NCBI GenBank assembly: GCA_021146305.1
Contig: GCA_021146305.1_4336.1
DNA from: a phage
Length of the DNA stretch: 43,091 bases
Direction: 5' to 3' (one strand)
Shown: positions 1 to 43,091 of the stretch, one piece after another
How positions within the stretch are numbered: the first letter of the stretch is position 1
Layout of the letters: each line of letters begins with the position of its first letter
The notes under the pieces: generated by a model
What the model was told of the DNA's origin: nothing
Databases searched by the model: none
The model's input: the letters and a program-made list of their open reading frames with translations, nothing else
Made by a program: the position numbers and the translations under genes

Positions 1-1996
1 GCTGGTAGCGACGCCACGCCAGCCAGTACGCTTGCTGATAGTTACGTACACCCTTCGATTCGTACTCCTCGGTGTTCGCGCCGAGTTCTTCCGGGATATA
101 AATCGTCTCCTGTACGTTTGTATCCGGGTCAATGTACGAGAACGACAGGCTATCGTAGGTTGTCGAATCGTTGAACGTGCGCGTCCATTTCTCCGTACCG
201 GTCGTTTTGCTGCGGTGGGTGAAAACCATCTCAGGCCCCGCAACAGGACGGTCGAATCGCAGCATAATATCAGCACCTTTACGGTATGCCGTACAAAACA
301 CGGCTTCCGCGATGGTCTGAACGATGTCTTGCATGGTTGTGTCGTAGTCGTCGAATGTGTAGCAGAACTGCCCGGCTAATTCACTGTCAAAATACGACTC
401 AATTTCTTCCTGCACGGCAAGTAACTTGTCCATATTTGCCGTTGTCAGTTCCAGATTACCCACCACAGGGTCACGCGCCAGCCTGATTAGCGACTGCACG
501 GCCTGAGTGTTCGGTGTCATTACCGTATCGAATACGCCGTTACCTAAGTATTTGTAGCACATCTCGGTTGCAATCATGCGCAGTTCCGGTTCGGACACCT
601 CGGCTGCACGTGGGGTTTGTTTACGGGCGCAGTGTACGGTAGTACGGTTGCCGTAGTGGGGGGTTGTGTCCAGCGACTGCCCATACAGATTAGTGAAAGT
701 AACCTCGTCGCTAACAGTACCTTCAAAATCTTTATCGGTGTCCGAAACACGACGCATACGGGCGCGGAATCTGGAAGCAGTTGGTAAACTTCCGTAAAGA
801 GTAATCCCTGTGTAATCCGTGTTCCGGCCTGTTACGGTTCCTCGTACGGTAAATATGTCACCTACAGGCTGTTTCAATTCATCTACCATCTGGTATTGCA
901 GTTCGACTGTCACTGAAGCGCGGCTATAGTCGCCGTTGTATTTGTACATGCCGTTGCTGGCAGCCACATTGGCTACAACACGGTCGACGGTTCCGCGGGT
1001 GATGTACGCCCATTCAGAGAGGGAAGCCGCGTAAGTATCCGCCGGGCCTATAAGATGGTTGCCCTCTTCACCTATAAACCACACAGACGTCCCTAGCTGG
1101 TTCCATATTGATTGATTTGTACTGACGTCCACAATAAGGGTCGTTTCACTAACAGAAAGAACCGTGTACCTCCCGTCCAGGTTAACCTCATTACCCAAAG
1201 ACCCTGGGGTTGTATCTGCATATACGTTATCGAAGTATGCCAGGTCCCCGACCGCCAAAAACTCATCGAAACCAGCGTCATCGCCTACTACAACGCCGGT
1301 TGTTCCCTGCCGCTGGACAGTGTAGTCCTGCACGTCTATAGCGATATCATTAGGGGCGGGAAGAACAGCGCCATCGACATCGGCGTTTTTAAATGTAACG
1401 TACAACTTCTGGTCTATCGGGTCGCCAATATGCAATTGTGGGGCGTTGGTGTTATTCGGCGAAGTGTAAGGGGAATACACCGCCACCGACGAGCCAGTTA
1501 TCTCGCTGATTCGGGTATCTGCCTCAGTTACACCGTCTTCCTCAATATGCAGATACCCTCGACCGGCGTCATAGTACGCATATTCAATAAGTACCCCAGA
1601 GGCATTAAACACCTTATATGTTTGCATCAGGTCATTGGGGATGGTCTGCACTGTCCCGCAGATATCATAAGAACGCTCGTAAGGCCGTGGCTTGTTTGAG
1701 CGGTCAGTAAGACTGTTGTTAGGCGACGTAGCCTGATTGTTGGTAGCGGAATAATTAGCGTTAGCTGCTGTGTTTAGCCCGAACAATTTGGCAATTGGCT
1801 TAAGGATGAAACTGAATACACTACCGATAGCGTCGCCGATGCCGCCGCCAGCACCCTCTATAATATGATACACGGCGTCTTCGTCTTTAAGCGCTTCGAA
1901 GTCGTCTGTTACATCTGTATCATCGCCAATCTCACCGAGGTAGACGCGCACAGGCACCCCGTCAGGAATATGGTTAACGACAAAATCTATCGGCAT
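1..1996 (-). CDS. tail tip / host-specificity protein (lambda J-like position); 3' end runs off the window start
   Basis: Minus-strand frame open from ATG at 1994-1996 down to position 2 (about 665 codons) with protein-like composition; directly downstream of the NlpC/P60 tail gene; plus-strand ORF 1112-1699 is its antisense shadow. Function inferred from position and size only. Confidence 0.55.
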   Translation of the reverse strand, partial: MPIDFVVNHIPDGVPVRVYLGEIGDDTDVTDDFEALKDEDAVYHIIEGAGGGIGDAIGSVFSFILKPIAKLFGLNTAANANYSATNNQATSPNNSLTDRSNKPRPYERSYDICGTVQTIPNDLMQTYKVFNASGVLIEYAYYDAGRGYLHIEEDGVTEADTRISEITGSSVAVYSPYTSPNNTNAPQLHIGDPIDQKLYVTFKNADVDGAVLPAPNDIAIDVQDYTVQRQGTTGVVVGDDAGFDEFLAVGDLAYFDNVYADTTPGSLGNEVNLDGRYTVLSVSETTLIVDVSTNQSIWNQLGTSVWFIGEEGNHLIGPADTYAASLSEWAYITRGTVDRVVANVAASNGMYKYNGDYSRASVTVELQYQMVDELKQPVGDIFTVRGTVTGRNTDYTGITLYGSLPTASRFRARMRRVSDTDKDFEGTVSDEVTFTNLYGQSLDTTPHYGNRTTVHCARKQTPRAAEVSEPELRMIATEMCYKYLGNGVFDTVMTPNTQAVQSLIRLARDPVVGNLELTTANMDKLLAVQEEIESYFDSELAGQFCYTFDDYDTTMQDIVQTIAEAVFCTAYRKGADIMLRFDRPVAGPEMVFTHRSKTTGTEKWTRTFNDSTTYDSLSFSYIDPDTNVQETIYIPEELGANTEEYESKGVRNYQQAYWLAWRRYQ

Positions 1997-2052
1997 CCCG
2001 ACGTGTTTTGTACGGTCGAAAGCGCCTTCAGCGTTTCGCGTGTAGTGCAGGA

Positions 2053-2418
2053 TTATCGCCAAAATTCAATCTCCGTGTACGTGTCTCCGAGGTCCACCAG
2101 CCTGTCAAGCCGTACCTGACGGGATGCAAGCTCGCAATGACTCACCATCCCGTCGAAGTAAACTCCAGCGTGCCACACGATACGACCCCCGCGGCGATAA
2201 CCCATAAGCACCGCGCAGAAGTTTTCAGGCTTATCAATTTTTGTAAGCCCCTTCGTGTCACGGTGGCCTTCGTCAAACGCTTCGTTAATTGCCGTTGGGC
2301 TTGTAACGTCGAACGCAGGGGTTTCTAACCCGGCATCCGCGCGGACAATGCGCACGTGATGCCAGCAATTGCGCTTGCGAAAGTCGTAAGGTATGCCCGT
2401 GTAGTCGTTAATATTCAT
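2053..2418 (-). CDS. NlpC/P60-family tail assembly peptidase (lambda K-like position)
   Basis: 121 aa; Cys and His motifs compatible with a papain-like NlpC/P60 fold (RNCWHH ... WHAGVYFDGMVSH); sits between minor tail genes and the J-like gene. Confidence 0.55.
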   Translation of the reverse strand: MNINDYTGIPYDFRKRNCWHHVRIVRADAGLETPAFDVTSPTAINEAFDEGHRDTKGLTKIDKPENFCAVLMGYRRGGRIVWHAGVYFDGMVSHCELASRQVRLDRLVDLGDTYTEIEFWR

Positions 2419-2945
2419 GTGGTCAACAGGCCGCGTAATAACGGTATCTCTTTAGGTGTCATCAGTATACCAGTGCTTCGCTGGTTCAGCATAGGTGTAC
2501 CAACATCCGCGGAGAACTCGCCCTTCTCCTGGTTGATGGCCTGCAACTCATACATGACAGGACCGTCAGCCGGATAAGACAGGTCTGTGCTGACGTAACG
2601 ACGGAAGACGAACTTCGGCAACTCGGTGTTACTCATAGGGATTTTATCCATCTCATCGTCAAGTTGATTGAGGATATCCGGTAAAGTAAACGTAGTCGTC
2701 TGGTCCATATCACTGTTGTTAGCCGCCCCCGACGCCTCCATCGGGGTAGGTTCGAATGTGATAATTTCGCCTGTCTCCAGTGTTGCCGTGAGTTCCTGTA
2801 ACCCGCGCACAAGATAGTACGTCTTAGACAGCAACGGGTGGCTGATTTGCAACGTGATGTAGTCCATCTCGCCGTCGGGGTTGGAGGCCAGCTTACGGCG
2901 ATAGGCGGCTTCTACTGATTCCTGGCTCATTGCATCGGTTCCCAA
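2415..2945 (-). CDS. minor tail protein (by synteny)
   Basis: 176 aa; ATGA-type 4-nt overlap with downstream gene; located between tape measure and NlpC/P60 gene. Confidence 0.4.
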   Translation of the reverse strand: MGTDAMSQESVEAAYRRKLASNPDGEMDYITLQISHPLLSKTYYLVRGLQELTATLETGEIITFEPTPMEASGAANNSDMDQTTTFTLPDILNQLDDEMDKIPMSNTELPKFVFRRYVSTDLSYPADGPVMYELQAINQEKGEFSADVGTPMLNQRSTGILMTPKEIPLLRGLLTT

Positions 2946-3427
2946 ATTCGTGGAAACGTTGATTGTGCGGTTCCGTAGGCTTTAAGGAAACACCCCAGCC
3001 CGTCACCATAACAACCATACAAATCCGGCAGATTGTTAACAAGGCACTGGTTCTCAAGGTCCTGGAACGGCGATTTCTCGGCGGTTGCCGTGAAAGTAAT
3101 TGTCCAGTTAATCCCGTCTTCAGTGGACTCGGCGACGGTGGATGTAATGGTGACTTGATAATCCTCAATACCCATGCCGAAGTCGTGCGCCATCCAGAAA
3201 CTTGACGCGCCACCATCGACTTTCTCGAGGAACGACAGAAACGCCTGCCGCCCCATTGCGGATGTAATCAGGGTTACGCTTATCGGAAACACGTCGTAAT
3301 ACGTGTCACGGCCCTGACGCACCCCGCCGCCAGCTAAATCGACGCTCCAGACGTTGTTACGTCTGGTCATTGAGTAGCCTTTTGACACTATAGGGCGGAG
3401 GCTACGTGGGAAATATAATTCGGTCAT
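2927..3427 (-). CDS. minor tail protein (by synteny)
   Basis: 166 aa; start codon overlaps the tape-measure stop (TAATG coupling). Confidence 0.4.
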   Translation of the reverse strand: MTELYFPRSLRPIVSKGYSMTRRNNVWSVDLAGGGVRQGRDTYYDVFPISVTLITSAMGRQAFLSFLEKVDGGASSFWMAHDFGMGIEDYQVTITSTVAESTEDGINWTITFTATAEKSPFQDLENQCLVNNLPDLYGCYGDGLGCFLKAYGTAQSTFPRIWEPMQ

Positions 3428-5766
3428 TATTTAAACCCCGGCGCATTTCTTGTGGCCTTGCGGGCCTTGCTAATCTTACTGTTACTGTTCTGCAAAGAGG
3501 CAGCCACTTGCTCCTCGATGATGATACGCAAACGGCCTTCATCATCTTGCTCAGTGGATACGTTGCCGATTTGAGAACTCGTGTTGTTTACGATAGTAAC
3601 ATTAGACGGTCCGGAAGAAGACCCGTTTTGCCCCATAATTTCTTTCATCTGCTGTGCGGTGCGTACACGTGACGCACCAGCGGGCATGATAACTTCCGGT
3701 TTACCGCGTTCGGCGATGGTTGAAGCCTGCCCCGCGGATAACTGTCCGCCCTGTTCACGTGCGGACCTGATAGCGGAAATCTGCGCCATACCCGCCCCAA
3801 CGGCAGCGGCGGCAGCTACAGGAGCCAGGAATGGGCCAACTACAGGGATAGCCGCCGTGGACTTGTACGCCTCGATAGCCGCGGTGTAAGTGGCTATGGT
3901 GGCCTGTACGATAGCGAATGCCTTATACGCACCAGAGGCCTCGCCCAACGCAGACCCGATGTTTGAGGCCATGTTACCGAAGGCGGTTGCCGTTGCGTCG
4001 GCACGCTTGGTTGCGTATTGCTCATTGATGGCGTTAAGCGCGGCCTGATACTGCTTCTCACTAATAAGACCCTGCTCACGGTACTTATCGGCTACCGCCA
4101 GTTTCTGCTGTTCCTGGATGTCGAGAAGCTCAAGCTCAGTAGCGTTCTGGCCCATAATCTGAGCCATGAAGTCTTCACCTTTCTGGTTCTTTTCCTGCCG
4201 TTCTTTCTCTCGTTTAGCGAGTTCCTCCTGGCGAGCAGTGTCCGCTTCCAGCATAATCTGCGTCTTGGCGTTTTCGTACTGCTGGTCGCTAAGAAGCTGA
4301 TTGCCGTAAAACTCCTGTAGCTTGGTTAACTGCTGTTCCTGGTTGGCTTCTATTTTCTGGAATACGTCATCATTGAGATGAATTGACTGATAGTAGAAAT
4401 CCTCCGCGGCTTTCTTCTGGCGCTCGAACGCATCCGCTGCTTTCTTAGCGGCTTTTGCACCCGCGCTATCATCTTCAGATCCGCCGCCGGTACCAGTTAC
4501 CTTAAATTTACTAAGCCCTTCTTCCTTAGCGGCTTCTTTGTCGATGTCATACGCTGCGCGTTTAAGCGCGACGATATTTTGCTGAGCCTCCACCTGTTCG
4601 CGGAAACTTTTACGTGTCAGGTCCGCAACGTCGCGCTGAGTATCCAGTGCCATCCCCAGCTGGAAGTTAATATTTTTTGCTACGTCTACGGATTCCCCTG
4701 GTGTGAAGGCGGCCTTAACCAGCCGACCGGCATCCTGCGCCCCTTTAACCATATCCTCAAAGAAGCGCTCCATCGCGGTAAATTCTTCCGCGATGAAATC
4801 GAGCGCATCGGCGGCTGATTCCGCTATGGTTGTCGCCGTTTGTTCGCCGCTATCCGTGATACTTTTGCTACTAAAATCCCAAAGCTCATTTAGCCCGTTT
4901 ATCGCATCACCCACGAAACCAAATGCCGCGTCGAATGACATCTCTATTGCGCTTCCTACTTCCGACGCGATGTCACCCCACATACGCATCTCTGCGGCAA
5001 GTTCACCGGACGCAACCTGTGCGTTAAGTTCCTGGATTAAATCATCGATGTATCGGATAGGTTCGGCGAGCGCACCAACATCAAGACTGGTAGCCAGCGT
5101 CATTTTTAACTGCGACCATGAGTCGCTGGCACTGGCGATGGCCCCGTTAAGTGTGTTGGCCTGGTCCGCCATAGCCCCCGCGAAGTTTACGTTACCGATG
5201 TTGAGCAGGTATTGCTCGATGTCGGCAGCGCTCTTCTTAACTACCGTAGTAGTACCCTGGAATGTAAATTCAACATCGTTTTTGTTCTGTTTGGCCTTGA
5301 TACCAAATTCTTTAAGGCGCTCAAATTCAAAAGTACTAGCGTCTGCAACCGCCTCAATCATCTGATTCAGGTCTTTACCCATAGCAGCGGCGGTGTTTCC
5401 GTAGGAACGCAACGCTTCTTCTGACGGTGTAAGACCAAGCGCCACAAGTTTACGGAATCCCTCTACCGCCTGTTCAAGGCCATACGGAGTGTCGCGCGCG
5501 AAGTCTTGCAGGATGCTTAACGCCTGTCTTGCACCCTGCGTGCTTCCGGTTAGTGTTTTCAGGCTGGCGGACATCTTGTCCAGTTGCCGATGGGATTCTA
5601 CCAGTTCCTGTGCGGCCTTGTAAGCGGTAGCGGCGACGATGGAAGCGAGGCCCGCTACCGCAGCTCCGGCTACCTTTGCAGACTTGGAAAGGTTATCAAG
5701 ACGGTCTGATGTAGCTTTCGCGCCTTGCTCTGATACTTTTACAACTAAACTAGCTACATCAGCCAT
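3427..5766 (-). CDS. tail tape measure protein
   Basis: 779 aa, Ala/Gln/Glu-rich with extended coiled-coil character; largest gene of the tail block; preceded by two small chaperone-like ORFs and followed by minor tail genes. Confidence 0.85.
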   Translation of the reverse strand: MADVASLVVKVSEQGAKATSDRLDNLSKSAKVAGAAVAGLASIVAATAYKAAQELVESHRQLDKMSASLKTLTGSTQGARQALSILQDFARDTPYGLEQAVEGFRKLVALGLTPSEEALRSYGNTAAAMGKDLNQMIEAVADASTFEFERLKEFGIKAKQNKNDVEFTFQGTTTVVKKSAADIEQYLLNIGNVNFAGAMADQANTLNGAIASASDSWSQLKMTLATSLDVGALAEPIRYIDDLIQELNAQVASGELAAEMRMWGDIASEVGSAIEMSFDAAFGFVGDAINGLNELWDFSSKSITDSGEQTATTIAESAADALDFIAEEFTAMERFFEDMVKGAQDAGRLVKAAFTPGESVDVAKNINFQLGMALDTQRDVADLTRKSFREQVEAQQNIVALKRAAYDIDKEAAKEEGLSKFKVTGTGGGSEDDSAGAKAAKKAADAFERQKKAAEDFYYQSIHLNDDVFQKIEANQEQQLTKLQEFYGNQLLSDQQYENAKTQIMLEADTARQEELAKREKERQEKNQKGEDFMAQIMGQNATELELLDIQEQQKLAVADKYREQGLISEKQYQAALNAINEQYATKRADATATAFGNMASNIGSALGEASGAYKAFAIVQATIATYTAAIEAYKSTAAIPVVGPFLAPVAAAAAVGAGMAQISAIRSAREQGGQLSAGQASTIAERGKPEVIMPAGASRVRTAQQMKEIMGQNGSSSGPSNVTIVNNTSSQIGNVSTEQDDEGRLRIIIEEQVAASLQNSNSKISKARKATRNAPGFK

Positions 5767-6118
5767 CGTTTCTACCCTCGAAAATAGCGTCTAAGCTCAT
5801 GATGATGTCAGATTCAAACATGCCTATATTCTGGCCTGAAACGGTGCTATATGCCACTAAATCCGACCATCTTAACTGTTCACGCGGATACATCTTGATG
5901 CCATCATCGTCCACTCGGCGGGTGAATTTGATTTCCCTGTACTTCTCGAAGGTGGTTAATAGCTCAGGGGGGCATTCTGGCCCGGTGTCCTGCGTTGCTT
6001 CCGGCGCGTCTTGCATAACCCCCATAGCAATTAGCGCGGCTTTATGCCCGTCGGAGATACTGTCAAACTCCCGCCGTTTGTGGCGAGTTATGAAGTTCCA
6101 ACGGGCAAACTGGAGCAA
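5759..6118 (-). CDS. tail assembly chaperone, frameshift-extension ORF (T-like part)
   Basis: 119-aa frame whose first in-frame start is TTG; the frame stays open upstream into the 3' end of ORF 6124-6540, consistent with expression as a -1 frameshift fusion. Confidence 0.45.
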   Translation of the reverse strand: MLQFARWNFITRHKRREFDSISDGHKAALIAMGVMQDAPEATQDTGPECPPELLTTFEKYREIKFTRRVDDDGIKMYPREQLRWSDLVAYSTVSGQNIGMFESDIIMSLDAIFEGRNDG

Positions 6119-6123
6119 CGCGT

Positions 6124-6133
6124 CTACTTTTCC
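6124..6133 (-). other. candidate -1 programmed ribosomal frameshift site
   Basis: Minus-strand heptamer GGAAAAG directly followed by the TAG stop of ORF 6124-6540; the -1 frame is the open frame of 5759-6118. Non-canonical heptamer, so tentative. Confidence 0.35.
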
Positions 6134-6540
6134 TGCAATTGGTGAAGCTGTTCGTTGTGGAAAACAACAACGTGTTCAGCGAGGCGTTTATATTGTGAAA
6201 AAAGAGTATTCAGGTTCTCTTTATTAAATTCATCGTCGAGACTCCAACCGTTAACCAGTTCAAGTGCTAACTGGCGGTTAAGGTCCGTCGCGGCGTCTTC
6301 CATCTTAATGTTATATTCCGAGAAATCTTTCAGTTCCTCGCATTTATCACGAAGCGGCTTCAGTTTACCTAACGACGCGCGGTACGCCAGGGTAAATGCA
6401 CGCATGGCTTTAACCGCAACGTCTGCCTCCGGTGAAACAACGTTCAGCCACTCCCCTGAATCGGTGCCGTCTTTCAGTGGGATCGGCATACGGGCGCCTT
6501 TTTCTGCCTCAGCTTCGTAATAAAAATCAGAAAGTTTCAT
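6124..6540 (-). CDS. tail assembly chaperone (G-like)
   Basis: 138 aa acidic protein immediately upstream of the tape measure gene; canonical chaperone position. Confidence 0.5.
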   Translation of the reverse strand: MKLSDFYYEAEAEKGARMPIPLKDGTDSGEWLNVVSPEADVAVKAMRAFTLAYRASLGKLKPLRDKCEELKDFSEYNIKMEDAATDLNRQLALELVNGWSLDDEFNKENLNTLFSQYKRLAEHVVVFHNEQLHQLQEK

Positions 6541-6647
6541 TCTTTAATCCTTTGGTTAAGAGGTTACGGGTTAAGGTTAATGCGCCAGACGGGAACCACC
6601 CGCTTTTCGTGTGCGACACTAGGCGCAAAATTATTCTATCACATTAC

Positions 6648-6676
6648 TTGCACACCCCAATATAATAGTGTACTAT
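6648..6676 (+). promoter_or_regulatory. sigma70-like promoter with operator palindrome
   Basis: TTGCAC (6648-6653), 17-bp spacer, TACTAT (6671-6676); palindrome TAATAG-tgta-CTATTC (6663-6678) overlaps the -10; about 40 bp upstream of ATG 6718. Confidence 0.55.
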
Positions 6677-6717
6677 TCACTTACACCAACGATGTTATCC
6701 CAAACAGGAGCTACACC

Positions 6718-6909
6718 ATGACGGGTATTACTATGTTCTTCTTAATCATTATCGTTTTAGTTTATTTTATTCCATTTCTCGTGGCGCATATGCGCGACCA
6801 TAAAGCGAAATTAGCGATATTCATGGCTAATCTGTTTCTTGGATGGGTTCTGCTGCCGTGGGTATTTATTTTAATCTGGGCTTGCAACTCGAATGTCAAA
6901 GAGAAGTGA
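6718..6909 (+). CDS. small membrane protein
   Basis: 64 aa from ATG 6718 preceded by AGGAG; two hydrophobic helices (FFLIIIVLVYFIPFLVA and LFLGWVLLPWVFILIW). The track ORF 6580-6909 is longer, but the internal ATG has the RBS and promoter. Confidence 0.55.
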   Translation: MTGITMFFLIIIVLVYFIPFLVAHMRDHKAKLAIFMANLFLGWVLLPWVFILIWACNSNVKEK

Positions 6910-6946
6910 GCTAGTATAGGACAAATCCTAAGCACGAGGAATAAAC

Positions 6947-8077
6947 ATGGCCCGGAAGAAAATAACCGACGAACAGTTGCAGGAAGAATTGAACGCCGGT
7001 ATGAAGAATGTAGATATCGCCCGTAAATACGGCATCTCAGACCGCGTAATTCGTATCCGTAAAGCGAAGCTGGCTAAGAAAGGCGTGGGCCACGGGCGCG
7101 ACGTTAGCCACCTTGTGCCAGACGGCTACAAGATTAAAGGAACGTCGTCACTTGTGGACGAGTTCGGCAACACTAAGTTGCAATGGGTTAAGACTGATAC
7201 CGACGCCGAACGTCAGGTTGAATTGATGAAAGCCGTAATAGAGGGCATGAAGTCAGAGATTACGCCCGTTGCGCCTGTTAAAGCGGCGCGCGCCAAACGT
7301 GACGACAAGCTACTCAATCTTTACACTGTATCTGATTTCCATCTCGGTATGCTGGCATGGGCCGATGAGAGCGGCGACGACTGGGACATGAAGATTGCAG
7401 AAGACCTGTTCTCTCGGTGGTTCGACGCGGCGTTTCAGAAAGCACCGGATGCAGGAACAGGAGTTATTAACCTGCTTGGGGACTTCGCACACTTCGATAG
7501 TCTTGATGCCGTTACCCCCGAGTCGCGCCATGTATTAGATGCGGATACTCGCTATCAGAAACTGGTACGTTACATGATTCGTATGGTCCGCCGTGTTGTT
7601 GATATGGCGCTGGTTAAGCATCACACAGTAAAACTTTTAATCGTTCAAGGTAACCACGACCCTGTTGGCTCCGTATGGCTTGCCGAAATGTTCACGGTTT
7701 TATACTCAAACGACAGCCGAGTGATTGTTGATACGTCGCCGGATGTTTACAAGATGGTGCAACACGGCAAAACGACGCTGTTCTTCCATCACGGGCATAA
7801 AGCACGATTCGACGCTATCGAACCGGTTATGATTGCCAAGTTCCGTAAAGCGTTCGGCGAGAGTGTTTACAGCTACGCCCACGTAGGCCATCTGCACCAC
7901 CAGAAGATTGTAGAAAGCCGTAACATGATTGTTGAGCAACACCGCACCTTAGCGGCTAAAGACGCCTACGCCTCTCGCGGCGGATGGATGTCGGGCCGCA
8001 GTGCAAATGTAATTACTTATAGCGCCGGATATGGTGAGGTCGCACGTTTAACTATTTCACCGGAGATGCTGGGATGA
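6947..8077 (+). CDS. HTH-containing calcineurin-like metallophosphoesterase
   Basis: 376 aa; N-terminal helix-turn-helix-like segment, then ordered metallophosphoesterase motifs SDFHLG, GDFAHFD, GNHD, HHGH, GHLHH (motif I resembles SbcD/Mre11 DWHLG); AGGA RBS. Confidence 0.7.
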   Translation: MARKKITDEQLQEELNAGMKNVDIARKYGISDRVIRIRKAKLAKKGVGHGRDVSHLVPDGYKIKGTSSLVDEFGNTKLQWVKTDTDAERQVELMKAVIEGMKSEITPVAPVKAARAKRDDKLLNLYTVSDFHLGMLAWADESGDDWDMKIAEDLFSRWFDAAFQKAPDAGTGVINLLGDFAHFDSLDAVTPESRHVLDADTRYQKLVRYMIRMVRRVVDMALVKHHTVKLLIVQGNHDPVGSVWLAEMFTVLYSNDSRVIVDTSPDVYKMVQHGKTTLFFHHGHKARFDAIEPVMIAKFRKAFGESVYSYAHVGHLHHQKIVESRNMIVEQHRTLAAKDAYASRGGWMSGRSANVITYSAGYGEVARLTISPEMLG

Positions 8078-8562
8078 AAGATATTGTAATTTTCGATTTA
8101 GACGGGACATTGGCCGACGGTACCCATCGCTTACACCTGTTACCAAAAGATAACTACGGAGAAACGTGGGCGTGGAAGCCATTTAACATGGCCTGCAAAG
8201 ATGACGCTCCGATATACGACAATATCCATTTGTGTAGCGTACTGTGGCATTCCGGACTTACTATAATTATCCTTACCGGGCGAAGTGATGACGCTGAGGA
8301 GGAGACTCGCGAATGGTTACGAGAGAATAACGTTAGGTTTGACACGCTAATCATGCGCAGCAAACACGACAACAGAAAAGACATCGTAATTAAAGAAGAG
8401 GTGTTGCGTGCTTTCGGACTGGAAAGAATCTTGTGTGCGTTCGACGACTCTCCAGCGGTAATAAAGCATTTCCGTGACCTCGGCATAACCGCACACGCAG
8501 TTACCGAATACGACTGTAACGGGAACTCTACACACTTAAAACCACACGGGAGCGATAAATAA
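8074..8562 (+). CDS. HAD-superfamily phosphatase (polynucleotide 3'-phosphatase / nucleotidase-like)
   Basis: 162 aa; N-terminal FDLDGTLADG (HAD motif I, DxDGT) plus downstream RKD..KEE segment; resemblance to the T4 Pnk phosphatase domain is recalled from memory, not aligned; ATGA coupling to upstream gene. Confidence 0.6.
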   Translation: MKDIVIFDLDGTLADGTHRLHLLPKDNYGETWAWKPFNMACKDDAPIYDNIHLCSVLWHSGLTIIILTGRSDDAEEETREWLRENNVRFDTLIMRSKHDNRKDIVIKEEVLRAFGLERILCAFDDSPAVIKHFRDLGITAHAVTEYDCNGNSTHLKPHGSDK

Positions 8563-9116
8563 TGGCTAAGGTAATTATTCTTAATGGCCCTGCGGGTTGC
8601 GGGAAAGACACGCTTGCTATGGCGCTGGTAGAAATGGGCTTTGCGAAAGGAACTACCAGTTTCAAGAATCCAATGTTCAATATTGCTTTGGCAGCGTTAG
8701 GCCAGGATGCTTACCACGAATTTCTCGACGGCTACGACGACCGGGCGCGGAAAGAAAAACCCGAGGGTTTTCTTAATGGGTTGTCCCGCCGCCGGTTAAT
8801 GATTGCCATTTCTGAGCAATTCATTAAACCGGTATTCGGCGATGATTATTTCGGTAAGTATCTTGCTGAAAACTTGCCTGACGGCGACGAAGTTTTTGTA
8901 GTGTCCGATGGTGGATTCGCCAGTGAAGTTGCCCCTATCGTCGCCGCGGGGCATGACGTGCGAATCGTCCGCCTCCATCGTGACGGCTATACGTTCATCC
9001 GCGATAGCCGTGGCTATCTGTACGATGTTAGTGGTGTAAAAGATTACGACACCTACATCATACCGGGTGACGTTAAATCGAACGTTATAGACATTGCTTT
9101 AAAATTAGGTTTGTAA
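8562..9116 (+). CDS. P-loop kinase (dNMP kinase / polynucleotide kinase-like)
   Basis: 184 aa; Walker A GPAGCGKDT; overall pattern resembles phage dNMP kinase family (recalled, not aligned). Confidence 0.6.
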   Translation: MAKVIILNGPAGCGKDTLAMALVEMGFAKGTTSFKNPMFNIALAALGQDAYHEFLDGYDDRARKEKPEGFLNGLSRRRLMIAISEQFIKPVFGDDYFGKYLAENLPDGDEVFVVSDGGFASEVAPIVAAGHDVRIVRLHRDGYTFIRDSRGYLYDVSGVKDYDTYIIPGDVKSNVIDIALKLGL

Positions 9117-9146
9117 GAAAAAGGCCCCGAAAGGGGCCTTAGTTTT
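9117..9146. terminator. bidirectional intrinsic terminator
   Basis: aaGGCCCC-gaaa-GGGGCCtt hairpin (8-bp GC stem, 9121-9140) with A-run upstream and T-run downstream, between convergent genes 8562-9116 (+) and 9145-10317 (-). Confidence 0.8.
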
Positions 9147-10317
9147 ATGCGTAGGTGATACGTTGAATTACGATAGACGACTGGTACTGATTGCCGGTAG
9201 CCTGGCCTTCAATGGACTGAGTGATTGACTCAGGCCCACCAATCTCAGGTGTAACCGCCGTAAGCTCTGCACGTTTCAAACTGAAAGACATAGCCCCGTT
9301 TACCCCTGCCAGAATAGAGTTAATCTCTACCTGCTGCTCGTTGATAAACTTCTGAATCATAGCCATGTCGTACAGCTTGCCGGAGATGGAGAAGGTGTTA
9401 GCCGCGCGGCTACGTTCCACAAACGCTACGTTAGTGTTGCCGAGTTCGAACTGTGCGGACGCGCTGTTGTCGTTGGTGATGGTAAGGCTATCGCAACGCA
9501 ACGGGGTAGAACCGTCGAACACGGAAACGTCAACCGAAGAGAACGGCTCATCACCAAAAGTAACAGATGAGAAGTTGGAACCGGTCGGCGGCGTAGTGAG
9601 AATCTCCTGACTGCGACCGATGAATGGGAAGCTGCCAGTTACCATCGCGTTAACAGCCTGTTCGATGGTAAAACCAGAAACTTCCACGCCTTTGGTTAAC
9701 GTGTACGCGTCAGTACCGCCGCACTGGCCTTTGTACCAGGTAAGGATAGAGAACGTCTTACACGTGTTACCGGTTTCCAGCGTGTCGCCGGTTTTAGCCT
9801 TACTAGTTTTTGTCTCGGGGGTCAGGGTGTGTTGGATGCCCGCACCAGTAACAACCGTAGCCGTTACTGCAGTAACAATAAATGGTTTTGCGTTATCGCC
9901 TGTTAAATCGGTAAATGCAATCAGGTCGCCTATCCCAACTTCGTCAGCGATAAAACTGCCGGTAGCGCGTGTGAACGTCTTGCCTGCAGGCGCGACGGTA
10001 ATTGATAGCCCGGTCAGAGAACTACCGGATTGCCATGTAGAGCCTAAAGCACCCGCCAGCCAGTCGTCCTGGCTTTTCGAGCTAAGCTCAATAGCGTATT
10101 CTCCGCTAACCTGCTTGTTACCGGTGCGGATTGACGTAGTTTCACGGCTGCCGTCCAGTTCGTTGGAGGTCAGCGTGTCGCGGGTAATGGCAGGAACGCC
10201 ACCTGTGTTACGCAATGGCGACCAGACCGGGTTAGTCGGTGTTACGCCAGGGGTAGTTTCTGCCACATAGAATTGCGCAGTATTCGCGCCCTTAAAAGGA
10301 GTTGTAGCCATATTCAC
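9145..10317 (-). CDS. major tail protein (by synteny)
   Basis: 390 aa, Thr/Ser/Gly-rich; in transcription order lies just before the tail chaperones and tape measure; ends at a strong terminator. Confidence 0.55.
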   Translation of the reverse strand: MNMATTPFKGANTAQFYVAETTPGVTPTNPVWSPLRNTGGVPAITRDTLTSNELDGSRETTSIRTGNKQVSGEYAIELSSKSQDDWLAGALGSTWQSGSSLTGLSITVAPAGKTFTRATGSFIADEVGIGDLIAFTDLTGDNAKPFIVTAVTATVVTGAGIQHTLTPETKTSKAKTGDTLETGNTCKTFSILTWYKGQCGGTDAYTLTKGVEVSGFTIEQAVNAMVTGSFPFIGRSQEILTTPPTGSNFSSVTFGDEPFSSVDVSVFDGSTPLRCDSLTITNDNSASAQFELGNTNVAFVERSRAANTFSISGKLYDMAMIQKFINEQQVEINSILAGVNGAMSFSLKRAELTAVTPEIGGPESITQSIEGQATGNQYQSSIVIQRITYA

Positions 10318-10730
10318 AGCCTCTTGGTGAATGCAATAAAGTTAATTGACAATGGTCGTTTGGCCCATCCGTTTTCTACAATCAGCGGCCCCAGGCTAAC
10401 CGATTGAACCTCGGCGCAGATGTCGTTACGTGAAAATGACTTACCTGCTTTAAACGCCGTGTTAAGTAAGTCTGCCATTTTATTGATTGGCGCGCTACCT
10501 TTCACCGATGCGTAGTTAATGTCTATCTGATAGACACCGGCGCGTTGTTCCGTGAAGAATAAGTCAGCCTGCTCGGTATCCGCCAGCAACATGTAACTTG
10601 CCAGATACGGCGTATCTGTTGACGTCGGCGCGTCGACGTTTTCAAGCGCTACCTTGATGCCGTTGGTGGTTCCGAAGGCTACCAGCGGCACATCAAACGC
10701 TTTTGTTAAGTCCTCAAAGTAGCCCATCAT
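10314..10730 (-). CDS. tail completion / terminator-type protein (by synteny)
   Basis: 138 aa; ATGA-coupled within the neck-tail gene run. Confidence 0.35.
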   Translation of the reverse strand: MMGYFEDLTKAFDVPLVAFGTTNGIKVALENVDAPTSTDTPYLASYMLLADTEQADLFFTEQRAGVYQIDINYASVKGSAPINKMADLLNTAFKAGKSFSRNDICAEVQSVSLGPLIVENGWAKRPLSINFIAFTKRL

Positions 10731-11122
10731 CTCACCTTGCTAGCTTCTTCGTTAATGAGTTGCTGGAAGCGGGACACGTTAGTCCTGACGAATCCTTGCG
10801 GGGCCTGTTGCGACCAGCCATACTCCAGCCGTTGTGCATACGGCAGGTTATTTGTCAGCGTGAACTCATGCCAGTCGGTGGCTTTCAGCACGAAACTTGT
10901 AACGTTTCCGGTTGCTGTGTTTCCTGATTTATCCGTAGCATCCGTAATCCCGGAAGCAGGAGTACCGCCAGATGCCATCCAGTTCATGCGAAACCGACCA
11001 GTATCTACCGGACTCGCCTTTATAATAGCGGAAAACAGCTTGATAGACACCTGACGCATCACCTTCTCAGGGTTCTTCTTCGCCTTTTCCACGAACTTAG
11101 AGACGTCCAGCGCGAAACTCAT
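10727..11122 (-). CDS. head-tail joining protein (by synteny)
   Basis: 131 aa; translationally coupled with neighbours. Confidence 0.35.
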   Translation of the reverse strand: MSFALDVSKFVEKAKKNPEKVMRQVSIKLFSAIIKASPVDTGRFRMNWMASGGTPASGITDATDKSGNTATGNVTSFVLKATDWHEFTLTNNLPYAQRLEYGWSQQAPQGFVRTNVSRFQQLINEEASKVR

Positions 11123-11478
11123 TTTCTCACCTGAATAAAGTAGGCCACAACATCATCGTTAACCACCTTTTTCTCAATGGCTACGACGGACCATTGCTCG
11201 CCGCCGAATTGCACTTTGTCTTCCATCTTAGGAACGACGCTGTAATCGGCTTTAACAATCATGTCACCAGCCTGAATCGTCGTACCGTTCACCAGACCCG
11301 CATTAACAGGAACCGGAACGGCCTTCAACGGCAACACTTCATCCGCAGACCAGACGTACTCACCGAGAACTTCATCCCACACTTTCGAGCCAGCGCGAAT
11401 CAGAGATACCGTGCTACCGAATTTGGTTAACAGGCGTGTACCCACGCCTTGCATACGTTTACTGAAAGCTGTGCTCAT
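11119..11478 (-). CDS. head-tail joining protein (by synteny)
   Basis: Start chosen at internal ATG 11476-11478, which forms an ATGA overlap with the stop of 11475-12092; the track ORF extends to 11532. Confidence 0.35.
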   Translation of the reverse strand: MSTAFSKRMQGVGTRLLTKFGSTVSLIRAGSKVWDEVLGEYVWSADEVLPLKAVPVPVNAGLVNGTTIQAGDMIVKADYSVVPKMEDKVQFGGEQWSVVAIEKKVVNDDVVAYFIQVRK

Positions 11479-12092
11479 CGGGCGGCCTCCAGTCTCGAGA
11501 TAACCAGTAGCGCGGATGGTGCTGTACCCCATGCGGTTACGGTAGCCGCTTGCGGGTATACGCCGCCGAAGTTGCTTCCGGCGCTATCCCGCATAATCTG
11601 AACGGCAAACGTCTGGCCTGCTGTTGGGTTAATAACAACGCGAGATTCAATCTGGATTGTGGTGTCCGCGCTTACCAGTTTCGTGGCGGCAGGTGAGCCG
11701 TACTGAGCACCGTTCAGAAGAATGCGTGATAACAGGATAGACGTTCCGCTGGCACCTGTGCGGCCTGCCTGTAACTTGATGCGAACGGCGTAGTTACCGG
11801 CGGTGTTGAATGTAACCAGCCCCGCAGCATTAATCATTACCGGGTCGGATGCACTACCCTGAGCTGCACCGAAAGTTAACTGCAATGCCGTATCTACCGC
11901 GGTAGGCGCTTGGGTTACCGTAGACGCGGCACGGAGAACTTCAACCTCTTTAACACCTGGAGTGGCGTAAATAGGTGAGTCAGCCATCTGTGTCATTACC
12001 TCGCGCAACGCTGCTGGGGTAATAAGCCCGGTAGTGTTATCGGGGAGGTTTGCGCCGATAAGAGTAAACATCTCTGATTTAGTCTTCGCCAT
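11475..12092 (-). CDS. neck / head-completion protein (by synteny)
   Basis: 205 aa, Ala/Thr/Gly-rich. Confidence 0.35.
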   Translation of the reverse strand: MAKTKSEMFTLIGANLPDNTTGLITPAALREVMTQMADSPIYATPGVKEVEVLRAASTVTQAPTAVDTALQLTFGAAQGSASDPVMINAAGLVTFNTAGNYAVRIKLQAGRTGASGTSILLSRILLNGAQYGSPAATKLVSADTTIQIESRVVINPTAGQTFAVQIMRDSAGSNFGGVYPQAATVTAWGTAPSALLVISRLEAAR

Positions 12093-12094
12093 TT

Positions 12095-12607
12095 TTAACC
12101 CCGGTACACATTAAATGAGAAGCCGTTGTTAAGACCACCACACAGTAACGGGCGTAAGGCGTCGTCAGCGGCGGTAATCGCGGTTGTGGTCCCGCTGTTG
12201 CCGTTGTTGAAGTAGGTAACTGTTACCGCACCCTCTACACGCTCGGTCTGCACGGAACGTCCATCGGAGTTAGCCCGAACATCAGTGCCCGCTCCATAAG
12301 TAACAGCAGCGATTACCTGCGCACGGATTAACTGCGACGGAATAACATTATCAGCTACGGTGAAGCCGTTTAGTGTTGTCCCTGTACGCGGGTACGCCAG
12401 CGACTGTTCAGCGGATACACGTCTACCACACATCTGCGGTTCTGCAAGCCCGACATAAGTAGCGCCGTTGCGCAGGGCTACTTCGGCGGCGGTATCATCT
12501 GCCGGTAACTCAAGACCGTAATTAGCCGCTAACGCGCGGGCGTCAGTCAGACTAACGTAACTGTCAGCGTTAGGTACTATCGACCCGTCTTCCACGATTA
12601 GCGGCAT
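12095..12607 (-). CDS. head-tail adaptor (by synteny)
   Basis: 170 aa; start preceded by AGAGG. Confidence 0.35.
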   Translation of the reverse strand: MPLIVEDGSIVPNADSYVSLTDARALAANYGLELPADDTAAEVALRNGATYVGLAEPQMCGRRVSAEQSLAYPRTGTTLNGFTVADNVIPSQLIRAQVIAAVTYGAGTDVRANSDGRSVQTERVEGAVTVTYFNNGNSGTTTAITAADDALRPLLCGGLNNGFSFNVYRG

Positions 12608-12610
12608 AAA

Positions 12611-12790
12611 TTATTCCTCTGATTTACGGCGACGACGCTTAGCACCACCGCCGTTGTTGTGCGCTTCTTCGTTGTCCGGTTGAGTCGCAACCAGTTCATC
12701 CGCTTCTACCACACCGCGAACAGGCATCACCTGACCGTCTACAATATCAACGTGGGTGTACTTTTCGCGGATTACATAATTATCTGCCAT
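12611..12790 (-). CDS. small hypothetical protein
   Basis: 59 aa from ATG 12788-12790 to TAA at 12611-12613; basic C-terminus (KRRRRK); below the track size cut-off. Confidence 0.3.
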   Translation of the reverse strand: MADNYVIREKYTHVDIVDGQVMPVRGVVEADELVATQPDNEEAHNNGGGAKRRRRKSEE

Positions 12791-12826
12791 GACCTTTCCT
12801 TATTACGGCCCCGAAGGGCCGCTGTA

Positions 12827-13168
12827 TTAAGACACAGTTGCTACAGTGCTGCGGGAGATAATATTACCATACGCATCGTGAACAACCACTTTATACGTAC
12901 CGGAGTCGGCGGCAGTGGCCGATGCTTTAGCATAGGTAGCTGCGGTAGCCCCGGCGATGGCGTTGTTATTCTTATACCACTGGTAAGAATATGGCTCCAG
13001 ACCACCGGCTACCGTTACGGTCAGCGTCATAGTTTCACCTGTGGGCACTGCGGTAGTAGCCGCCAGCGCGGAAGAGAAAGACGCAGGAGAAATAGTCGCC
13101 ATGTCAATCTTAGCGCCCGGGGCGTCAGCGGAGACGCCGGTGATACGTCGCTTCAATACGTCTACCAT
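12827..13168 (-). CDS. Ig-like domain protein (possible capsid decoration)
   Basis: 113 aa; beta-rich motif TLTVTVAGGLEPYSYQWYKNN...SGTYKVVV typical of Ig-like (Big_2-type) domains; immediately downstream of the major capsid gene. Confidence 0.5.
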   Translation of the reverse strand: MVDVLKRRITGVSADAPGAKIDMATISPASFSSALAATTAVPTGETMTLTVTVAGGLEPYSYQWYKNNNAIAGATAATYAKASATAADSGTYKVVVHDAYGNIISRSTVATVS

Positions 13169-13185
13169 TTAGTAATCCTCTTAGT

Positions 13186-13212
13186 AAATGAAAAGAGGGA
13201 CCGAAGTCCCTC
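13186..13212 (-). terminator. intrinsic terminator after the capsid gene
   Basis: Hairpin AGAGGGAC-cgaa-GTCCCTCT (13193-13212) followed on the minus strand by a T-run (plus-strand A-run 13188-13192). Confidence 0.7.
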
Positions 13213-13229
13213 TCGATTATAGCTTAACC

Positions 13230-14279
13230 TTAAGCACCGACACCAGTTACCAGGAAGGCAATCGGTACGTGCTTGCGGTCAACCACACGGTTCCAGTTGG
13301 AGGCGTTCGCCAGGTCCTGCCAGGAAGCAGAGCGCGGGGTAGTCTCGGTGCCGTTGCCAGTGATTACTGCACTGGTGAAGCTGTAACCAAACGGATGTAG
13401 CAACCAGGTCTTACGGGTCCACAGGGTTTCAACGCCGCCGCCGTTGCCGCGGGACGCTTCGCGCTCGTATTCCAGCGGGTTGGACGGAGAACCTTCACCG
13501 TAACCGATAGCGCCGTTGCCGAAGATGATGGAGATGAACTTACTGGTCCGGCCAGCGCCGACTACGGTCATGCTGTCGTCAACAATCACGCGGTAGCCCT
13601 GGTAGGTGGCGAACATGGTGTTGTTGTCCGCGTCACGGATGAAGTCGATAAGCTGCTGCTTACGTGCCTGCGCATAAACGAAGCTATGCATCGCGATAGC
13701 CCCCAGCACTTCACCGCCGTTGCCCATCAGCGCATCACCCATAGTCTGGGTAGCGTCGATGAACGCACCGGAGTCGAAGCCCAGAGTAGCGGACACGTCG
13801 ATTACCATGTCATTCTGCTCGTGGTAAGCATCGGTAGCGGCTACGTTGTCGTTGTACAGACCGAGCGCGGTAGCAATAAGACGGCGTTGTGCCTGGCGCT
13901 GCCAGAAGTTATCCAGACGGGACGCTACGGATTGCAGCGGGTTCTGGCTGGTCAGTTCTACAGTCAAATCCGCCTGACCGAAACCTTCGTTCAGGTATGC
14001 AACGCGGGCCATCATCTCGCCGGTCTGCACGTTACGCGGGGTGGCGATGTCCTGGTATACGTCGTTCGAGTAGTTCGGCTCGATAGAGGTATCAATCGCT
14101 TTCCAGAAAGGAATATTAGCGACGTTGGACGGGCCGCGGGCAATCTCGGCGGCGTATGGGGTCGGGGTCAGAATACCAGACTGGAAGAACGCGGTTTTTT
14201 CTACCGGGTCCTCGGTCATATAAGACGCCAGGACCGGGATGTTGCCAGTTACGATATCGCCGATAGTGGTAATTGCCAT
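13230..14279 (-). CDS. major capsid protein
   Basis: 349 aa; abundant-protein context (own downstream terminator, preceded by scaffold gene); composition typical of HK97-fold capsid proteins. Confidence 0.8.
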   Translation of the reverse strand: MAITTIGDIVTGNIPVLASYMTEDPVEKTAFFQSGILTPTPYAAEIARGPSNVANIPFWKAIDTSIEPNYSNDVYQDIATPRNVQTGEMMARVAYLNEGFGQADLTVELTSQNPLQSVASRLDNFWQRQAQRRLIATALGLYNDNVAATDAYHEQNDMVIDVSATLGFDSGAFIDATQTMGDALMGNGGEVLGAIAMHSFVYAQARKQQLIDFIRDADNNTMFATYQGYRVIVDDSMTVVGAGRTSKFISIIFGNGAIGYGEGSPSNPLEYEREASRGNGGGVETLWTRKTWLLHPFGYSFTSAVITGNGTETTPRSASWQDLANASNWNRVVDRKHVPIAFLVTGVGA

Positions 14280-14281
14280 TA

Positions 14282-14983
14282 TTATTTCCTCAGGGCTTTA
14301 AGTTGCCGTTCAAATTCGGCAGGGTTCGATTTATACAGGGCTAAACGCTCTGCTTCACTCATGTCTTTAAACGCTGGTGCGGCCCCGCCGCCTTTGCTAC
14401 CGGAAGCCCCGCCGCCGGAAGCTGCATTTGCTTTGATCAAATGCGAAAACGCCTTGTGTTCGCGCAGGTATTTGCGGAACTGTTCCGGGTCAGTCGTGAT
14501 TACGTTACCGTCTGCACCAACAAACTTAGTAACCACATCATCGCCTTCGAACTCAGTCTTAACGAACGGCGCAAGAATGTCCACTGCTTCTGGGGTAATA
14601 AAGTCACCCGCGAAAGAGCCTAGCACCGCTTTACGTTCGCTGCCGAGGATACGCTCTGCCATTCTGGAGATGCGACCGTCTTTCTCGGCTAACACCGGGT
14701 CATACTGGCTACGAATCGTCTTTTCGAACTCATCCATCTTACCAGCGGCTTTTAACGCCTCCTGGTGCGCGCGCTGCCGTTCTTCTTCGGCCTCTTTTGC
14801 TTTGCGAGCGGCTTCTTTCTTCTCCGCCAACAATGCTTCCTGATTAGCCTTAAGCCCGGCAACTTCTTTCTCAATCAGCGCCTGAACTTCTTCAGCAGTG
14901 AACATTTTCGGCGCGTCACCGCCACCAGCTTTATCTTCTGCCCCAGCTTCTTCCTGGAACGGATAACGTAAAAAACGATTCAT
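14282..14983 (-). CDS. scaffolding protein
   Basis: Start placed at in-frame ATG 14981-14983 (MNRFLRYPF...); Ala/Glu/Lys-rich coiled-coil protein immediately upstream of the capsid gene. Confidence 0.6.
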   Translation of the reverse strand: MNRFLRYPFQEEAGAEDKAGGGDAPKMFTAEEVQALIEKEVAGLKANQEALLAEKKEAARKAKEAEEERQRAHQEALKAAGKMDEFEKTIRSQYDPVLAEKDGRISRMAERILGSERKAVLGSFAGDFITPEAVDILAPFVKTEFEGDDVVTKFVGADGNVITTDPEQFRKYLREHKAFSHLIKANAASGGGASGSKGGGAAPAFKDMSEAERLALYKSNPAEFERQLKALRK

Positions 14984-15065
14984 AGTCAGTATGTCCCCTG
15001 GACGTTGGAACCCGGGCCACCCGGATTTACATGTCAAGAATAAATTATTCCAACATGCAAGGCAA

Positions 15066-15329
15066 CTATTCCAGAATATTCCTCACATAATCCTGCAACT
15101 GGAATACTTTCAGACGCAGTTGCCGCACGCATTCGGCGTTCTGAACGTCTATAGCCAAATCCTCGTCAGCATCGCTACTTGGCGGGGCCAGTTTGCACGG
15201 CGGCTGCATCATCGTCGTATCCGGGGATGGAATTGGCGTTGGCGACGGCGCGGTACTTGAGCTGCACGCGCTCAGGGTCAAAAGTGCACACGCTGCGACC
15301 AGGCGTCTTAATGTACTTAACGACTTCAC
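15066..15329 (-). CDS. o-spanin (Rz1-like outer-membrane lipoprotein)
   Basis: 87 aa; signal peptide with lipobox LSAC, Pro-rich mature region; gene overlaps the 3' part of the i-spanin gene in another frame. Confidence 0.6.
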   Translation of the reverse strand: MKSLSTLRRLVAACALLTLSACSSSTAPSPTPIPSPDTTMMQPPCKLAPPSSDADEDLAIDVQNAECVRQLRLKVFQLQDYVRNILE

Positions 15330-15561
15330 GGGTGATTACCTCTGATTTCGTCTTGCCTTCGTTGTCAGCGGCTGCGGCCTTTGATTCATCCTGCTGCTGC
15401 CGTTGTGTTTTCTTCGCTAACTCAGCCTGTGCTTTCTGCTGCTGCTGAGAAACTAGATTCGCCCGGCCTTCGTTCCAGCCGCTGCGGTACTGATAGATGC
15501 CGTGTGCGTAAGCCAGGATGATGAAACATGCTCCCGCTACGACAGTTGCTTTAAGATTCAT
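15175..15561 (-). CDS. i-spanin (Rz-like)
   Basis: 128 aa; N-terminal transmembrane helix (VVAGACFIILAYA), Gln-rich coiled-coil periplasmic region; overlapping partner lipoprotein gene. Confidence 0.65.
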   Translation of the reverse strand: MNLKATVVAGACFIILAYAHGIYQYRSGWNEGRANLVSQQQQKAQAELAKKTQRQQQDESKAAAADNEGKTKSEVITREVVKYIKTPGRSVCTFDPERVQLKYRAVANANSIPGYDDDAAAVQTGPAK

Positions 15562-15671
15562 GTTTCTCCTTTCTCGATAAGTAAAGCCCCGCCATAAAGC
15601 GGGGCGCTAGTCCTTATCATTTAAACATAGAAACGGCGTAATCTCAGTAAACCAGTTACTTTTTACACAAG

Positions 15672-15826
15672 CAATAGAGTATGGCCCTTCCGAACGCGTC
15701 AGCGTAACTACACTCAGGACTTACGTCCCGCTCCGTTACCTGCCCGCGCCGCGGTCGCTTGTTCATACTTCACAAGCTCAGGTGGAGCTTAGCACATTTT
15801 TAGTGAAAAGTCAACTATTCGAATAG
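15672..15826 (-). promoter_or_regulatory. conserved promoter + structured leader module, copy 1
   Basis: Leftward promoter TTGACT (plus coords 15809-15814), 17-bp spacer, TAAGCT (15786-15791), with palindrome CTATTC-GAATAG (15815-15826) just upstream; about 110-bp conserved leader 15672-15778 shared with copy 2, including stem ggac-ttac-gtcc (15717-15728). Confidence 0.55.
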
Positions 15827-15880
15827 TTTATTCCAACATTTACAATTGAGTGGAATAACCGGAATACATAAACAAATAGT

Positions 15881-15909
15881 TTGCGCACCCCAATATAATA
15901 GGGTACTAT
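15881..15909 (+). promoter_or_regulatory. sigma70-like promoter with operator palindrome
   Basis: TTGCGC (15881-15886), 17-bp spacer, TACTAT (15904-15909); palindrome TAATAG-ggta-CTATTC (15896-15911); near-identical to the promoter at 6648-6676. Confidence 0.55.
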
Positions 15910-15936
15910 TCATTCTATCGAACCGGGGAGGCCGTC

Positions 15937-16038
15937 ATGTTAGTCGTTATTTCAGTAGTAATTGCAGTTGATGCGGTGATGTTTCTTTGGGCTTGTAGCG
16001 GTATTGGTGACATTGACACGGGTAATGGTGAACTATGA
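15937..16038 (+). CDS. micro-peptide, hydrophobic
   Basis: 33 aa (MLVVISVVIAVDAVMFLWACSGIGDIDTGNGEL); GGGGAGG RBS; stop overlaps the start of the next gene (ATGA). Confidence 0.4.
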   Translation: MLVVISVVIAVDAVMFLWACSGIGDIDTGNGEL

Positions 16039-16379
16039 AATATATTAAATTAGCAGTAGCAGGTGTTGTAGCCGTTTGTTTGAGTGGTTGCGTAAGGTCG
16101 TTGCCAGACCCGGCTTTACAGGTTTATCAGGCAGGGGATACAACGGCAACATGTAATCAGTTACTATCGAGAATCGCCACGACAAAACAAGCTCAAGCCA
16201 ACGCTACGCACCGTGTTAATAAGCAAATAGGTACTAACGTTGTACTCGGTGTTACAGGCGCATTCCTGATTGTTCCGCTGTTCTTTATGGACACGGGCGC
16301 CGGGCCTTCTATGGACGAGATGACAGCCGGTAATCGTCTGTCGCAGTTACAACAAACATACGACGAGAAATGCAAATGA
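16035..16379 (+). CDS. lipoprotein with internal hydrophobic segment
   Basis: 114 aa; signal peptide ending in lipobox LSGC; later hydrophobic stretch VVLGVTGAFLIVPLFF. Confidence 0.6.
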   Translation: MKYIKLAVAGVVAVCLSGCVRSLPDPALQVYQAGDTTATCNQLLSRIATTKQAQANATHRVNKQIGTNVVLGVTGAFLIVPLFFMDTGAGPSMDEMTAGNRLSQLQQTYDEKCK

Positions 16380-16447
16380 CAAATAGTGTGATGTTTTATG
16401 TTGTTTTGTGGGTATCGGCTGCGGTTATCACCGCGATGTTCATATAA
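16376..16447 (+). CDS. micro-peptide, hydrophobic
   Basis: 23 aa (MTNSVMFYVVLWVSAAVITAMFI); ATGA overlap with the lipoprotein stop; very short, so tentative. Confidence 0.3.
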   Translation: MTNSVMFYVVLWVSAAVITAMFI

Positions 16448-16451
16448 AAAT

Positions 16452-16474
16452 AAAGCCCCGTAAGGGGCCTTTTA
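16452..16474. terminator. bidirectional intrinsic terminator
   Basis: GCCCC-gtaa-GGGGC hairpin with A-run upstream and T-run downstream; closes the plus-strand island and the convergent gene 16475-16936. Confidence 0.6.
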
Positions 16475-16936
16475 TCATTCTGGCTTAGTAACCTTCGCCG
16501 CTTTGCTTACCGCCTCTACTCCATCGGCATCAGTAACTTTAACGAAGTATTCGCCGACCGCATTAACCGTCAGAGACAGAGCCTCCTCAGGCGCATTCAC
16601 CACTTCCTTACCGTCTTTGTACCAGGTCAGAGAATACGGCGCTTTGCCTGCCTTAACCTCGACAGTGATGGTTGCGCTGCCGCCCGCCAGTTCAGCGTCC
16701 TGCGGTTGCGCAGAGAAATACACGTCGCCAGCGTCCGCCAGATACGGAATTTCATAAAGCATACCTGCGGCGGGCAACGCAATACCGGTTTTATCTGCAA
16801 ACGGCATATCATCTACCGGTGTACCGAGTACACTTTCGTCCCCAATAAATACCACGTTCTCGCCAGAGCCAGACACGCGGGCGTACTGGACTACGCGACG
16901 AGACGGTACGTCAGTTACTTTGAAAAAGCCCATCAT
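16475..16936 (-). CDS. Ig-like domain protein (head or neck associated)
   Basis: 153 aa; C-terminal segment ATITVEVKAGKAPYSLTWYKDGKEV...GEYFVKVTD is Ig-like and similar in pattern to 12827-13168. Confidence 0.5.
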   Translation of the reverse strand: MMGFFKVTDVPSRRVVQYARVSGSGENVVFIGDESVLGTPVDDMPFADKTGIALPAAGMLYEIPYLADAGDVYFSAQPQDAELAGGSATITVEVKAGKAPYSLTWYKDGKEVVNAPEEALSLTVNAVGEYFVKVTDADGVEAVSKAAKVTKPE

Positions 16937-17979
16937 TATTCCCCTTTCAGATAATCAGCAACACGTTTATCGAGTTCCGCCATCTGCTTAAGCGTGAGCG
17001 GATTCCCGAAACCATCTACAGATATTACGCGAAACTCTTCCGGCGATATACCGCTGTTACGGAAAATCTTACCTCGCACCGGGCCGAGCGCCTGGTCCTG
17101 AAACCACGCCGGTTGTTGTTTAAGGAACTCGTAGTAAGTGGTGTCTGCGCTTACCTGAGTACCTCCGTCCGCACCCTTAGCCGCGCGTTTTGCGCCTTTA
17201 TCAAGGAAGTCGAACTCTGAACTGATTACCGGTGCAGTGGTACTTCGGCAATTAGGATGGGCTGGTGGCATCGGACCTTTACCGATTTCCCACGTCATTC
17301 CGTCTCTGGCCCTGCAAATCGTGCTGGTACGGCTGTCCAGCGTCGACACCCACTCGTATTTCTCGATGATGTCGTCGTTCTGGCGGTACGTCTCGTTACG
17401 GGCCTCGTTGGATACGTGTGACAGCGCGGTGCGGATTACCGTAGTCGCGTTACGTTCTGAGATGTCGGCTAGTCCACCAGCGCCAACAACATTCTTAACA
17501 ATCTGCCGTGTGGTTTGACCTTGCACAAAGCCCATCTTAACTCCAGTTACAAGACGTGCTACTTCCGTTTCGCCCCATCCAGACATCAGCTTGGTGAAAT
17601 CAACGGGCTTGTCGCTCAATGATAATGGTTGAAACTCGGCAGCGGCCCATACCTGCTCAGCGGTAGGCGTAACAAATTCCGCGTCTACGTTGGCGGTCAG
17701 TGTCTTTACGTTCCACTCAGCCTCATACGCGGCCAGTTCCTTAAGGTCTTCTGTCAGCTTTGTTTGCCAGTCACCGGTAAGGCCTGCCAGTGCTTCTTCG
17801 AGGTCGCGTAACAGTTTATTCAGCCGTGCGGTGCTACGCCCGTCGTCACCGAATAACAACACCTGCCGTTTGATTTCATCACGCATCTCCTGAATGAACG
17901 GTGTGAGGCCTTTCACTTCACCGGATGCGGTGCGTTGCAGCCATATCTGGTGGCTGATTAGAGATGTAAGTAAGCTCAT
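16936..17979 (-). CDS. head morphogenesis protein (minor head, Mu F / SPP1 gp7-like position)
   Basis: 347 aa immediately downstream of the portal gene with 1-nt coupling to the next gene. Confidence 0.6.
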   Translation of the reverse strand: MSLLTSLISHQIWLQRTASGEVKGLTPFIQEMRDEIKRQVLLFGDDGRSTARLNKLLRDLEEALAGLTGDWQTKLTEDLKELAAYEAEWNVKTLTANVDAEFVTPTAEQVWAAAEFQPLSLSDKPVDFTKLMSGWGETEVARLVTGVKMGFVQGQTTRQIVKNVVGAGGLADISERNATTVIRTALSHVSNEARNETYRQNDDIIEKYEWVSTLDSRTSTICRARDGMTWEIGKGPMPPAHPNCRSTTAPVISSEFDFLDKGAKRAAKGADGGTQVSADTTYYEFLKQQPAWFQDQALGPVRGKIFRNSGISPEEFRVISVDGFGNPLTLKQMAELDKRVADYLKGE

Positions 17980-18060
17980 ATACCCTCCTGTTTCGATATG
18001 ACAATCATATCAGTCGGTAACGTATTGGCATAATCATACGCATTTAAGGTTAAAAAGAGC

Positions 18061-18092
18061 TTGATTAAATTCTACATTCAAATGTAGAATTT
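18061..18092 (+). promoter_or_regulatory. promoter overlapped by a perfect 12-bp inverted repeat
   Basis: TTGATT (18061-18066), spacer, extended -10 TGTAGAAT (18083-18090); inverted repeat AAATTCTACATT-ca-AATGTAGAATTT (18067-18092). Confidence 0.55.
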
Positions 18093-18121
18093 AAACGTAC
18101 ACTTAAACAGGAGAAATACAC

Positions 18122-18775
18122 ATGAAACTGCAAACATTAGAGTTCCCTTATGGAGAAATCACTTTTGACCGTGAAAACTTTATTAACGTAAACGAGCTGG
18201 TTGACCAGATGAACCGTTGGCGTTTAGACAACGGCATGGGGGCCAGAGAGCTTCGCCAGGTCATGGCAACGGATGGCTTCAAGATTTTCAAGGAGGAATG
18301 CGAAAAACAACTCGGAATCGAGAATGCCATAAGGGCGACGAAAGGCCGAAACGGTCGCACCTTTGCATGTCTCCATCTGGCAGTATATATTGCTGAGCAA
18401 TACAGCGCCTATTTCCATTTCCTCGTTATCGACCGCTTTATCACGCAACGGCAGGTAGAACTACGAAACATTGGCGCGGTGAGCTTTGTCGAGCTTAACG
18501 CTGCCGTTAGTCGAATGATCGAGCGCACGGAGGGAAGAATTGGCCACAGTGGACACTTCATACAGGTGGCTAAAGCGGTAAAGGAATCCGTAGATATCCG
18601 CGACGTAACGGGTTTCGATACATGGGACTCTCAGGATGCGAAGACCAATCAGTTGCGAAGTGACATCCAGAAAGCTCTGGTGACGCTTCTTGACATGGAG
18701 GCCGTTAATACATGGGGTGAACTGAAAGAGGCGATACCTCGGGTTGTGCGTAAATGTGCGGCTAATATACGTTAA
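18122..18775 (+). CDS. KilA-N domain protein
   Basis: 217 aa; N-terminal ~100 aa fit the KilA-N pattern (GRNGRTFACLHLAVYIAEQYSAYFHFLV); AGGAGA RBS; plus-strand gene inside a minus-strand structural block. Confidence 0.55.
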   Translation: MKLQTLEFPYGEITFDRENFINVNELVDQMNRWRLDNGMGARELRQVMATDGFKIFKEECEKQLGIENAIRATKGRNGRTFACLHLAVYIAEQYSAYFHFLVIDRFITQRQVELRNIGAVSFVELNAAVSRMIERTEGRIGHSGHFIQVAKAVKESVDIRDVTGFDTWDSQDAKTNQLRSDIQKALVTLLDMEAVNTWGELKEAIPRVVRKCAANIR

Positions 18776-18776
18776 A

Positions 18777-18803
18777 ACTAAGGCCCCTAGCGGGGCCTTT
18801 CTA
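18777..18803. terminator. bidirectional intrinsic terminator
   Basis: AGGCCCC-tagc-GGGGCCT hairpin (18781-18798) flanked by A-run and T-run. Confidence 0.7.
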
Positions 18804-18804
18804 T

Positions 18805-20274
18805 TTACTCCTGTTGTTGCGCGGACTGCGGAATTTCTCCTGCTACCTGAGCAACCGCACCCAACGGCAGCGGTGCGTCCCCAATAGCGTTCTGAATGTC
18901 CTCATCGGTCCAGTCGGTTACGCCAGCCTTACGCAACGCGGCGTAGTAAGCAGTAGCTGGTAGCAGGCCTGCGTTAATGTCCGCCATCCACTGAGTGCGG
19001 TCCTGAGCTGTCATCGGTTGCAGGAAGAACTCCATGTTCAGCTTGAATTCAATCTCTGTGTCTTCGCGCAACCCTAGCATCGCCGCTACCCAGCGCAATG
19101 CATCGGTATACGCCATACTTACGTTACGTGCGATTGTCGCCATAACAGACGTATCCGCGCCACGTTGCAGGCGGGCGGATTCGGCGGTGATTTGCTGCGT
19201 CGGGGTGATAAGCTGCGCACCAATCTGAATGGCCTGATTCTCTTTATCCAGCATATTCTGTTTGGCGAGGTTGTTCTCTCCTGCCTGAACAAGAAATGCA
19301 TTGCCGCCGTAACCGATGTTATGGCCCGAACGCGACCCCATGCGCACGCCGTGAGGGTTGGCTTCTTTCCACTGTTCCATGCTCATGTTCTCGCCAGGGG
19401 CGATGAACAGAGTAGGCTGGCCTACAACGAAGCTGGATTCCTCGTTGTCCGCGCTGTTGCGGAAATGCCCGATATTAAGCTCAGCTAACGGCAGCAAAGG
19501 TGCATCATCAATGGTCACATCGTTGTTGCTTGCCCCAATGAACGTGAACGGGATTTTGCCCCGTAACTGTTCGCCAAGTTCCGGGAATATTTCGATTACA
19601 TCATCCTGAGCGCCACCTTCGGCATCGAAGCGATAGATTCGCTGGCGGTAGCGCCCGTCAATCAAATCGAGAACGCGGTATTGTTCACCGAACTTTGTTT
19701 CGAACTCTGCACTTGGTTCTGAGTATTCCCACACCTCACGTAACACGACCATCGTCACACGGTTCACTGAGCCGATGCGGGTCAGTCGCCAGTTGATGAT
19801 GTTCTCAGCAGTGTAGAATGCAATGACCGGGTTTAGTAACCCCGCGTTCTGTTCGGCTGCCGTCGCCGCGGCTGTCTCCGGGGCGTCCACCAGCAACCCG
19901 CCACGGCCTATCGAGTTAAGCTCCATCAGCGTATCCTGCGCGTGCTGCCACAGCCCGACACCTGAACCGTCAGCGTTGTGCAACAGGTACTCAAGTTCAG
20001 GCGGGATAATCTGCTCAGGGTCTTTGCGCATCACTGACCCCGTCATCCCCACCAGCGTGCGTTTGGTGAAATTGTAGCAGATAGCGCCGTTCTCGTATTC
20101 TTCCTGTCGCTGTGCTGCGTAGGTCTGGTCAGGCTCGTTCTTCCCGACGTTGCGCAGATAGCGGATAAGGTCGCCTTCAAGAGCGTGGCGTACCTTCTGC
20201 CATTTATCGAAGTGATGCAGCCATTCCCGGTGTTTTGTCTTAACACCCTGATTCTGACCGTTCATAGTTAACAT
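18805..20274 (-). CDS. portal protein
   Basis: 489 aa; immediately downstream of the terminase large subunit and upstream of the head morphogenesis gene. Confidence 0.75.
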   Translation of the reverse strand: MLTMNGQNQGVKTKHREWLHHFDKWQKVRHALEGDLIRYLRNVGKNEPDQTYAAQRQEEYENGAICYNFTKRTLVGMTGSVMRKDPEQIIPPELEYLLHNADGSGVGLWQHAQDTLMELNSIGRGGLLVDAPETAAATAAEQNAGLLNPVIAFYTAENIINWRLTRIGSVNRVTMVVLREVWEYSEPSAEFETKFGEQYRVLDLIDGRYRQRIYRFDAEGGAQDDVIEIFPELGEQLRGKIPFTFIGASNNDVTIDDAPLLPLAELNIGHFRNSADNEESSFVVGQPTLFIAPGENMSMEQWKEANPHGVRMGSRSGHNIGYGGNAFLVQAGENNLAKQNMLDKENQAIQIGAQLITPTQQITAESARLQRGADTSVMATIARNVSMAYTDALRWVAAMLGLREDTEIEFKLNMEFFLQPMTAQDRTQWMADINAGLLPATAYYAALRKAGVTDWTDEDIQNAIGDAPLPLGAVAQVAGEIPQSAQQQE

Positions 20275-20286
20275 TGAATAATCCTC

Positions 20287-21558
20287 TTAAAGTGCGAAAG
20301 TCACCGGGACGTTAATAACTGGTTTGCGAATCGGCATTTCATACGCGATAGGGTATGTGGTTCCATCATTCGGGTGGTCCACACCGCCTGATTTATCCGG
20401 TTCGCCGTTCTTGTCGTAAGCCTGTTGCTCCAGGCATCGTGCGGTAACAGGGCAAGCCTGTTCATTAATCATGACCATACCAGATTCAAGCGCCTTATTC
20501 ATCGCCGCTACGCGGTCTTTAACCGGTGGGTTTGTCGATTTAGCGCGCACTTCGAAGCCGGCCTGCTGTAACTGGGCAATATCAGATGTGCTGGCGTTGT
20601 TACTTTTACGGTTTTTACCGCTTGCGTCGGGGTACATAACGATATAGTGGCCCTTACTTTTCCAGCGCTCTGTTACGGCTCTCACCACATCGGGCGTATC
20701 GAACATATCCACCAACTCGGCGACTGCATGCCAGACTTTGCCACGTTGCACGTAAACTGTACTAGCCATGTGGCCTACGTTAAAGTCCTGCCCGATATAC
20801 AGAGTCTCGCCTGGTTTTATTGTTTCGCGGCTGCTGTTTTTCCTGCGGTCATAGGCGTAATAGACAGTCCCCGCCGTCAGGTTGACGAACTCGCCGTTGA
20901 TGTAGGCGTCAATCAACTGACCTGGGTATGTGTCGCGTAACGACTGCACATAATCTTCTGGCAGGAACGGGTTAGACAGGGTGGACGCCTGAATCATCTC
21001 GTAGCCTGGATTCTTTTTGACTACCCAGCGGTCATGTACGAAACGGAATCCTTCCGGGGTAGTGAACACGGAAACGGTATTAGCAGGTTTCGGTGTAATA
21101 GGTTTATATGTCCGCGGCAACTGGCGGTTACGGGCGATGACTTTGTTCCACGCGTGCTCGGCGTGCTCCATGTTAAGGGTGTCCAACTCGTCGATTTTCG
21201 CACGAAACGATTCGTAGCCAACGATTCGTGCTGGATTATCAAGTGTACGCAGAACAAAATCCCCAAATTGTCCGGAAGACGTATAGATTATGTTGTCAGA
21301 CTTGTTGTATTTGTACCGGATACCCCAGTCGGTGAGCTTTTCTTCCATACGCGGTGCAAGGATGAGGCGCACCAGGTCATAAGTCGGCTCATACATGGCG
21401 ATGATAGAATCGCTACCACCTTCCATGCTGTCGAGTAGTGCAGAGTTGCACATAACTTCGGATTTACCCGTACCGAAGCCAGCTACGAATGCCGGAAACT
21501 TGCAATGCATACCGAGAAACGCGCCTTGCGGCTCCGTTGCCGTGATATTAACGTTCAC
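20287..21558 (-). CDS. terminase large subunit
   Basis: 423 aa; N-terminal Walker A-like GFGTGKS, size and position typical; 11-nt overlap with the upstream small subunit gene. Confidence 0.85.
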   Translation of the reverse strand: MNVNITATEPQGAFLGMHCKFPAFVAGFGTGKSEVMCNSALLDSMEGGSDSIIAMYEPTYDLVRLILAPRMEEKLTDWGIRYKYNKSDNIIYTSSGQFGDFVLRTLDNPARIVGYESFRAKIDELDTLNMEHAEHAWNKVIARNRQLPRTYKPITPKPANTVSVFTTPEGFRFVHDRWVVKKNPGYEMIQASTLSNPFLPEDYVQSLRDTYPGQLIDAYINGEFVNLTAGTVYYAYDRRKNSSRETIKPGETLYIGQDFNVGHMASTVYVQRGKVWHAVAELVDMFDTPDVVRAVTERWKSKGHYIVMYPDASGKNRKSNNASTSDIAQLQQAGFEVRAKSTNPPVKDRVAAMNKALESGMVMINEQACPVTARCLEQQAYDKNGEPDKSGGVDHPNDGTTYPIAYEMPIRKPVINVPVTFAL

Positions 21559-22057
21559 CGGACACCACCTTAATTGTTACTTCGCTGATTGGCTCGTCGC
21601 GTACTTCTTCGGCGACAACTGTTTTATTCAGGCCCAGTTTCGCGGCAGCAAACGTAGCAGAGATGCCCGCGGCCCCCGTTTCAGTGAAGTATGCCTCTTC
21701 CAGCGCCTGTGCTGTCTCCCAGGCTTCTGCAAATGCGGGAATCTCACGCAGCCAAAGCTTAATAATCGGGATAGTGACTCCGATGTGTAAGGCGAAGCGG
21801 GCCAGTGACGGTGGTTTATCCTGAATCAGCGGGCGTTCGTCGCCCTTGGACGTAGGCACAAGTTCCCACGACGTGCGGTCGAAGAACTCGATTAACGCGT
21901 CACAGTAGTCCGGGTCCCACAATGCCGCAGAATTACGGGATGATTGATAAAGGCTCTGTTTACCACGCGGTCGTTTACGGCGACGGTTTGCGCTAACAGC
22001 TTCTTCATGTGCAGCTTGTACCACCTCTGGCGATGGCTGCTTAAGTTTCAGCTTCAT
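21548..22057 (-). CDS. terminase small subunit
   Basis: 169 aa from ATG 22055-22057 (AAGGGGA RBS); the track ORF begins at an upstream GTG; basic N-terminal region. Confidence 0.6.
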   Translation of the reverse strand: MKLKLKQPSPEVVQAAHEEAVSANRRRKRPRGKQSLYQSSRNSAALWDPDYCDALIEFFDRTSWELVPTSKGDERPLIQDKPPSLARFALHIGVTIPIIKLWLREIPAFAEAWETAQALEEAYFTETGAAGISATFAAAKLGLNKTVVAEEVRDEPISEVTIKVVSGER

Positions 22058-22152
22058 AGAATCCCCTTGCATATGCGTCTGACCATCAGAGCGCACCAGA
22101 CGCGCCCTACGCGTCTAAAGGGATTATATAAGGGGATTGGGCGGGATGTACA

Positions 22153-22175
22153 GAAAAGCCCTCCGTAGAGGGCTT
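22153..22175 (-). terminator. intrinsic terminator between early-left genes and the terminase genes
   Basis: Hairpin AGCCCTC-cgta-GAGGGCT (22157-22174) with minus-strand T-run. Confidence 0.65.
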
Positions 22176-22233
22176 GTATCAGTTATATAGGCCGTGGCGT
22201 GGCGCTCGTTTACCGTCGCCGCCGTAATGGTCG

Positions 22234-22506
22234 TTAGCTTCCGCTATAACCCAGGCATTCGGAAAGACTAAAAGTTGCATTAAATTCCTCAAGGTCTATT
22301 TTACGAATACATGGTGAAAGGCAATCAGCGAAAACCAACTCACCAGAATCAATAACGACGAATCGCCAGCCTTTGAATATGTTCTCGGAAATACCCTCCG
22401 CAACTTCGCGTACATTAGGCATGTGTTCTGGGAAATCGTGGAAGTTTCTGGACAAAAATTCAAGTGCCTCACACCGGTTTATGTGGTAGTTATCATATTC
22501 AATCAT
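22234..22506 (-). CDS. hypothetical protein
   Basis: 90 aa; ATGA-coupled to the upstream ORF. Confidence 0.45.
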   Translation of the reverse strand: MIEYDNYHINRCEALEFLSRNFHDFPEHMPNVREVAEGISENIFKGWRFVVIDSGELVFADCLSPCIRKIDLEEFNATFSLSECLGYSGS

Positions 22507-22763
22507 TCCCCGCTCTCCTCTCGCGCAATGCGTTGCTCTGTTTTAGTGATACCACGGCGCGTGAATAACACCGGGCTTGTCTTAACGTGCGTCATAAGGC
22601 GGTTATTATAAATTACATGGCGCTCGCATTTCACGTCTTTGCTGTACTTCGCAATAGTCATTTCGTTGAGGCCTGTTTGTCGGCACGTCTCCGCCATCGT
22701 GCCAAATTCTTTAATAAGGTTAGGAATGCTGGTAATCATCCTAAGAAATTCCTCGTCGTCCAC
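22503..22763 (-). CDS. hypothetical protein, possible HTH
   Basis: 86 aa; segment CRQTGLNEMTIAKYSKD is HTH-like. Confidence 0.4.
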   Translation of the reverse strand: MDDEEFLRMITSIPNLIKEFGTMAETCRQTGLNEMTIAKYSKDVKCERHVIYNNRLMTHVKTSPVLFTRRGITKTEQRIAREESGE

Positions 22764-22930
22764 ATCGCATTCGGATATTTGTTATCGCGGTCCTGCACTA
22801 CGGCGACCATGTTGCCGCGTTGCACCAGGCAGAAGTGCCGTTGCTGCTCGCCGTTGTAGCGTCGCCAGATTGCCTCTTCTATTGCTGCGTTGATGTCACT
22901 GAACACTGTCTCTACCCCACATAAACCCAA
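22736..22930 (-). CDS. hypothetical protein
   Basis: 64-aa track ORF overlapping its neighbour by 28 nt; start uncertain. Confidence 0.25.
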   Translation of the reverse strand: MGLCGVETVFSDINAAIEEAIWRRYNGEQQRHFCLVQRGNMVAVVQDRDNKYPNAMWTTRNFLG

Positions 22931-22992
22931 TCAATACGCCGATAAAATAACCTGCTGCTACAAGGCCAATAACCACCTCGAGACTCATACTC

Positions 22993-23184
22993 TTACCCCA
23001 CTATCTCATCACCGAGCCACGCCGTTTCTCGTATATCATCGACCACACAGGCAGCATGCTCACGGCTAATTGCAAAAATGTAGAAGCTGAACTTCTTCCC
23101 GTCGGCGTCGATGTGGCTAACCGAGTATGGTTTCCACAGGATGCCATCAATAACTACCGGTTCAGGCGCTTTCATACCCATCAC
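22993..23184 (-). CDS. hypothetical protein
   Basis: 63 aa; tightly packed with neighbours. Confidence 0.4.
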   Translation of the reverse strand: MMGMKAPEPVVIDGILWKPYSVSHIDADGKKFSFYIFAISREHAACVVDDIRETAWLGDEIVG

Positions 23185-23359
23185 CTGGGGCTTTGTTCAG
23201 GTTGAAGCGGTTAATCAGTTCACGGCGTGTCTCATAAAGCGACTCCACCATTTGCTCGGCTACCGCGATTTTAGTATTCAGGACGTGCATCACATGGCCG
23301 ATGTCTACGCCGCCGTTAACAGCCTCCACCATCATCTTTTCGTATTCACGGTCGGTCAT
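23162..23359 (-). CDS. hypothetical protein
   Basis: 65 aa. Confidence 0.4.
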   Translation of the reverse strand: MTDREYEKMMVEAVNGGVDIGHVMHVLNTKIAVAEQMVESLYETRRELINRFNLNKAPGDGYESA

Positions 23360-23514
23360 TCTTTACGCTCCCCCCACATGCGATTGAGATACTTGTTCTT
23401 GTCCGGCCCCGGGAAACTGTTACGTTTCATCAGTTCCTCGCGTGTCGGGAACGGGGTGTGACTGACTTTACGGCCTACTCGTAATGGTTGGCTTACTTGA
23501 CCTTGTTCGCTCAT
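23356..23514 (-). CDS. small hypothetical protein
   Basis: 52 aa from ATG 23512-23514 to TGA 23356-23358, read manually; ATGA-type coupling at both ends. Confidence 0.35.
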   Translation of the reverse strand: MSEQGQVSQPLRVGRKVSHTPFPTREELMKRNSFPGPDKNKYLNRMWGERKE

Positions 23515-23660
23515 TTCTTCTCTCCTGCATAAGCTGCTTTAAGTGTCTGCATCGCAGCGAACCAGAACGCGTCCGCTGGAATGCTGTTGCTCAGGTTACT
23601 AACTGCGATGCGCGCCATCAGTTGCGCGTCTTTGAATGCTTCGATATCTGTGATTTTCAT
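23511..23660 (-). CDS. small hypothetical protein
   Basis: 49 aa from ATG 23658-23660 (GGAG RBS) to TGA 23511-23513, read manually. Confidence 0.35.
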   Translation of the reverse strand: MKITDIEAFKDAQLMARIAVSNLSNSIPADAFWFAAMQTLKAAYAGEKK

Positions 23661-23857
23661 TAGTTATTCTCCAGTATTTCTAACGCTTTCACGATGTAAC
23701 GTTTACGTAAAACATCAGTCTGCGCGCTATTAGCCCTGCGTATGTAGCCCGCAGCAGCCCTCATCTGTAGTTTTTCCACCGAACCATTCCCTATAACTGA
23801 TGCGATACATTTAACTTCGAGTTCTTCGGTTATTTCTATCGTCGATACGTTGCCCAT
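23660..23857 (-). CDS. hypothetical protein sharing a domain with 25835-26275
   Basis: 65 aa; C-terminal AGYIRRANSAQTDVLRKRYIVKALEIL matches IGYIRRANSAMTDTLRRQYLSKALEEL in the other protein; GGAG RBS. Confidence 0.5.
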   Translation of the reverse strand: MGNVSTIEITEELEVKCIASVIGNGSVEKLQMRAAAGYIRRANSAQTDVLRKRYIVKALEILENN

Positions 23858-23891
23858 TTCTCTCTACTCCGTTCTCGTTGTCGATGAAGTA

Positions 23892-23920
23892 AATATAATA
23901 GGGTCGAGGATAATAGTCAA
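23892..23920 (-). promoter_or_regulatory. sigma70-like promoter (leftward)
   Basis: On the minus strand TTGACT (plus coords 23915-23920), 17-bp spacer, TATATT (23892-23897); directly downstream of the lysis-cassette terminator. Confidence 0.6.
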
Positions 23921-23942
23921 CTAGTCATCACAGAAAATAGAT

Positions 23943-23972
23943 AAAAAAAATCCCGGCTGGGTCAGGGCCGGG
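23943..23972 (-). terminator. intrinsic terminator after the endolysin gene
   Basis: Hairpin CCCGGC-(9 nt)-GCCGGG (23952-23972) followed on the minus strand by a run of 8 T (plus-strand A-run 23943-23950). Confidence 0.75.
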
Positions 23973-24038
23973 ATAAAACTGGAGAGCAGAGGGATGGAGC
24001 AGGAGGTGATTTAAGTATCGTCGGATTAGTCTTATGTG

Positions 24039-24578
24039 TCAACCTTTCACCGCGCGCCCGATAGCCTCAGCCTCCTGCCACGGTTTACCGTCGAACAGCG
24101 CCAGACGACCGGCGGTACGACGACGCAGTCCAAGTATCGGTTTGCCGTTCTGGTTGATGAACAGCGCCAGCTTAGCCCGCAGAGTCGTGACGTCACCAGA
24201 ACGCAGTGCCTTACCTGTGCCAGTAGTAGCCGCAATCACACCGGCACCAGCGTTATACACCAGGTCGCACACTGCGTCGAACTGTGCCTGTGTAAGCGAA
24301 TGGTGTGCTGCCGCATCAACTGCGGCTACAGCCTTAGCCATATCACGATTCAGTAACAGGAGTCCTTGTCCCTTCGTAATCTTCTGTCCTTCATACACAT
24401 GAGGGCCATAGCTTCCGTACCCAATAGTCAGGTACTTCTCATTCGGTGTAGCGCGATACGCGGTTCCGCGGAATCCCTCGAACGCGGCAGTGAATTTGAT
24501 GCCATTATCTGAAATATTTCGAGACACGCTTATGTCCTCCGTACGACAGCCACGCCTGACGAATCTGGCGCAGCGCAA
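24039..24578 (-). CDS. endolysin, GH24 lysozyme-like
   Basis: Catalytic-region pattern FEGFRGTAYRATPNEKYLTIGYG typical of T4/P22-type lysozymes; follows two membrane proteins; no N-terminal hydrophobic segment; true start may be internal to the track ORF. Confidence 0.75.
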   Translation of the reverse strand: MRCARFVRRGCRTEDISVSRNISDNGIKFTAAFEGFRGTAYRATPNEKYLTIGYGSYGPHVYEGQKITKGQGLLLLNRDMAKAVAAVDAAAHHSLTQAQFDAVCDLVYNAGAGVIAATTGTGKALRSGDVTTLRAKLALFINQNGKPILGLRRRTAGRLALFDGKPWQEAEAIGRAVKG

Positions 24579-24777
24579 CTAAAGTGATTAATGTCTCAGG
24601 TAGCGTAGGTGGCATGCTGCCCTGTAACAAGTGGATACAACCGGCGGCGCAGACAATAGCAGTTAGGATATACAGCACACGACCAAACAGGCCATCATCT
24701 ACGCTGGGGTGGTATACGTTAAACAGCGATGTGCTCCCGATTGCGAGCATACCACCAAACCAGAATAACTCATTCAT
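24505..24777 (-). CDS. holin-like / antiholin membrane protein
   Basis: 90 aa from ATG 24775-24777 (GGAGG RBS); two to three hydrophobic helices; between holin and endolysin. Confidence 0.5.
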   Translation of the reverse strand: MNELFWFGGMLAIGSTSLFNVYHPSVDDGLFGRVLYILTAIVCAAGCIHLLQGSMPPTLPETLITLVALRQIRQAWLSYGGHKRVSKYFR

Positions 24778-25078
24778 TACCGCCTCCGCGACGTGCGATG
24801 TATTCTCCGGCGACAAGGCCAGAGAGACGGGAATAGATTGGCATCCAGAGAATGGCAATGATGAATCCAAGGCCCGCTATTTCGCGTTCACCTGCGATAC
24901 CGAACCATTGAGCGGCGAGAGGCGCACCGAATACGGCGCACGCAAAGCCAGTGGCGAGAAAACAGAGAGCATCGACAGGGCCGGTAATAGTGGCTTTGTG
25001 TTGCCGTAAGCCTATTACCCCGCCAGCTAATGCGGCAGCGAGAAGCCATCCCGTCACTGTTTCAGTAAATTTACCCAA
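24770..25078 (-). CDS. holin
   Basis: 102 aa starting at TTG with GGAGG RBS; multiple transmembrane helices (TGWLLAAALAGGVIGL, ALCFLATGFACAVFGAPLAA, GLGFIIAILWMPIY); first gene of the lysis cassette. Confidence 0.6.
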   Translation of the reverse strand: MGKFTETVTGWLLAAALAGGVIGLRQHKATITGPVDALCFLATGFACAVFGAPLAAQWFGIAGEREIAGLGFIIAILWMPIYSRLSGLVAGEYIARRGGGNE

Positions 25079-25153
25079 GATGAATCCTCCAGGTGCGTAT
25101 TAAGTATGCAGTAACTGGAGGATAGCACGGTTAGGAATTATCTTAATAACGGT

Positions 25154-25447
25154 TTATTTATGACGCCAGATGTATTGTCGTCTCTGCGGTTTCGATGGAA
25201 TATCATCGTATCCCAGCGATTTCCAGTAATTAAATAACCGATTAGCGATAGCTGCGCGTTCCTGTGTTTTAAACTCACCGAGGTTAACGGCCTTCCCGTT
25301 CTGGAATCCACAGGCGCGGATAGCTTTACGCCGTTCTTGTATCTCTGGGTACAGCACGTTACGGCGACGCTTGTGTATACGTGTCTTCGCTCTCGGTGAC
25401 CGCGGCGCAAGGCCGCTTCGTTTCAGGATGTCAGTTGCAAGAGACAT
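25154..25447 (-). CDS. putative DNA-binding protein (AP2-like)
   Basis: 97 aa from ATG 25445-25447 (GGAGG RBS, TAATG coupling); basic; segment GFQNGKAVNLGEFKTQERAAIANRLF resembles AP2-type domains; low certainty. Confidence 0.4.
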   Translation of the reverse strand: MSLATDILKRSGLAPRSPRAKTRIHKRRRNVLYPEIQERRKAIRACGFQNGKAVNLGEFKTQERAAIANRLFNYWKSLGYDDIPSKPQRRQYIWRHK

Positions 25448-25635
25448 CACTCCACCCCCTCCACATGTGTAACCGACCCACAGTTCGCGCACTCGACGTA
25501 ATCAGGGTACTGGTCTTTGTATTTCTGTAACTCAGCTTCAAGTTTCGCGTAATCTTCGTAAAGCACTAACACGCCCTCAACATCAGGAGTAAACCCGAAT
25601 ATCTGGTCGTAGGTATATCTCTGCACCATAATCAC
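25447..25635 (-). CDS. hypothetical protein
   Basis: 62 aa; AGGAG RBS; C-terminal CANCGSVTH. Confidence 0.45.
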   Translation of the reverse strand: MIMVQRYTYDQIFGFTPDVEGVLVLYEDYAKLEAELQKYKDQYPDYVECANCGSVTHVEGVE

Positions 25636-25834
25636 TTCTCCTGTTTACCAAGTCGCTTAGGTGAGCAGATAGCGCGTACCTCTGAATCGTTTGGCTTGTC
25701 ACCCTGAAACAGAAAGTGCGCGTTCTCTGCAGCGCGTGCCGCTGACTGGCACGCCTCCATCGAGTAAAACGTTTCTGATGCCGCGAGTTGCATCTGGCCT
25801 GCGGACAATACTCATATAAAGAGGATGCTGGTCA

Positions 25835-26275
25835 TCAGAGGTATCTCCCGCACGTTTCACATATTTTTGTACCAAACGGCGCGGAGCCATCTGTTACTAC
25901 ATAATAGTAACTGTGGCGGCATTCCTGCGCGTCTTCTTTCCGGCAACCGGATTTCTCAGGCGCATCCTTACATCCGAGTTCCTCAAGTGCTTTGCTAAGG
26001 TATTGGCGGCGCAGGGTGTCAGTCATTGCACTATTTGCCCGCCGGATGTACCCAATCGCGCCTTTAGGGTCCAGGTCAACGATTGAACGAAGACACATAA
26101 CCTCGTTTTCAGCGCAATCCAGCGCACAGGTTAGTTCCTTAATCTGCGCCGACGCGTCACGTAACTGATTCTTTAGTGACTGCACTTCATGCACCAGGTC
26201 TTCGCACTGGTTGCTGTTTACCTGCTGCCGTAGTTGGTCAATCAGGTACTCGAATACTTCGTTTTTGTTACTCAT
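25835..26275 (-). CDS. coiled-coil protein with shared domain and C-terminal Cys4 motif
   Basis: 146 aa; GAGGAG RBS; N-terminal coiled coil, central IGYIRRANSAMTDTLRRQYLSKALEEL shared with 23660-23857, C-terminal C-x7-C ... C-x2-C zinc-ribbon-like motif. Confidence 0.55.
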   Translation of the reverse strand: MSNKNEVFEYLIDQLRQQVNSNQCEDLVHEVQSLKNQLRDASAQIKELTCALDCAENEVMCLRSIVDLDPKGAIGYIRRANSAMTDTLRRQYLSKALEELGCKDAPEKSGCRKEDAQECRHSYYYVVTDGSAPFGTKICETCGRYL

Positions 26276-26306
26276 CTTCTGTCTCTCCTCTAGTTTGTGT
26301 AAATGA

Positions 26307-26335
26307 ATAGTAGCCTATTCTATCTTAGTGTGCAA
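26307..26335 (-). promoter_or_regulatory. sigma70-like promoter with operator palindrome (leftward)
   Basis: Minus-strand TTGCAC (plus 26330-26335), 17-bp spacer, TACTAT (26307-26312); perfect palindrome GAATAG-tagc-CTATTC at 26305-26320. Confidence 0.55.
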
Positions 26336-26356
26336 GTAAATTTTATTGGTGTTTGT

Positions 26357-26446
26357 ATTGTCGCATTTCCTGCAATAGTCGCTTGGATTGTTGCATCTCC
26401 TGCAATAGTCGCTTGGATTGTTGCGTTTGGTGAAAGTGTCGCTTTT
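26357..26446. repeat. 30-bp tandem direct repeats (2 near-identical copies + 1 degenerate)
   Basis: attgtcgcatttcctgcaatagtcgcttgg (26357-26386), attgttgcatctcctgcaatagtcgcttgg (26387-26416), degenerate third copy 26417-26446. Confidence 0.8.
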
Positions 26447-26468
26447 TGACGACACTAAGTTAAAGTTG

Positions 26469-26490
26469 TACGCTGCTGTGTAGCAGCGTA
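26469..26490. other. perfect hairpin (9-bp stem, 4-nt loop)
   Basis: TACGCTGCT-gtgt-AGCAGCGTA; a second hairpin AGTGTCG-(8 nt)-CGACACT lies at 26435-26456; both downstream of small ORF 26513-26662 and may act as minus-strand terminator or protein-binding site. Confidence 0.5.
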
Positions 26491-26512
26491 AGTCACTAAG
26501 CCAAATATTAAC

Positions 26513-26662
26513 CTATTGACCTGTTACACCAGCTCCGGCTTGCACACCAGCTTTCCACGCCCGCCACGCGAGACGTGTCTTAACGTTCAGGTACTCTTTC
26601 TTCGAACCCTTGTTAACCGGCAGGCCCTCGACGACGGCCCACCGTTCGAATGCTTCTCTCAT
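26513..26662 (-). CDS. small hypothetical protein
   Basis: 49 aa read manually (MREAFERWAVVEGLPVNKGSKKEYLNVKTRLAWRAWKAGVQAGAGVTGQ); ATGA overlap with the upstream ORF. Confidence 0.35.
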   Translation of the reverse strand: MREAFERWAVVEGLPVNKGSKKEYLNVKTRLAWRAWKAGVQAGAGVTGQ

Positions 26663-26805
26663 ACCAGAACCTCGCATTCATCCCGATACACGAACAATAA
26701 TGACCCTTTGTACTCAATCATAAAACCATAATGGTTGCTGCTGAACGCCAGAAAAACATCACCTACCGAGATACCGAAATCTATAAGCCTGCGTCGAATT
26801 TTCAT
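26659..26805 (-). CDS. small hypothetical protein
   Basis: 48 aa read manually (MKIRRRLIDFGISVGDVFLAFSSNHYGFMIEYKGSLLFVYRDECEVLV); GGAGG RBS; TAATG coupling. Confidence 0.35.
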   Translation of the reverse strand: MKIRRRLIDFGISVGDVFLAFSSNHYGFMIEYKGSLLFVYRDECEVLV

Positions 26806-26993
26806 TAACGGCAACCTCCCTCAGAGTCGTCGGCACGAGCATCATGATTAGATGCCGTTCTCTCCCTCACTTCGACCATCCTTCCTACCTCTGCGGCGTA
26901 ATACACATACAGCTTTATTGCGTAATCTTTATTACTTGTCGTCTCTGAGATAACCCCGTCGACGTATACGTCATAAATTAATTCTCCCATCAC
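26805..26993 (-). CDS. hypothetical protein
   Basis: 62 aa, acidic C-terminus; ATGA overlap with the upstream gene. Confidence 0.45.
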   Translation of the reverse strand: MMGELIYDVYVDGVISETTSNKDYAIKLYVYYAAEVGRMVEVRERTASNHDARADDSEGGCR

Positions 26994-27175
26994 TTCGCCC
27001 CTTTGAATTTAAAATTGTTGCCGATGAGTTCTAAATCACATTTACGGAGTAACCCTTTGCCGTAACCTGCGACGCTATTAACCTCCACAAAACCGAACCA
27101 CATTAGCTTCGATTCTATTATCGTAAATAAATTGCCTGTAAATTTATTCCGCACCAATTGACCCTTCTTAAACAT
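26990..27175 (-). CDS. hypothetical protein, first gene of the leftward early operon
   Basis: 61 aa from ATG 27173-27175 with AAGGAG RBS; about 30 bp downstream of the promoter at 27211-27239. Confidence 0.5.
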   Translation of the reverse strand: MFKKGQLVRNKFTGNLFTIIESKLMWFGFVEVNSVAGYGKGLLRKCDLELIGNNFKFKGAK

Positions 27176-27210
27176 AACCCTCACTCCTTATGTCTCGTTT
27201 CGATAAGTGA

Positions 27211-27239
27211 ATAGTAGCCTATTATGTTGGGGTGTGCAA
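27211..27239 (-). promoter_or_regulatory. sigma70-like promoter with operator palindrome (leftward early)
   Basis: Minus-strand TTGCAC (plus 27234-27239), 17-bp spacer, TACTAT (27211-27216); palindrome GAATAG-tagc-CTATTA at 27209-27224. Confidence 0.55.
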
Positions 27240-27281
27240 GAGATTAGTTACGTTGCCGTTGTGATTCTTTTGTTTCTTTAA

Positions 27282-27337
27282 AGAGTACGCAACGCAGTGG
27301 GTGGGCGTTAGCCCACCCCAGCGGAGTGAAGTACTCT
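27282..27337. other. nested stem-loop in the early-left leader
   Basis: Outer inverted repeat AGAGTAC (27282-27288) / GTACTCT (27331-27337) enclosing inner hairpin GGGTGGGC-gtta-GCCCACCC (27299-27318). Confidence 0.45.
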
Positions 27338-27404
27338 CTACCTTGCTTACGGCAACTATAGAAACTTTTAATTATCAGTGACTTGAGTATTTAGGCGGGA
27401 TTAA

Positions 27405-27548
27405 CAATAGACTTTGGCCCTTCCGAAAGCGCCAGCGGAACTACACTCAAGTGCCTAATGGCACGCGTTGCGTTCCCTGCCGCTCCGCGGTCGCTTGCGA
27501 TATCTCACAAGCTCAGTGAAGCTTAGCATATTTTTAAGTAAAAGTCAA
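27405..27548 (-). promoter_or_regulatory. conserved promoter + structured leader module, copy 2
   Basis: Leftward promoter TTGACT (plus 27543-27548), 17-bp spacer, TAAGCT (27520-27525); leader 27405-27512 aligns with copy 1; stem gtgcc-taat-ggcac (27451-27464) replaces ggac-ttac-gtcc of copy 1. Confidence 0.55.
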
Positions 27549-27595
27549 TACCAGAAGCATCTTTTGTATCTTAGTAACTTTGTGTGGTGTTTTGG

Positions 27596-27624
27596 TTGCT
27601 TTTACATTCACGCTATCCTATACT
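27596..27624 (+). promoter_or_regulatory. sigma70-like promoter (rightward early)
   Basis: TTGCTT (27596-27601), 17-bp spacer, TATACT (27619-27624); about 30 bp upstream of ATG 27656. Confidence 0.5.
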
Positions 27625-27655
27625 CGTTTTCACCAAACAAACAGGAGATATAAAA

Positions 27656-27838
27656 ATGCAGCATTACATGACACAGAATGAAGTGGCTGAACGTATCGGG
27701 GTGACACGTCAAACCATTAATAACTGGTTGCGCAGCGGTAAATTCCCTGATTGCTGTATTAAGGTTATGGGTCGCCGTTTACCAGGAACATTTGACCGTA
27801 ATAAAGTTGAAGCATGGATTAAGGAGAACGTGAAATGA
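27656..27838 (+). CDS. HTH DNA-binding protein (AlpA / excisionase-like)
   Basis: 61 aa from ATG 27656 with AGGAGA RBS; helix-turn-helix VAERIGVTRQTINNWLRSG. Confidence 0.55.
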   Translation: MQHYMTQNEVAERIGVTRQTINNWLRSGKFPDCCIKVMGRRLPGTFDRNKVEAWIKENVK

Positions 27839-28047
27839 TTGGGCGTATGGGTTGTTACTTTGAAAACTGTAAAGTTAAATACTGGTTTAAGTTTGCGTCG
27901 GAAATTACTGACAGCGGATTCTATGCGGAAATATGTAAGCCTAATCATTTGTCGGAACCGACACGCATTATTAAGATGTCAGCAGACGTGTTAAGTAAAT
28001 GCCGCTTCTATGATTCCGAGCACGCGTGGTTTTCTGGTTGTAAATAA
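27835..28047 (+). CDS. hypothetical Cys-rich protein
   Basis: 70 aa; ATGA coupling to the HTH gene. Confidence 0.45.
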   Translation: MIGRMGCYFENCKVKYWFKFASEITDSGFYAEICKPNHLSEPTRIIKMSADVLSKCRFYDSEHAWFSGCK

Positions 28048-28115
28048 AAGAAACCCCAACGCCAGAACGTCGGGGCTAAAGTACAAATCATCAAAGTAAG
28101 CATAAGGATTATACA

Positions 28116-28244
28116 ATGACAAAGTTAATAGTTCCACAGCTACGCCGCCAGAAACACGGCGCTGATTTCTTCGCACCGGTAAAGATGAACCGCGCAATGC
28201 GCCGTATGCAGGAAGCCTTAGAACGTGCGGAGAAAAAGAAATGA
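28116..28244 (+). CDS. small basic protein
   Basis: 42 aa (MTKLIVPQLRRQKHGADFFAPVKMNRAMRRMQEALERAEKKK); AAGGA RBS; stop overlaps the ATG of the next gene. Confidence 0.35.
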   Translation: MTKLIVPQLRRQKHGADFFAPVKMNRAMRRMQEALERAEKKK

Positions 28245-30493
28245 ATATTGTTTTTGCAACGCTGCGTAACACATTCGATAAAAACCCTGTAGCGCGTGAA
28301 ATGCCGCTGGAGCAGTTCGTAGAGTATGTCTGCGATACATCGAAGCGTTTATCCGTGGATCCGTCGTGGTCTAAGGAAGAGTACGACGCTGCCAAGATTA
28401 AGCAGAAAGCTATTGCGCCTGTTGGTGGTCGCCGTAAGAACGCTATTCTTGAAGACAGTGTGGTTAAGTTCGACTTTGACCATCTCAACCGTACTCAGTA
28501 CCGCGACCTGACCCGCAAATTCAAGAACGCTCCGTTCTTCAATATTCTGCACACAACGGCGTCGCATCAGCACGCGTGTAAAAACGGTGATTACGCCTTT
28601 CGCGTTCTGGTTCCGGCTCGCACTCCGTTTAACTCTAACGACGCGTGGATGGTGCAACGTGCTATTTGTGCAGAGTTAGAAATAGATGAAGCCTTGCGTG
28701 ACCACTGCACGGAAGACGGCAACCGCCTTATCTATCTGCCACATAGAGAGTCAAAGATAACGGTTACAGAAGGGCGTGTTATCCGTGCCGAGCGGTACAT
28801 CAAGAAAGCCGAAGAGATGGGGTTGAGTAAACGTGAAGTTAAGACACTTGCCGCCGATGAGTATGGGCTTAACGCTGATATAGCGCATTTCTGCGAAGCC
28901 GAGCTTGGCCTTGACGCTTTATCTTCCGGGCGCGGGTACGAAGTCCCATGCCCTAACGAACATCTGCATACAGGCAAAGGCTCCACAAGCATCATGCTTG
29001 ATGGTAAAGAAGTGCGCTTTGTGTGCCAGCATACAAACAACGGCGCTTGCACCGAGCTTAACCGCCGACAGCATTTGGCCCTGCGTATGTGCGGCCTGCC
29101 AGACGAGCTTAACGTAGACAAGCAACCTATCAGTATTAACAGCATTCGTGCGGCTCTGCCTGATTTACCGGATGAAGAGATTGAAGAACTGCACCGCACA
29201 GAGAACGAGGAGCCTGTAACTTGCACGCTGGAAGACCTTGAAGAAGAGGACGAGTTACCAGAACCGGTAAAGGCTGATTTCGTCGTAGAAGGGTACATGC
29301 CGTCGGATTGTATCTGGGATATTGTCGGGGAATCCGGCACGTACAAATCATTCTATACGCTGGGGATGATGTACCTGAGCGCCACCGGGTACCGGTTTGC
29401 GGGGGCTGACACCCAACGTTGCCACCATTTCTATATTGACGGCGAGGGTGGTGCAGCTACACGAACACGTATTGATGCACTCGCGGCTAAATATGGCGAG
29501 GAAGGTAAAGATTATGTACATGTCATCGATATGGGCGAAATACTCGCTACGCATGGTGATAAAAAAATTCCAGCTCTAATCCGCAGGATGCGCGAAACCG
29601 CAGGGGATGAACCTATTGGCATGGTTGCCTTCGACACCCTTAACCAGACGCTGGCCCTGACGATTGATAAGTTCGACGAGAACAGTTCATCAACGGCAAT
29701 CGGTATGGGTAAAGTTATCGCCATCCTGAAAGAAGTGCGCGATGCAACTAAAGCCGCTGTCGGTGTCGTTCACCATACTCCGAAGGGCGGAAAGAAAGCC
29801 CGCGGCAGTGGAGCATTGTATGCGGGTGTCGACGTGGAACTGACAATCGAACGCGCTACCGACCGTCAGATAAACGTATACCACTCTAAATTTAAGCACG
29901 GTCCGCAACAGAAGACGGTTGGCATGGTACTGGAGTCTGTACAGTTCCGTGAAGCACCGCCGCCGAAAGAGTACCGCGCGGTTGAGTTCCTCGGTAGCAC
30001 AGAGGAATACGGCACAATAGTAAACCTTGACCTGCCTGAGCCGCACAAGGCGCTTGTATTGATGCCGTGGGGTTTCGAGCCGTTCAAAACTGACGAGGAG
30101 AAAGAGCGGGAAGAAGGGTTGACGAAAGAAGGTAAAGAAAATGTACGTAAAACCGTAGAGAACGCCGTCAACAGTTCGGAGGCCACGATACTCGCGGCGT
30201 TTGAACTGGCGGAAGGAACCTACAACGGCAACGAAGGCATCACGGTATCCGCAGCGAATAAGCTCGCGCAGTCTGGCCCCAACGCAAAGGCGTTTAACTC
30301 CAAAGAAGCCATAGAACGCGGGAAGATTAAGAAAATGGTTGAGGCTGGGTATCTTGTTCCGGGTACTGACGAAAACAATCAGATAATCCCAGGCCGTTAC
30401 AGACTGAACACCATGATAACAGATAACAAGATTCCGAAGACAATATACGAACCGAATGAAATGCTGACAGTGACCGAGGAGGATTTGGAATGA
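28241..30493 (+). CDS. replication protein: primase-like N-terminal region + RecA/DnaB-type P-loop ATPase
   Basis: 750 aa; Cys/His cluster (CPNEHLH...C..H...C) suggesting a zinc-binding primase-like domain; central Walker A GESGTYKS; acidic C-terminal region. Confidence 0.55.
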   Translation: MNIVFATLRNTFDKNPVAREMPLEQFVEYVCDTSKRLSVDPSWSKEEYDAAKIKQKAIAPVGGRRKNAILEDSVVKFDFDHLNRTQYRDLTRKFKNAPFFNILHTTASHQHACKNGDYAFRVLVPARTPFNSNDAWMVQRAICAELEIDEALRDHCTEDGNRLIYLPHRESKITVTEGRVIRAERYIKKAEEMGLSKREVKTLAADEYGLNADIAHFCEAELGLDALSSGRGYEVPCPNEHLHTGKGSTSIMLDGKEVRFVCQHTNNGACTELNRRQHLALRMCGLPDELNVDKQPISINSIRAALPDLPDEEIEELHRTENEEPVTCTLEDLEEEDELPEPVKADFVVEGYMPSDCIWDIVGESGTYKSFYTLGMMYLSATGYRFAGADTQRCHHFYIDGEGGAATRTRIDALAAKYGEEGKDYVHVIDMGEILATHGDKKIPALIRRMRETAGDEPIGMVAFDTLNQTLALTIDKFDENSSSTAIGMGKVIAILKEVRDATKAAVGVVHHTPKGGKKARGSGALYAGVDVELTIERATDRQINVYHSKFKHGPQQKTVGMVLESVQFREAPPPKEYRAVEFLGSTEEYGTIVNLDLPEPHKALVLMPWGFEPFKTDEEKEREEGLTKEGKENVRKTVENAVNSSEATILAAFELAEGTYNGNEGITVSAANKLAQSGPNAKAFNSKEAIERGKIKKMVEAGYLVPGTDENNQIIPGRYRLNTMITDNKIPKTIYEPNEMLTVTEEDLE

Positions 30494-30804
30494 ATATTTA
30501 CGATTTTATAGATAACCCGTTTAAAGCAGTGAAGGCAGGATACCGCCCGTCATACCTGACATGTGTTTCCGCTGTAAGCAACAACTGGTGGACTTTTTGT
30601 GTGTATGCAGCGGGGATTTTTGCGGAGTTTAAAGACATTTTAGACATGACGCTGGCAGAGATTATAAAGTGCCTTTTCAAATTAATTATATCGATAACTA
30701 TTGTTATAAGTTTTCCTGTAAGTGCGTGGTTTCTCGCCTGGATTCAGTACCTGAACGTGCAACACACTATTAAGAATTTGGAAGAACTCGATAAGTTGCT
30801 ATAA
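30490..30804 (+). CDS. membrane protein
   Basis: 104 aa with two to three hydrophobic helices; ATGA coupling to the upstream gene. Confidence 0.5.
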   Translation: MNIYDFIDNPFKAVKAGYRPSYLTCVSAVSNNWWTFCVYAAGIFAEFKDILDMTLAEIIKCLFKLIISITIVISFPVSAWFLAWIQYLNVQHTIKNLEELDKLL

Positions 30805-30827
30805 AAAGAAAGGGGCTTTAAGCCCCT
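30803..30827. terminator. intrinsic terminator (mainly minus strand)
   Basis: Hairpin AGGGGCT-tta-AGCCCCT (30811-30827) with A-run 30802-30810 on the plus strand (T-run on the minus strand); overlaps the last codons of the XRE gene. Confidence 0.5.
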
Positions 30828-31033
30828 TCACCTAACGCCAGCCACTTGGCGTCTACTTCCAGAACTTCCGCCAGTTTGAACAGCGTTGCCGGGCGGACGT
30901 CCTGAGTTACTCCAAGTGCCAGTTGGTTAATCGCGCCCTGGGAAACGCCGGTCAGGGCCGCCAAACGGCGCTGGGAGATGCCGAGTTCTTTACGGCGTTG
31001 TTCTACACGGATACCTAGTTCAGATGGTTGCAT
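30818..31033 (-). CDS. XRE-family (Cro/CI-type) HTH transcriptional regulator
   Basis: 71 aa; HTH ISQRRLAALTGVSQGAINQLALG; strong AAGGAG RBS; divergently oriented inside the rightward replication operon, with two operator palindromes just upstream. Confidence 0.75.
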   Translation of the reverse strand: MQPSELGIRVEQRRKELGISQRRLAALTGVSQGAINQLALGVTQDVRPATLFKLAEVLEVDAKWLALGEGA

Positions 31034-31062
31034 GTCAGTTACTCCTTAGTCAGTTGATATGT

Positions 31063-31126
31063 GAATAGTACCATATTAATTATTTTAGAAAAGCCCATTG
31101 ACATGTGAATAGTTCGCTATTATAGT
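31063..31126. promoter_or_regulatory. divergent promoter / operator region of the XRE gene
   Basis: Two palindromes GAATAG-tacc-ATATTA (31063-31078) and GAATAG-ttcg-CTATTA (31107-31122); rightward promoter TTGACA (31098-31103), 17-bp spacer, TATAGT (31121-31126); leftward promoter for the XRE gene has only a weak -35. Confidence 0.55.
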
Positions 31127-31154
31127 TAGCCCATACCAAACGAGAGGGGCAGAT

Positions 31155-31382
31155 ATGAACACAATCACTGGGGCCATAGCTAAAGGTTTTCGAGCAATTT
31201 TCGGCGCTCCGCAAGAAGTGTGCACAAAACATAAATTTGTACTTTCTTGCGTAGTAGGGGATGAGTTTGATGGGTTCGATAAACTTGTTGTCTGCGACCA
31301 TTGCGGGCAAGAAGCTATTCAACACTCAAACGGTAAATTTGAACTAATAGACGATAGCCTTACTGAAGGCGACGGTGAGTAA
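31155..31382 (+). CDS. hypothetical acidic protein
   Basis: 75 aa; Cys motif C..C...CDHC; first gene downstream of the promoter at 31098-31126. Confidence 0.45.
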   Translation: MNTITGAIAKGFRAIFGAPQEVCTKHKFVLSCVVGDEFDGFDKLVVCDHCGQEAIQHSNGKFELIDDSLTEGDGE

Positions 31383-31406
31383 CTTACACAAACAGGAGAG
31401 AAACAA

Positions 31407-31907
31407 ATGTTAGAGAAATTCTTAGTATTGCTGGAACGTTTCGTAGTTGCACATGAACTGATTGCCGCGAACAGTGCGAAACAAGTTGTTCAGGTTGCCA
31501 CGCCGCTGGAAGTAGAGACGGTATCGTACACCAAAGAAGCGGTAGCTGAGTGCGCTGAAGAAGCAACAAAAGAAATCCCGGTTGAAGGTGAAGACGTAGT
31601 TGACACTAAACCGGCGGAGGAAGAGAAGCCAAAACGCAAGCCGCGTAAAGCTAAAGTAGAGGAACCTGCGCCAGAACCGGAAGAAGAGAAAGAAGAAGTC
31701 GATTACAAGTCTCTGCGTGACCAGATTCAGGCCATCGACGATGCAATTAATGAAGGTCCTAGCGATGCCGCGTGCGATGATTCTGATGAACTGCTGGAAG
31801 AGTTCACAGGTAAGAAGATGAAGATTGCCGCGATTAAAGACGAAGACCTGGTTGAGTACCTGGAACGCCTGACAGCAATCAAGAACAAGTATTTCGGAGA
31901 AGAATAA
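31407..31907 (+). CDS. hypothetical acidic protein with Lys/Pro/Glu-rich linker
   Basis: 166 aa; AGGAGAGA RBS; central low-complexity KPAEEEKPKRKPRKAKVEEPAPEPEEEKEE. Confidence 0.5.
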   Translation: MLEKFLVLLERFVVAHELIAANSAKQVVQVATPLEVETVSYTKEAVAECAEEATKEIPVEGEDVVDTKPAEEEKPKRKPRKAKVEEPAPEPEEEKEEVDYKSLRDQIQAIDDAINEGPSDAACDDSDELLEEFTGKKMKIAAIKDEDLVEYLERLTAIKNKYFGEE

Positions 31908-31912
31908 CTATC

Positions 31913-31932
31913 AGGCGGCCTTCGGGCCGCTT
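31913..31932 (+). terminator. weak intrinsic terminator / attenuator
   Basis: Hairpin GGCGGCC-ttcg-GGCCGC followed by a short T-run. Confidence 0.4.
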
Positions 31933-31950
31933 TAACGGAGGGGCGGAAAT

Positions 31951-32223
31951 ATGATTTACCAACTCTACCGCGCCGTAGACAGGCGGGATAACACAGAGGC
32001 GTTGTGGCTGTTGCGTGCGCCGTCCGGTGCGCACCAGATGGAAGAGATGGCGTACTTAGGCAAAGTACCGCGTCCTAAAGATATAGGTCGTCACGTGTCG
32101 CGGATTAAACGCACGACATTCGCCAAGCCCGACTTTTATGTCTTCGAGTCGATGTATGGATGGGCCTTACATTGCGACCACAAGACACGGCATTTAATTG
32201 ACCAGTGGGAGAACAGAGCATGA
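31951..32223 (+). CDS. hypothetical protein
   Basis: 90 aa; GGAGGGG RBS. Confidence 0.45.
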   Translation: MIYQLYRAVDRRDNTEALWLLRAPSGAHQMEEMAYLGKVPRPKDIGRHVSRIKRTTFAKPDFYVFESMYGWALHCDHKTRHLIDQWENRA

Positions 32224-33461
32224 TTCTAAAAGAACGAGGCGGCAATAATGATGTACACGCCTTACTGTCACCGTCAGGCGCTAAAAAGTGGCTGTCATGC
32301 GCTGCGTCGCTGGCGTGTGAAAAAGATATCCCTAACACGTCGGGTAAAGCCGCGGTATTAGGAACCGCCATGCACACCATAGCTGAGGTCCATCTCAACG
32401 CCTATATACGCGGCACTGCGTTGCCGTTGGAGCGTGAAGTCGGCGCTTACGTACTGGATGAAGGCAAAGGTCAGATTAAGGCGCTAATCAGCCCGATGAA
32501 AGGCGCGGTACTGATTACGGCGGACATGATTGAGCAGGTGCGCAAGTACACCGACTACTGCAAAGCGATTATAGACGTAGCGACTTACGCCAAGCTGGAA
32601 ATGCGTGTCAATCTTACTGAGGTATTGCATCCGGGGTATGAAGGCGTTGAGACGTTCGGAACCGCTGACCTCGTTGCTGTCCAGGAACTGGCAAACACCG
32701 ACGAGCACATGCTCATTATCGGCGACCTGAAAACCGGGCGGCATCGCGTCGAAGCGAAAGAAAACAAGCAGCTTATGCTTTACGCGCTCGGTGTTTATCG
32801 TCGACTCAAGAGACGTTATAACATAACAACCGTTCGTCTGGTCATCTTCCAGCCTTACGCTGGGGGTGCGACAGAGTGGGGCATCTCGGTTGAAGGACTG
32901 GAACTGTTCGCTAAGTTCGCACAGAAACGCGCGCTGTTAGCGCTTGATGCGTATTTCCGTGGCAAGAAGAACCTGAAAGCGTCGGACTTCAAGCCGTCGG
33001 TAGATGGTTGTCAGTGGTGCCGGTTCTCTGAACAATGCGCTGCGCGTACAAAGACGGTTAATTCTGTACTGGCGGAAGAACTGGAAGACGACTTTGTGCT
33101 GGAACTGACGCCGGAGCAACTCGTAGCTGAGTATGAGAAGTTGCCGCTGTTGCGCCAGCACATCGACAAGGTTGAGAAAGCTATGGCGGCCGCGTTGCAT
33201 TCAGGTAAGAAAGTTCCTGGTTACAAGTTGGTTGAGGGCCGCCCGGGCAATCGTGCGTGGAAAGACGCAGAGAAAGTGGCTGGCAAGTATGGCATAGCGC
33301 TAATGAAGCAAGTGCTCATGACGCCAACCGAAGCGGCTAAAGTCATACCGGAAGATGAACTGAAAGACTTCATTACCCGTAAGCCAGGCGCACCATGTGT
33401 TGCAACGGCAGACGACAAACGTCCTGAGTGGAATAGGGTAACAGAGGAGGATTTAGAATGA
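32205..33461 (+). CDS. RecB-family (Cas4-like) exonuclease with Fe-S cysteine cluster
   Basis: 418 aa; PD-(D/E)xK signature (DLVAV ... EHMLIIGDLKTG) and Cys pattern C-x2-C-x5-C (CQWCRFSEQC) plus an N-terminal Cys, as in Cas4/AddB-type nucleases. Confidence 0.65.
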   Translation: MGEQSMILKERGGNNDVHALLSPSGAKKWLSCAASLACEKDIPNTSGKAAVLGTAMHTIAEVHLNAYIRGTALPLEREVGAYVLDEGKGQIKALISPMKGAVLITADMIEQVRKYTDYCKAIIDVATYAKLEMRVNLTEVLHPGYEGVETFGTADLVAVQELANTDEHMLIIGDLKTGRHRVEAKENKQLMLYALGVYRRLKRRYNITTVRLVIFQPYAGGATEWGISVEGLELFAKFAQKRALLALDAYFRGKKNLKASDFKPSVDGCQWCRFSEQCAARTKTVNSVLAEELEDDFVLELTPEQLVAEYEKLPLLRQHIDKVEKAMAAALHSGKKVPGYKLVEGRPGNRAWKDAEKVAGKYGIALMKQVLMTPTEAAKVIPEDELKDFITRKPGAPCVATADDKRPEWNRVTEEDLE

Positions 33462-33661
33462 TTCAAGTAAATGAAATGCCCACAGATAAAGATTTTGTGA
33501 TGATATGGCGCTGGGGCGGTTATATCCATTCGGAATCGTTTACGTTCCTGAACGGCACGATGGAGCGATACAACCATGTGGAGGATGAATTCGAACCCGT
33601 TGATATGAATGATTTCGAGAACATAGTCCGTATTGCGAAATTTTATTTGACACCTGAATAG
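33458..33661 (+). CDS. hypothetical acidic protein
   Basis: 67 aa; ATGA coupling to the exonuclease gene. Confidence 0.4.
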   Translation: MIQVNEMPTDKDFVMIWRWGGYIHSESFTFLNGTMERYNHVEDEFEPVDMNDFENIVRIAKFYLTPE

Positions 33662-33675
33662 TTAGCTATTATAGT
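33647..33675 (+). promoter_or_regulatory. sigma70-like promoter with operator palindrome
   Basis: TTGACA (33647-33652), 17-bp spacer, TATAGT (33670-33675); palindrome GAATAG-ttag-CTATTA (33656-33671); same architecture as the promoter at 31098-31126. Confidence 0.55.
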
Positions 33676-33742
33676 TCTAATCACTGGCCGGGCAGTTCCC
33701 GGAGTAAACTTTGAAATATAAACTGAAAAGCGAGAAATCAAG

Positions 33743-34369
33743 ATGGGTATTAAACTGAATCTGCGTAAAGTAAACACTGCTTGGGTTAACGTATTCGAAC
33801 GCGAAAAAGACCGTGAAAACGATGATGGCTCAATCACTAAAGGTCAGTACAGCGCAACCATTATCCTGCCGTCCGACCATGCTCAAATCGATGCGCTCTA
33901 CGACACTGTTTACGCTGTAGTTGAAGAAGCGTTGGGTGCTGCCGCTGCCGAGAAATGGATGAAGTCCAACTACGGCGAAGGTAAGCACATGGATAAATGC
34001 GCGATTAAAGACATTGCCGAGCGCGACAATCCATTTGAAGACTTCCCGGAGGGCTTCTACTTCAAAGCGAAGGCACAGAAGCAGCCGCTGATTGTAACCT
34101 CTAAAAAAGGTGAGACTCAGGTAGAACAGGACTTCAATGTAGACGGTGAACAGATTGAAGGTGAACAGGTTTACAGCGGCTGCGTCGCTAACGTAAGCGT
34201 TGAAATCTGGTTCAGCCAGAAATACAAAGTCCTCGGCGTTAACCTGCTGGCGATTAAATACGTTGGCGAAGGCAAAGCGTTCGGCGGTTCTAAAGTCGCT
34301 GCGAGCGTCAATGACCTGGAAGACGACGAAGAAGATGAAGCACCGCGCCGCGAACGTCGCCGCCGCTAA
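33743..34369 (+). CDS. single-stranded DNA-binding protein-like (tentative)
   Basis: 208 aa with acidic C-terminal tail (DLEDDEEDEAPRRERRRR); directly upstream of the DNA polymerase gene; assignment by analogy only. Confidence 0.4.
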   Translation: MGIKLNLRKVNTAWVNVFEREKDRENDDGSITKGQYSATIILPSDHAQIDALYDTVYAVVEEALGAAAAEKWMKSNYGEGKHMDKCAIKDIAERDNPFEDFPEGFYFKAKAQKQPLIVTSKKGETQVEQDFNVDGEQIEGEQVYSGCVANVSVEIWFSQKYKVLGVNLLAIKYVGEGKAFGGSKVAASVNDLEDDEEDEAPRRERRRR

Positions 34370-34388
34370 TATCTGAACCGATTTAACT

Positions 34389-34410
34389 AAGGCCCTTCAT
34401 TGGGCCTTTT
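34389..34410 (+). terminator. intrinsic terminator
   Basis: AAGGCCC-ttcatt-GGGCCTT hairpin followed by TTTTT. Confidence 0.75.
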
Positions 34411-34430
34411 TACTAAGGGTCGAAAATACC

Positions 34431-36614
34431 ATGCCAGAATTACTCTACTTAGACTTTGAAACCTACAGCGACATCGATTTAAAGAAAGTCGGTTCCTACG
34501 CTTACGCCGAACACCCGTCAACCGAAGTGCTTATCTGCACATATGCTTTTGATGACGAGCCTGTACAGGTATGGGATTGCACCGACGGCAGCGACATGCC
34601 GGGCGATTTGCACCGCGCGTTGCGTCGTCGGGTCAAACCCAACAGCCGTACCAAGATGGTGTGGCACAACGGCTCAATGTTCGACCGCCTCATCATGAAG
34701 AATTGCTGGGGCTTTGATATTCCGGTAAGCAACACCATTGATACGATGATTTGGGCGTTTCGCCACGCGCTGCCGGGTTCACTTGACGCATTGTGCGAAG
34801 TGCTTGGCGTGTCCGCCGACAACGCGAAAGACAAACGAGGCAAGGCGCTGATTCAGCGTTTCTCTAAACCGACGCCGAAGAACTACAAAATCCGCCGCTA
34901 CACCGCAGAAACTCACCCTGACGAGTGGGCGATGTTCATCAGGTACGCCGTGAGCGACATCACTGCGATGCGTGAAGTCTTCCATAAGCTGCCGCGTTGG
35001 GGTAACTCCGAGTTCGAAGACCGTGTACTGGAACTTGACCAGTTAATCAACGACCGCGGATTTAAGGTTGACGTCGCACTGGCGGAAGCCGCGATTGAAG
35101 CCGTAGAGAAGCACAAGGCACAGTTACAGGAAGAAGCTCAACGTAAATACGGCGGCTCGCTTACCGGTAAAGACTTCCTTCCGATTCTGCGTGAACTTGC
35201 GCCCGCGCACCGCATACACAATGCACAGAAGTCGACGCTTAACGACCTGTTGGCAGATGATGATTTACCGGACGACGCCCGGATGATTATCGAAATGCGC
35301 CTCGGGGCCGCGTCAACAGCGTCCACGAAATATAACCCGCTGCTGTTAGGCCGCTCGTCGGACGACCGACGCCGCGGTTGTATCCAGTACGGTGGGGCAA
35401 AGCGTACGTTACGGTTCGCGGGTAAAGGCTTCCAGCCACAGAACCTGGCGCGTGGGTACTATCACGATGATGAACTGGATAAAGGCATTTCAGCGTTACT
35501 TAAGGGCCGGGCGCACCGCCGATTTGACGTAGCCAAGCTGACGGCATCTACCGTTCGTAGCTGCATTATACCGGAAGCTGGGCATAAGTTTGTCGTCGCC
35601 GATTACTCTAACGTTGAGGGTCGCGGGCTTGCGTGGCTGGCAGGCGAAGAAACCGCGCTAGATACGTTCCGCGCCGGACTGGATATTTACTGCGTAACAG
35701 CAGGTAAGATGTTTGGCATGGAGCCGGATTACATTAAGAAAGAACGTAAAGACTTACGCCAGATTGGTAAAGCCTGCGAATTGGGCCTCGGATACGCGGG
35801 CGGTGTCGGTGCTTTCGTTCAGTTCGCTAAAAACCTCGGCCTTGACCTGGTTGATATGGCTAAAACAATGGACGGTACTTTCCCGGACCATATATGGGCC
35901 GCTACTGCACGCGGATATGAATGGGCGCGTATTCAGGAAGCAAAGCGACCGCCGCATCCGGGTGAAAAGGATGACCGACCATCATATATTCTTGATAAGA
36001 AAGTGTGGCGCACCTGTGACGCTATCAAGCGCATGTGGCGCGAGTCCCACCCGGAAACAGTAGCGTTCTGGCGGGATATTGAAGACGCCGCTATGGCAGC
36101 TATCCGCAATCCAGGTAAAGAGTTCACTGCGGGACCGCGGGGTGTTAAGTTTTCGCGTAACGTAGAAACGGACAACAACGGCAACAAAGTCGCTGGTTGG
36201 TGGTTGCGCATGACGTTGCCGTCGGGTCGCGTTATGTCTTATCCGGGCGTCGGGTTGAGCGTGTCGAAAGAAACAGATGGAGACGGGAAGGTGTCTACTA
36301 ACGTGCGCATAAAGTACCAGGGCGAAAACCAGTTAACCAGGCAGTGGGGCTTCCAGTACACCTACTCTGGTAAACTGGTGGAAAACTGTACTCAGGCGCT
36401 GTGCCGTGATTTGCTGGCTAACGCCCTGCTGAACGTAGAAGCAAACGGATACCCGATTGTGCTTCACGTACACGATGAGATTATCTGCGAGACACCAGAT
36501 TTACCAGAATACAATGTTGCAGAGCTTGAGCGGTTGATGTGCGAATTACCGGAATGGGCTGAGGGGTTCCCTCTTGTAGCAGAAGGTGCGGAGATGAAGC
36601 GTTATGCTAAGTAA
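34431..36614 (+). CDS. family A DNA polymerase with 3'-5' exonuclease domain
   Basis: 727 aa; Exo I-like YLDFETYSD; polymerase motif A VVADYSNVEGR, motif B RQIGKACELGLGYAGG, motif C HVHDEI. Confidence 0.85.
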   Translation: MPELLYLDFETYSDIDLKKVGSYAYAEHPSTEVLICTYAFDDEPVQVWDCTDGSDMPGDLHRALRRRVKPNSRTKMVWHNGSMFDRLIMKNCWGFDIPVSNTIDTMIWAFRHALPGSLDALCEVLGVSADNAKDKRGKALIQRFSKPTPKNYKIRRYTAETHPDEWAMFIRYAVSDITAMREVFHKLPRWGNSEFEDRVLELDQLINDRGFKVDVALAEAAIEAVEKHKAQLQEEAQRKYGGSLTGKDFLPILRELAPAHRIHNAQKSTLNDLLADDDLPDDARMIIEMRLGAASTASTKYNPLLLGRSSDDRRRGCIQYGGAKRTLRFAGKGFQPQNLARGYYHDDELDKGISALLKGRAHRRFDVAKLTASTVRSCIIPEAGHKFVVADYSNVEGRGLAWLAGEETALDTFRAGLDIYCVTAGKMFGMEPDYIKKERKDLRQIGKACELGLGYAGGVGAFVQFAKNLGLDLVDMAKTMDGTFPDHIWAATARGYEWARIQEAKRPPHPGEKDDRPSYILDKKVWRTCDAIKRMWRESHPETVAFWRDIEDAAMAAIRNPGKEFTAGPRGVKFSRNVETDNNGNKVAGWWLRMTLPSGRVMSYPGVGLSVSKETDGDGKVSTNVRIKYQGENQLTRQWGFQYTYSGKLVENCTQALCRDLLANALLNVEANGYPIVLHVHDEIICETPDLPEYNVAELERLMCELPEWAEGFPLVAEGAEMKRYAK

Positions 36615-36735
36615 ACTGATTATCGCGGTACTGGCGGGATTCGCCGCCGGTGTCTATTGTCACGAGGGCCAATACGGCATGATGGTCGCCGTATTGGGTA
36701 TGTTAGTAGCAATTTATCTGTGGGTGCTGGAATGA
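36604..36735 (+). CDS. micro-peptide, hydrophobic
   Basis: 43 aa (MLSKLIIAVLAGFAAGVYCHEGQYGMMVAVLGMLVAIYLWVLE); overlaps the polymerase stop. Confidence 0.3.
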   Translation: MLSKLIIAVLAGFAAGVYCHEGQYGMMVAVLGMLVAIYLWVLE

Positions 36736-36821
36736 AAATTTACTGGTTATACGAAGAAGACTGCCGAATCTGTCCGCGCTGCGGGATTGAGCATACGAAA
36801 CGTGAGGGGTGTGTATTATGA
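36732..36821 (+). CDS. micro-peptide with CxxC motifs
   Basis: 29 aa (MKIYWLYEEDCRICPRCGIEHTKREGCVL); ATGA coupling. Confidence 0.3.
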   Translation: MKIYWLYEEDCRICPRCGIEHTKREGCVL

Positions 36822-36967
36822 CAATGTTTGTATTTAGGACCATAGTAACCATGCTCGCACTGTTACTCGGCGCGGGAATAGCTGCGATGTTCTGTTACGG
36901 CCTGTTCTTTAAGTTTGTTGGCGTTGCCGTTCTCGGAGGAGCGTTTATAACCTGGGTTCTGCGCTCA
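36818..36967 (+). CDS. micro-peptide, membrane
   Basis: 49 aa, two hydrophobic segments; ATGA coupling on both sides. Confidence 0.35.
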
Positions 36968-37251
36968 TGACCCCGGAAGGCAAGATTCAGAAATACGCAA
37001 AAGAGCAATTCGAGGCCATTGGCGGCCTCGTTCGTAAACTTTCGTACGAGGGGCGCTCCGGCGCCCCTGACCTGCTGGTAATTCTCCCCGGCGGCATCGT
37101 CTGGTTCGTCGAGGTTAAGAAAGACGAAAACACGAAGCCAGACACGCACCAGTTACGTGAGCATGAGCGGATGCGTAAACGCGGTGCAAATGTTTTTGTC
37201 GTTGGTTCGTTCAAACAGGTTGACGACCTAATAGCGAACTATTATAGTTAA
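36967..37251 (+). CDS. VRR-NUC domain nuclease
   Basis: 94 aa; PD-(D/E)xK core GAPDLLVILPGG...VEVKK typical of VRR-NUC. Confidence 0.6.
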   Translation: MTPEGKIQKYAKEQFEAIGGLVRKLSYEGRSGAPDLLVILPGGIVWFVEVKKDENTKPDTHQLREHERMRKRGANVFVVGSFKQVDDLIANYYS

Positions 37252-37281
37252 TCACACACCAACAATATAAGGAATTGAGAA

Positions 37282-37473
37282 ATGAAACACGAATATGACC
37301 GTAAACCAGCACGTGACATCGTACCGGGTGACATGATTTTCAACGTTAAGACCCGCCAGCCTGTTGCCGTTGATACTGTGTTCGTCGAGTCAAACGGTAA
37401 ACTGGTTATCGAAGATGTAACTGGTAACGTTACGGCGTTCGGGCGTAAAGAGCTGGTGCTGGTGGCAAAATGA
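37282..37473 (+). CDS. hypothetical protein
   Basis: 63 aa; AGGAA RBS. Confidence 0.45.
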   Translation: MKHEYDRKPARDIVPGDMIFNVKTRQPVAVDTVFVESNGKLVIEDVTGNVTAFGRKELVLVAK

Positions 37474-38153
37474 TTGTCTGGTCATTGTTTGACGGTTCGG
37501 GCCTTATGGCCCAACCGTGGGCAGAAGCGGGCCATACTTGCTATTGTTTCAACTACGACGGTGCCGACCACGGCGACTACGCGCGATTGGGCGCAAAAGT
37601 TGAACACGAGAACATCCACTATATAAACGCGTGGATTGATAATAAGTTCGACTTCGAGGTTTCGCCAGATATTATTTTTGCGTTCCCTCCTTGCACAGAT
37701 TTAGCCGTTAGTGGTGCGGCGCATTTCGAAACGAAGCGTAAGAAGAACCCAACGTTTCAGGTAGAGGCTGTTATCACATGCAAAGTGGCGGCACGCCTGG
37801 CTAAAAGGTATAACGTACCTTATATGATTGAGAACCCAGTTAGCGTCCTCTCGTCTTTGTGGCGTAAGCCCGATTATGTGTTCAATCCTTACGAATACGG
37901 CGGCTATCTACCGGAAGACGATACGCATCCAATGTTCCCTGAATACATAAAACCCCGAGACGCGTACCCTAAAAAGACATGTCTTTGGACGGGTAATGGT
38001 TTCGTAATGCCGGTTAAGTCAGGTGTTGCCGTGGGTGATGGGTATTCTGACCGGCACAACAAACTTGGTGGTAAATCAGTGCGGACAAAAACAATCCGCA
38101 GCCTTACTCCTCGGGGTTTCGCAAAAGCAGTTTACGAGGCTAATCATGTCTAA
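37470..38153 (+). CDS. compact DNA (cytosine-5)-methyltransferase-like protein
   Basis: 227 aa; motif I LFDGSG, motif IV FAFPPC (candidate catalytic Cys), motif VI ENP; shorter than typical C5-MTases with no obvious target-recognition domain. Confidence 0.5.
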   Translation: MIVWSLFDGSGLMAQPWAEAGHTCYCFNYDGADHGDYARLGAKVEHENIHYINAWIDNKFDFEVSPDIIFAFPPCTDLAVSGAAHFETKRKKNPTFQVEAVITCKVAARLAKRYNVPYMIENPVSVLSSLWRKPDYVFNPYEYGGYLPEDDTHPMFPEYIKPRDAYPKKTCLWTGNGFVMPVKSGVAVGDGYSDRHNKLGGKSVRTKTIRSLTPRGFAKAVYEANHV

Positions 38154-39570
38154 GTTTCAAAGGCGCGAATATCAGAAGCTCATGACTTCGTTCATGCTAC
38201 AGCATCCGCGCTGTAATATCTGGTGCGGCATGGGAGGGGGCAAAACCTCCTCAACTATGTGGGTGCTTAATCGCCTGTTTCGCAACGGGCAGCTTACAGA
38301 AGATGACCGCGTGTTAATCCTCGCCCCGTTACGTGTTGCGTCCGGTACGTGGCCCGCTGAACAAGAGAAATGGCAATTCCCTTGTCTGCGTGTCGTAGAT
38401 GCAACTGGTTCGGAGAAGCGCCGCATCGCAGCGCTGGAGTCAGATGCTAACGTGGTGTGCACTAACTACGAAGTTATCGAGTGGCTAATTGACTACTACG
38501 GCAAAGACGACTGGCCTTTTACGGTTATCGTTGCCGATGAAAGCACGAAGCTTAAATCGTTCCGCAGCCGTTCGGGTGGTAGCAAGCGGGCAAAGGCGCT
38601 CAGCAAGGTTGCGTTCGGAAAGGTTAAGCGTTTCATCAACCTGACAGGCACACCGTCACCAAACGGCCTCAAAGACTTGTGGGGTCAGAACTGGTTTATC
38701 GACGCTGGCGAGCGCCTCGGCTCTTCGTACACAGCATTCACCGACCGCTGGTTTAACTCGGTACAGAAAGGTAAATCGGCCATGGCCCGCGAGTATCATG
38801 CACGACCGGGTGCGGATAATGAGATTCATCAGAAGATGAAAGACATCAGCCTGACCATAGACCCTGCCGAGTGGTTTGGTTGTGAAGCGCCTGTTATCGT
38901 ACCGGTGGAAATAGACCTGCCGAAGAAAGCGCGTCAGGCGTACATAGATATGGAGGAGAAGTTATTCGCAGAACTGGAGAGCGGGGAAGTTGAAGCGGCT
39001 AACGCTGCGGCGAAGACCTCAAAGTGCTTGCAGATTGCATCTGGTGCTGTATATGTATCCGGGCCAGACGGCGAAGCAACCAAAGAATGGGAGAAAGTGC
39101 ACGACACGAAACTGGATGCGCTCGAGTCGATTGTTGAGGAGTTGCAGGGTGCGCCGTTGCTGGTAGCCTATCAGTTTAAACACGAACTGGAGCGTATCCT
39201 TAAGCGATTCCCACAGGCACAGGCGTTCGCCAAAGGCGCTAGGGGGAACAAGCAGATGGAAGCGTGGAACCGTGGGGAAATCGAGATTTTATGCGTGCAT
39301 CCTGCGTCAGCCGGGCATGGTTTGAATTTACAGGACGGGGGTCATCATCTGGCGTTCGTCTCGCAAGGCTGGAACCTTGAGCACTATTTGCAGGTTGTTG
39401 AGCGCATAGGCCCAGTCCGCCAGAAACAGGCGGGTCACGAGCGCCCGGTGTTCCTTTATCACATCGTTGCTAAAGACACTCTGGACGAGGTTGTCGCCGC
39501 GCGTACCGACGAGAAGAAATCGGTACAGGAAGAGTTGCTTAATTACATGAAGAGACGAGGTAAGAAATGA
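38146..39570 (+). CDS. SNF2-family (DEAD-like) helicase
   Basis: 474 aa from ATG 38146 (GAGG RBS); Walker A GMGGGKT, DEST box, LTGTP motif; the track ORF starts upstream at 38023 in the same frame. Confidence 0.75.
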   Translation: MSKFQRREYQKLMTSFMLQHPRCNIWCGMGGGKTSSTMWVLNRLFRNGQLTEDDRVLILAPLRVASGTWPAEQEKWQFPCLRVVDATGSEKRRIAALESDANVVCTNYEVIEWLIDYYGKDDWPFTVIVADESTKLKSFRSRSGGSKRAKALSKVAFGKVKRFINLTGTPSPNGLKDLWGQNWFIDAGERLGSSYTAFTDRWFNSVQKGKSAMAREYHARPGADNEIHQKMKDISLTIDPAEWFGCEAPVIVPVEIDLPKKARQAYIDMEEKLFAELESGEVEAANAAAKTSKCLQIASGAVYVSGPDGEATKEWEKVHDTKLDALESIVEELQGAPLLVAYQFKHELERILKRFPQAQAFAKGARGNKQMEAWNRGEIEILCVHPASAGHGLNLQDGGHHLAFVSQGWNLEHYLQVVERIGPVRQKQAGHERPVFLYHIVAKDTLDEVVAARTDEKKSVQEELLNYMKRRGKK

Positions 39571-40082
39571 TGGATTTCGAAGAGTTTCTACTTAAAGCTC
39601 ATCTGCTGGCGCGTGGGTTTGACGCTGACCGTCTCCAGGTAGTCTTAGCCCCTGGAGTAGCTACGTTTTACCTGTGGGGGTTTGACGGTAGGCTTCGCGG
39701 ATACCAGCATTACAAACCACATGCCGAAAAGAACTGTAAAAACCCTAAAGACGCGCGGTACTTTACCAGAACAACAAGGCCGTGTTTATGGGGGCTTGAG
39801 TATTTGCCGGAAAGCGGGGTGGTATTTGTTACCGAAAGCATATTCAAAGCCGTAGCCTTGATGAATTGCGGGTTCAATGCTGTAAGCGCACTGGGGTCAA
39901 ATATATCAACAGACCTACGGCAGCAAATGTCACTTTTGCCGTATGACTGGGTGTGCGCTGGCGACAATGATAAAGCTGGATTAAAGTTCAGCAAAACATT
40001 CACCAGAGGATTTGTATCTAACGACCTTGATGAACTTTGTGAAGAAGAAATAACGTATCTTGCGAGGAAATTTACCAGATGA
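39567..40082 (+). CDS. TOPRIM-domain (DnaG-like) primase protein
   Basis: 171 aa; acidic TOPRIM-like motifs VFVTES and CAGDNDKAG. Confidence 0.5.
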   Translation: MMDFEEFLLKAHLLARGFDADRLQVVLAPGVATFYLWGFDGRLRGYQHYKPHAEKNCKNPKDARYFTRTTRPCLWGLEYLPESGVVFVTESIFKAVALMNCGFNAVSALGSNISTDLRQQMSLLPYDWVCAGDNDKAGLKFSKTFTRGFVSNDLDELCEEEITYLARKFTR

Positions 40083-40216
40083 ACATCATAGCCCCAATTC
40101 CGGCATTGCAAAAACGTATCAAGGAACTCGAAGAAGAGGTTCTGCGGCTACGTCAGCAAAGAGACGCCGCTAATGCGCAACTGGCGTTTGTACTGGAGAA
40201 GTTATCAGAAGAGTAG
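40079..40216 (+). CDS. small coiled-coil protein
   Basis: 45 aa (MNIIAPIPALQKRIKELEEEVLRLRQQRDAANAQLAFVLEKLSEE); ATGA coupling. Confidence 0.35.
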   Translation: MNIIAPIPALQKRIKELEEEVLRLRQQRDAANAQLAFVLEKLSEE

Positions 40217-40247
40217 AGAAAAGGCCCCGTTTGGGGCCTTAGTTTAT
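40217..40247. terminator. bidirectional intrinsic terminator
   Basis: AAGGCCCC-gttt-GGGGCCTT (40221-40240) then T-rich tract; separates the rightward replication operon from the convergent tailspike gene. Confidence 0.85.
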
Positions 40248-42584
40248 TTAACTGTTTGTCAGGGTAGCCACTAATGTCTCAAGCGCTATAATCCTTTTCT
40301 CTAACTGAGCTGCTTTACGTCGCTGTAACGCAGCCTCTAATATCAATACCTCATCATAACGAATACCATACCGCTCCCCTGCCGCCGTAGCTTTTGTTAA
40401 TACTTCCCCAGATTCCTCATCAATAATTTCCGGAGACGCTTCCCACTTATCGTAGCACAGGAAACCGTACTTAGTCGCGTCCAACCCGTGCCGGGTAAAC
40501 GCCTCAATTGCTCGTTGGGCTACTACTCCAAAGTGCCACCTAGCTGCATCCTCCCCCTTCTCTGCAACCCTATCCAGGTACTTATATTGAACTAAATTAA
40601 CTTCAGCCCAAGCGTCTAACATAGCGTCAGTTAATTCCAGGGGTAGTGTCTTGGCTCTCTCGTCAGACGTAACCGTAAACGCTGTTTGAGTGAATCCGCC
40701 GGACAAAGCTCTACTTGCCGACCCGATAGCGACGGTGTTTGCACTGGATGGTGTAATAGCCGTCGGGGCTATTTGAATATACGCCGATGCGTCAGAGGCT
40801 AAGCGTAAATAACCATTAACCAGAGAAATAGTTCGAGAAGTACCATCAGATGTGAGTAATTTTATCTGAGAGGTCGTACCTCCACCAATAGCCAAAGATG
40901 TAGCCCCGTCGGAAATTAGTCTGAATTTATCAGCTGTCACAAAAGGCAATGCAGAAGTATTTATATACTTAGTGAACCACTCAAACCTACCGGACATGGA
41001 CCCTATGTATTGTCCTATAGCGGGGGCGTGTACCACGTTACTGGTGGTAGTACCATCAATGCTAGAGACTCCGGTTATAGTAGATCGTGAACTAAGAAGA
41101 CTGTTCTTGGGTCCAGGGTGCTTTACTTCCACAAAGTTACGGGTAGTCCCTGTCTCTAGTGTAACAACCCCGGAAGCACTATACATAGGGAAAACCGATG
41201 CGTAGTTATTACTAGCTCCGTCTAAAAACCTAATAGAAGTCGCGGTTTGCGTTTGCCCTAAACTATTAGTTCCGCTGCACCCAACCATTAGAATATTATC
41301 AGCGGCATTATAGTTGCCTTGTAATGTAACGCCGTGTGCTTGCGTGGCCTCGGAGGAGGAGTAATCAGCTACAACATTTGTCACCAGATTACCTGAACCC
41401 TCGCCGGCGACCACAGCGGCATACTTAGCGTTATTAGCAACAACATTACTGATAATATTACTGCTAGGGGCATTGGTCGTCTCGGTGCCATTATAAACAA
41501 CGTGCTGACAGCTTTGCCCAATGACGCCACTAACAACATTACATTTAGCATCTGTTTTCAACTCAACCGCCCCGAATTGGGGGTAGTTTCGGGCGATAAC
41601 ATCGTTGATTATAGTATTACTTGCGGACTCAAACAGCACGCACCCCGCTTTTTTATTTGTAGCATACCCGGAGTAGTCACCCCGTATGCCGCTTACAATG
41701 TATCCAGACGGACCCCCATCGCTAGGGTATGCTACTAAACTAAATCCAGTTCCCTTTGCATTTTTAAAATCAATACCTTTAATAGTAACGTCCTGCCCAC
41801 CGGCGAAGGAAACCTGCTGACCCTGTGTGAAGTCCGTTGCCTTATTTCCTACAATACTCAGGGTGCTAAGTAGCCCTCCTGCAGGTTTATCAAAGATTAA
41901 GTGGTTTCCAGAATCGTTTGATTGTTTTAAAACCCCACCCCCTGTTCCGAATAGAGAGCATGTCGGGTGGGAGAGTAGCGACGTACTATACTCCCCTTGC
42001 GGTACAAGCACCCCGTTACTAGCTGTAAGCGCTCGGTTAAGGGCGTTTGTGTAATCAGGGTCAGTACCTAAATAGAAGTCCAGAACGGAAACTACTTCTC
42101 TATTTTTATCGTGTTGCGTCCTGCCGACAGCGTCGGTAAATGGTTGTCGGACGCCGACCATGGCATCACCTAATGTCGCATTGTCTGTGCTGGATAAATC
42201 ATTGCGCAAATCCGGGTCAGTCTGCGGCTTCCAGTTAGCGTCACCAACCGGGTTAAACGATGCGGGGACAACAACCGGCAGAGTCCCGGTATACGAGTAC
42301 CACGTCTTGCTTACAGGGTCATACACCACTTTGTCGCGGTCATTAGCGGTTAACGTACCACCAGTGGAAAAGTCCCATGACACCGGAGAAAAACCAGCGT
42401 CACGCAACACGGCTGGTAACGTCTTTTGGGTCTGCCCTGTAACGGCATTTGTCGCGTAATCAATATCGGCGCCACCTGCAATACCTCCAGATTTGCCAGT
42501 GATAACCTCGGCTTCGAAAATCTGGTGTTTCTTGGCGGTTTGTAAATCCGCCAGGCTTAAAACGTCACCGCATCCGCTTGACAT
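40248..42584 (-). CDS. tailspike / depolymerase-type receptor-binding protein with C-terminal intramolecular chaperone
   Basis: 778 aa; strong AGAGGA RBS; Gly/Asn/Thr/Ser-rich central region; C-terminal ~139 aa begins TSDERAK (S codon 40665-40667), the signature of the peptidase S74 auto-cleaving chaperone domain. Confidence 0.75.
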   Translation of the reverse strand: MSSGCGDVLSLADLQTAKKHQIFEAEVITGKSGGIAGGADIDYATNAVTGQTQKTLPAVLRDAGFSPVSWDFSTGGTLTANDRDKVVYDPVSKTWYSYTGTLPVVVPASFNPVGDANWKPQTDPDLRNDLSSTDNATLGDAMVGVRQPFTDAVGRTQHDKNREVVSVLDFYLGTDPDYTNALNRALTASNGVLVPQGEYSTSLLSHPTCSLFGTGGGVLKQSNDSGNHLIFDKPAGGLLSTLSIVGNKATDFTQGQQVSFAGGQDVTIKGIDFKNAKGTGFSLVAYPSDGGPSGYIVSGIRGDYSGYATNKKAGCVLFESASNTIINDVIARNYPQFGAVELKTDAKCNVVSGVIGQSCQHVVYNGTETTNAPSSNIISNVVANNAKYAAVVAGEGSGNLVTNVVADYSSSEATQAHGVTLQGNYNAADNILMVGCSGTNSLGQTQTATSIRFLDGASNNYASVFPMYSASGVVTLETGTTRNFVEVKHPGPKNSLLSSRSTITGVSSIDGTTTSNVVHAPAIGQYIGSMSGRFEWFTKYINTSALPFVTADKFRLISDGATSLAIGGGTTSQIKLLTSDGTSRTISLVNGYLRLASDASAYIQIAPTAITPSSANTVAIGSASRALSGGFTQTAFTVTSDERAKTLPLELTDAMLDAWAEVNLVQYKYLDRVAEKGEDAARWHFGVVAQRAIEAFTRHGLDATKYGFLCYDKWEASPEIIDEESGEVLTKATAAGERYGIRYDEVLILEAALQRRKAAQLEKRIIALETLVATLTNS

Positions 42585-42596
42585 ATAGAGTCCTCT

Positions 42597-43022
42597 TTAA
42601 TTAAAACCATTGCTGAATCCGTCGGAGAAACCGCTGCCGTATGGCGCGACGCCGTCGTATTTATAGAATCCGTCGTCATAGTTGTAGCCAGTAATCTTGA
42701 CCGTGCGGTCGTCGCCGGGGTCGATTGAAGAAACAACTATCTTCTGAGCATTATGCCTTGCTTCGTTGCCGAATGAAAACTCAGTTTTTAGTGCGCTATT
42801 CCCCGTGTAGATTGCTTCCTCCGGCGCGGAGAGCATAATCACCTCGCGGTCGTGGCTTCCTTTAATAACGGAGATACTCTGTACAGAGCCATCGCGCTTC
42901 TTAAGAATGATGGAATGGTCATCACCAGGAGTAAACGTAACAGGCTGAGACAGCGTCAGCGTAAGGCCATTGACGGCAACAACATAACCATCCTGCGGCG
43001 CGATACGCGAGCCTTTAACCAC
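42597..43022 (-). CDS. hypothetical tail-associated protein; start uncertain
   Basis: 141-aa track ORF beginning at GTG; the frame is open to the window end (43091) and continues in the same frame at the window start if the ends are joined; lies between the J-like gene and the tailspike. Confidence 0.4.
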   Translation of the reverse strand: MVKGSRIAPQDGYVVAVNGLTLTLSQPVTFTPGDDHSIILKKRDGSVQSISVIKGSHDREVIMLSAPEEAIYTGNSALKTEFSFGNEARHNAQKIVVSSIDPGDDRTVKITGYNYDDGFYKYDGVAPYGSGFSDGFSNGFN

Positions 43023-43091
43023 ACTGATTACGCCGCCGGGAGTAGCGAGAGCGCCTTCTTCGGTAGCTTCGAACTCTACGACAACTTTACT

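Follow-up and report, generated by a model that had tools for sequence, protein, structure and literature searches.

A Kagunavirus-type (Guernseyvirinae) Escherichia coli siphophage genome, very probably assembled around its full circle, cut inside the tail-tip gene and left eleven bases short

The tail genes of phage lambda lie in the order H-M-L-K-I-J, and J encodes a protein of 1,132 aa. In Shigella siphophage Sf11, residues 81-827 of gp14 were modelled by cryo-EM; this protein is present in three copies per virion and forms a trimeric tail tip, and the Sf11 distal tail protein has a long C-terminal extension that docks the tailspikes (PMC12724387). Pac or headful packaging has also been predicted for phages of this kind. 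PhageTerm predicts pac packaging for the Guernseyvirinae-like phage Shashou (PMC6776780), and K1G and K1H have terminases that group with those of headful packagers (PMC5582158). Assemblers are known to produce gapped circularisation, the loss of a few bases where a contig begins or ends (PMC6966772, Fig. S5B).

The window, which is the whole stretch of 43,091 nt analysed here, shows colinearity all the way round with Escherichia phage vB_EcoS-22664BS2 (MZ234010; genome of 45,176 bp), a member of Guernseyvirinae and Kagunavirus. Identity to MZ234010 is 95.2% over 93% of window positions 1-25000 and 95.4% over 75% of the rest. Similarity to and colinearity with this classified member place the window in Kagunavirus. 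In the 2025 phage collection, the closest whole-genome match shares ~95% identity over ~87% of the window, and no record there is 100% identical to it. The phage may represent a distinct species-level lineage within Kagunavirus. A further record, vB_EcoM_SHAK7858 (OR594183.1), is labelled Autographiviridae; Studiervirinae; Kayfunavirus, yet it is 92-97% identical to and colinear with the window. Both its taxonomy line and its 'vB_EcoM' morphotype tag look wrong.

The tail-tip module at 2053-5766 has the same gene order as in the relatives and in Sf11 (PMC12724387), and all its genes lie on the minus strand. It is composed of the tape measure gene (3427-5766; Pfam TMP_3, below cut-off), a distal-tail-protein-like ORF of 166 aa (2927-3427), a gene for a DUF1833 protein of 171 aa (2415-2930; Pfam DUF1833) and an ORF of 121 aa (2053-2418). 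For the 166-aa ORF the gene caller picks a start that gives 147 aa. This ORF, which follows the tape measure gene, is 465 aa long in the closest relatives, and 955 nt of MZ234010 stand there against 50 nt of the window. The short form is natural and common, as it is found in 48 phage records, including K1G and K1H. It adjoins a 778-aa Peptidase_S74 tailspike in two related loci (L037 and L045), while in two others (L043 and L029) a tailspike of this kind is paired with the long 465-aa form.

The tail-tip gene itself is met in the window as two open frames on the minus strand. The first frame starts at ATG 1996, stays open through 665 codons to base 2, ends in …AYWLAWRRYQ and leaves one base (C) over. 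It makes up the 5' four-fifths of the gene (1..1996; TipJ-family, 'baseplate hub 2' or J-like) and matches NF040662, phrog_469 and phrog_31307. The second frame begins exactly at 43091, runs through 164 open codons and closes with the TAA stop at 42597-42599. It makes up the 3' fifth (42597..43091) and matches NF040662, phrog_469 and phrog_31. It differs from the J-like frame, and its first in-frame start codon is GTG 43022. When base 1 is joined directly to 43091, the next codons are CAG and TAA, which gives …RRYQQ*. The preliminary description had reported the J-like frame as open to base 2, the CAG-TAA across an exact join, the ORF at 42597-43022 as open to the window end in another frame and a tailspike gene shortly after the J-like gene; direct reading of the sequence, with the second frame taken from 43091, reproduces each of these. 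It had also regarded …RRYQQ-stop as a clean C-terminus, and this is not borne out, because translation carries on in the 42597-43091 frame (…RRYQRNTLSKVVVE…) as far as the stop at 42597. An exact join leads into a frame with 12 stops in 165 codons, which corresponds to p ~0.14 for a stop within two codons, and the out-of-frame runs in the tail-tip gene have a median of 9 codons. A stop within two codons is thus expected by chance in ~14% of cases, and the 'clean stop' is uninformative.

Related loci were compared at the junction. MAFFT alignment with two phage records placed 11 extra bases exactly between window positions 43091 and 1, reading TAACGTGTTGC in one record and TAACGCATTGC in the other. 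Each record has one 'tail protein' CDS (833-855 aa) that runs across the site, and the tailspike or tail-fibre gene follows it after 12 nt. In MZ234010, the missing 11 nt are positions 26399-26409. The phage collection was searched with the last 700 nt and the first 700 nt of the window joined together, and 466 phage records matched, chiefly phages of Salmonella (343) and Escherichia (103). Among the matches listed, the matched span exceeded the query span by 11 nt in 30 of 30 records. Both junction flanks were also scanned with a gap of 0-30 nt permitted, and the gap was 11 nt in all 8 IMG/VR contigs and all 9 metagenome contigs found; the same scan gave no match in bacterial genomes. Taken over all loci fetched, the 11-nt gap is present in 46 of the 46 related loci spanning the junction, in four sequence variants, and a 0-nt gap was found in none of them. 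One unrelated metagenome contig (ENA ERZ27230482 k141_104974; 2,249 nt, 93% identical) ends at the very base that corresponds to window 43091. This shared end is most likely a selection effect of the exact look-up with the 164-aa partial product.

An independent assembly contains the same bases. The tailspike protein of the window was matched residue for residue on one public contig, DRR314304_122 (43,132 nt) from SRA run DRR314304. Look-ups with conserved proteins of 171 aa, 138 aa and 121 aa returned many relatives, and the DRR314304 contig was not among them. Positions 1-8096 of this contig correspond to window 3982-12077, positions 26267-39110 to window 30248-43091 and positions 39122-43132 to window 1-4011, each with 100.000% identity and 0 mismatches. 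Between the last two blocks, positions 39111-39121 read TAACGTGTTGC, which is not in the window. The comparison covered 24,921 window bases; the 18,170 nt of the record at 8097-26266 (~18 kb) agree with window 12078-30247 by length alone. To judge from its sequence, DRR314304_122 is the same phage as the window, assembled independently. The same 30 nt stand at its beginning and at its end, and equal contig ends are what the authors of Logan themselves take as the mark of a circular contig (PMC12424806, section 3.14.2). The contig therefore closes on itself through a k-1 end repeat and yields a circular map, with a unique length of 43,132 - 30 = 43,102 nt, which is 43,091 + 11. Its own cut point, given by the 30-nt end repeat, maps to window 3982-4011 and is not a genome feature, so the cut site is arbitrary. 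The gene caller finds one 855-aa product directly before the tailspike on this contig.

These results bear on the proposal in the preliminary description that the window ends are contiguous. The ends are indeed neighbours, and the window is one complete circular-map genome, apart from 11 bases, as supported by the circular DRR314304_122 and by colinearity with MZ234010. Exact contiguity does not hold, since the 11 bases missing from the window are present in every junction-spanning locus and in the identical Logan contig, and the independent DRR314304 assembly thus has extra sequence between the two ends.

The missing bases restore one reading frame. At the junction 43091/1, the 11 absent bases read TAACGTGTTGC on the plus strand and GC AAC ACG TTA on the coding strand, and they complete Arg-Asn-Thr-Leu. 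Because 11 is 3n+2, the two frames of the window fuse into one ORF of 833 aa that reads …RRYQ-RNTL-SKVVVEFEAT… across the junction. A single 833-aa ORF is present in 12 of the 12 relatives whose full gene was compared, and gene callers predict a product of 828-855 aa in every related locus. The gene starts at ATG 1996 (833 aa) or at TTG 2062 (855 aa); the TTG has GGAG 7 nt upstream and is preferred by most gene callers on the relatives. Large-scale protein comparison gave 808 homologues, the best 120 of which are all 813-855 aa long with coverage of 98-100%, and none of these 120 ends near residue 666.

Profile searches gave the same picture. NF040662 (NCBIfam attach_TipJ_rel, 'host specificity factor TipJ family phage tail protein', 477 positions) is matched by the N-piece over profile positions 5-324 (residues 337-663 of 665). 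With 258.9 bits, this piece alone clears the cut-off of 140 bits and belongs to the family. The C-piece alone scores 115.4 bits over profile positions 332-477 (residues 2-144), and a full-length relative that is 99% identical (P0001) scores 391.9 bits. The seven uncovered profile positions between the two matches equal the 2 + 4 + 1 residues around the gap. The profile is thus covered by one polypeptide once the 11 nt are restored and is split in the window as given. Likewise, once these bases are put back, the alignment to phrog_469 'tail protein' runs over the junction, with the C-piece at its positions 746-901. The N-piece matches phrog_31307 'tail protein' as well, and the C-piece also matches phrog_31 'central tail fiber J' (E 3e-9). 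Searches of Pfam with both J-like pieces at E <= 0.01 found no family.

The substitution pattern indicates where the downstream frame is coding. Substitutions between the C-piece frame and the relatives are nearly all synonymous, and against the nearest relatives they are synonymous only (11:0). For the 23 codons upstream of GTG 43022, the synonymous to nonsynonymous counts include 8:0, 7:0 and 6:0. Purifying selection therefore reaches upstream of GTG 43022, which means that this stretch is coding and that GTG 43022 is not the start. The preliminary description had left the start of the ORF at 42597-43022 either at this GTG or across the junction; the second option stands and the first falls, as selection extends upstream. 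The separate 141-aa ORF from GTG 43022 is an artefact.

The best explanation, held with a probability of roughly 94%, is that the assembly covers the full circle of an E. coli siphophage of the Kagunavirus type (Guernseyvirinae), with a cut in the tail-tip gene at which 11 bases went missing, and that the two open frames are one gene. A circle of 43,102 bp would have been linearised at an arbitrary point inside this gene, and the 11 bases would have been dropped there. The J-like ORF and the ORF at 42597-43091 are then one TipJ-family baseplate-hub gene of 833 aa (855 aa from TTG), whose stop at 42597 lies 12 nt short of the tailspike gene, and the stop 5 nt across the exact join is a chance out-of-frame stop. 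The missing bases, the single ORF, the circular closure and the family match are direct results of the analysis. The loss probably arose in assembly or end-trimming and not in the phage, because it coincides with the contig ends and because the identical Logan contig has the bases.

A true 11-bp deletion has to be weighed against this explanation. If the exact join were real, the junction would read …ACTTTACTGCTGGTAG…, the tail-tip protein would be truncated at residue 666 (…RRYQQ*), and the C-terminal domain would be untranslated or made from GTG 43022. The window does lack the bases, an exact join does yield a stop, and a GTG is present at 43022. However, such a deletion must coincide with the arbitrary linearisation point, which has ~1 chance in 43,000, and the otherwise 100% identical Logan contig has the 11 nt (24,921 bases compared). 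The lack of a truncated homologue among the best 120 of 808 and the exclusively synonymous changes of the C-part against its nearest relatives also argue against it, as does the C-terminal region being modelled in the Sf11 gp14 tail tip (residues 81-827; PMC12724387). The deletion is accordingly very unlikely. What it would require of the phage, namely a viable Kagunavirus with a hub truncated at residue 666 whose last ~164 residues are dispensable or form a separate polypeptide from the internal GTG, is highly improbable. In the MAFFT alignment, no flanking repeat for a microhomology-mediated deletion was seen by eye, and this process is not needed for the data.

The window ends could also be physical termini (cos or a direct terminal repeat), or the window could be part of a larger genome, in which case the gap would exceed 11 nt. 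A search for a terminal direct repeat of 5 to 400 nt found none in the window; the window alone therefore carries no circularity signal, which leaves room for such a view. Against it, the ends sit midway in a conserved structural gene, the independent assembly reads through them, closes elsewhere and has the length of the window + 11, colinearity with the relatives extends round their complete circle, and the subfamily is reported to package by a pac or headful mechanism (PMC6776780, PMC5582158). Termini or a larger genome can hardly be expected on this evidence. Recoding by a programmed frameshift or bypass that joins both frames in vivo over the exact junction has a negligible probability: nothing more than two adjacent open frames speaks for it, while all relatives encode the link directly via the 11 nt, the tail-tip family offers no precedent, the identical Logan contig requires none, and the data are explained without it.

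The packaging genes are relevant to the nature of the ends. The terminase large subunit (20287-21558, minus strand; Pfam Terminase_6N and Terminase_6C) and small subunit (21548-22096, minus strand) lie together, and phrog_3064, phrog_2 and phrog_10250 are matched across the region 20287-22096. By analogy with the described phages, the virion DNA of the window phage would be headful-packaged and circularly permuted. Virion DNA that is packaged by headful is circularly permuted and therefore assembles into a circle, which fits the present case. Among the head genes, the portal gene and a Mu-F-like head gene flank a 217-aa ORF on the plus strand (18122-18775). This ORF, which is probably an accessory gene gained by insertion, gives a weak KilA-N match (20.4 bits against the Pfam cut-off of 23.8). 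Window positions 15913-16445 and 17992-18814 have no counterpart in MZ234010.

The tailspike gene follows the tail-tip gene. The spacer from the tail-tip stop to the tailspike ATG (42585..42596, minus strand) is 12 nt long and contains GAGGA as the ribosome-binding site, and the relatives have the identical 12-nt spacing. The tailspike of 778 aa (40248..42584, minus strand; Pfam, phrog_14895) has a C-terminal intramolecular chaperone domain, with Peptidase_S74 at residues 640-701 (E 1e-13) and a weak Tail_spike_N match below cut-off. The body of the tailspike (40246-42195), its central and C-terminal part, is unmatched in the closest whole-genome relatives, MZ234010 and SHAK7858, and the match to these two is confined to the initial ~390 nt of the gene (42196-42584). 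The same body is 98.5% identical to a contig in IMG/VR (L011), and further contigs of the Kagunavirus type carry it too. From the sequence comparison, this pattern looks like a typical receptor-binding module swap.

The practical consequence concerns annotation. Annotated as given, the record yields a truncated tail-tip protein and an orphan ORF of 141-164 aa, and if left unrepaired it might yield a false 'split' or 'pseudogenised' host-range gene. With the 11 bases restored, there is an ordinary intact gene in a genome of 43,102 bp, and no open biological question is touched. None of the three, phage, gene family or type of artefact, is new.

Each of these has a described counterpart. The benchmark of Wick and Holt (PMC6966772) contains complete assemblies that are short of a few end bases, as in the window; it dealt with long-read assemblers and bacterial replicons. 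With the lambda gpJ/TipJ family, the tail-tip protein shares a match to NF040662 above cut-off and a gene position downstream of those for the tape measure and the minor tail proteins. Unlike lambda J, it is far shorter and has no Pfam J-type domain (e.g. Phage-tail_3). No long C-terminal fibre or receptor-binding region was found in the tail-tip protein, and host recognition is presumably carried out by the separate tailspike.

Sf11 gp14, the 'baseplate hub 2 protein' (PDB 9OCC chain E), has 828 aa compared with 833 aa here. The homology is distant and detected by phmmer only (E 6e-26, stretches 10-243 and 507-814 of the restored protein), and the second stretch, query residues 507-814, is aligned continuously across the junction. 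The two loci share their architecture, with a P22-like tailspike adjoining in Sf11, whereas the Sf11 distal tail protein has 457 aa compared with the 166-aa form in the window. By analogy with gp14, the TipJ-family hub protein of the window would form a trimeric tail tip. The nearest counterparts are the tail proteins of Kagunavirus-type phages, namely MZ234010 (vB_EcoS-22664BS2, CDS 24409-26904), SHAK7858 (WVW77794.1) and Bas70 (XPK42474.1), with 93-98% nucleotide identity to the window on either side of the junction. The window shares with them the order tape measure, DTP, DUF1833 protein, 121-aa protein, tail protein and tailspike. It differs from them in lacking the 11 nt, which are present in these relatives within one CDS of 831-855 aa.

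What the first reader, a model, noticed from the sequence alone, without database searches (positions are those of the whole stretch)
6118..6135. Candidate -1 programmed frameshift joining the two tail-chaperone ORFs
The upstream chaperone ORF ends ...CAG GAA AAG TAG on the minus strand; the heptamer GGAAAAG abuts the stop codon and the -1 frame is exactly the open frame of 5759-6118, which has no ATG of its own (first start is TTG). This matches the conserved G / G-T frameshift arrangement of tailed phages, but with a non-canonical slippery site.
Basis: partly seen in the sequence, partly recalled or inferred. Interest (0 to 1): 0.4.

Follow-up and report, generated by a model that had tools for sequence, protein, structure and literature searches.

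The report
Tail-chaperone G/GT -1 frameshift site
This is the usual phage trick of making a short and a long tail-assembly chaperone from one gene by a ribosome slipping back one base, here at an unusual minimal site (A_AAG followed at once by a stop codon); the fusion is already annotated in sister phages, so it is real but ordinary.

Summary
The window is a Kagunavirus, a Guernseyvirinae siphophage of E. coli. On the minus strand a 138-aa tail assembly chaperone gene (6540..6124, Pfam Phage_TAC_4) ends CAG GAA AAG TAG. The -1 frame then stays open to 5759 (Pfam Phage_TAC_18) and overlaps the tape-measure gene start.

Comparison of 63 unique chaperone genes from relatives (14 clusters at 70% aa identity or more) supports a programmed -1 frameshift:
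- A_AAG is invariant.
- A TAA or TAG stop follows it directly in 13 of 14 clusters.
- In some relatives the -1 frame is open for only 7 nt upstream.
- Some relatives have no ATG, GTG or TTG in the downstream frame until codon 108 of 121.
- Codon-position variability switches from frame 0 to frame -1 exactly at the site.

The heptamer G_GAA_AAG is non-canonical. The constant core is the tetramer A_AAG, the most shift-prone tetramer in E. coli.

It is not new. The exact fusion (...LQEK|VDAL...) is already deposited as a joined CDS for phages K1G, fPoEco01, fFiEco03 and Shelanagig. Most records, including the nearest one, omit it. I found no experimental proof. Whether a stimulator is needed remains open; candidates are the adjacent stop and a clade-specific stem-loop.

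The parts
6124..6540 (-). G-like tail assembly chaperone ORF (138 aa plus TAG stop), the frame-0 product.
   Evidence: Pfam PF08748 Phage_TAC_4, E 3.3e-8. Matches phrog_15027 positions 1-138 of 259.
6127..6133 (-). Shift site G_GAA_AAG. The invariant core A_AAG is 6130-6127.
   Evidence: Read directly. A_AAG is invariant in 63 unique relatives in 14 clusters. The G before GAA is conserved in all GAA lineages even though the preceding codon differs (CAG, TCG, GCG, ATG, TTG, CTG).
6124..6126 (-). Frame-0 stop TAG directly 3' of the shift codon, a possible 'shifty stop' stimulator.
   Evidence: TAA or TAG directly follows A_AAG in 13 of 14 clusters. The one exception, L075, has the stop one codon later. 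The third base of the -1 frame Val codon GTA is invariant.
5759..6127 (-). T-like extension read in the -1 frame (122 aa: VDALLQFARW...EGRNDG, then TGA). The predicted GT product is the complement of join(6540..6127, 6127..5759), 260 aa.
   Evidence: Pfam PF23812 Phage_TAC_18, E 1.2e-18. Matches phrog_15027 positions 138-259. Identical fusions are deposited for sister phages.
6127..6175 (-). Overlap window in which a -1 shift could give the fusion in this phage. It is bounded upstream by the -1 frame TGA at 6178-6176.
   Evidence: Relatives narrow this window to 7-25 nt.
6034..6121 (-). Putative stem-loop whose base helix starts 5 nt after AAG. It is specific to the Kagunavirus/Jerseyvirus clade and is an unproven stimulator.
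   Evidence: MFE -43.8 kcal/mol, z -3.3. It lies in the lowest 0-10% of local 110-nt windows in nearly all members of this clade, but not family-wide. No compensatory changes were seen. Synonymous codon identity is raised, 0.76 against 0.64 and 0.45.
3427..5766 (-). Tape measure protein gene. Its ATG at 5766 overlaps the end of the T frame (ATGGCTGA).
   Evidence: phrog_1538, E 6.6e-207. Pfam TMP_3 matches but below its curated cut-off (36.4 vs 41 bits).

Best explanation
A minority of ribosomes translating the 138-aa chaperone gene slip back one nucleotide at its last sense codon. tRNA-Lys (anticodon mnm5s2UUU), paired to AAG at 6129-6127, re-pairs to AAA at 6130-6128. The next codon read is then GTA (Val), and translation continues in the -1 frame to 5759. 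This gives a 260-aa G-T fusion (...LQEK-VDALLQ...), while most ribosomes stop at TAG and make the short G protein.

By analogy with lambda gpG/gpGT, the shared G part would bind the tape measure protein and the T part would recruit the tail tube protein. Neither would be in the virion.

Shown here:
- the frame relation;
- invariance of A_AAG and of the adjacent stop;
- lack of any usable start codon for T in several relatives;
- selection on the -1 frame starting right at the site;
- homology to TAC families.

Inferred:
- that slippage occurs at all, and how efficiently;
- the timing of the slip. It could be an A-site slip, helped by tRNA-Glu re-pairing from GAA to GGA with a middle G.U pair. 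It could instead be a P-site slip while the stop codon waits for a release factor;
- whether the 88-nt stem-loop helps.
For: 1. The arrangement is conserved in 63 unique relatives in 14 clusters, down to about 43% aa identity. A_AAG is invariant, and TAA or TAG is adjacent in 13 of 14 clusters.
2. The A before AAG sits at a frame-0 wobble position and stays A in four codon families (GAA, GCA, GTA, GGA). Three of these are four-fold degenerate.
3. In L077 and L081 the -1 frame is closed by TAA only 7 nt upstream of the stop, which pins the shift to GCA_AAG.
4. In L103 and L106 the first ATG, GTG or TTG in the T frame is codon 108 of 121. TTG 6118 is CTG in distant relatives.
5. Variability by codon position is 0.31/0.27/0.51 in frame 0 upstream. 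Between the stop and the first conserved Met it is 0.21/0.18/0.44 in frame -1.
6. L060 carries lambda's canonical G_GGA_AAG at the same place. The distant homologue L030 has A_AAA_AAC TGA there. Burkholderia phage KL1, whose capsid and tail proteins resemble those of K1G/K1H, has GGGAAAC immediately before its TGA (PMC3483164).
7. phrog_15027 spans both halves, meeting at profile position 138.
8. The exact fusions are deposited as joined CDS for K1G, fPoEco01, fFiEco03, fKuEco01, fFiEco02 and Shelanagig.
9. A_AAG is the most -1 shift-prone tetramer in E. coli (PMC4066793). NNA_AAG sites are used by IS1222 and occur in B. subtilis cdd (PMC5009743).
Against: - No experimental detection of the fusion was found for any Guernseyvirinae phage.
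- The site is not a canonical X_XXY_YYZ heptamer, and one genome announcement says so explicitly (PMC6776780).
- In reporter assays A_AAG alone was barely above background, 0.15% against 0.11%, and needed a pseudoknot to reach 5.6%.
- No family-wide downstream structure or upstream SD-like element was found here, and there is no Rfam match.
- In this phage a TTG with an AGGA 12 nt upstream exists, so some independent T synthesis cannot be excluded.
Confidence: 0.85

Rival explanations
1. The downstream ORF is translated independently as a separate small protein. It would start either at TTG 6118, using the AGGA at 6134-6131 as its ribosome-binding site, or at ATG 6025. No frameshift would be involved.
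For: Many GenBank records annotate it this way. Shashou lists TTG plus an RBS. 22664BS2 starts at the ATG. SP-101 and Ent3 list two separate CDS. ATG codon 34 is conserved in most relatives.
Against: - TTG is CTG in all distant relatives, and the AGGA is absent where the site is AAC GCA AAG.
- The Met-34 ATG is lost in the L097-L106 group, whose first start codons are at codons 47-108.
- The 34 codons upstream of that ATG are conserved as protein in the -1 frame, with third-position variation.
- This model gives no reason for the invariant wobble A before AAG.
Confidence: 0.07
2. Termination-reinitiation: ribosomes finish G at TAG and restart 9 nt downstream on the conserved YTG (TTG or CTG) codon, giving a free T protein.
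For: A Leu codon TTG or CTG is always present at -1 codon 4, and the stop is always adjacent.
Against: - CTG is a very poor bacterial start codon (general knowledge).
- This model does not explain the invariant A_AAG, or the conserved G before GAA.
- It does not explain why homologues carry canonical heptamers at the same place (L060, L030).
- In lambda the T domain works only when fused to G (PMC5009743).
Confidence: 0.04
3. Transcriptional slippage on the A run (GAAAAG) adds one A to some mRNAs, which would put T in frame with G.
For: A short A run lies at the site.
Against: The run is only 4 A here and 3 A in the GCA, GTA and GGA lineages. This is far shorter than the homopolymer runs used for productive polymerase slippage (general knowledge).
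Confidence: 0.01

Closest known systems
Phage lambda gpG/gpGT -1 frameshift, and the conserved G/GT arrangement of long-tailed phages (Levin 1993; Xu, Hendrix and Duda 2004, as cited in PMC5009743)
   Same: Two overlapping chaperone ORFs lie just upstream of the tape measure gene, with the second in the -1 frame and lacking its own start. The slip involves tRNA-Lys moving from AAG to AAA near the end of G. The relative L060 even carries lambda's G_GGA_AAG.
   Different: The heptamer here is G_GAA_AAG, not X_XXY_YYZ. The shift codon is the very last sense codon, directly against the stop. There is no detectable sequence similarity to lambda G or T (different Pfam TAC families). A 2.6-kb opposite-strand gene block separates the tail-tube-like gene from G.
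Annotated frameshift fusions in the same subfamily: K1G ADA82267.1/YP_009168804.1, fPoEco01 QNO11812.1, fFiEco03, fKuEco01, fFiEco02 and Salmonella phage Shelanagig QEG07365.1
   Same: The genes are orthologous and the junction is identical (...EK|VD...). fPoEco01 is 95.8% identical in DNA to this region.
   Different: These are curators' predictions without published experiments that I could find. The nearest record (22664BS2, 99.8%) and most others do not carry the join.
Z_ZZN tetramer and NNA_AAG hexamer -1 frameshift sites: IS3 (A_AAG plus pseudoknot), IS1222 (G_CGA_AAG), B. subtilis cdd (A_CGA_AAG)
   Same: Single-tRNA-Lys slippage from AAG to AAA, with a poorly re-pairing or non-re-pairing 5' tRNA. 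The 5' codons seen in the family include GCA and GUA. These are read by cmo5U34 tRNAs (general knowledge), the type of wide-wobble tRNA reported to favour this slippage.
   Different: Those cases rely on a defined stimulator, a pseudoknot or an upstream SD. Here no family-wide stimulator other than the adjacent stop codon was detected.
Burkholderia phage KL1 gp18/gp19 (GGGAAAC immediately upstream of TGA; PMC3483164) and the IMG/VR homologue L030 (A_AAA_AAC TGA)
   Same: The slippery site is the last two codons of G and abuts the stop.
   Different: Their heptamers are canonical.

Membership tests
G/GT tail assembly chaperone programmed frameshift of tailed phages | Two consecutive ORFs lie immediately upstream of the tape measure gene, in the tail module. 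| tested here: met
   G is at 6540..6124, T runs to 5759 and TMP is at 5766..3427. A tail terminator and a 390-aa tail protein lie at 9145-10730. An opposite-strand block at 6580-9116 lies between them and G.
G/GT tail assembly chaperone programmed frameshift of tailed phages | The second ORF overlaps the first in the -1 (rarely +1) frame and lacks a conserved start codon or RBS of its own. | tested here: met
   The -1 frame relation holds in all 63 unique relatives. The first start is at codon 108 in L103 and L106. TTG becomes CTG in distant relatives.
G/GT tail assembly chaperone programmed frameshift of tailed phages | A canonical slippery heptamer X_XXY_YYZ lies in the overlap. | tested here: not met
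   G_GAA_AAG is not X_XXY_YYZ. Only L060 (G_GGA_AAG) and L030 (A_AAA_AAC) are canonical. The tetramer rule Z_ZZN is met instead.
G/GT tail assembly chaperone programmed frameshift of tailed phages | The arrangement is conserved across diverged relatives. | tested here: met
   It holds in 14 clusters at 70% aa identity or more, down to about 43% identity.
G/GT tail assembly chaperone programmed frameshift of tailed phages | The products belong to tail assembly chaperone families. | tested here: met
   PF08748 (34.2 bits, cut-off 21.1) and PF23812 (67.5 bits, cut-off 27). phrog_15027 spans both halves.
G/GT tail assembly chaperone programmed frameshift of tailed phages | The fusion protein is made at a low fixed ratio and is required for tail assembly. 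| not testable with these tools
   No experiment was found in the literature searches.
Tetranucleotide / NNA_AAG -1 frameshift sites (IS3, IS1222, cdd type) | A_AAG is in register with frame 0, so tRNA-Lys can re-pair to AAA. | tested here: met
   It is invariant in relatives.
Tetranucleotide / NNA_AAG -1 frameshift sites (IS3, IS1222, cdd type) | A stimulatory element is present (downstream hairpin or pseudoknot, or an upstream SD-like sequence). | tested here: inconclusive
   A stable stem-loop is seen only in the Kagunavirus/Jerseyvirus clade. The consensus fold is weak (-5.8 kcal/mol) with no compensatory pairs in the outer helix. By inspection of the sequence tails (no formal scan), no SD-like element recurs 10-14 nt upstream.
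Stop-codon-stimulated ('shifty stop') frameshifting | A stop codon lies directly 3' of a codon whose tRNA can re-pair in the new frame. | tested here: met
   AAG is followed by TAG or TAA in 13 of 14 clusters. The -1 frame Val codon is always GTA although Val is four-fold degenerate.
Stop-codon-stimulated ('shifty stop') frameshifting | Frameshift level responds to release-factor activity. | not testable with these tools
   This needs a reporter assay with RF1 over-expression or depletion.

The most novel reading that the evidence does not exclude
This whole chaperone family may use a minimal recoding signal consisting only of A_AAG plus the adjacent UAG or UAA, with no dedicated RNA structure. 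In that reading the G:GT ratio is set by competition between release-factor action and slippage of tRNA-Lys. Lineages have settled on two alternative 5' contexts. One is G_GAA, where tRNA-Glu can re-pair to GGA through a G.U pair. The other is GCA or GUA, read by wide-wobble cmo5U34 tRNAs. This would be a natural, conserved phage example of a -1 'shifty stop', and would tie tail assembly stoichiometry to host termination efficiency.
Probability: 0.3. Interest if true: 0.45.

Novelty: already known. Interest (0 to 1): 0.2.

Why it matters
Practically, it is an annotation fix. The nearest record and most of roughly 300 Jerseyvirus and Kagunavirus genomes list the T frame as a separate hypothetical protein, start it at an internal ATG, or omit it. 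A joined 260-aa CDS is the better model.

Scientifically, the modest point is that a large phage family keeps a non-canonical site, A_AAG against a stop. Automated frameshift finders and curators looking for XXXYYYZ miss it; one paper explicitly reports 'no canonical slippery sequence'. The natural series of 5' contexts offers a ready-made test set for how minimal -1 sites are tuned.

Tried and rejected
- **Other slippery sites in the 49-nt overlap.** A U_UUC tetramer lies at 6163-6160 (GTT TTC). It is rejected because Shashou and others have a -1 frame stop only 25 nt, or as little as 7 nt, upstream of the G stop. A shift at U_UUC would therefore terminate.
- **Upstream SD-like stimulator.** AGGA at 6134-6131 overlaps the site itself, so it cannot sit at the spacing of about 10 nt or more seen in dnaX (recalled from the literature). 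It is also absent from the AAC GCA AAG lineages.
- **Family-wide downstream structure.** RNAalifold gave a weak consensus. Individual folds of distant relatives were not better than shuffles. Internal-window controls gave a median percentile of 0.37-0.46.
- **Rfam.** Only chance-level snoRNA hits.
- **The search for homologous proteins with the fusion.** It returned only 5 partial hits and no fused proteins. The exact-sequence look-up answered the question instead.
- **The Jerseyvirinae paper** (PMID 25663216), cited in Shashou's annotation, is not held.
- **Motif over-representation in the window.** Not significant.

Full report
**Identity and context.** The region 5000-7000 is 99.8% identical to Escherichia phage vB_EcoS-22664BS2. 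It is 94-96% identical to many other Kagunavirus phages (Guernseyvirinae), and about 82% identical to Salmonella Jerseyvirus phages.

The minus strand carries these genes:
- a tail terminator at 10730..10314;
- a 390-aa tail protein at 10317..9145;
- the chaperone pair;
- a 779-aa tape measure protein at 5766..3427;
- distal tail genes.

An opposite-strand block (6580-9116) sits between the 390-aa tail protein and the chaperone gene. It encodes a superinfection immunity protein, an exonuclease/phosphoesterase, a polynucleotide kinase and a kinase-like protein.

**The observation.** One search shows CAG(6135-6133) GAA(6132-6130) AAG(6129-6127) TAG(6126-6124).
- The upstream ORF (6540..6124, 138 aa) matches Pfam Phage_TAC_4.
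- The -1 frame, translated from 6133, matches Pfam Phage_TAC_18.
- The -1 frame is open from 6175 to the TGA at 5761-5759.
In-frame ATGs do exist at 6025 and 6016.
- The short motif AAAGTAR is not over-represented in the window, 15 found against 11.5 expected. The sequence alone proves nothing.

**Comparative evidence.** I collected relatives from IMG/VR, GenBank and Logan assemblies. This gave 63 unique chaperone genes in 14 clusters at 70% aa identity or more, reaching down to about 43% identity.

- **The core site is invariant.** Every member has A_AAG as the last, or in L075 the second-last, sense codon context of G. TAA or TAG follows directly in 13 of 14 clusters.
- **The 5' codon varies.** It is GAA in 52 distinct sequences, GCA in 13 (including L075), GTA in 3 and GGA in 1. 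Its third base is always A, although three of these codons are four-fold degenerate.
- **G_GAA_AAG is conserved within the GAA lineages.** In all of them the preceding base is G even though the preceding codon differs (CAG, TCG, GCG, ATG, TTG, CTG). In the GCA lineages that base is C, A or G.
- **Canonical sites occur at the same place.** L060 has lambda's G_GGA_AAG. The distant Phage_TAC_4 homologue L030 has A_AAA_AAC TGA.
- **The shift is pinned to two codons.** In L077 and L081 a -1 frame TAA lies only 7 nt upstream of the G stop, so the frame change must happen at GCA_AAG.
- **T has no start of its own in some relatives.** In L103 and L106 the first ATG, GTG or TTG in the T frame is codon 108 of 121. 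In L097-L106 the otherwise conserved Met-34 is Ile. TTG 6118 is CTG in all distant relatives.
- **Selection switches frame at the site.** Across 70 distinct sequences, variability peaks at frame-0 third positions upstream (0.31/0.27/0.51). Between the stop and Met-34 it peaks at frame -1 third positions (0.21/0.18/0.44). GGAAAAGTA is the most conserved 9-mer of the 249 nt examined.

Together these results show that the codons right after the G stop are translated in the -1 frame. They also show that the only conserved way into that frame is from G at A_AAG.

**Mechanism.** A_AAG is the most -1 shift-prone tetramer in E. coli. The reported order is A_AAG >> U_UUC > U_UUU and so on (PMC4066793).

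E. coli has a single tRNA-Lys reading both AAA and AAG (PMC5009743). NNA_AAG sites are used by IS1222 and occur in B. subtilis cdd. At such sites, 5' codons read by tRNAs with greater wobble propensity give higher frameshifting (PMC5009743). From general knowledge, GCA and GUA are read by cmo5U34 tRNAs, which fits that rule. In the GAA lineages, tRNA-Glu could re-pair from GAA to GGA with a central G.U pair, which would explain the conserved G.

In reporters the tetramer alone was near background (0.15% against 0.11%), and reached 5.6% only with the IS3 pseudoknot. A stimulator is therefore expected, and there are two candidates:

- **The adjacent stop codon.** It is conserved, and the overlapping Val codon is always GTA. 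This would allow a P-site slip of peptidyl-tRNA-Lys while the A site waits for a release factor.
- **A stem-loop at 6121-6034.** Its base helix begins 5 nt after AAG.
  - Its MFE is -43.8 kcal/mol with z -3.3.
  - In the Kagunavirus/Jerseyvirus clade it ranks in the lowest 0-10% of local 110-nt windows in nearly all members.
  - Synonymous codon identity between the two genera is 0.76 in T codons 1-36, against 0.64 in the rest of T and 0.45 in G.
  - It is not kept in more distant relatives, the consensus fold is weak and its outer helix shows no compensatory pairs, and the clade is too uniform to test covariation.

Both slip timings give the same protein, ...LQEK-VDALLQ..., of 260 aa.

**Rivals.** Independent initiation at TTG 6118 or ATG 6025, termination-reinitiation at the conserved YTG, and transcriptional slippage on a 3-4 A run all fail to explain three things: the invariant wobble A, the relatives without start codons, and the canonical heptamers at the same place in homologues. 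Some additional free T synthesis from TTG 6118 in this particular phage cannot be excluded.

**What is already known.** phrog_15027 has 259 profile positions. It matches G at positions 1-138 and the T frame at 138-259, so fused sequences were already in public data.

An exact-sequence look-up found my predicted fusions deposited as proteins:
- K1G ADA82267.1 / YP_009168804.1;
- fKuEco01;
- fPoEco01 and fFiEco03 (QNO11812.1, QNO11663.1);
- fFiEco02 QNO11587.1;
- Salmonella phage Shelanagig QEG07365.1.

In fPoEco01, which is 95.8% identical to this region, the CDS is a two-piece join labelled 'putative tail assembly chaperone frameshift product'.

By contrast, most of the records I inspected list two separate CDS, start T at the internal ATG, or omit it (22664BS2, Shashou, EC3-1, SP-101, Ent3, SHWT1). 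In one search's sample of 60 of the 306 matching records, most name the two ORFs separately, but join flags were checked only for the inspected records. [quoted passage not shown] I found no experimental demonstration in the searchable literature.

**Verdict.** The feature belongs to a very well known class and is already annotated in the same genus. Its only slightly unusual aspect is the minimal, non-canonical site pressed against the stop codon. Interest is low.

Noticed in passing
window 6580-9116 (+ strand): A 2.6-kb opposite-strand block interrupts the usual order of tail tube gene, then G/GT, then tape measure gene. It encodes a superinfection immunity protein (6718-6909), an exonuclease/metallophosphoesterase (6947-8077), a polynucleotide kinase (8074-8562) and a dNMP-kinase-like protein (8562-9116). 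The chaperone/TMP operon therefore needs its own promoter in 6540-6720. The simple sigma-70 scan found none on the minus strand.
   Followed up: partly
L060, last codons of G (about 1906-1917 of the locus): A natural variant has CAG GGA AAG TAG, lambda's canonical G_GGA_AAG. It arises from a single Glu-to-Gly codon change within an otherwise G_GAA_AAG cluster.
   Followed up: partly
L075 (IMGVR_UViG_2162886012_000023), end of G: This is the only relative where the stop is not adjacent: GCA AAG TTA TAG. The -1 frame still reads K-V-I-A-L-Y, so the shift site and the T frame are kept while the stop moved one codon.
   Followed up: partly
window 6160-6163 (- strand): A second shift-prone tetramer, U_UUC (GTT TTC), lies inside this phage's 49-nt overlap. 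In Shashou and others a -1 frame stop lies between it and the G stop, so it is not a conserved entry point.
   Followed up: yes
window 6020-6127 (- strand); T codons 1-36: Synonymous codon identity between Kagunavirus and Jerseyvirus is clearly higher just downstream of the shift site (0.76) than in G (0.45) or the rest of T (0.64). This hints at an RNA-level constraint or a recombination boundary at the G/T junction.
   Followed up: partly
window 5759-5766 (- strand): The tape measure ATG (5766) overlaps the end of the T frame in ATGGCTGA. The preceding sequence GAGGGTAGAAACG is nearly invariant in relatives. This suggests translational coupling of TMP to ribosomes finishing GT, or its own RBS embedded in T.
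   Followed up: no
L115 (Logan SRR27755630 contig) 1935-2293; L111 (SHWT1): Automatic gene callers and some submitters leave the T frame entirely uncalled, with a 360-nt 'gap' before the TMP gene. This is a systematic annotation hole for the family.
   Followed up: partly

Follow-up and report, generated by a model that had tools for sequence, protein, structure and literature searches.

The tail region of a Kagunavirus-type coliphage carries a four-gene plus-strand cassette that we read, at a probability of roughly 0.42, as an accessory nucleotide-salvage cassette of the Guernseyvirinae. It combines a swappable superinfection immunity (Imm) gene, an HTH-metallophosphoesterase (MPE) gene and a HAD phosphatase/kinase pair. 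The cassette separates the tail assembly chaperone from the major tail gene and runs antisense to both (Table 1), within a window of 43,091 nucleotides, the whole stretch of DNA analysed. The original prediction had offered two readings of the enzymes, polynucleotide end-healing and nucleotide-pool manipulation. Its enzyme superfamilies and the accessory nature of the locus stand. Between the two readings, action on the nucleotide pool through salvage of DNA breakdown products is more likely than RNA end-healing. End-healing is disfavoured because the kinase is dNMP-kinase-like, no ligase is annotated and the trio is not obligate. The nucleotide-pool reading is favoured because kinase homologues sit among nucleotide-metabolism and replication genes.

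Positions 6500-9200 of the window share 99.9% DNA identity with Escherichia phage vB_EcoS-22664BS2 (MZ234010), a Kagunavirus. The cassette is not new: its annotation is already present in dozens of GenBank genomes (e.g., MZ234010, K1G and vB_Eco_K-02, PQ436005), and all 16 Kagunavirus-like IMG/VR loci carry the same four genes in the same order and position. The window provides one more member of this annotated cassette, with no substantive difference. The locus observation is confirmed in the gene structure, family assignments and intact catalytic residues observed here. The open reading frame list returns the three enzyme genes at the coordinates first claimed, all quoted motifs are found in the translations, and profile and fold searches uphold the three superfamily calls and the small membrane protein gene. 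The non-structural character of the island stands as well. Translational coupling of the last three genes also holds, through an ATGA overlap at the MPE/HAD junction (8074-8077) and a TAATG overlap at the HAD/kinase junction (8560-8564).

Table 1. Features of the cassette and its flanks (positions in the window).
Feature	Position	Strand	Basis
Tail assembly chaperone, two halves	6124-6540 and 5759-6118	-	flanking genes
Candidate extended -10 promoter, TGnTAGAAT	6633-6641	-	conservation
Candidate island promoter block	6647-6680	+	conserved in 18/18 aligned Kagunavirus loci
Superinfection immunity (T4 Imm-type) small membrane protein, 63 aa	6718-6909	+	Pfam, PHROG
Leader with ribosome-binding site GAGGA before MPE gene, 31 nt	6916-6946	+	nearly invariant, 18 loci
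HTH-metallophosphoesterase, 376 aa	6947-8077	+	phrog_704 6e-162, motifs, fold
HAD-superfamily phosphatase, PNKP/Dmp clade, 162 aa	8074-8562	+	Pfam, PDB, hhalign
P-loop kinase, dNMP-kinase-like (GKD) group, 184 aa	8562-9116	+	PHROG, fold
Bidirectional intrinsic terminator, AAGGCCCC-GAAA-GGGGCCTT	9121-9140	both	scan and folding
Tail tube-type protein (major tail gene)	9145-10317	-	flanking gene

The expected promoter of the island corresponds to a candidate sigma-70-like block, which is kept in the 18 aligned loci even where the first gene differs and for which we infer a promoter role. It may be read as TTGCAC (6648-6653), a 17-nt spacer and TACTAT (6671-6676), or through an overlapping alternative -10, TATAAT (6661-6666), behind a poorly conserved -35. 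The promoter scan returned ATCACA-17-TATAAT (6638-6666), in which the ATCACA -35 varies among relatives. The operator claimed for this promoter is not supported, as the short palindrome TAGTGTACTA loses its palindromy in relatives (TAGCGTACTA, TAGGGTACTA) and the inverted-repeat search reported none at the site. The leader before the MPE gene is kept irrespective of the slot-1 gene. The unit ends, as described, in a strong bidirectional terminator, an 8-bp GC-rich hairpin with a U-tract on each strand. The scan detects it in both directions, and it folds at -19.9 and -15.4 kcal/mol (z -5.3 and -3.6; 0 of 200 shuffles as good). It serves both the plus-strand island and the minus-strand major tail gene. 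Upstream of the island, the candidate minus-strand promoter varies only at its 'n' position (ATTCTA[TGAC]CA on the plus strand; 13 aligned loci covering the position) and would let transcription of the tail chaperone and tape-measure genes resume downstream of the island; the simple promoter scan gave no match there.

The Imm gene is the swappable first slot of the island. Its product matches Pfam Imm_superinfect PF14373 (9.5e-14, 51.5 bits; cut-off 27.9) and phrog_1039, 'immunity to superinfection' (1.6e-23). A longer open reading frame from 6580 was rejected as the gene start, the extension not being conserved in relatives. In 5 of 16 Kagunavirus loci, the slot holds an unrelated 108-aa signal-peptide protein (phrog_14165).

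The HAD protein reads as a genuine PNKP-type phosphatase. It passes the Pfam threshold for PF25109 HAD_PNKP (3.3e-20, 73 bits; cut-off 27.6), and its best PDB sequence matches are the RNA-repair enzyme Pnkp1 (4xrp, 4e-6) and T4 Pnk (2e-3). The motif FDLDGTLADG occupies residues 7-16, with DxDxT at D8/D10/T12. Alignment by hhalign to residues 160-298 of T4 PseT reaches 97.8% probability (E 1.2e-12, 31% identity, 128 columns). The residues that we take to be essential in the T4 Pnkp phosphatase (D165/D167/R176/R213/D254/D277/D278) all have kept counterparts (D8/D10/R19/R70/D103/D124/D125). The alignment to T5 Dmp is weaker (88.8%, E 2.5e-6), with a cap segment, HR..P..N.AC..D, common to both; overall the protein lies nearer the T4 Pnkp 3'-phosphatase (E 1e-12). 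Being PNKP-type, the enzyme may act as a 3'-phosphatase on DNA ends, which keeps end-healing in play.

These features raise the alternative of a split polynucleotide kinase-phosphatase, the end-healing reading of the original prediction, in which the HAD 3'-phosphatase and a 5'-kinase would jointly mend DNA or RNA breaks with 3'-P/5'-OH ends. The MPE might contribute end trimming or a 2',3'-cyclic phosphodiesterase activity, and sealing would fall to a host ligase (LigA, or RtcB/other). The coupling of the HAD and kinase genes argues for such a system, as does their adjacent or near-adjacent placement in 21 of about 69 divergent loci. The order phosphatase then kinase is that of eukaryotic PNKP. 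Some MPE nucleases leave 3'-phosphate ends, as the Pseudomonas putida MPE does (PMC7826289).

The kinase itself speaks against this alternative and resembles a dNMP kinase, not a polynucleotide kinase, in sequence and predicted fold. Its Walker motif, GPAGCGKDT, lies at residues 9-17, and it matches phrog_139, 'deoxynucleoside monophosphate kinase' (5.3e-44). The AF2 model (pLDDT 94) finds T4 dNMP kinase gp1 as its best PDB match (1DEK, E 1.4e-5, TM 0.64, 20% identity), and the named BFVD matches consist almost entirely of dNMP or phosphomevalonate kinases. Neither T4 Pnk nor any other polynucleotide kinase appears among the top 50 fold matches in PDB and BFVD. The HAD protein matches the phosphatase part of the T4-type Pnkp family phrog_505, whereas the kinase gives no match to its kinase part, and hhalign to T4 PseT covers a 25-column P-loop only. 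An invariant lysine, K35, occupies the position after strand beta-2, presumably that of the catalytic Asp (Asp35) in Pnk-type hydroxyl kinases. Alignment to T5 Dnk reaches 94.4% over 46 columns and extends beyond the P-loop (GKDT and SF-x-x-P-x-[FY]-x-x-A), and D116-x-x-F119-x-x-E122 parallels DVRFPNE of T5 Dnk and DTRQDHE of T4 gp1. The arginine of the D-x-R shared by those two enzymes is missing, with an invariant DGGF in its place, and hhalign to T4 gp1 gives 26% probability. No RNA or DNA ligase is annotated in the closely related complete genome; nor are ribonucleotide reductase, thymidylate synthase or dUTPase annotated there. With most kinase homologues also occurring without a HAD gene (47 loci), a split end-healing enzyme is unlikely.

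The observed modularity and genomic contexts bear on the preferred assignment to nucleotide supply. The three enzyme genes are not an obligate trio, and the units are separable. HAD-kinase pairs without MPE occur at 12 loci, and in Jerseyvirus, Imm and MPE are retained while an Ant-like gene stands where HAD and kinase would be. In T1-like and other phages the MPE-HAD-kinase order nevertheless reappears, with 40-50% identity, where the replication module ends. Kinase homologues (1533 phage records by tblastn) lie downstream of a 5'-3' exonuclease in up to 33 loci and of an ATP-dependent DNA ligase in 14, and a dUTPase follows immediately in 11. In 9 further loci they are preceded by phrog_221, a different MPE family. 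Genes for dCMP deaminase, ThyX and a DUF4406/deoxyribosyltransferase-like protein are adjacent to or near other homologues in replication modules, and one kinase relative carries a fused nucleoside 2-deoxyribosyltransferase-like domain.

The MPE belongs to the large phage family PHROG 704. It comprises an HTH-like three-helix N-terminus (~8-44), a beta-hairpin and helix linker (61-104) and a calcineurin-like binuclear core (119-376). Five motifs are present: SDFHLG (129-134), GDFAHFD (178-184), GNHD (235-238), HHGH (281-284) and GHLHH (314-318). The metal-binding residues D130, H132, D179, N236, H237, H282 and H317 are invariant in 50 homologues of 32-50% identity, and the active site is complete. 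Of the proposed fusion of an HTH N-terminus to an MPE, the core is clear, while the HTH draws weak GerE/FixJ matches; homologues are named 'winged HTH' or 'sigma-70 region 4', and one close homologue 'Nuclease MPE'. The AF2 model (pLDDT 90) gives Mre11 (4o43, 1.8e-8), the PolD DP1 exonuclease and Rv0805 as best Foldseek PDB matches. The fold matches thus include non-nuclease phosphodiesterases and phosphatases (Rv0805, GpdQ, purple acid phosphatase), and TM is only ~0.4. A sequence-level search against solved structures gave no significant match, and no sequence relationship to T5 A1 was detected beyond GNHD.

The MPE could instead be a replication, recombination or concatemer-processing nuclease, Mre11/SbcD-like without Rad50, with HAD and kinase as an unrelated nucleotide-metabolism add-on and the island a set of co-transcribed independent genes. 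It is the most conserved island gene (94-98% amino acid identity among Kagunaviruses vs 82-99% for the kinase; 85% in some Jerseyviruses), occurs in 2013 phage records by tblastn and retains its place where the Jerseyvirus downstream genes are swapped. In T1-like phages it closes the replication/recombination module, behind helicase, VRR_NUC and Dam genes, and in Drexlerviridae it has served as a landmark marking one end of extracted loci (PMC13164509). The Mre11 and PolD proofreading exonuclease folds fit this role as well. However, no Rad50/SbcC-like ATPase lies beside the gene or is annotated in the related genome, and the gene stands in the structural region with a sigma-70-like promoter and an immunity gene, apart from the replication genes. 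The repeated MPE-HAD-kinase order across divergent groups suggests more than coincidence, and we consider this account of the MPE improbable.

For nucleotide salvage, the sequence of events that we infer, with its substrates, nuclease activity, expression timing and link to host DNA, would run as follows. Host RNA polymerase would read the cassette, and the MPE would act as a metal-dependent DNA nuclease or phosphodiesterase, with the N-terminal domain directing it to its target. The DNA cut and digested would presumably be the host chromosome. The HAD phosphatase may strip blocking 3'-phosphates or trim unwanted mononucleotides, the kinase would turn 5'-dNMPs into dNDPs, and host Ndk could then make dNTPs for phage replication. 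Going by the annotation of the related complete genome, the phage itself encodes no enzymes of nucleotide synthesis. T1-like phages break down host DNA and reuse its nucleotides (PMC11447400). In T5, host DNA degradation depends on the metallophosphatase A1, which is both necessary and sufficient for it and works alongside DNA-binding A2 and the HAD dNMPase Dmp (bioRxiv 10.64898/2026.04.02.716235).

Several points weigh against salvage. A coupled phosphatase and kinase is exactly Pnkp logic, and a 5'-nucleotidase would oppose a dNMP kinase from the same mRNA. The likeness of the kinase to characterised dNMP kinases is weak in identity, TM score and hhalign probability to T4 gp1, it lacks the D-x-R arginine, and the HAD protein is nearer T4 Pnkp than T5 Dmp. 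The MPE is unlike T5 A1 in sequence, has non-nucleases among its fold matches and is not tied to the pair, as Jerseyvirus illustrates. In the literature examined, no documentation of host DNA degradation by a Kagunavirus was found.

An anti-defence role, raised in the original prediction, is neither supported nor excluded by this analysis. The enzymes might remove or re-phosphorylate immune nucleotides (cyclic or modified signals, m6-dAMP) or rebuild dNDP/dNTP pools after dNTP-depleting PUA-Cal-HAD, dCTP deaminase or dGTPase. A host defence of calcineurin-like and HAD enzymes responds to m6-dAMP released when the chromosome is degraded, and depletes dNTPs, leaving dNMPs (bioRxiv 10.64898/2026.01.15.699771). 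These are the very molecules on which a dNMP kinase and a dNMP phosphatase would act. An accessory island that has its own promoter and opens with a swappable superinfection-exclusion gene is typical of conflict loci. The match to the cyclic-nucleotide phosphodiesterase Rv0805 also speaks for this role, as does the HAD-kinase pair of T7-like loci, which directly precedes the RNA polymerase gene among early genes. Against it, PADLOC found no match, no likeness to known anti-defence proteins emerged, the HTH points to DNA and not small molecules, and the BASEL study records Kagunaviruses as highly sensitive to restriction-modification and variably to Old, with no special robustness noted. Drawn by analogy, this is the least probable account.

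As in T4 Imm, the slot-1 product is a small two-helix membrane protein scoring over the PF14373 threshold; it differs as a short stand-alone version that related phages swap for a variant or an unrelated secreted protein. T4 PseT/Pnkp shares the DxDxT and essential residues of the HAD protein, whereas the window has two polypeptides, phosphatase first, a longer, T5 Dmp-like cap segment, a kinase that is not Pnk-like and, by annotation of the related genome, no partner RNA ligase. T4 gp1, with animal-type phosphomevalonate kinase, is the top solved-structure likeness of the kinase. The P-loop GKD(T), with Asp behind Lys, and a D-x-x-x-x-x-E after strand 3 are shared, but the kinase has 184 aa vs 241 and carries DGGF for the D-x-R arginine. 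Mre11/SbcD, PolD DP1 and the P. putida MPE share the binuclear fold and all five motifs, and the window's protein differs in its N-terminal HTH and beta-hairpin module, its TM of ~0.4 and its lack of a Rad50/SbcC partner.

The pre-early/early T5 set A1/A2/Dmp/Dnk comprises the same enzyme classes. The HAD protein aligns to Dmp and the kinase to Dnk, and the MPE with its presumed DNA-binding function parallels A1 plus A2. Here, however, the HTH is fused to an MPE without detectable sequence relationship to A1, and phosphatase and kinase are co-translated, whereas in T5 the genes are scattered and separated in time. T5 also discards host nucleotides, while this phage lacks de novo synthesis genes. 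In Drexlerviridae, the trio lies in the replication module, not among tail genes, and without an Imm gene. Its run of 'DNA repair exonuclease - polynucleotide kinase - dNMP kinase' is the same trio, and for this arrangement a nucleotide-supply role has been proposed (PMC13164509).

A megablast search with positions 6500-9200 matched 318 phage records. The best match was Escherichia phage vB_EcoS-22664BS2 (99.9% identity over the full length), followed by K1G-type and other Kagunavirus genomes at 86-94% identity. The complete, annotated and closely related Kagunavirus genome PQ436005 displays the standard layout of the genus and carries the corresponding four plus-strand genes between a 'tail assembly chaperone' and the tail tube gene. 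The cassette is a conserved feature of a known phage genus, already deposited and annotated in GenBank, and is not new as sequence. Its pipeline labels read 'DNA repair exonuclease / polynucleotide kinase / dNMP kinase / superinfection immunity', and the names used across the three enzyme families are inconsistent ('DNA repair exonuclease', 'polynucleotide kinase', 'ATPase', 'replication factor C'). Three results go beyond these labels. The name 'polynucleotide kinase' sits on a phosphatase-only protein, the actual kinase is dNMP-kinase-like, and the island is modular. No functional work on these genes in Guernseyvirinae was found in the literature.

Features of the island and its borders (window positions)
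Feature	Position	Strand	Evidence or remark
Tail assembly chaperone, C-terminal half	5759-6118	-	phrog_15027 positions 143-259
Tail assembly chaperone, N-terminal half	6124-6540	-	phrog_15027 positions 1-138
Candidate extended -10	6633-6641	-	TGnTAGAAT; only n varies in the 13 aligned Kagunavirus loci covering the position
Candidate promoter block	6647-6680	+	TTGCAC-17 nt-TACTAT, overlapping TATAAT; conserved in an alignment of 18 Kagunavirus loci
Imm-type small gene	6718-6909	+	63 aa; best reading of the upstream gene
Leader before MPE	6916-6946	+	31 nt
MPE (HTH-metallophosphoesterase)	6947-8077	+	ORF list; ATGA overlap with HAD start
HAD (phosphatase)	8074-8562	+	ORF list
Kinase	8562-9116	+	ORF list; TAATG (8560-8564) overlap with HAD stop
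Bidirectional terminator hairpin	9121-9140	both	called on each strand; -19.9 and -15.4 kcal/mol; 0/200 shuffles fold as well
phrog_290 tail protein		-	profile match; flanks the island

The original prediction held up in its description of the locus. Its three open reading frames were reproduced, their translational coupling is visible in the two overlaps, every motif that it quoted lies at the expected residue, and the strong bidirectional terminator was recovered. The promoter that it assigned to the island corresponds to a conserved block, but the operator was rejected: most relatives do not preserve the 4+4 palindrome TAGT-GT-ACTA, and a repeat search found no inverted repeat at 6640-6700. 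The -35 candidate ATCACA from the promoter scan is likewise not conserved among the aligned Kagunavirus loci. On the opposite strand, the conserved TGnTAGAAT element probably serves as an extended -10 promoter from which transcription of the tail chaperone and tape-measure operon resumes, the antisense island and its terminator having divided the tail genes into two transcription units. The two chaperone halves are as expected of a G/T programmed-frameshift pair.

The small upstream gene was also confirmed, and its product matches Imm_superinfect (PF14373) at 51.5 bits against a cut-off of 27.9, spanning profile positions 1-42 of 42, as well as phrog_1039. A longer upstream ORF starting at 6580 was set aside as not conserved in relatives. 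Among Kagunaviruses, this first slot is a swap site, for example in relatives L013, L014, L017, L019, and L020. The slot holds one of two Imm variants with divergent N-terminal halves or, alternatively, phrog_14165, an unrelated signal-peptide protein of 108 aa. Whatever occupies it, the alignment of Kagunavirus loci shows a constant promoter block and a constant leader ahead of the MPE gene.

The kinase matches phrog_139, 'deoxynucleoside monophosphate kinase', at 5e-44 and otherwise only phrog_31701. In the Pnkp family phrog_505, the phosphatase half matches the HAD protein, but nothing there matches the kinase. In its P-loop, GPAGCGKDT, residues G12, G14, K15, and D16 are invariant in 38 homologues, and both T4 gp1 (the T4 dNMP kinase) and T5 Dnk carry SGKDT. 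PDB sequence searches, with the single sequence and with a profile, returned only P-loop matches to AAA+ proteins. Structure is more informative. The AlphaFold2 model (pLDDT 94) places T4 dNMP kinase (1DEK) first in the PDB with E 1.4e-5 and TM 0.64, followed by archaeal adenylate kinases and phosphomevalonate kinase. Named matches in BFVD are almost all dNMP or phosphomevalonate kinases, including Dnk of the T5-like phage AAS21, and no polynucleotide kinase appears among the best 50 fold matches in PDB and BFVD.

Profile-profile comparison with hhalign aligned the kinase with T5 Dnk at 94.4% probability over only 46 columns, extending past the P-loop, and a weak collinear second segment holds the D..F..E motif. 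The probability for T4 gp1 was 25.7%, and only 25 P-loop columns align with T4 PseT. The D-x-R motif that follows strand 3 in the known enzymes (T4 DTR, T5 DVR) is replaced in this family by an invariant D116-G117-G118, with glycine for arginine. After strand 2, the family has an invariant lysine at what we take to be the catalytic aspartate site of Pnk-type hydroxyl kinases such as T4 Pnk. At L002:5549-6594, a kinase homologue overlaps by 7 nt a gene for DUF4406, a nucleoside 2-deoxyribosyltransferase-like domain. The 297-aa BFVD entry A0A6J5RPH7, which bears the name nucleoside 2-deoxyribosyltransferase, gives a full-length match to the kinase fold and is read as a deoxyribosyltransferase-like domain fused to the kinase. 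Both cases add to the evidence for deoxynucleotides as substrates of the kinase family. Separately, about 186 columns of A0A7S6HV70 from Escherichia phage JEP1, a 518-aa protein whose name refers to a DOD-type homing endonuclease domain, align with the kinase fold, which suggests a kinase gene with a homing-endonuclease or intein insertion.

The HAD protein passes the Pfam HAD_PNKP cut-off of 27.6 with 73 bits and also matches phrog_415; its closest solved structures by sequence are Pnkp1 (4xrp) and T4 Pnk. A 15-sequence profile aligned with residues 160-298 of T4 PseT at 97.8% probability (hhalign). Residues D8, D10, R19, R70, D103, D124, and D125 align with T4 Pnkp D165, D167, R176, R213, D254, D277, and D278, which we take from the T4 mutagenesis literature to be essential for the phosphatase. 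The match to the T5 5'-dNMP phosphatase Dmp is weaker (88.8%, E 2.5e-6, 25% identity). In HAD enzymes, the segment after motif I forms the substrate cap. Here that segment has the length of Dmp and its HR..P..N.AC..D pattern, whereas T4 requires a gap, and one homologue has a weak precomputed match to PF26880 (Phage_T5_dNMPase). Phosphomonoesterase chemistry is secure; from these alignments, the substrate could be either a 3'-phosphate end or a mononucleotide. In three loci (L048, L053, and L057), the HAD proteins lack the arginine equivalent to T4 R213 (TGAGE versus TGRSD).

All five metal-binding motifs of the MPE are present (SDFH, GDFAHFD, GNHD, HHGH, and GHLHH). The enzyme should be active, because none of its metal-binding residues (D130, H132, D179, N236, H237, H282, and H317) varies among 50 homologues that are 32-50% identical. 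The MPE matches phrog_704 ('DNA repair exonuclease') at 6e-162, but both Pfam models for the MPE superfamily stay under their gathering thresholds (Metallophos_2 22.0 bits against 27; Metallophos 17.2 against 21.5). The family is too divergent for these models, and superfamily membership rests on motifs and fold. The AlphaFold2 model (pLDDT 90) contains three N-terminal helices (residues 8-44), a beta-hairpin and helix (61-104), and then the MPE core. Foldseek returned 122 PDB matches at E<=1e-3, of which the best 50 are all MPE-fold. Mre11 ranks first (1.8e-8), ahead of the PolD DP1 proofreading exonuclease and then Rv0805, GpdQ, purple acid phosphatases, and YfcE, with TM about 0.4. PDB sequence searches with the MPE, single sequence and profile, returned only weak GerE/FixJ matches to the HTH; these, and the names given by the sources, point to a putative N-terminal HTH.

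The MPE family is widespread. A scan of 1.84 billion cluster representatives (50% identity) found 4526 relatives at E<=1e-3 and 1111 at E<=1e-30, mostly about 380-400 aa, and tblastn detected the MPE in 2013 of 50,697 phage records. At L058:6828-7832 and at 8 further loci, kinase homologues have upstream of them a member of a second MPE family, phrog_221, a 334-aa protein that likewise carries additional N-terminal sequence. The association with the kinase has therefore arisen in two distinct MPE families.

Whether the island acts as one system was addressed with 80 IMG/VR loci fetched via the kinase, together with contigs obtained by exact look-up, all searched with the window proteins. All 16 Kagunavirus-like loci carry MPE, HAD, and kinase in order, and Imm was detected in 11. 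The trio recurs at 40-50% identity in 9 loci of other phage groups, including T1-like genomes, where it follows helicase, VRR_NUC, and Dam genes and precedes the lysis genes. HAD and kinase occur without the MPE in 12 loci, and the kinase occurs alone in 47. Conversely, in two genomes of the sister genus Jerseyvirus (L093:3254-5646 and L094; NC_073196, OM339548), the island occupies the corresponding position and includes Imm and MPE (85% and 55% identity), and a 76-aa ORF (phrog_2452) and an Ant/Roi-like anti-repressor (phrog_63) take the place of HAD and kinase. The 76-aa ORF was checked as a HAD or kinase remnant, and this origin was ruled out. The Jerseyvirus replacement and the slot-1 swaps between a fixed promoter and a fixed leader show that the island is modular, composed of a promoter, an exclusion gene, the MPE, and a variable tail, with the HAD-kinase pair as its own unit. 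Protein identity among Kagunaviruses (6947-9116 against loci L007-L022) is 94-98% for MPE, 83-100% for HAD, 82-99% for the kinase, and 71-98% for Imm. GC content, a faint hint of mosaicism, is 38.5% for imm, 46% for HAD, 48% for the kinase, and 51% for MPE, with 50.5% for the window. This unevenness in identity and composition suggests that the MPE has resided in the island longer than its other genes, which seem more mobile.

At divergent loci, defined by a kinase less than 60% identical to that of the window, neighboring ORFs were clustered and representatives confirmed with Pfam. The kinase neighbors a 5'-3' exonuclease in 33 loci (28 of 33 gene copies upstream), Endonuclease VII in 15, an ATP-dependent DNA ligase in 14, a dUTPase immediately downstream in 11, a T7-type RNA polymerase in 10, and the phrog_221 MPE in 9. 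Elsewhere it adjoins dCMP deaminase and DUF4406, and on one contig ThyX lies about 5 kb away. A tblastn search of 86 loci with dCMP deaminase, ThyX, DUF4406, and ligase queries added few cases, and ORF clustering with Pfam was more informative. In L048, L053, and L057, the HAD-kinase pair occupies an early-gene position immediately before the gene for a T7-type single-subunit RNA polymerase (in L048, HAD at about 7508-7951, kinase at 8001-8468, and polymerase at 8755-11205).

The original prediction offered two readings, polynucleotide end-healing or manipulation of the nucleotide pool, and the second fits better. The kinase family sits among nucleotide-metabolism and replication genes, and PQ436005 is without annotated ribonucleotide reductase, thymidylate synthase, or dUTPase. 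End-healing would require both a polynucleotide 5'-kinase and a ligase. It is disfavored because the kinase fails the Pnk tests, the MPE is not tied to HAD and kinase, and, as the earlier reading had noted for the neighborhood, no ligase is annotated (0 of the 87 annotated genes of PQ436005). Nor does the window contain tRNA genes, so it offers no tRNA-replacement strategy hinting at anticodon-nuclease pressure. A rival form of end-healing is a split Pnkp acting with a host ligase, to which the T4-like phosphatase residues would be suited and against which the kinase evidence stands. Alternatively, the MPE could serve phage replication or recombination, a role in keeping with Mre11 as its first fold match; its neighbors are Imm, HAD, and kinase, and no Rad50/SbcC-type partner is annotated in PQ436005. 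Counter-defense on nucleotide signals or pools, for which PADLOC gave no hits, is the weakest of these alternatives.

Within the nucleotide-pool reading, a salvage route is proposed with a probability of about 0.4. The MPE would act as a nuclease that digests DNA, the HAD phosphatase would clean up, for example by stripping 3'-phosphates from the nuclease products, and the dNMP kinase would phosphorylate the released dNMPs. This route is favored by the kinase contexts, the missing synthesis genes, T1-like biology, a proposal for Drexlerviridae, and an analogy with phage T5. In T1-like and other small siphophages, the host chromosome is broken down and its nucleotides are reused by genes yet to be identified (PMC11447400); T1-like phages carry the MPE-HAD-kinase trio. 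A 2026 Drexlerviridae paper independently suggested that the two kinases extend the replication module and enhance nucleotide supply (PMC13164509). The phosphatase is the main weakness of the salvage route. It is closest to a 3'-end phosphatase, and if it were a 5'-nucleotidase it would counteract the kinase. The conflict would disappear if the enzyme took 3'-phosphates off nuclease products. The T4 3'-phosphatase has historically been linked to DNA metabolism. Some MPE nucleases leave 3'-phosphates (PMC7826289).

A more speculative variant, which we regard as a long shot, is that the HAD-kinase pair, with or without the MPE, selects the deoxynucleotides that persist when the host chromosome is broken down. 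Modified or signaling mononucleotides, such as m6-dAMP, the PUA-Cal-HAD trigger, would be destroyed and normal dNMPs re-phosphorylated. If true, a danger signal would be hidden and dNTP-depleting immunity resisted. A less radical reading is that HAD and kinase may make up a polynucleotide kinase-phosphatase on two polypeptides, with the role of 5'-kinase taken over by a dNMP-kinase-type fold.

The cassette bears, though only indirectly, on a real question, that of the genes with which small siphophages break down and recycle host DNA. The MPE family is a concrete and testable candidate for the host-chromosome nuclease of T1-like and other small siphophages, and the HAD-kinase pair for the nucleotide steps downstream of such a nuclease. 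Because Kagunaviruses serve as therapeutic candidates and are both small and simple to engineer, it is of practical value to know whether the cassette is dispensable or host-dependent.

Two known systems frame the comparison. In T4 Pnkp, kinase and phosphatase share one polypeptide, whereas here a stop codon divides them into two ORFs. In T5, the metallophosphatase A1 is necessary and sufficient for chromosome degradation and acts with the DNA-binding A2 and the HAD phosphatase Dmp (bioRxiv 10.64898/2026.04.02.716235). Homology between the MPE and A1 is not claimed, as hhalign found no relationship past the GNHD motif. The A1/A2/Dmp set is thus offered as a functional analogy for what the island enzymes may do.

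Follow-up and report, generated by a model that had tools for sequence, protein, structure and literature searches.

A promoter-linked structured leader RNA, present twice in a K1G-like phage, as a candidate regulator of late-gene transcription in the Guernseyvirinae

The 43,091-nt stretch of phage DNA analysed here (hereafter, the window) contains two minus-strand copies of a single module, in which an extended -10 promoter is followed by two hairpins, one 5'-terminal (P1) and one long and irregular (P2), and then by a conserved tail, a spacer and a further, GC-rich hairpin. The core of this module specifies a well-supported structured RNA family that is absent from Rfam and is a member of no known family. 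It falls within the known category of promoter-proximal cis leader RNAs, where put of phage HK022 is its closest functional analogue, and we propose it as a new candidate regulator of late-gene transcription.

The 43-kb window belongs to a Kagunavirus (Guernseyvirinae), a K1G-like E. coli siphophage. A 17-kb query spanning both loci matched 493 phage records, mostly at 80–95% identity, all of them Jersey-like phages of Escherichia or Salmonella. Comparison with the annotated relative Sciku was used to name the genes of two minus-strand runs. The first extends leftwards from ~27.5 kb and comprises early small genes, holins, endolysin, terminase, portal, a head-morphogenesis protein and a Hoc-like decoration protein (ending at 16475), and the second extends leftwards from ~15.8 kb and comprises spanins, scaffold, major capsid, connector and tail genes. 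Copy 1 of the module lies between the terminator of the head-decoration gene and the spanin-scaffold-capsid-tail genes, and the promoter of copy 2 is placed in the divergent early region, opposite an HTH gene at 27656 on the plus strand.

An earlier note on this DNA, made from the letters alone, had reported that the two loci align over about 145 bp. The alignment is borne out, with 78% column identity over 300 nt and 84% over the RNA-sense core, and weaker homology extends beyond that length through the A/U-rich spacer, with GTTTCTAT and CTGA..ATTA in common and the shared block GUUUCUAU(G/A), up to the GC-rich hairpin. A covariance model applied to the whole window recovered the two minus-strand copies with scores of 130 and 107 bits, the next match scoring 9 bits; no third copy and no plus-strand copy was detected in the window with this model.

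Both copies begin with the same promoter, as the earlier note had proposed. The pattern TTGACT-N14-TGC-TAAGCT occurs exactly twice in the window, where 0.23 matches would be expected at up to 2 mismatches. In copy 1 (15786..15814, minus strand) the -35 hexamer TTGACT occupies 15814-15809 and the -10 hexamer TAAGCT 15791-15786, separated by a 17-nt spacer with TG at -15/-14, and copy 2 (27520..27548, minus strand) is an exact match to the pattern. By its sequence the promoter would be of the sigma70 type, with an extended -10, a good -35 and a TAnnnT -10 element; a generic promoter scan missed it because TAAGCT fits only 3 of 6 consensus positions. Both hexamers are invariant among relatives, in which the spacer bases and the N of TGN vary, and Jersey- and Cornell-like relatives keep the same promoter design (TAGACT/TGGAYT, 17 nt, TGN-TA(C/A)(G/C)CT).

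The two promoters differ in their upstream sequences. A perfect palindrome, AACTATTCGAATAGTT (15813..15828), abuts or overlaps the -35 hexamer of copy 1 and is missing from copy 2, and TTATTCC/GGAATAA repeats (15828-15858) lie just upstream of this palindrome. The TTATTCC repeats are also found upstream of the homologous promoter in Ent1, GRNsp27, L098 and PSDA-2. The palindrome and the repeats are probably binding sites for a regulator, and the timing of the copy-1 promoter would come from these elements, which copy 2 lacks. Two Logan contigs starting at RNA positions 4 and 5 were considered as a proxy for the transcript 5' end and rejected as an assembly artefact: one of the two starts coincides exactly with a break in a k=31 de Bruijn graph and the other lies within a few nt of it, and the break falls after a 34-nt stretch common to copy 1 and to D-F-type copy 2. 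The published time-course RNA-seq of the closest relative, K1B4, reports gene-level classes only, without transcript ends.

The core leader spans ~110 nt, with the minus strand as the RNA sense. Its fold begins 4–8 nt past the conserved -10 hexamer, that is, at the predicted 5' end of the transcript, and the modelled start site would lie 1–2 nt upstream of P1. In copy 1, P1 (15757..15777, minus strand) is a 5'-terminal hairpin of the form GCUUGU-loop-ACAAGC found in both the minimum free energy (MFE) and the consensus fold; its stem has 6–8 bp across copies, and a GA linker separates it from P2 in both copies. P2 (15690..15754, minus strand) is a long irregular hairpin, predicted to stack to ~23 bp broken by internal loops, in which CCG/CGG, a bulged C, GGCGCG/CGCGUU, CAG/CUG, GUAAC/GUUAC, an internal loop and the terminal stem follow one another from base to tip. 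The third of these elements has the general form GGNGCG/CGCNUU and contains two G-U pairs, the internal loop has GGAG on its 5' side and AGUGUA on its 3' side, and the terminal stem-loop is CGGGAC-GUAA-GUCCUG. The tail, AAGGGCC-AUAC-UCUAUUG (15672..15689, minus strand), is conserved and unpaired in all folds.

The core RNA of copy 2 (27404..27517, minus strand; 107 bits, E 4e-28) has the same architecture, with P1 at 27493-27512, P2 at 27423-27490 and the tail at 27405-27422, and differs from copy 1 in having GGAAC/GUUCC in place of GUAAC/GUUAC and an entirely different P2 terminal stem-loop. Folding, which the earlier note had suggested as a check, returned the P1-P2 shape as the MFE structure of each core (z = -2.6 for copy 1, where it equals the centroid, and -4.1 for copy 2). 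The tail takes the general form AAGGGCC-N4-UCUAUUG in both copies, and its segment CGGAAGGG(C/U)C is near-invariant in all sequence types, the most divergent included. Conservation is highest at the helix junction and the single-stranded tail, with the distal stems variable, which is the appearance expected of a binding platform. A pseudoknot joining the P1 loop (AGUAUG) to the tail (CAUACU), hinted at by the MFE structure of the full leader, was rejected: the tail position facing G in the proposed pseudoknot varies among C, G, U and A without compensation, and types B, C and J misfit.

Related loci were collected by exact-pattern scans of IMG/VR and metagenomes and by fetching loci through the scaffold protein. 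They fall into six Kagunavirus types (A-F), a Jerseyvirus type (J) and two Cornell-like types (G1 and G2). The score of type J, in Ent1, rose from 39 bits with the first model to 68 with the second, and G1 and G2 scored 22–38 bits. In J and G the sequence of P1 is unrelated (ACGCU-UUC-AGCGU and GUUC-UAC-GAAC), with a hairpin kept at the transcript start. Copy 1 was found at the equivalent site in most Guernseyvirinae examined (Kagunavirus, Jerseyvirus and Cornell-like phages), despite ~50% sequence divergence. Of the 181 GenBank phage records that carry type A, 179 have it at an identity of 95% or more, and some are Salmonella phages with a scaffold protein only ~86% identical, so that the leader would appear either to be under very strong constraint or to be exchanged horizontally as a cassette. 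The metagenome pattern scan returned 72 loci, of which those scoring with the model all lie on Kagunavirus-like contigs of ~44 kb; the remainder were set aside as chance GC-rich matches without a model score. More distant relatives of the scaffold protein (in Serratia, Shewanella and others) gave no model match, and among the scaffold relatives and metagenome loci searched nothing was found outside the Guernseyvirinae. Phages PSDA-2 and L088 have a different structured leader, which has only the ...CGG-GG-AUAGUCUAUU tail in common with this one.

The main evidence for the structure comes from covariation. The short stem that the earlier note had singled out (ggac/gtcc at 15717-15728; gtgcc/ggcac at 27451-27464) is confirmed, and the two copies show further compensatory differences, from C-G to A-U in P2b and from U-A to G-C in P2d. 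We then scored an alignment of 44 distinct sequences, representing at least eight sequence types from relatives, against shuffled alignments and against structures slid along the sequence. The fraction of cells paired was 95.1%, compared with 82.8% in shuffles and 30–37% for slid structures, a percentage that is inflated by fitting the alignments to the model, yet the slid controls, fitted equally, collapse. Changes on both sides were seen at 17 of 29 pairs (shuffles, 9.2 ± 1.5; slid structures, at most 7), and the covariation score was 0.301 (shuffles, 0.098; slid structures, at most 0.047). None of 500 shuffles reached the observed value for any of these three measures; the count of further pair types was not significant, being reached by 88 of 500 shuffles. 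Helix 1 (P1) is 100% paired, with 3 of its 6 pairs changed on both sides across types, and the corresponding counts are 10/17 in helix 2 and 4/6 in helix 3; a single P2b position shows C-G, U-A and A-U. An earlier alignment agreed with the result from the 44 sequences.

The structure also has a strand. Three G-U pairs are conserved, each of which would become a C-A mismatch on the opposite strand, and the selected structure is therefore that of the minus-sense RNA rather than of duplex DNA or of the opposite transcript. The leader structure is real and is one of RNA. With covariation far above chance in the alignment with relatives, the central proposal of the earlier note, a structured, covarying 5' leader of minus-strand transcripts, is upheld, with the start position being a predicted one.

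Downstream of the core, copy 1 continues into an A/U-rich spacer (15606..15671, minus strand) that contains a conserved block, GUUUCUAUGUU, with a -10-like TATGTT at 15624-15629. The block is common to copy 2 (GUUUCUAUAGU, 27355-27360) and partly to Ent1 (CCGUAUGAU). The spacer leads to the leader hairpin GCCCCGC-UUUAU-GGCGGGGC + UUUACUUAU (15577..15605, minus strand), which resembles an intrinsic terminator and was the best terminator-like site of the region in a terminator scan. The hairpin ends 4 nt ahead of the Shine-Dalgarno sequence of the spanin gene (15566-15572; ATG 15561), giving an overall order of promoter, ~195-nt leader, terminator-like hairpin and ribosome-binding site (RBS). 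Its stem covaries in relatives, CCCCGC/GCGGGG being replaced by CCCTGC/GCAGGG five times and by CCCAGC/GCTGGG once. Ent1 and Cornell-like phages have a GC hairpin at the equivalent site with poor U-tracts, and a usable U-tract is confined to copy 1 of Kagunaviruses.

With only 4 nt between the U-tract and the Shine-Dalgarno sequence, the sole promoter-like sequence placed for these genes lies upstream of the hairpin, and as there is no room for a promoter after it, expression of scaffold and capsid would need read-through. Besides this additional terminator-like site at 15605-15586, inside the copy-1 leader itself, the two downstream terminators cited in the earlier note are present on the minus strand, at 13214-13193 after the capsid gene and at 9140-9121 after the tail tube gene, and essential genes directly follow each of them. 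Promoter-like sites precede most of the sub-operons.

The surroundings of copy 2 are different. Its GC hairpin, GGGGUGGGC-UAAC-GCCCACCC (27299..27319, minus strand), identified from sequence and folding, has no U-tract, and between this hairpin and the first gene (Shine-Dalgarno and ATG at 27173-27190) sits a separate sigma70-like promoter, TTGCAC-N17-TACTAT (27210..27239, minus strand). This promoter is accompanied by an operator-like palindrome, AATAGGCTACTATT, that belongs to an 11-member family where 1.1 members would be expected by chance. Since its own hairpin and then a separate promoter precede the first gene, copy 2 cannot be regarded simply as the leader of this operon. In K1G the promoter and core of copy 2 are replaced by a consensus TTGACA-17-TAAAAT promoter, with the copy-2 spacer, hairpin and downstream promoter retained, and no second copy was found in the early region of the Jerseyvirus Ent1. 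Judging from these two genomes, copy 2 is dispensable. A blastn search found a second place in ~30% of the records carrying type A (224–235 places in 181 records), and copy 2 represents a duplication that only some Kagunaviruses have.

Searches against known RNA families gave no match. With gathering thresholds applied, Rfam 15 returned 0 matches anywhere in the window; the best score in a local E-value scan was 15.7 bits, against a threshold of 42, and fell outside the core. As Rfam holds no put family, we built a model from putL and putR of HK022, using coordinates found by repeat search that agree with the residue numbering of PMC9378689. This model scored 91–92 bits on both put sites; no match exceeded 9.7 bits either in the window or at the Ent1 and GRNsp27 loci, and none lay at the leaders. 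Reciprocally, the leader model found nothing in the HK022 put region, and membership in the put family was rejected. The observation in the earlier note that boxA and boxB are lacking was sustained: boxA (GCUCUUUAACAA-like) matches at up to 3 mismatches number 36 versus 38 expected, none of them in either core, with one chance-level match at 27275-27286, downstream of the copy-2 hairpin; visual inspection showed no conservation among the terminal loops (GUAA, AUUA, UGUAG, CUCG, GUUA, GUCA, CACAA, UCC). Among 20 small or early-region proteins compared with Pfam and PHROGs, none belonged to the N, Q or another antiterminator family. The resemblance to nut and put elements suggested in the earlier note thus stays an analogy, with no match of the put model at the element and no boxA. 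No description of the leader RNA was found in the phage papers searched, which give only generic promoter and terminator predictions.

We tentatively favour a leader that acts in cis, in a put-like manner, to control read-through both at the leader hairpin or terminator and at the downstream terminators, a reading to which we would attach less than even confidence. Host RNA polymerase (RNAP) carrying sigma70 would start at the module promoter through the extended -10, and the nascent RNA would fold from its first nucleotides into P1 and P2. The functional surface would be the conserved junction and tail (ACCGCGG...UUCGGAAGGGCC), and the folded RNA would alter the fate of the transcribing polymerase, rendering it resistant to the leader hairpin and to later terminators, either alone, as does HK022 put, or together with an additional factor. 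We infer a cis action of the RNA, exerted on the complex that transcribes it or on the transcript itself, and the occurrence of the same RNA on two differently regulated promoters fits a portable cis element. Several observations speak against read-through control. The leader hairpin may not be a terminator, given how poor its U-tract is in Ent1, Cornell-like phages and copy 2. A separate promoter stands between copy 2 and the first gene, and the absence of the copy-2 core in K1G and Ent1 means that read-through from copy 2 is not essential there. The promoter-like sites at most sub-operons lower the need for processive antitermination, and partial terminators after capsid genes are common in phages without an antitermination system. 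The RNA is also unlike put in sequence and proportions. A stronger form of the proposal, which we regard as doubtful, is that the leader represents a second, independent family of protein-free nascent RNAs that reprogram the RNAP of E. coli and Salmonella, with a put-like mechanism and an unrelated sequence, and drives the Guernseyvirinae structural operon through its terminators.

Other readings accommodate parts of the same evidence. The module could produce a small RNA of ~195–225 nt that ends at the GC hairpin and either works in trans or serves to decoy a host protein or defence system, with the downstream genes served by read-through or by other promoters. The succession of promoter, structured RNA and GC hairpin in both copies is in keeping with this, as are the independent promoter between copy 2 and the first gene and the rank of the copy-1 hairpin as the top terminator-like site of its region. 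The 194-nt 6S RNA of lambda arises from PR' in the same way, and a conserved host partner would fit with how little type A varies between phages of E. coli and Salmonella. Nonetheless, we consider a small RNA unlikely, since the lack of promoter room between the copy-1 hairpin and the spanin RBS means that the same transcript must also serve as mRNA for the main structural operon, and U-tracts are poor in most types. A role in mRNA stability or processing, setting the half-life or translatability of late mRNA, is likewise improbable in our estimation: invariant loop and tail sequences (GAGUG, CGGAAGGGCC) are unneeded by a stabiliser, and the junction is conserved above the helices, where a site for a nuclease specific to double strands alone would show the reverse. 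Such a role would have P1 shielding the 5' triphosphate and P2 serving as a site for RNase III or another nuclease, as in the T7 early leader, and it draws on the position of P1 at the extreme 5' end in all types, on the conservation of pairing rather than sequence, and on the resemblance of the ~23-bp P2, with its internal loops, to RNase III sites as known from T7. The A/U-rich spacer followed by a GC hairpin near the RBS would also make a plausible site for RNase E cleavage that leaves a protective hairpin.

A sensor-type attenuator, in which the core would switch the hairpin in the manner of nut/N or a riboswitch on binding a small ligand or a protein of phage or host, seems to us quite improbable. 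Attenuators classically have a structured domain at the 5' end and a terminator-like hairpin just ahead of the RBS, conserved internal-loop nucleotides are typical of binding pockets, and the separate sequence types are reminiscent of specificity classes among nut sites. An antiterminator/terminator alternative, in which the core would pair with the hairpin's 5' arm, was nevertheless rejected, its pairing being not consistently better than in shuffles (28 of 500 shuffles attained the -22 kcal/mol of copy 1, and 350 of 500 the energy of copy 2), and variants of the terminator stem occur in relatives without accompanying changes in the core; the lack of a consistent alternative pairing makes a classical riboswitch or attenuator switch unlikely. 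With two copies in one genome differing in the terminal stem-loop, this stem-loop cannot be the specific contact, and there is no boxA, no N- or Q-like protein among the 20 tested and no Rfam riboswitch. The notion of a DNA-level site (operator, origin or packaging signal) or of a small protein-coding gene has very little to commend it in our judgement. It can draw on the palindrome abutting the copy-1 promoter and on the annotation of a hypothetical protein across the element in some records. The conserved G-U pairs are strand-specific, however, and argue against a DNA-binding site, which the earlier note had listed as an alternative. The small open reading frame (ORF) across the element was rejected as well: its AUG start codon, in the P1 loop, is missing in types B, J (Ent1) and G (Cornell-like), its frame closes early in types C and D, the compensatory changes keep pairing and not codons, and no conserved ORF over the leader exists across types.

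Among known systems, the model for the favoured reading of a cis-acting, put-like leader is HK022 put, which suppresses termination in cis without a phage protein and is blocked by mutations in the zinc-binding domain of rpoC. As with put, there are two related copies per genome with compensatory differences, a location at the head of a long operon, a two-hairpin architecture with a conserved junction, the use of host sigma70 RNAP, and no identifiable antiterminator protein (here among the 20 proteins tested). Likewise, putL begins at +2 of the HK022 PL transcript (PMC9378689), and the leader, with its start predicted, lies near the operon promoter and upstream of same-strand terminators at 15605, 13214 and 9140. 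The differences are that neither sequence nor structure matches either way, that put, at ~65–74 nt, consists of two stems of ~33 and ~37 nt whereas the leader has a 20-nt P1, a 65-nt P2 and a conserved single-stranded tail, and that both leader copies lie on the same strand of a virulent, non-lambdoid phage in which antitermination is a proposal.

The layout also recalls PR'-6S-tR' of lambda, with a constitutive-looking promoter, a ~195-nt untranslated leader and a terminator directly before the lysis and structural genes; a DNA palindrome marks the copy-1 promoter, unlike that of copy 2. Q, which works through a DNA site and a sigma-dependent pause, has no need of RNA structure, whereas the conserved feature here is an RNA fold, and no Q-family protein was found among the 20 tested. 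Like the nut sites of lambda and P22, the leader is a promoter-proximal RNA signal in two copies whose stem-loop sequence differs between copies and phages, but the leaders have no boxA, their terminal loops are not conserved, they are far larger than the 15-nt boxB, and the proteins tested include no match to a known antiterminator family. Like the leader, the T7 RNase III sites R0.3 and R1.1 are irregular hairpins of about two helical turns whose internal loop is asymmetric; they too lie in phage mRNA leaders and are duplicated in the genome. They differ in that here the junction and 3' tail, not the helix, are conserved, that cleavage is only proposed, and that the P1 hairpin and the promoter belong to the duplicated unit. 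To our knowledge, very few natural cases of RNA-only control of RNAP exist (put, EAR and RARE). EAR RNA of Bacillus and RARE of E. coli are other RNA-based antitermination elements (PMC8632103). Both are similar to the leader as structured RNAs in or at the head of long terminator-containing operons, and differ in showing no detectable similarity (0 Rfam matches) and in coming from other organisms and contexts.

The Guernseyvirinae, both Jersey-like and K1-specific, are widely used in biocontrol and therapy against Salmonella and E. coli, and we know of no description of how their late genes are timed and driven. If the protein-free reprogramming of RNAP considered above holds, the module would be portable, having been copied, promoter included, to a second operon in some Kagunaviruses. 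Even if the leader serves in mRNA stabilisation or processing, it constitutes a new and well-supported RNA family absent from Rfam, and its strong covariation, defined promoter and two natural copies make it a small and readily mutated test system. The leader also corrects existing annotation: several GenBank records place a hypothetical protein over the element, such as the 36-aa CDS at 5621-5731 in Sciku.

Phage K1G lacks both the promoter and the core of copy 2 (L042 36680-37010), and carries in their place a TTGACA-17-TAAAAT promoter followed by an unrelated leader that includes the terminator hairpin of copy 1 in inverted orientation. The spacer, GC-rich hairpin and second promoter downstream of the copy-2 site are kept. 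This replacement of promoter and core with retention of the downstream parts points to a mosaic exchange of leader modules. At the copy-1 site, the PSDA-2-like phages harbor a different structured leader (L058 1085-1215; L088 1700-1830), composed, in order, of AAGAUGC-GAAA-GCAUCUU, a long hairpin whose loop is GUAA, and ACCG...CGG-GG-AUAGUCUAUU. Only the base and the tail motif are common to this leader and to the family of copy-1 and copy-2 leaders, and the covariance model of the leader RNA does not detect it in either L058 or L088.

Two Logan contigs, ERR1600577 and SRR32048611 (L179 1-30 and L180 1-30), start at leader-RNA positions 4 and 5. A reading of these starts as transcript 5' ends was rejected, since a k=31 assembly graph breaks at or close to these points: the break expected after the 34-nt stretch common to both copies coincides exactly with the start of one contig and falls within a few nt of the other. 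These two contigs caution against the use of contig ends as a proxy for start sites.

Immediately upstream of the copy-1 promoter lies a set of TTATTCC/GGAATAA repeats, which together with a perfect palindrome, AACTATTCGAATAGTT, occupies window 15813-15858; in Kagunavirus the palindrome covers the -35 element of this promoter. The repeats are kept across the subfamily, with counterpart regions in relatives at L057 1680-1735, L059 1560-1615, L098 1650-1705 and L058 880-915, and are absent from copy 2. They are probably binding sites for a late-gene regulator. The window also contains a plus-strand insertion (15830-16450), which separates the copy-1 promoter from the terminator upstream of it and is missing from Sciku and K1G. 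It encodes a hydrophobic ORF of 33 aa (15937-16038, plus strand) and a lipoprotein-like ORF of 114 aa (16035-16379, plus strand) with an LSGC lipobox and assigned to phrog_13472, both downstream of a promoter at 15897. The insertion resembles a moron, possibly with a role in superinfection exclusion.

The palindrome AATAG-N4-CTATT (14 nt) occurs at 11 sites in the window against 1.1 expected by chance, among them 6664, 15897, 23912, 26306, 26504, 27210, 31064, 31108, 33657 and 37230. It is embedded in two promoter designs: TTGACA-N4-palindrome-...TATAGT, found ahead of plus-strand replication genes (31108, 33657 and 37230), and TTGCAC-N17-TACTAT, in which the palindrome covers the -10 element (6664 and 15897 on the plus strand, 26306 and 27210 on the minus strand). 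The motif looks like an operator for a phage regulator. In the fBC-Eco01 paper it is described as a 'phage RNA-polymerase promoter', although the relatives' annotations that were examined list no phage-encoded RNA polymerase.

Possible regulators include three minus-strand proteins of the early region. One, of 112 aa (25154-25492; phrog_9632), is rich in arginine at its N-terminus, RSPRAKTRIHKRRRN, and appears on visual inspection to contain a DNA-binding region of AP2 type; a Pfam search with this protein returned no match. The other two (25835-26275 and 23660-23857) have the motif GYIRRANSA..D.LR..Y..KALE in common and appear to be paralogous.

A boxA-like match, ACUCUUUAAAGA, with the boxA core CUCUUUAA, is located 12 nt past the copy-2 hairpin (27275-27286, minus strand). 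It is statistically at chance level and has no counterpart in copy 1; in K1G it is kept with one additional U.

What the first reader, a model, noticed from the sequence alone, without database searches (positions are those of the whole stretch)
15881..16474. Terminator-bracketed island encoding a lipoprotein flanked by two hydrophobic micro-peptides
A plus-strand cassette inside the minus-strand morphogenesis block: operator-bearing promoter (15881-15909), a 33-aa hydrophobic peptide, a 114-aa lipoprotein (lipobox LSGC, later hydrophobic segment) and a 23-aa hydrophobic peptide, all translationally coupled and closed by a bidirectional terminator. Small phage lipoproteins in this kind of position are often superinfection-exclusion or receptor-masking factors; the micro-peptide partners are unusual and the set could act as a small membrane complex.
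Basis: partly seen in the sequence, partly recalled or inferred. Interest (0 to 1): 0.55.

Follow-up and report, generated by a model that had tools for sequence, protein, structure and literature searches.

The report
Swappable phage cassette encoding envelope lipoprotein
This is a self-contained 600-bp accessory gene cassette with its own promoter and terminator, carried by a minority of Kagunavirus phages in a swappable slot, and it encodes a secreted lipoprotein of a large unstudied family plus two real micro membrane proteins that most likely alter the infected cell's envelope, perhaps to keep rival DNA out, although no function has been tested.

Summary
Window 15867-16473 is a classic moron in a Kagunavirus (Guernseyvirinae) genome. 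It has a sigma-70-type promoter, three translationally coupled plus-strand ORFs of 33, 114 and 23 aa, and a bidirectional terminator. It lies between the spanin genes and the Hoc-like head-decoration gene.

Phage K1G has the empty site. Other relatives carry different cargo behind the same promoter: a Dam methylase, nuclease-like proteins, small unknown ORFs, or the 33-aa ORF alone. Only 11 of 181 related records carry this cassette.

All three ORFs evolve as coding sequence. The micro-proteins are modular rather than obligate partners of the lipoprotein.

The lipoprotein matches PHROG 13472 and belongs to a large family (at least 1,464 clusters at 50% identity) with no Pfam, NCBIfam, PADLOC or PDB relative. 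It has a lipobox cysteine, two further invariant cysteines and an invariant hydrophobic loop (LGVTGAFLIVPLFFMD) that is not predicted to span a membrane.

Homologues sit in P22-like prophages directly after the DNA-transfer gene (the sieA slot), beside a CI repressor, on plasmids, in an integrative conjugative element (ICE), and in early regions of Aeromonas podophages. Chromosomal copies have no conserved neighbour.

An envelope-acting exclusion role is the best guess (about 0.4). It rests on position only.

The parts
15867..16473 (+). Whole moron: promoter, three ORFs and terminator. It is the segment that replaces a 38-nt terminator-only stretch in the empty site of phage K1G.
   Evidence: The K1G junction sequence was compared with the window. 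Across four different cargos, homology breaks exactly after TACTATTCA at 15912.
15880..15912 (+). Sigma-70-type promoter of a family repeated across the phage genome: -35 TTGCGC 15881-15886, 17-nt spacer, -10 TACTAT 15904-15909, inferred transcription start near 15916.
   Evidence: A 30/33 identical copy lies at 6647-6679. There are 8 core copies against 0.82 expected, each followed by an SD and an ATG. The same motif was reported by PHIRE in fBC-Eco01 (PMC9825357).
15937..16038 (+). ORF1, a 33-aa micro membrane protein with a hydrophobic N-terminal half and an acidic tail ending ...GNGEL. It has a strong SD (GGGGAGG, 15925-15931), and its stop overlaps the lipoprotein start (ATGA).
   Evidence: It is intact in 7 close relatives, with conservative changes. 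The K1H homologue has the same length, 55% identity, and pS 0.68 above pN 0.28, while the other frames carry stops. It is absent from allele L012.
16035..16379 (+). 114-aa lipoprotein precursor. Signal peptide aa 1-18; lipobox LSGC with Cys19 at 16089-16091; invariant Cys40 (16152-16154) and Cys113 (16371-16373).
   Evidence: PHROG 13472 at E = 1.2e-44. Family alignments. dN/dS about 0.11 against allele L012. The AF2 model is a helical hairpin, H40-72 and H93-112.
16236..16292 (+). Invariant hydrophobic loop of the lipoprotein (aa 68-86, NVVLGVTGAFLIVPLFFMD) at the tip of the predicted hairpin.
   Evidence: N68, L71, G72, G75, F77, P81, F83, F84, M85 and D86 are invariant in 138 sequences. The best 19-mer has Hessa dG of +2.4 kcal/mol. 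The flank charge is +1.0 before and -2.4 after the loop in 138/138 sequences.
16376..16447 (+). ORF3, a 23-aa single-helix micro membrane protein (MTNSVMFYVVLWVSAAVITAMFI). Its start overlaps the lipoprotein stop. An alternative ATG lies at 16370.
   Evidence: Against allele L012, pS is 0.91 and pN 0.117 in frame, and the other frames carry stops. Hessa dG is -1.47. It is present in all 11 cassette-bearing records but annotated in none of the seven cassette-bearing annotations examined.
16452..16471 (.). Bidirectional intrinsic terminator (AAAGCCCC-GTAA-GGGGCTTT) with T-runs on both strands. It closes the cassette and also ends the converging Hoc-like gene transcript.
   Evidence: One search finds it on both strands. 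It is annotated on both strands in fBC-Eco01.

Best explanation
Window 15867-16473 is a moron: an autonomous, horizontally exchanged accessory cassette sitting in a conserved cargo slot of Guernseyvirinae phages.

Shown:
- A host-type (sigma-70) promoter is shared with the phage's nucleotide-metabolism island and other operons. It is followed by a roughly 21-nt leader, three translationally coupled ORFs and a bidirectional terminator.
- All three ORFs are under purifying selection.

Inferred:
- The cassette is transcribed by host RNA polymerase, independently of the late operon.
- The 114-aa product is exported, lipidated at Cys19 and, lacking Asp at +2, sent to the inner leaflet of the outer membrane.
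- Its body is a periplasmic helical hairpin clamped by a Cys40-Cys113 disulfide. An invariant hydrophobic loop at the tip dips into a membrane leaflet or plugs a conserved envelope partner.
- The 23-aa ORF3 is a co-inherited inner-membrane helix. The 33-aa ORF1 is an independent micro membrane protein that in this allele also provides the ribosome loading for the lipoprotein, whose own SD is weak.

Most likely function (inferred from position only): the lipoprotein changes the envelope of the infected or carrier cell so that incoming DNA from other phages or plasmids is excluded, or so that progeny are not wasted on infected cells and debris. This would be analogous in role to T5 Llp, Cor, P22 SieA and plasmid entry-exclusion lipoproteins, but it is unrelated to them in sequence.
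For: Moron status:
- K1G has the empty site.
- At least seven slot states occur among 181 records.
- The homology break falls exactly at the end of the promoter.

Promoter. Terminator.

Coding status: lipoprotein dN/dS 0.11 and ORF3 pS 0.91 against pN 0.12; ORF1 pS 0.68 against pN 0.28.

Lipoprotein topology:
- Lipobox, and three invariant cysteines in 138 sequences.
- Acidic C-flank and basic N-flank of the loop in 138/138 sequences, with a positive insertion free energy.
- Hairpin model with pLDDT 77-89 on the two helices.

Exclusion-type contexts of homologues:
- Directly after the P22 gp16 DNA-transfer gene in eight P22-like or podoviral prophage loci that lack SieA. This is the slot where sieA lies (PMC10883804; PMC2629481).
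- Next to a CI-like repressor (L098).
- After MobC-relaxase-ProQ on mobilisable plasmids, and on a Rep3 plasmid.
- After TraH/TraG at the edge of ICE cargo that holds restriction-type and helicase genes.
- In the early regions of virulent Aeromonas Autographiviridae, with family membership confirmed at E = 1e-15 to 1e-17.
Against: - No experimental data exist for any member of the family.
- No homology to any known exclusion protein, and no PADLOC hit.
- Most family members are chromosomal with no conserved neighbour and no obvious link to mobile elements. The ancestral role may therefore be a housekeeping envelope function.
- The cassette is not next to the receptor-binding genes, unlike cor/llp in other siphophages.
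- Only 11 of 181 related phages carry it, so it is dispensable.
- The structure model is low-confidence at the key loop (pLDDT about 50), and fold searches gave nothing significant.
- The timing of promoter activity is inferred, not measured.
Confidence: 0.42

Rival explanations
1. The cassette is a host-fitness or envelope-robustness factor, analogous in role to lambda Bor/Iss or TraT serum resistance. The lipoprotein would stabilise or remodel the outer membrane for the benefit of cells that harbour the element (prophage, plasmid, ICE, or a phage carrier state). It would not act on incoming DNA.
For: - The family is widespread on chromosomes of many diderm phyla as a stand-alone gene, which suggests a general envelope role.
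- Like bor, it sits next to Rz/Rz1 and is transcribed in the opposite direction (the lambda layout is from general knowledge).
- A complete Kagunavirus genome with the identical gene is deposited as a circular 'plasmid' of a blood isolate. That is compatible with a carrier state.
Against: - No homology to Bor/Iss or TraT.
- Guernseyvirinae are virulent phages, with no integrase reported (PMC9825357).
- Aeromonas T7-like phages carry the gene in their early region, where long-term benefit to the host is irrelevant.
Confidence: 0.17
2. The cassette is a lysis-control module. The lipoprotein and the micro membrane proteins would tune the holin or spanin step, for example as an antiholin or anti-spanin, by delaying lysis, or by protecting against lysis from without. 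This would explain the position beside the spanin genes.
For: - It lies next to the Rz/Rz1-like spanins.
- All three products are envelope-targeted and hydrophobic.
- Another counter-oriented island in the same block encodes a lysis-class amidase.
Against: - The same slot carries a Dam methylase, nuclease-like proteins or nothing at all, so position does not imply a lysis function.
- The holins and endolysin are encoded elsewhere and are complete.
- No PHROG lysis family matches any of the three ORFs.
- Homologues in plasmids and ICEs have no lysis context.
Confidence: 0.13
3. The cassette is a counter-defence or host-takeover factor acting on a conserved envelope machine. Examples would be blocking an envelope-associated abortive-infection or defence sensor, or altering Lol, Bam, Lpt or Tol function to favour the phage.
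For: - The hydrophobic loop is invariant and sequence-specific, which argues for a specific conserved partner rather than a passive anchor.
- Other cargos of the slot include an anti-restriction-type Dam methylase.
- The promoter class is shared with DNA-metabolism genes.
Against: - No partner has been identified.
- There is no conserved neighbour anywhere.
- Carriage by prophages and plasmids, where the gene would be expressed in healthy cells, fits a protective role better than takeover.
Confidence: 0.13
4. The cassette is a hitch-hiking remnant with no current function in this phage.
For: It is present in only 11 of 181 relatives. K1H looks like a deletion derivative that keeps only ORF1 plus the first codons of the lipoprotein gene.
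Against: - There is strong purifying selection on all three ORFs between diverged alleles.
- The promoter, SD and terminator are intact.
Confidence: 0.05

Closest known systems
Phage morons as defined in lambdoid phages (for example HK97 gp15, lambda bor and lom)
   Same: An autonomous promoter-gene-terminator unit inserted between conserved genes. It is present or absent among close relatives, an empty site is known, and it is transcribed independently of the surrounding late operon.
   Different: It sits in a virulent siphophage rather than a prophage. The promoter belongs to the conserved flank, and only the cargo plus terminator is exchanged. The cargo is a three-gene set that includes two micro-proteins.
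T5 Llp and phi80/T1 Cor superinfection-exclusion lipoproteins
   Same: A small outer-membrane-type lipoprotein made by a phage. Llp is also made by a virulent phage.
   Different: No sequence similarity: Cor PHROG 1119 scores E = 0.29, over the signal peptide only. The gene is not adjacent to receptor-binding genes. The family is far larger and mostly chromosomal. No receptor target is known.
P22 SieA (inner-membrane DNA-injection blocker)
   Same: Homologues of the lipoprotein occupy the sieA slot, directly after ejection-protein gene 16, in P22-like prophages that lack sieA (PMC10883804).
   Different: SieA is a multi-pass inner-membrane protein with a cytoplasmic FxRYPxEAxxFNK motif. This protein is a lipoprotein with no predicted membrane-spanning helix. 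They are not homologous.
Plasmid and ICE exclusion lipoproteins (F TraT, RP4 TrbK, ColE1 Exc/MbeD)
   Same: A small lipoprotein encoded beside transfer or mobilisation genes (after TraG in an ICE; after MobC-relaxase-ProQ).
   Different: No match to the TraT or TrbK models in Pfam or NCBIfam. An exclusion phenotype has not been tested.
Lambda Bor / Iss lipoprotein
   Same: A lipoprotein moron lying beside Rz/Rz1 and transcribed in the opposite direction.
   Different: No homology (no Lambda_Bor Pfam hit). Bor is expressed from a prophage.
PHROG 13472 (unknown function)
   Same: A full-length match at E = 1.2e-44. This is the family the protein belongs to.
   Different: The PHROG carries no annotation, and the wider bacterial family (at least 1,464 clusters at 50% identity) has not been described.

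Membership tests
Moron (autonomous accessory transcription unit) | Own promoter upstream of the cargo | tested here: met
   A repeated sigma-70-type promoter lies at 15880-15912. Its activity was not measured.
Moron (autonomous accessory transcription unit) | Own terminator downstream | tested here: met
   Bidirectional terminator at 16452-16471.
Moron (autonomous accessory transcription unit) | Present/absent among close relatives, with an identifiable empty site | tested here: met
   K1G has the empty site. Only 11 of 181 records carry the cassette. Other cargos occupy the same slot.
Moron (autonomous accessory transcription unit) | Expressed independently of neighbouring operons | not testable with these tools
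   Needs RNA-seq or 5'-RACE.
Bacterial lipoprotein (Lgt/LspA/Lnt substrate) | Signal peptide with lipobox [LVI][ASTVI][GAS]C | tested here: met
   MKYIKLAVAGVVAVCLSG|C. Cys19 is invariant in 138 homologues.
Bacterial lipoprotein (Lgt/LspA/Lnt substrate) | Actual lipidation and globomycin-sensitive processing | not testable with these tools
   Experimental.
PHROG 13472 / the wider uncharacterised lipoprotein family | Full-length profile match with the invariant motif N-x2-LG-x2-G-x-F-x3-P-x-FFMD and two further cysteines | tested here: met
Cor / Llp / Bor-Iss / TraT / TrbK exclusion or conversion lipoproteins | Sequence or profile homology to the family model | tested here: not met
   No Pfam, NCBIfam or PHROG hit beyond the signal peptide.
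Cor / Llp / Bor-Iss / TraT / TrbK exclusion or conversion lipoproteins | Exclusion or serum-resistance phenotype | not testable with these tools
   Experimental.
P22 SieA | Multi-pass inner-membrane protein with the FxRYPxEAxxFNK motif (PMC10883804) | tested here: not met
   There is a single marginal hydrophobic loop and the motif is absent.
P22 SieA | Location between gene 16 and gene 9 of P22-like prophages | tested here: met
   True of homologues, not of this phage: L004-L006, L011 and L093, L094, L096.
o-spanin (Rz1-like) | Lipoprotein paired with or embedded in an i-spanin gene, matching a spanin profile | tested here: not met
   The phage already has Rz/Rz1 at 15066-15561. The 114-aa protein hits no spanin PHROG.
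Holin (for ORF1 and ORF3) | Match to a holin family, adjacent to an endolysin gene | tested here: not met
   No PHROG or Pfam hit. Two holins and the endolysin are encoded elsewhere.
Known anti-phage defence proteins (PADLOC) | Profile match | tested here: not met
   No family matched for the window protein or for three homologues.

The most novel reading that the evidence does not exclude
The 114-aa protein would be the first tractable handle on a large, unannotated lipoprotein family of diderm bacteria. Its form would be a disulfide-clamped periplasmic helical hairpin with an invariant hydrophobic loop. Sipho- and podophages, P22-like prophages, plasmids and ICEs have captured it repeatedly. 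In this reading it acts as a generic blocker of DNA entry by engaging a conserved envelope component. In Kagunavirus it would work together with a dedicated 23-aa inner-membrane partner. That would make it a new class of exclusion system that works across different kinds of mobile elements.
Probability: 0.2. Interest if true: 0.7.

Novelty: new variant of a known kind. Interest (0 to 1): 0.45.

Why it matters
If the lipoprotein is an exclusion or envelope-modifying factor, it would assign a first function to a family of more than a thousand sequence clusters that no curated database describes. It would also show one protein design reused by virulent phages, prophages, plasmids and ICEs.

In practical terms, Kagunaviruses are being developed for therapy and synthetic biology. 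A fixed promoter-cargo-terminator slot with natural empty and filled states is a ready-made site for inserting payloads. A cargo that alters the host envelope is also relevant to phage-cocktail compatibility.

The two micro-ORFs add verified examples of conserved phage micro membrane proteins. ORF3 is missing from all seven cassette-bearing annotations examined.

Tried and rejected
- Known-family searches for all three ORFs (Pfam, PHROGs, NCBIfam, PADLOC and PDB sequence search) returned only PHROG 13472.
- Structure: the first AF2 model, from 21 sequences, was poor (pLDDT 60). A second, from 138 sequences, gave a hairpin (pLDDT 68). Foldseek against PDB and BFVD found only generic helical hairpins at E > 0.5. 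The AFDB library was unavailable.
- Conserved-neighbour search across 55 chromosomal loci found no family in more than 3 of about 200 neighbouring proteins, so there is no operon partner. An apparently recurring 263-aa neighbour turned out to be unrelated proteins that happen to share a length.
- Micro-peptides as conserved partners: none flank the homologues in prophages, the ICE, plasmids or viral contigs. tblastn finds them only in Kagunavirus.
- A transmembrane-anchor reading of aa 68-86 was rejected on insertion energy, flank charges and the invariant cysteine pair.
- A spanin or holin reading was rejected.
- The 'putative structural protein' label in phage HSE2 rests on no virion proteomics (PMC5967307).
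- The prophage allele was not found in complete E. coli genomes.
- Rfam found nothing in the region at any threshold.
- The search for related loci with the broad alignment A4 failed because it had no sufficiently conserved stretch. A1 was used instead.

Full report
**Identity of the window**

The region is 96.6-98.6% identical to Kagunavirus (Guernseyvirinae) phages such as Shigella phage phiSD1, BUCT823, fBC-Eco01 and Golestan. The flanking minus-strand genes are:
- the Rz/Rz1-type spanins (15175-15561 and 15066-15329; PHROGs 2536 and 5672);
- a Hoc-like head-decoration protein (16475-16936; PHROG 3945);
- the head-morphogenesis protein.

**Checking the observation**

- ORF1 (33 aa, 15937-16038) has a strong SD, GGGGAGG, five bases upstream.
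- The 114-aa ORF (16035-16379) starts in an ATGA overlap with the ORF1 stop. It has a textbook lipoprotein signal peptide, MKYIKLAVAGVVAVCLSG|C.
- ORF3 (23 aa, 16376-16447) starts in a second ATGA overlap.

A GC-rich hairpin at 16452-16471, with T-runs on both sides, scores as a terminator on both strands.

The generic promoter scan missed the promoter because its -35 (TTGCGC) matches only three of six consensus positions. The 33-bp block 15880-15912 nevertheless recurs at 6647-6679 with 30/33 identity, where none is expected by chance. Its core recurs eight times against 0.82 expected. Each copy is followed by a short leader, an SD and an ATG. The fBC-Eco01 authors found the same motif with PHIRE and attributed it to a phage RNA polymerase (PMC9825357). 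No RNA polymerase appears among the 73 annotated features of the near-identical phage phiSD1. The motif also has a sigma-70 layout: TTGCRC, 17 nt, TACTAT.

**It is a moron in a swappable slot**

- Phage K1G has the empty site. The conserved left flank runs to ...GGAATA and is followed by 38 nt holding only a terminator before the Hoc-like gene. This defines the insertion as window 15867-16473.
- In phages carrying four different cargos, homology to the window stops exactly after the -10 box and start region, TACTATTCA at 15912. The promoter therefore belongs to the shared flank, and the cargo plus terminator is what is exchanged.
- Among 181 related records only 11 hold this cassette.
- The other slot states are:
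  - a Dam methylase;
  - a 173-aa RusA/beta-clamp-like protein;
  - a 179-aa endonuclease VII-like protein;
  - unknown ORFs of 67-70 aa;
  - ORF1 alone (K1H);
  - nothing at all.

**Are the micro-ORFs real?**

A metagenomic Kagunavirus contig (L012) carries a diverged allele of the cassette. Its lipoprotein is 82% identical, and its flanks are 98-99% identical.
- For the lipoprotein, dN/dS between the two alleles is about 0.11.
- For ORF3, 20 of 69 nucleotides differ. In frame, pS is 0.91 and pN 0.117. The other two frames carry stops and show pN above pS. ORF3 is therefore a conserved coding gene co-inherited with the lipoprotein. None of the seven cassette-bearing annotations examined lists it.
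- ORF1 is missing from L012, where the lipoprotein has its own SD and a GTG start.
- A homologue of ORF1 with the same length and 55% identity is the only cargo in K1H. In frame, pS is 0.68 and pN 0.28, and the other frames carry stops.

ORF1 is thus an independent micro-protein module. In the window allele the lipoprotein's own SD is weak, so ORF1 probably also provides translational coupling (inference). Neither micro-ORF matches any family, and neither occurs outside Kagunavirus.

**The lipoprotein family**

- It matches PHROG 13472 (unknown function) at E = 1.2e-44.
- Nothing matches in Pfam, NCBIfam, PADLOC or PDB sequences.
- A profile search finds 1,464 cluster representatives at 50% identity with E <= 1e-3, of which 713 have E <= 1e-10. 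A second search finds 971 clusters at 90% identity.
- Members occur in Pseudomonadota, Deferribacterota, Nitrospinota, Planctomycetota, Omnitrophota and Desulfobacterota.
- In 138 aligned members the invariant residues are the lipobox Cys19, D35, C40, N68, L71, G72, G75, F77, P81, F83, F84, M85, D86, R101, L105 and C113.

The hydrophobic stretch is unlikely to be a membrane-spanning helix, for four reasons:
- Its best 19-mer has a positive Hessa insertion energy (+2.4 kcal/mol; the family 17-mer mean is +0.64).
- In 138/138 sequences the ten residues before it are more basic (mean +1.0) than the ten after it (mean -2.4). This is the reverse of what an N-out/C-in helix needs.
- Most members (81/138) have exactly three cysteines.
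- AF2 with the deep alignment gives a helical hairpin, H40-72 and H93-112, at pLDDT 77-89. That places C40 and C113 at the same end. The loop itself is modelled with low confidence.

My reading (inference) is a periplasmic, lipid-anchored, disulfide-clamped hairpin whose invariant hydrophobic tip inserts into one leaflet or binds a conserved partner. Fold searches were uninformative.

**Genomic contexts of homologues**

The closest relatives of the phage protein, at 38-45% identity, all lie in mobile elements.
- Eight P22-like or related podoviral prophage loci carry the gene directly after the gp16 DNA-transfer or virion-protein gene and before mnt/arc/ant or the tailspike. Each copy has its own terminator.
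  - This is the 'ant moron' region where P22 keeps sieA (PMC2629481; PMC10883804).
  - None of the prophages examined has a SieA-like gene there.
- Other mobile-element copies lie:
  - next to a CI-like repressor (L098);
  - after MobC-relaxase-ProQ on small mobilisable plasmids;
  - on a Rep3 plasmid;
  - after TraH/TraG, at the edge of ICE cargo that carries restriction-type and helicase genes;
  - in the early regions of virulent Aeromonas Autographiviridae, confirmed as family members at E = 1e-15 to 1e-17.
- By contrast, 55 chromosomal loci share no neighbour. No Pfam family occurs in more than 3 of about 200 flanking proteins. Examples in Chromobacterium and in a metagenome lie among ordinary metabolic and signalling genes.

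**Interpretation**

The structural call is secure: a moron with three real genes. The functional call is not.

Mobile elements that move DNA across the envelope have captured this gene repeatedly, often in slots known for prophage-expressed exclusion genes. That makes an envelope-acting exclusion role the single most likely function. I put it at about 0.4. The reasons for caution are that the evidence is purely positional, that the family is mostly chromosomal, and that no homology links it to any characterised exclusion protein.

The rival readings are listed separately: a Bor/TraT-like robustness factor, lysis control, counter-defence, and a functionless remnant. The literature held here contains nothing on this protein. 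The Kagunavirus papers call it hypothetical or, without virion data, 'structural'.

**Novelty and score**

A phage moron encoding a lipoprotein is a familiar kind of thing. What is new is:
- the protein family, which is large, uncurated and has a distinctive invariant loop;
- its spread across several kinds of mobile element;
- the modular micro-protein companions;
- the fixed-promoter cargo slot.

I rate it a new variant of a known kind, of moderate interest (0.45).

Noticed in passing
window 15562-15866: This is an ultra-conserved non-coding block. It is 98% identical between this E. coli phage and Salmonella Jerseyvirus L223, whose flanking genes are only 77-88% identical. It is present at 94-99% identity in 179 of 181 Guernseyvirinae records.

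On the minus strand it reads as a promoter (TTGACT, 17 nt, an extended -10 TGcTAAGCT), then about 195 nt of transcript, then a strong terminator at 15605-15586 immediately before the spanin, scaffold and capsid genes. That layout recalls lambda PR'-6S RNA-tR' late antitermination.

Some records annotate a 36-38-aa ORF here. There is no Rfam hit, and the RNA fold z-score is only -1.4.
   Followed up: partly
window 15813-15858: A perfect 16-bp palindrome, AACTATTCGAATAGTT, and an 8-bp inverted repeat, TTATTCCA/TGGAATAA, lie between the two divergent promoters. These are better candidates for a regulator-binding site than anything inside 15881-15909. The half-site AACTATTC resembles the -10/start region of the repeated promoter.
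   Followed up: no
window 6647-9116: A second counter-oriented island sits inside the tail-gene block and is headed by a near-identical copy of the same promoter. It encodes an SbcD-like DNA-repair exonuclease, a polynucleotide kinase and a dNMP kinase-like protein.
   Followed up: partly
window 17980-18800: A third counter-oriented island lies between the head-morphogenesis and portal genes. It encodes a 217-aa amidase (PHROG 6095, lysis class) behind a different promoter that overlaps the palindrome TTCTACATTCAAATGTAGAA. It ends in a bidirectional terminator near 18781-18800. In relatives this slot holds other cargo: a beta-clamp-like gene in fBC-Eco01 and a 55-aa ORF in phiSD1.
   Followed up: partly
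L090 (phage K1H) 440-600: The K1H slot holds the promoter, an ORF1 homologue and the terminator. After the ORF1 stop it reads ATGAAAAATAA, which matches the first two codons of the lipoprotein gene. K1H therefore looks like a deletion derivative of the three-gene cassette that kept only ORF1.
   Followed up: partly
L076, L077 (phages phiEc4, K-02), ORF3 codon 12: Two cassette-bearing phages have Trp12-to-Arg in the middle of the 23-aa hydrophobic ORF3. This puts a charge inside the putative membrane helix. It may be an inactivating or a function-altering variant.
   Followed up: no
L080 (CP088689.1): A 44,086-bp circular 'plasmid' of an E. coli blood isolate is a complete Kagunavirus genome carrying an identical lipoprotein gene. 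It could be a carrier state, pseudolysogeny or contamination.
   Followed up: no
window 15066-15329 (minus strand): The embedded o-spanin ORF can be read as 87 aa from a GTG start, with a lipobox at LSAC. Relatives annotate only the 48-aa C-terminal part. The start may be mis-annotated in the public records.
   Followed up: no
L008 5662-5850 (Seleniivibrio ICE): A 62-aa hydrophobic ORF lies divergently, just upstream of the ICE-borne lipoprotein homologue. It is unrelated in sequence to ORF1 and ORF3, but it is another small membrane protein sitting next to a family member.
   Followed up: no

Follow-up and report, generated by a model that had tools for sequence, protein, structure and literature searches.

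A KilA-N subfamily of Guernseyvirinae phages and the palindrome matched to it at its own promoter

Between the portal and head-morphogenesis genes of a Guernseyvirinae phage lies a gene that is read against both of its neighbours, from a promoter that is overlapped by a perfect palindrome. Here we ask what protein this gene encodes and what the palindrome is for. The window, i.e. the entire stretch of 43,091 nt that was analysed, belongs to a siphophage of the Jersey/K1G-like group (Guernseyvirinae). Over the 1-kb region studied here, identity is 97% to Escherichia phage EcoPhCCP1 and about 83% to Salmonella Jersey-type phages. The initial annotation had placed a KilA-N gene in opposite orientation between the portal and head-morphogenesis genes and this is correct, both neighbours being encoded on the minus strand. 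The genes, the parts of the gene under study and its downstream hairpin are as follows.

16936-17979, minus strand: Phage_Mu_F head-morphogenesis gene, head-to-head with the gene under study
18109-18113, plus strand: Shine-Dalgarno sequence AGGAG, 8 nt 5' of the ATG, read from the sequence and conserved in relatives
18122-18775, plus strand: gene under study, ORF of 217 aa with ATG at 18122 and TAA at 18773-18775
18122-18238, plus strand: codons 1-39, conserved KilA-N start (beta-hairpin and first helix)
18239-18370, plus strand: codons 40-83, hypervariable allele cassette, predicted DNA-reading part (helix A, helix B and wing)
18371-18772, plus strand: codons 84-217, last KilA-N helix and a family-specific, all-helical C-terminal domain
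18780-18799, no strand assigned: G+C-rich hairpin AAGGCCCC-TAGC-GGGGCCTT between the two converging stop codons, from a terminator scan
18805-20274, minus strand: DUF4055 portal gene, tail-to-tail with the gene under study

The gene belongs to a KilA-N subfamily that is as yet uncharacterised and has a palindrome matched to it at the promoter; searches of the literature for this gene, for Jerseyvirus transcriptomes and for KilA-N in Jerseyvirus returned nothing relevant. A KilA-N-like N-terminal domain had been proposed earlier, and a domain search does find the similarity, although with 20.4 bits (E = 4.6e-4) the protein itself falls short of the Pfam KilA-N (PF04383) gathering score, which is 23.8. 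That the N-terminal half is a KilA-N/APSES-type winged-helix domain, predicted to bind DNA, was confirmed indirectly, by the Pfam matches of relatives, a fold model and matches in BFVD. An exhaustive profile search yielded 142 distant relatives, which in alignment show approximately 25-30% identity and mostly share the length and the two-domain layout of the protein. KilA-N is matched by 35 of 51 distant full-length relatives as well as by all ten further ones, with E-values down to 7e-18, and many of the matches among the full-length relatives exceed the gathering score; for relatives from the second search the PF04383 matches were precomputed. A few distant relatives have an N-terminal nuclease head (GIY-YIG, T5orf172 or MUG113), and the window protein lacks both RING and nuclease domains. 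The AF2 model, made with the distant relatives in the alignment, has a pLDDT of 87.4 and consists of a winged helix and a helical bundle. The protein shows the APSES-type succession of beta-hairpin, three helices and beta-hairpin wing, and its BFVD matches are KilA-N proteins from phages and poxviruses. The segment of codons 40-83 aligns to helix A, helix B and the wing of Mbp1; in the PCG2-DNA structure it is helix A, helix B and the wing that contact DNA (PMC4333399). Within the wing the tip, RGRNG, is conserved, with variable residues on either side of it.

The C-terminal half, which had been left unassigned, stays so, and no named family corresponds to it. The domain always accompanies this KilA-N subfamily and never appears without KilA-N. 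It has conserved motifs with four invariant residues (R115, N126, W168 and R179) and probably serves dimerisation or contact with a partner. Neither the protein nor 61 relatives gave a Pfam match to an ANT, KilAC or Bro-N domain, and without ANT or KilAC the earlier qualification of the protein as antirepressor-like finds no support. Outside codons 40-83 the protein is under purifying selection (dN/dS 0.01-0.16, with about 0.01 in codons 1-39 for promoter types A vs B, described below), and codons 84-217 are nearly invariant within Guernseyvirinae.

Judging from the genomes compared, the portal/Mu-F junction is a variable slot and the cassette in it is optional. By means of tblastn the gene was found in 342 phage records, 335 from Salmonella and only three from Escherichia. 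Portals at least 95% identical to that of the window are found in 79 records, which, among the matches listed, are E. coli phages or Kagunavirus. In Bas75, with a portal that is 97.5% identical, the slot is empty and the portal and Mu-F genes are adjacent (L036 3250-3380); in UTEC10 it holds two unrelated opposite-strand ORFs, on the minus strand (L037 3426-3909). A GGCCCC hairpin is found 3' of the portal gene in the window, in Bas75 (no insert) and in UTEC10 (a different insert). Since it is present behind the portal gene in relatives that lack the gene, the hairpin at 18780-18799 is part of the backbone and not of the cassette. It is shared with the portal gene and passed the terminator scan on the plus strand only, so that the gene cannot be said to be isolated by a bidirectional terminator of its own, as had been thought. 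The 5' part of the cassette has a lower G+C content (0.40 vs 0.52-0.57), and distant relatives also occur in phage contigs, often as inserts within structural modules. The gene resembles a moron in that it has its own promoter and a terminator, lies between conserved genes and is missing from close relatives.

Three further loci may be mentioned here. The head module of the window contains a second opposite-strand insert, a 114-aa ORF with a lipoprotein-type start (MKYIKLAVAGVVAVCLSGC) at 16035-16379 on the plus strand, and the hairpin 3' of it (16452-16471) was positive in the terminator scan on both strands. Jersey additionally has a homing endonuclease between portal and terminase (L001 5508-6887). 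An unrelated metagenomic phage contig, L024, carries two KilA-N genes (4272-5018 and 143-766), one of which adjoins a Phage_Mu_F gene near an opposite-strand portal gene, echoing the layout of the window.

The elements between the two divergent genes were located as follows.

18004-18031, minus strand: divergent promoter-like site ATGCCA-16-TATGAT with TG, 5' of the head-morphogenesis gene, from a consensus scan
18061-18066, plus strand: -35 hexamer TTGATT of a sigma-70-type promoter, from a consensus scan
18065-18094, no strand assigned: perfect palindrome TTAAATTCTACATT-CA-AATGTAGAATTTAA (type A), putative operator, covering the promoter spacer and the -10
18085-18090, plus strand: -10 hexamer TAGAAT, within the right arm of the palindrome, from a consensus scan

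The consensus scan recovered the promoter starting with TTGATT that had been described, in the form of a sigma-70-like TTGATT-18-TAGAAT with a spacer of 18, and it is indeed overlapped by the dyad; TGTAGAAT is not a proper extended -10, for its TG abuts the hexamer. The inverted repeat, initially given as perfect over 12 bp, is real and in fact longer. Its arms (18065-18078 and 18081-18094) are 14 nt each, 100% complementary and separated by a 2-nt centre, and form the longest perfect inverted repeat of the window. This is far beyond chance, as none of 100 first-order shuffles gave an arm longer than 11. At 0-1 mismatches the window contains no other copies of the 12-mer half-site, and with no further copies of the dyad in the window the idea of a regulon site was dropped. 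As stated before, the palindrome differs from the sites of the GAATAG-N4-CTATTC family used by other promoters of the window. Known RNA elements came nowhere near any Rfam threshold on either strand of 17800-18950, and, by eye, the palindrome could not be fitted to the consensus boxes of the host factors LexA, CRP, Fur, FNR or ArgR. The divergent site at 18004-18031 recurs in Jersey-type relatives, which have a stretch containing TGaTATGAT there, as read from the alignment.

Promoters were compared over about 38 informative related loci, to which a metagenome scan contributed only three. All loci compared have a good sigma-70 promoter at the equivalent position. The -35 hexamer of the relatives, at the same aligned place, is TTGACA, TTGCAA, TTGCAT or TTGACT, and the -10 hexamers are TAGAAT, TACCAT, TAGTAT and TATAAT, where the palindromic types keep TAnnAT and type D has TATAAT. 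The promoter symmetry comes in five discrete types, with equivalent symmetry elements in all five.

Type A: AAATTCTACATT..AATGTAGAATTT; the window, EcoPhCCP1, Vi II-E1-like phages and others
Type B: AAATGGTATAT..ATATACCATTT; Jersey, FSL SP-101, SB28, L025-27 and others
Type C: AAATACTAC..GTAGTATTT; L013, L031-33, L057 and L058
Type D: imperfect dyad around the -35, none over the -10; SETP3 and Ent2 type
Type E: outer AGAACTAT palindrome plus direct TACTACA repeats; L034 and L035

Type D is the commonest among the records, and in both type E loci the gene adjoins the small terminase gene. The arm pairs compared were AAATTCTACA..TGTAGAATTT for type A, AAATGGTATA..TATACCATTT for type B and AAATACTAC..GTAGTATTT for type C. 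The right arm is made up of the -10 hexamer (TAnnAT) plus TT and the left arm mirrors this hexamer including nn (TC/GA, GG/CC, AC/GT). As these free positions are mirrored too, the symmetry has been kept by changes on both arms.

Some loci have more than one unit. At least 40 Salmonella phages (AG11, SB3 and ER types) have two tandem 61-bp promoter units, type B followed by type A (e.g. L004 2340-2470, of AG11 type, and L049 700-845). The second -35 is a damaged CTCGGT in AG11 and TTGGTT in ER14, and the tandem phages of the AG11 and ER types encode the B-type protein only. In L031-33 a degenerate type A-like unit, together with its Shine-Dalgarno sequence, is situated just upstream of type C. 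Type A dyads were encountered only beside this gene in IMG/VR, and likewise in the phage collection; in IMG/VR type B dyads also lie beside this gene, apart from two unrelated contigs. A B-like palindrome, AAATGGTATATGGTTATATACCATT, occurs in L043 (2630-2653) and L048 (269-292), 5' of a gene starting with MDNTDIFKGVGVEIELPTQDSFLK that presumably resembles a RegA-like protein; this may be a chance match.

The protein varies along with the promoter. Residues 40-83 are 36-68% identical between most types (82% for C vs E) and 39 of their 44 columns vary; residues 84-217 are 90-96% identical between types A-D of Guernseyvirinae, which share the same context. In about 38 loci a promoter type is invariably accompanied by one allele of residues 40-50.

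Type A: [A/T]RE[L/I]RQVMAT
Type B: FKHLRQLMTT
Type C or E: xKNLSQLLxT
Type D: LQPRNLAQILKT

Most of the roughly 1.9 kb compared in locus L025 shows at least 90% identity to the window. The exceptions are two patches, -108 to -42 (promoter and dyad) and +118 to +278 (codons 40-93), both of which are B-type; only two informative sites lie between the patches and both are window-type. Between types dS is saturated in codons 40-83 and amounts to 0.19-0.36 in codons 84-216 (dN/dS 0.05-0.16). Because dS is saturated in a segment with recent flanks, codons 40-83 are to be regarded as old alleles that were moved by recombination, rather than as a relaxed or recently accelerated segment. In-situ positive selection on residues 40-83 is not demonstrable, given the saturated dS. 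In L034, where the gene has another context and adjoins the small terminase gene, the promoter symmetry has gone with it. Putative operators and recognition segments exist as old, discrete alleles, and phages exchange the two jointly.

This pairing of a palindrome with a predicted DNA-reading segment suggests self-regulation. We propose that the protein, as a dimer, represses the promoter of its own gene by binding to the palindrome there, a putative scheme that in our estimate stands an even chance of being right. Host RNA polymerase would read the sigma-70-type promoter, of which the spacer and -10 lie inside the 14+14 palindrome, and a KilA-N protein dimer bound there would occlude both. 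Such negative autoregulation could hold a dose-sensitive DNA-binding protein at a low level. The cassette would then comprise promoter, operator, ribosome-binding site and gene, with a terminator borrowed from the post-portal hairpin of the backbone. The initial annotation had left the choice between a second, dedicated regulator and autoregulation; the comparative data favour the latter and speak less for the former, because the dyad is unique in the genome, travels with the gene (L034) and is of a type that is always paired with its allele.

Several points count against autoregulation. The perfect pairing could be a matter of linkage alone, with no more than 60-250 bp between the dyad and codons 40-83, and with only two informative sites between the patches of L025. 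Autoregulation in its simple form fails to explain the at least 40 B+A phages, which have a second, type A unit and the B-type protein only. Type D has no dyad over the -10, and the -10 hexamer by itself accounts for part of the right arm. Operators seldom need perfect arms of 14 nt; these arms could possibly be kept by template switching.

A palindrome that requires no protein partner is an unlikely alternative, and the one that withstands the data best. The palindrome would be a symmetric, overlapping divergent promoter or a cruciform element, and its pairing with the alleles would be linkage. The left arm does put a second TAGAAT on the minus strand, just as the right arm equals -10 plus TT. 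In L033 (1431-1486) there is a 56-bp palindrome with perfect arms of 24 nt that mirrors the whole promoter, the -35 TTGACT included, and the 24-nt arms of L031 and L032 match at 22 of 24 positions. The centre of the palindrome flips between close relatives (CA/TG, CTAT/ATAG and GTCTGGAT/ATCCAGAC), which is a signature of palindrome dynamics, and as single-stranded DNA the palindrome of the window (18065-18094) has a folding energy of -9.8 kcal/mol (z = -7.3); its arms would in this view be kept identical by hairpin-templated mutation. However, the -35 of a minus-strand promoter in the window would be ACGTTT or CGTTTA, a poor match, and a better, separate minus-strand promoter is available at 18031-18004. 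Moreover, types D and E are without the mirrored -10 and yet keep other symmetry elements, and it would be left unexplained why the divergence of the neighbouring gene is concentrated in its DNA-reading segment.

More doubtful is a role in conflict between phages. BstA of prophage BTP1 (Owen et al. 2021) is an abortive-infection KilA-N protein of 307 aa with a second domain, and the anti-BstA element (aba), which is variant-specific, comprises 29 bp upstream and the first 34 bp of its own gene (PMC8585504), so that there is a KilA-N precedent for a variant-specific DNA element at the start of the protein's own gene. By analogy, the protein would be a weapon against co-infecting or resident phages and its cognate palindrome would confer self-immunity. 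Phages without the cognate palindrome would be attacked, for instance by blocking their DNA replication, and the operator types would be immunity types. Alleles would be maintained by frequency-dependent selection and extra palindromes, as in the B+A phages of the AG11 and ER types, would lead to cross-immunity. Old, discrete alleles, with saturated dS and recent flanks, do fit frequency-dependent selection among competing phages, and the heterotypic dyads without a matching protein (B+A in AG11/ER; the A-like unit of L031-33) could represent acquired cross-immunity. On the other hand, unequal recombination at conserved flanks can yield tandem units that have no function, and a PADLOC hmmscan at E <= 1 gave no BstA, only a weak match to PDC-S22 (E = 0.0023). 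The protein has 217 aa vs the 307 aa of BstA and is found in a virulent-type phage, whereas BstA is prophage-encoded. Furthermore, aba relies on direct CCCGCC repeats and has no palindrome.

Less probable again is that the palindrome serves as operator for a different regulator, which might be a host factor or the product of a phage gene at another place. The phage does seem to encode regulators, since the window has another operator family, GAATAG-N4-CTATTC, with about ten sites. Including the variant with a final A (GAATAG-N4-CTATTC/A), it resembles a set of operators spread over the genome for a different regulator of the phage, with about ten sites in the window at <= 2 mismatches; at <= 3 mismatches there are 22 matches vs 13.8 expected, and only one of 100 shuffles reached 22. 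The 16-mers lie at 6663, 15805, 15896, 23911, 26305, 27209, 31063, 31107, 33656 and 37229, the dyads at 15805 and 15896 being upstream of the 114-aa ORF at 16035-16379, and a similar GAATAG motif lies 5' of the Mu-F gene in UTEC10. The palindrome, however, is a single site in the window and has followed the gene to its other location (L034), its type A form is found in IMG/VR only beside this gene, and L025 swaps dyad type together with recognition segment in a locus that is otherwise window-like. A conserved host factor would, moreover, be ill-fitting with five sequence types.

That the gene encodes a peptidoglycan amidase or a second endolysin, as a match to PHROG 6095 'amidase' (E = 9e-121) and the names 'amidase' or 'endolysin' in many GenBank records would have it, is next to impossible and was ruled out by domain searches (no amidase, CHAP or lysozyme family in Pfam/NCBIfam at E <= 1), by the unrelated fold of winged helix and helical bundle, and by the annotation of EcoPhCCP1 (97% identical), which has a distinct endolysin and two holins in another part of the genome, no signal sequence or transmembrane segment being visible in the sequence either. 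The label is copied by similarity, as is apparent from record notes such as 'amidase [Salmonella phage wksl3]'. It reads 'amidase' for RefSeq Jersey gp05 and 'endolysin' in the ZCSE9 record, and the name 'amidase' has spread to hundreds of genomes with no domain to support it; in UniRef some family members are already called 'KilA-N domain-containing protein'. The correction concerns more than 300 phage genomes, many of them proposed for Salmonella biocontrol, that list an 'amidase' or 'endolysin'.

Beyond this correction, types A-E form a natural specificity series that may be swapped as some 45 residues plus a 30-bp site, and the palindrome would, to our knowledge, be the first DNA site put forward as a candidate cognate of any KilA-N protein from a bacteriophage. 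The old recombining alleles resemble immunity types, which hints at interactions between co-infecting virulent phages; if so, this would link the family to the mechanism of BstA-aba.

How, then, does the gene compare with known systems? The KilA-N domain was reportedly defined by Iyer et al. in 2002. Phage and viral KilA-N proteins include P1 KilA, poxvirus N1R/p28 and T5orf172 fusions, and their association with nucleases is known. The present family is like these in that relatives carry PF04383, some of them behind an N-terminal GIY-YIG, T5orf172 or MUG113 domain, and unlike them in that the C-terminal domain of the window protein is a distinct, unnamed module. The APSES proteins Mbp1, PCG2, Swi4 and Bqt4 are eukaryotic multi-domain factors with ankyrin repeats, which the phage protein is not; their sites are of the ACGCGT type, whereas the palindrome is AT-rich, and they are without the helical C-terminal domain seen here.

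Autoregulated repressor-operator modules are known from lambdoid immunity regions and from the controller C proteins of restriction-modification systems. The locus shares with these a small predicted DNA-binding protein, a promoter of its own with a dyad, and what may be a joint change and swapping of protein and dyad types. It differs from them by its KilA-N fold vs the classic HTH of Cro/cI or Xre type, by its occurrence in a virulent-type phage without lysogeny module and by its single putative operator. The gene occurs in Guernseyvirinae, and the annotation of EcoPhCCP1 has no integrase or repressor and one 'excisionase and transcriptional regulator'.

For the C-terminal domain a structural match was obtained with DdrC of Deinococcus radiodurans (PDB 7qvb), at 15% identity and with no homology implied. 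The authors of the DdrC structure regard the four-helix bundle, which mediates dimerisation in DdrC, as a common motif that does not indicate function (PMC9303277), and we set the match aside as a clue, a helical bundle being generic.

From BstA-aba, finally, the locus differs in the form and position of its DNA element, a promoter palindrome where aba has terminal direct repeats, and there is no sequence match between the proteins by PADLOC. What it may have in common with BstA-aba is a variant-specific stretch of DNA close to the start of the gene, here the upstream palindrome that is paired with the protein allele.
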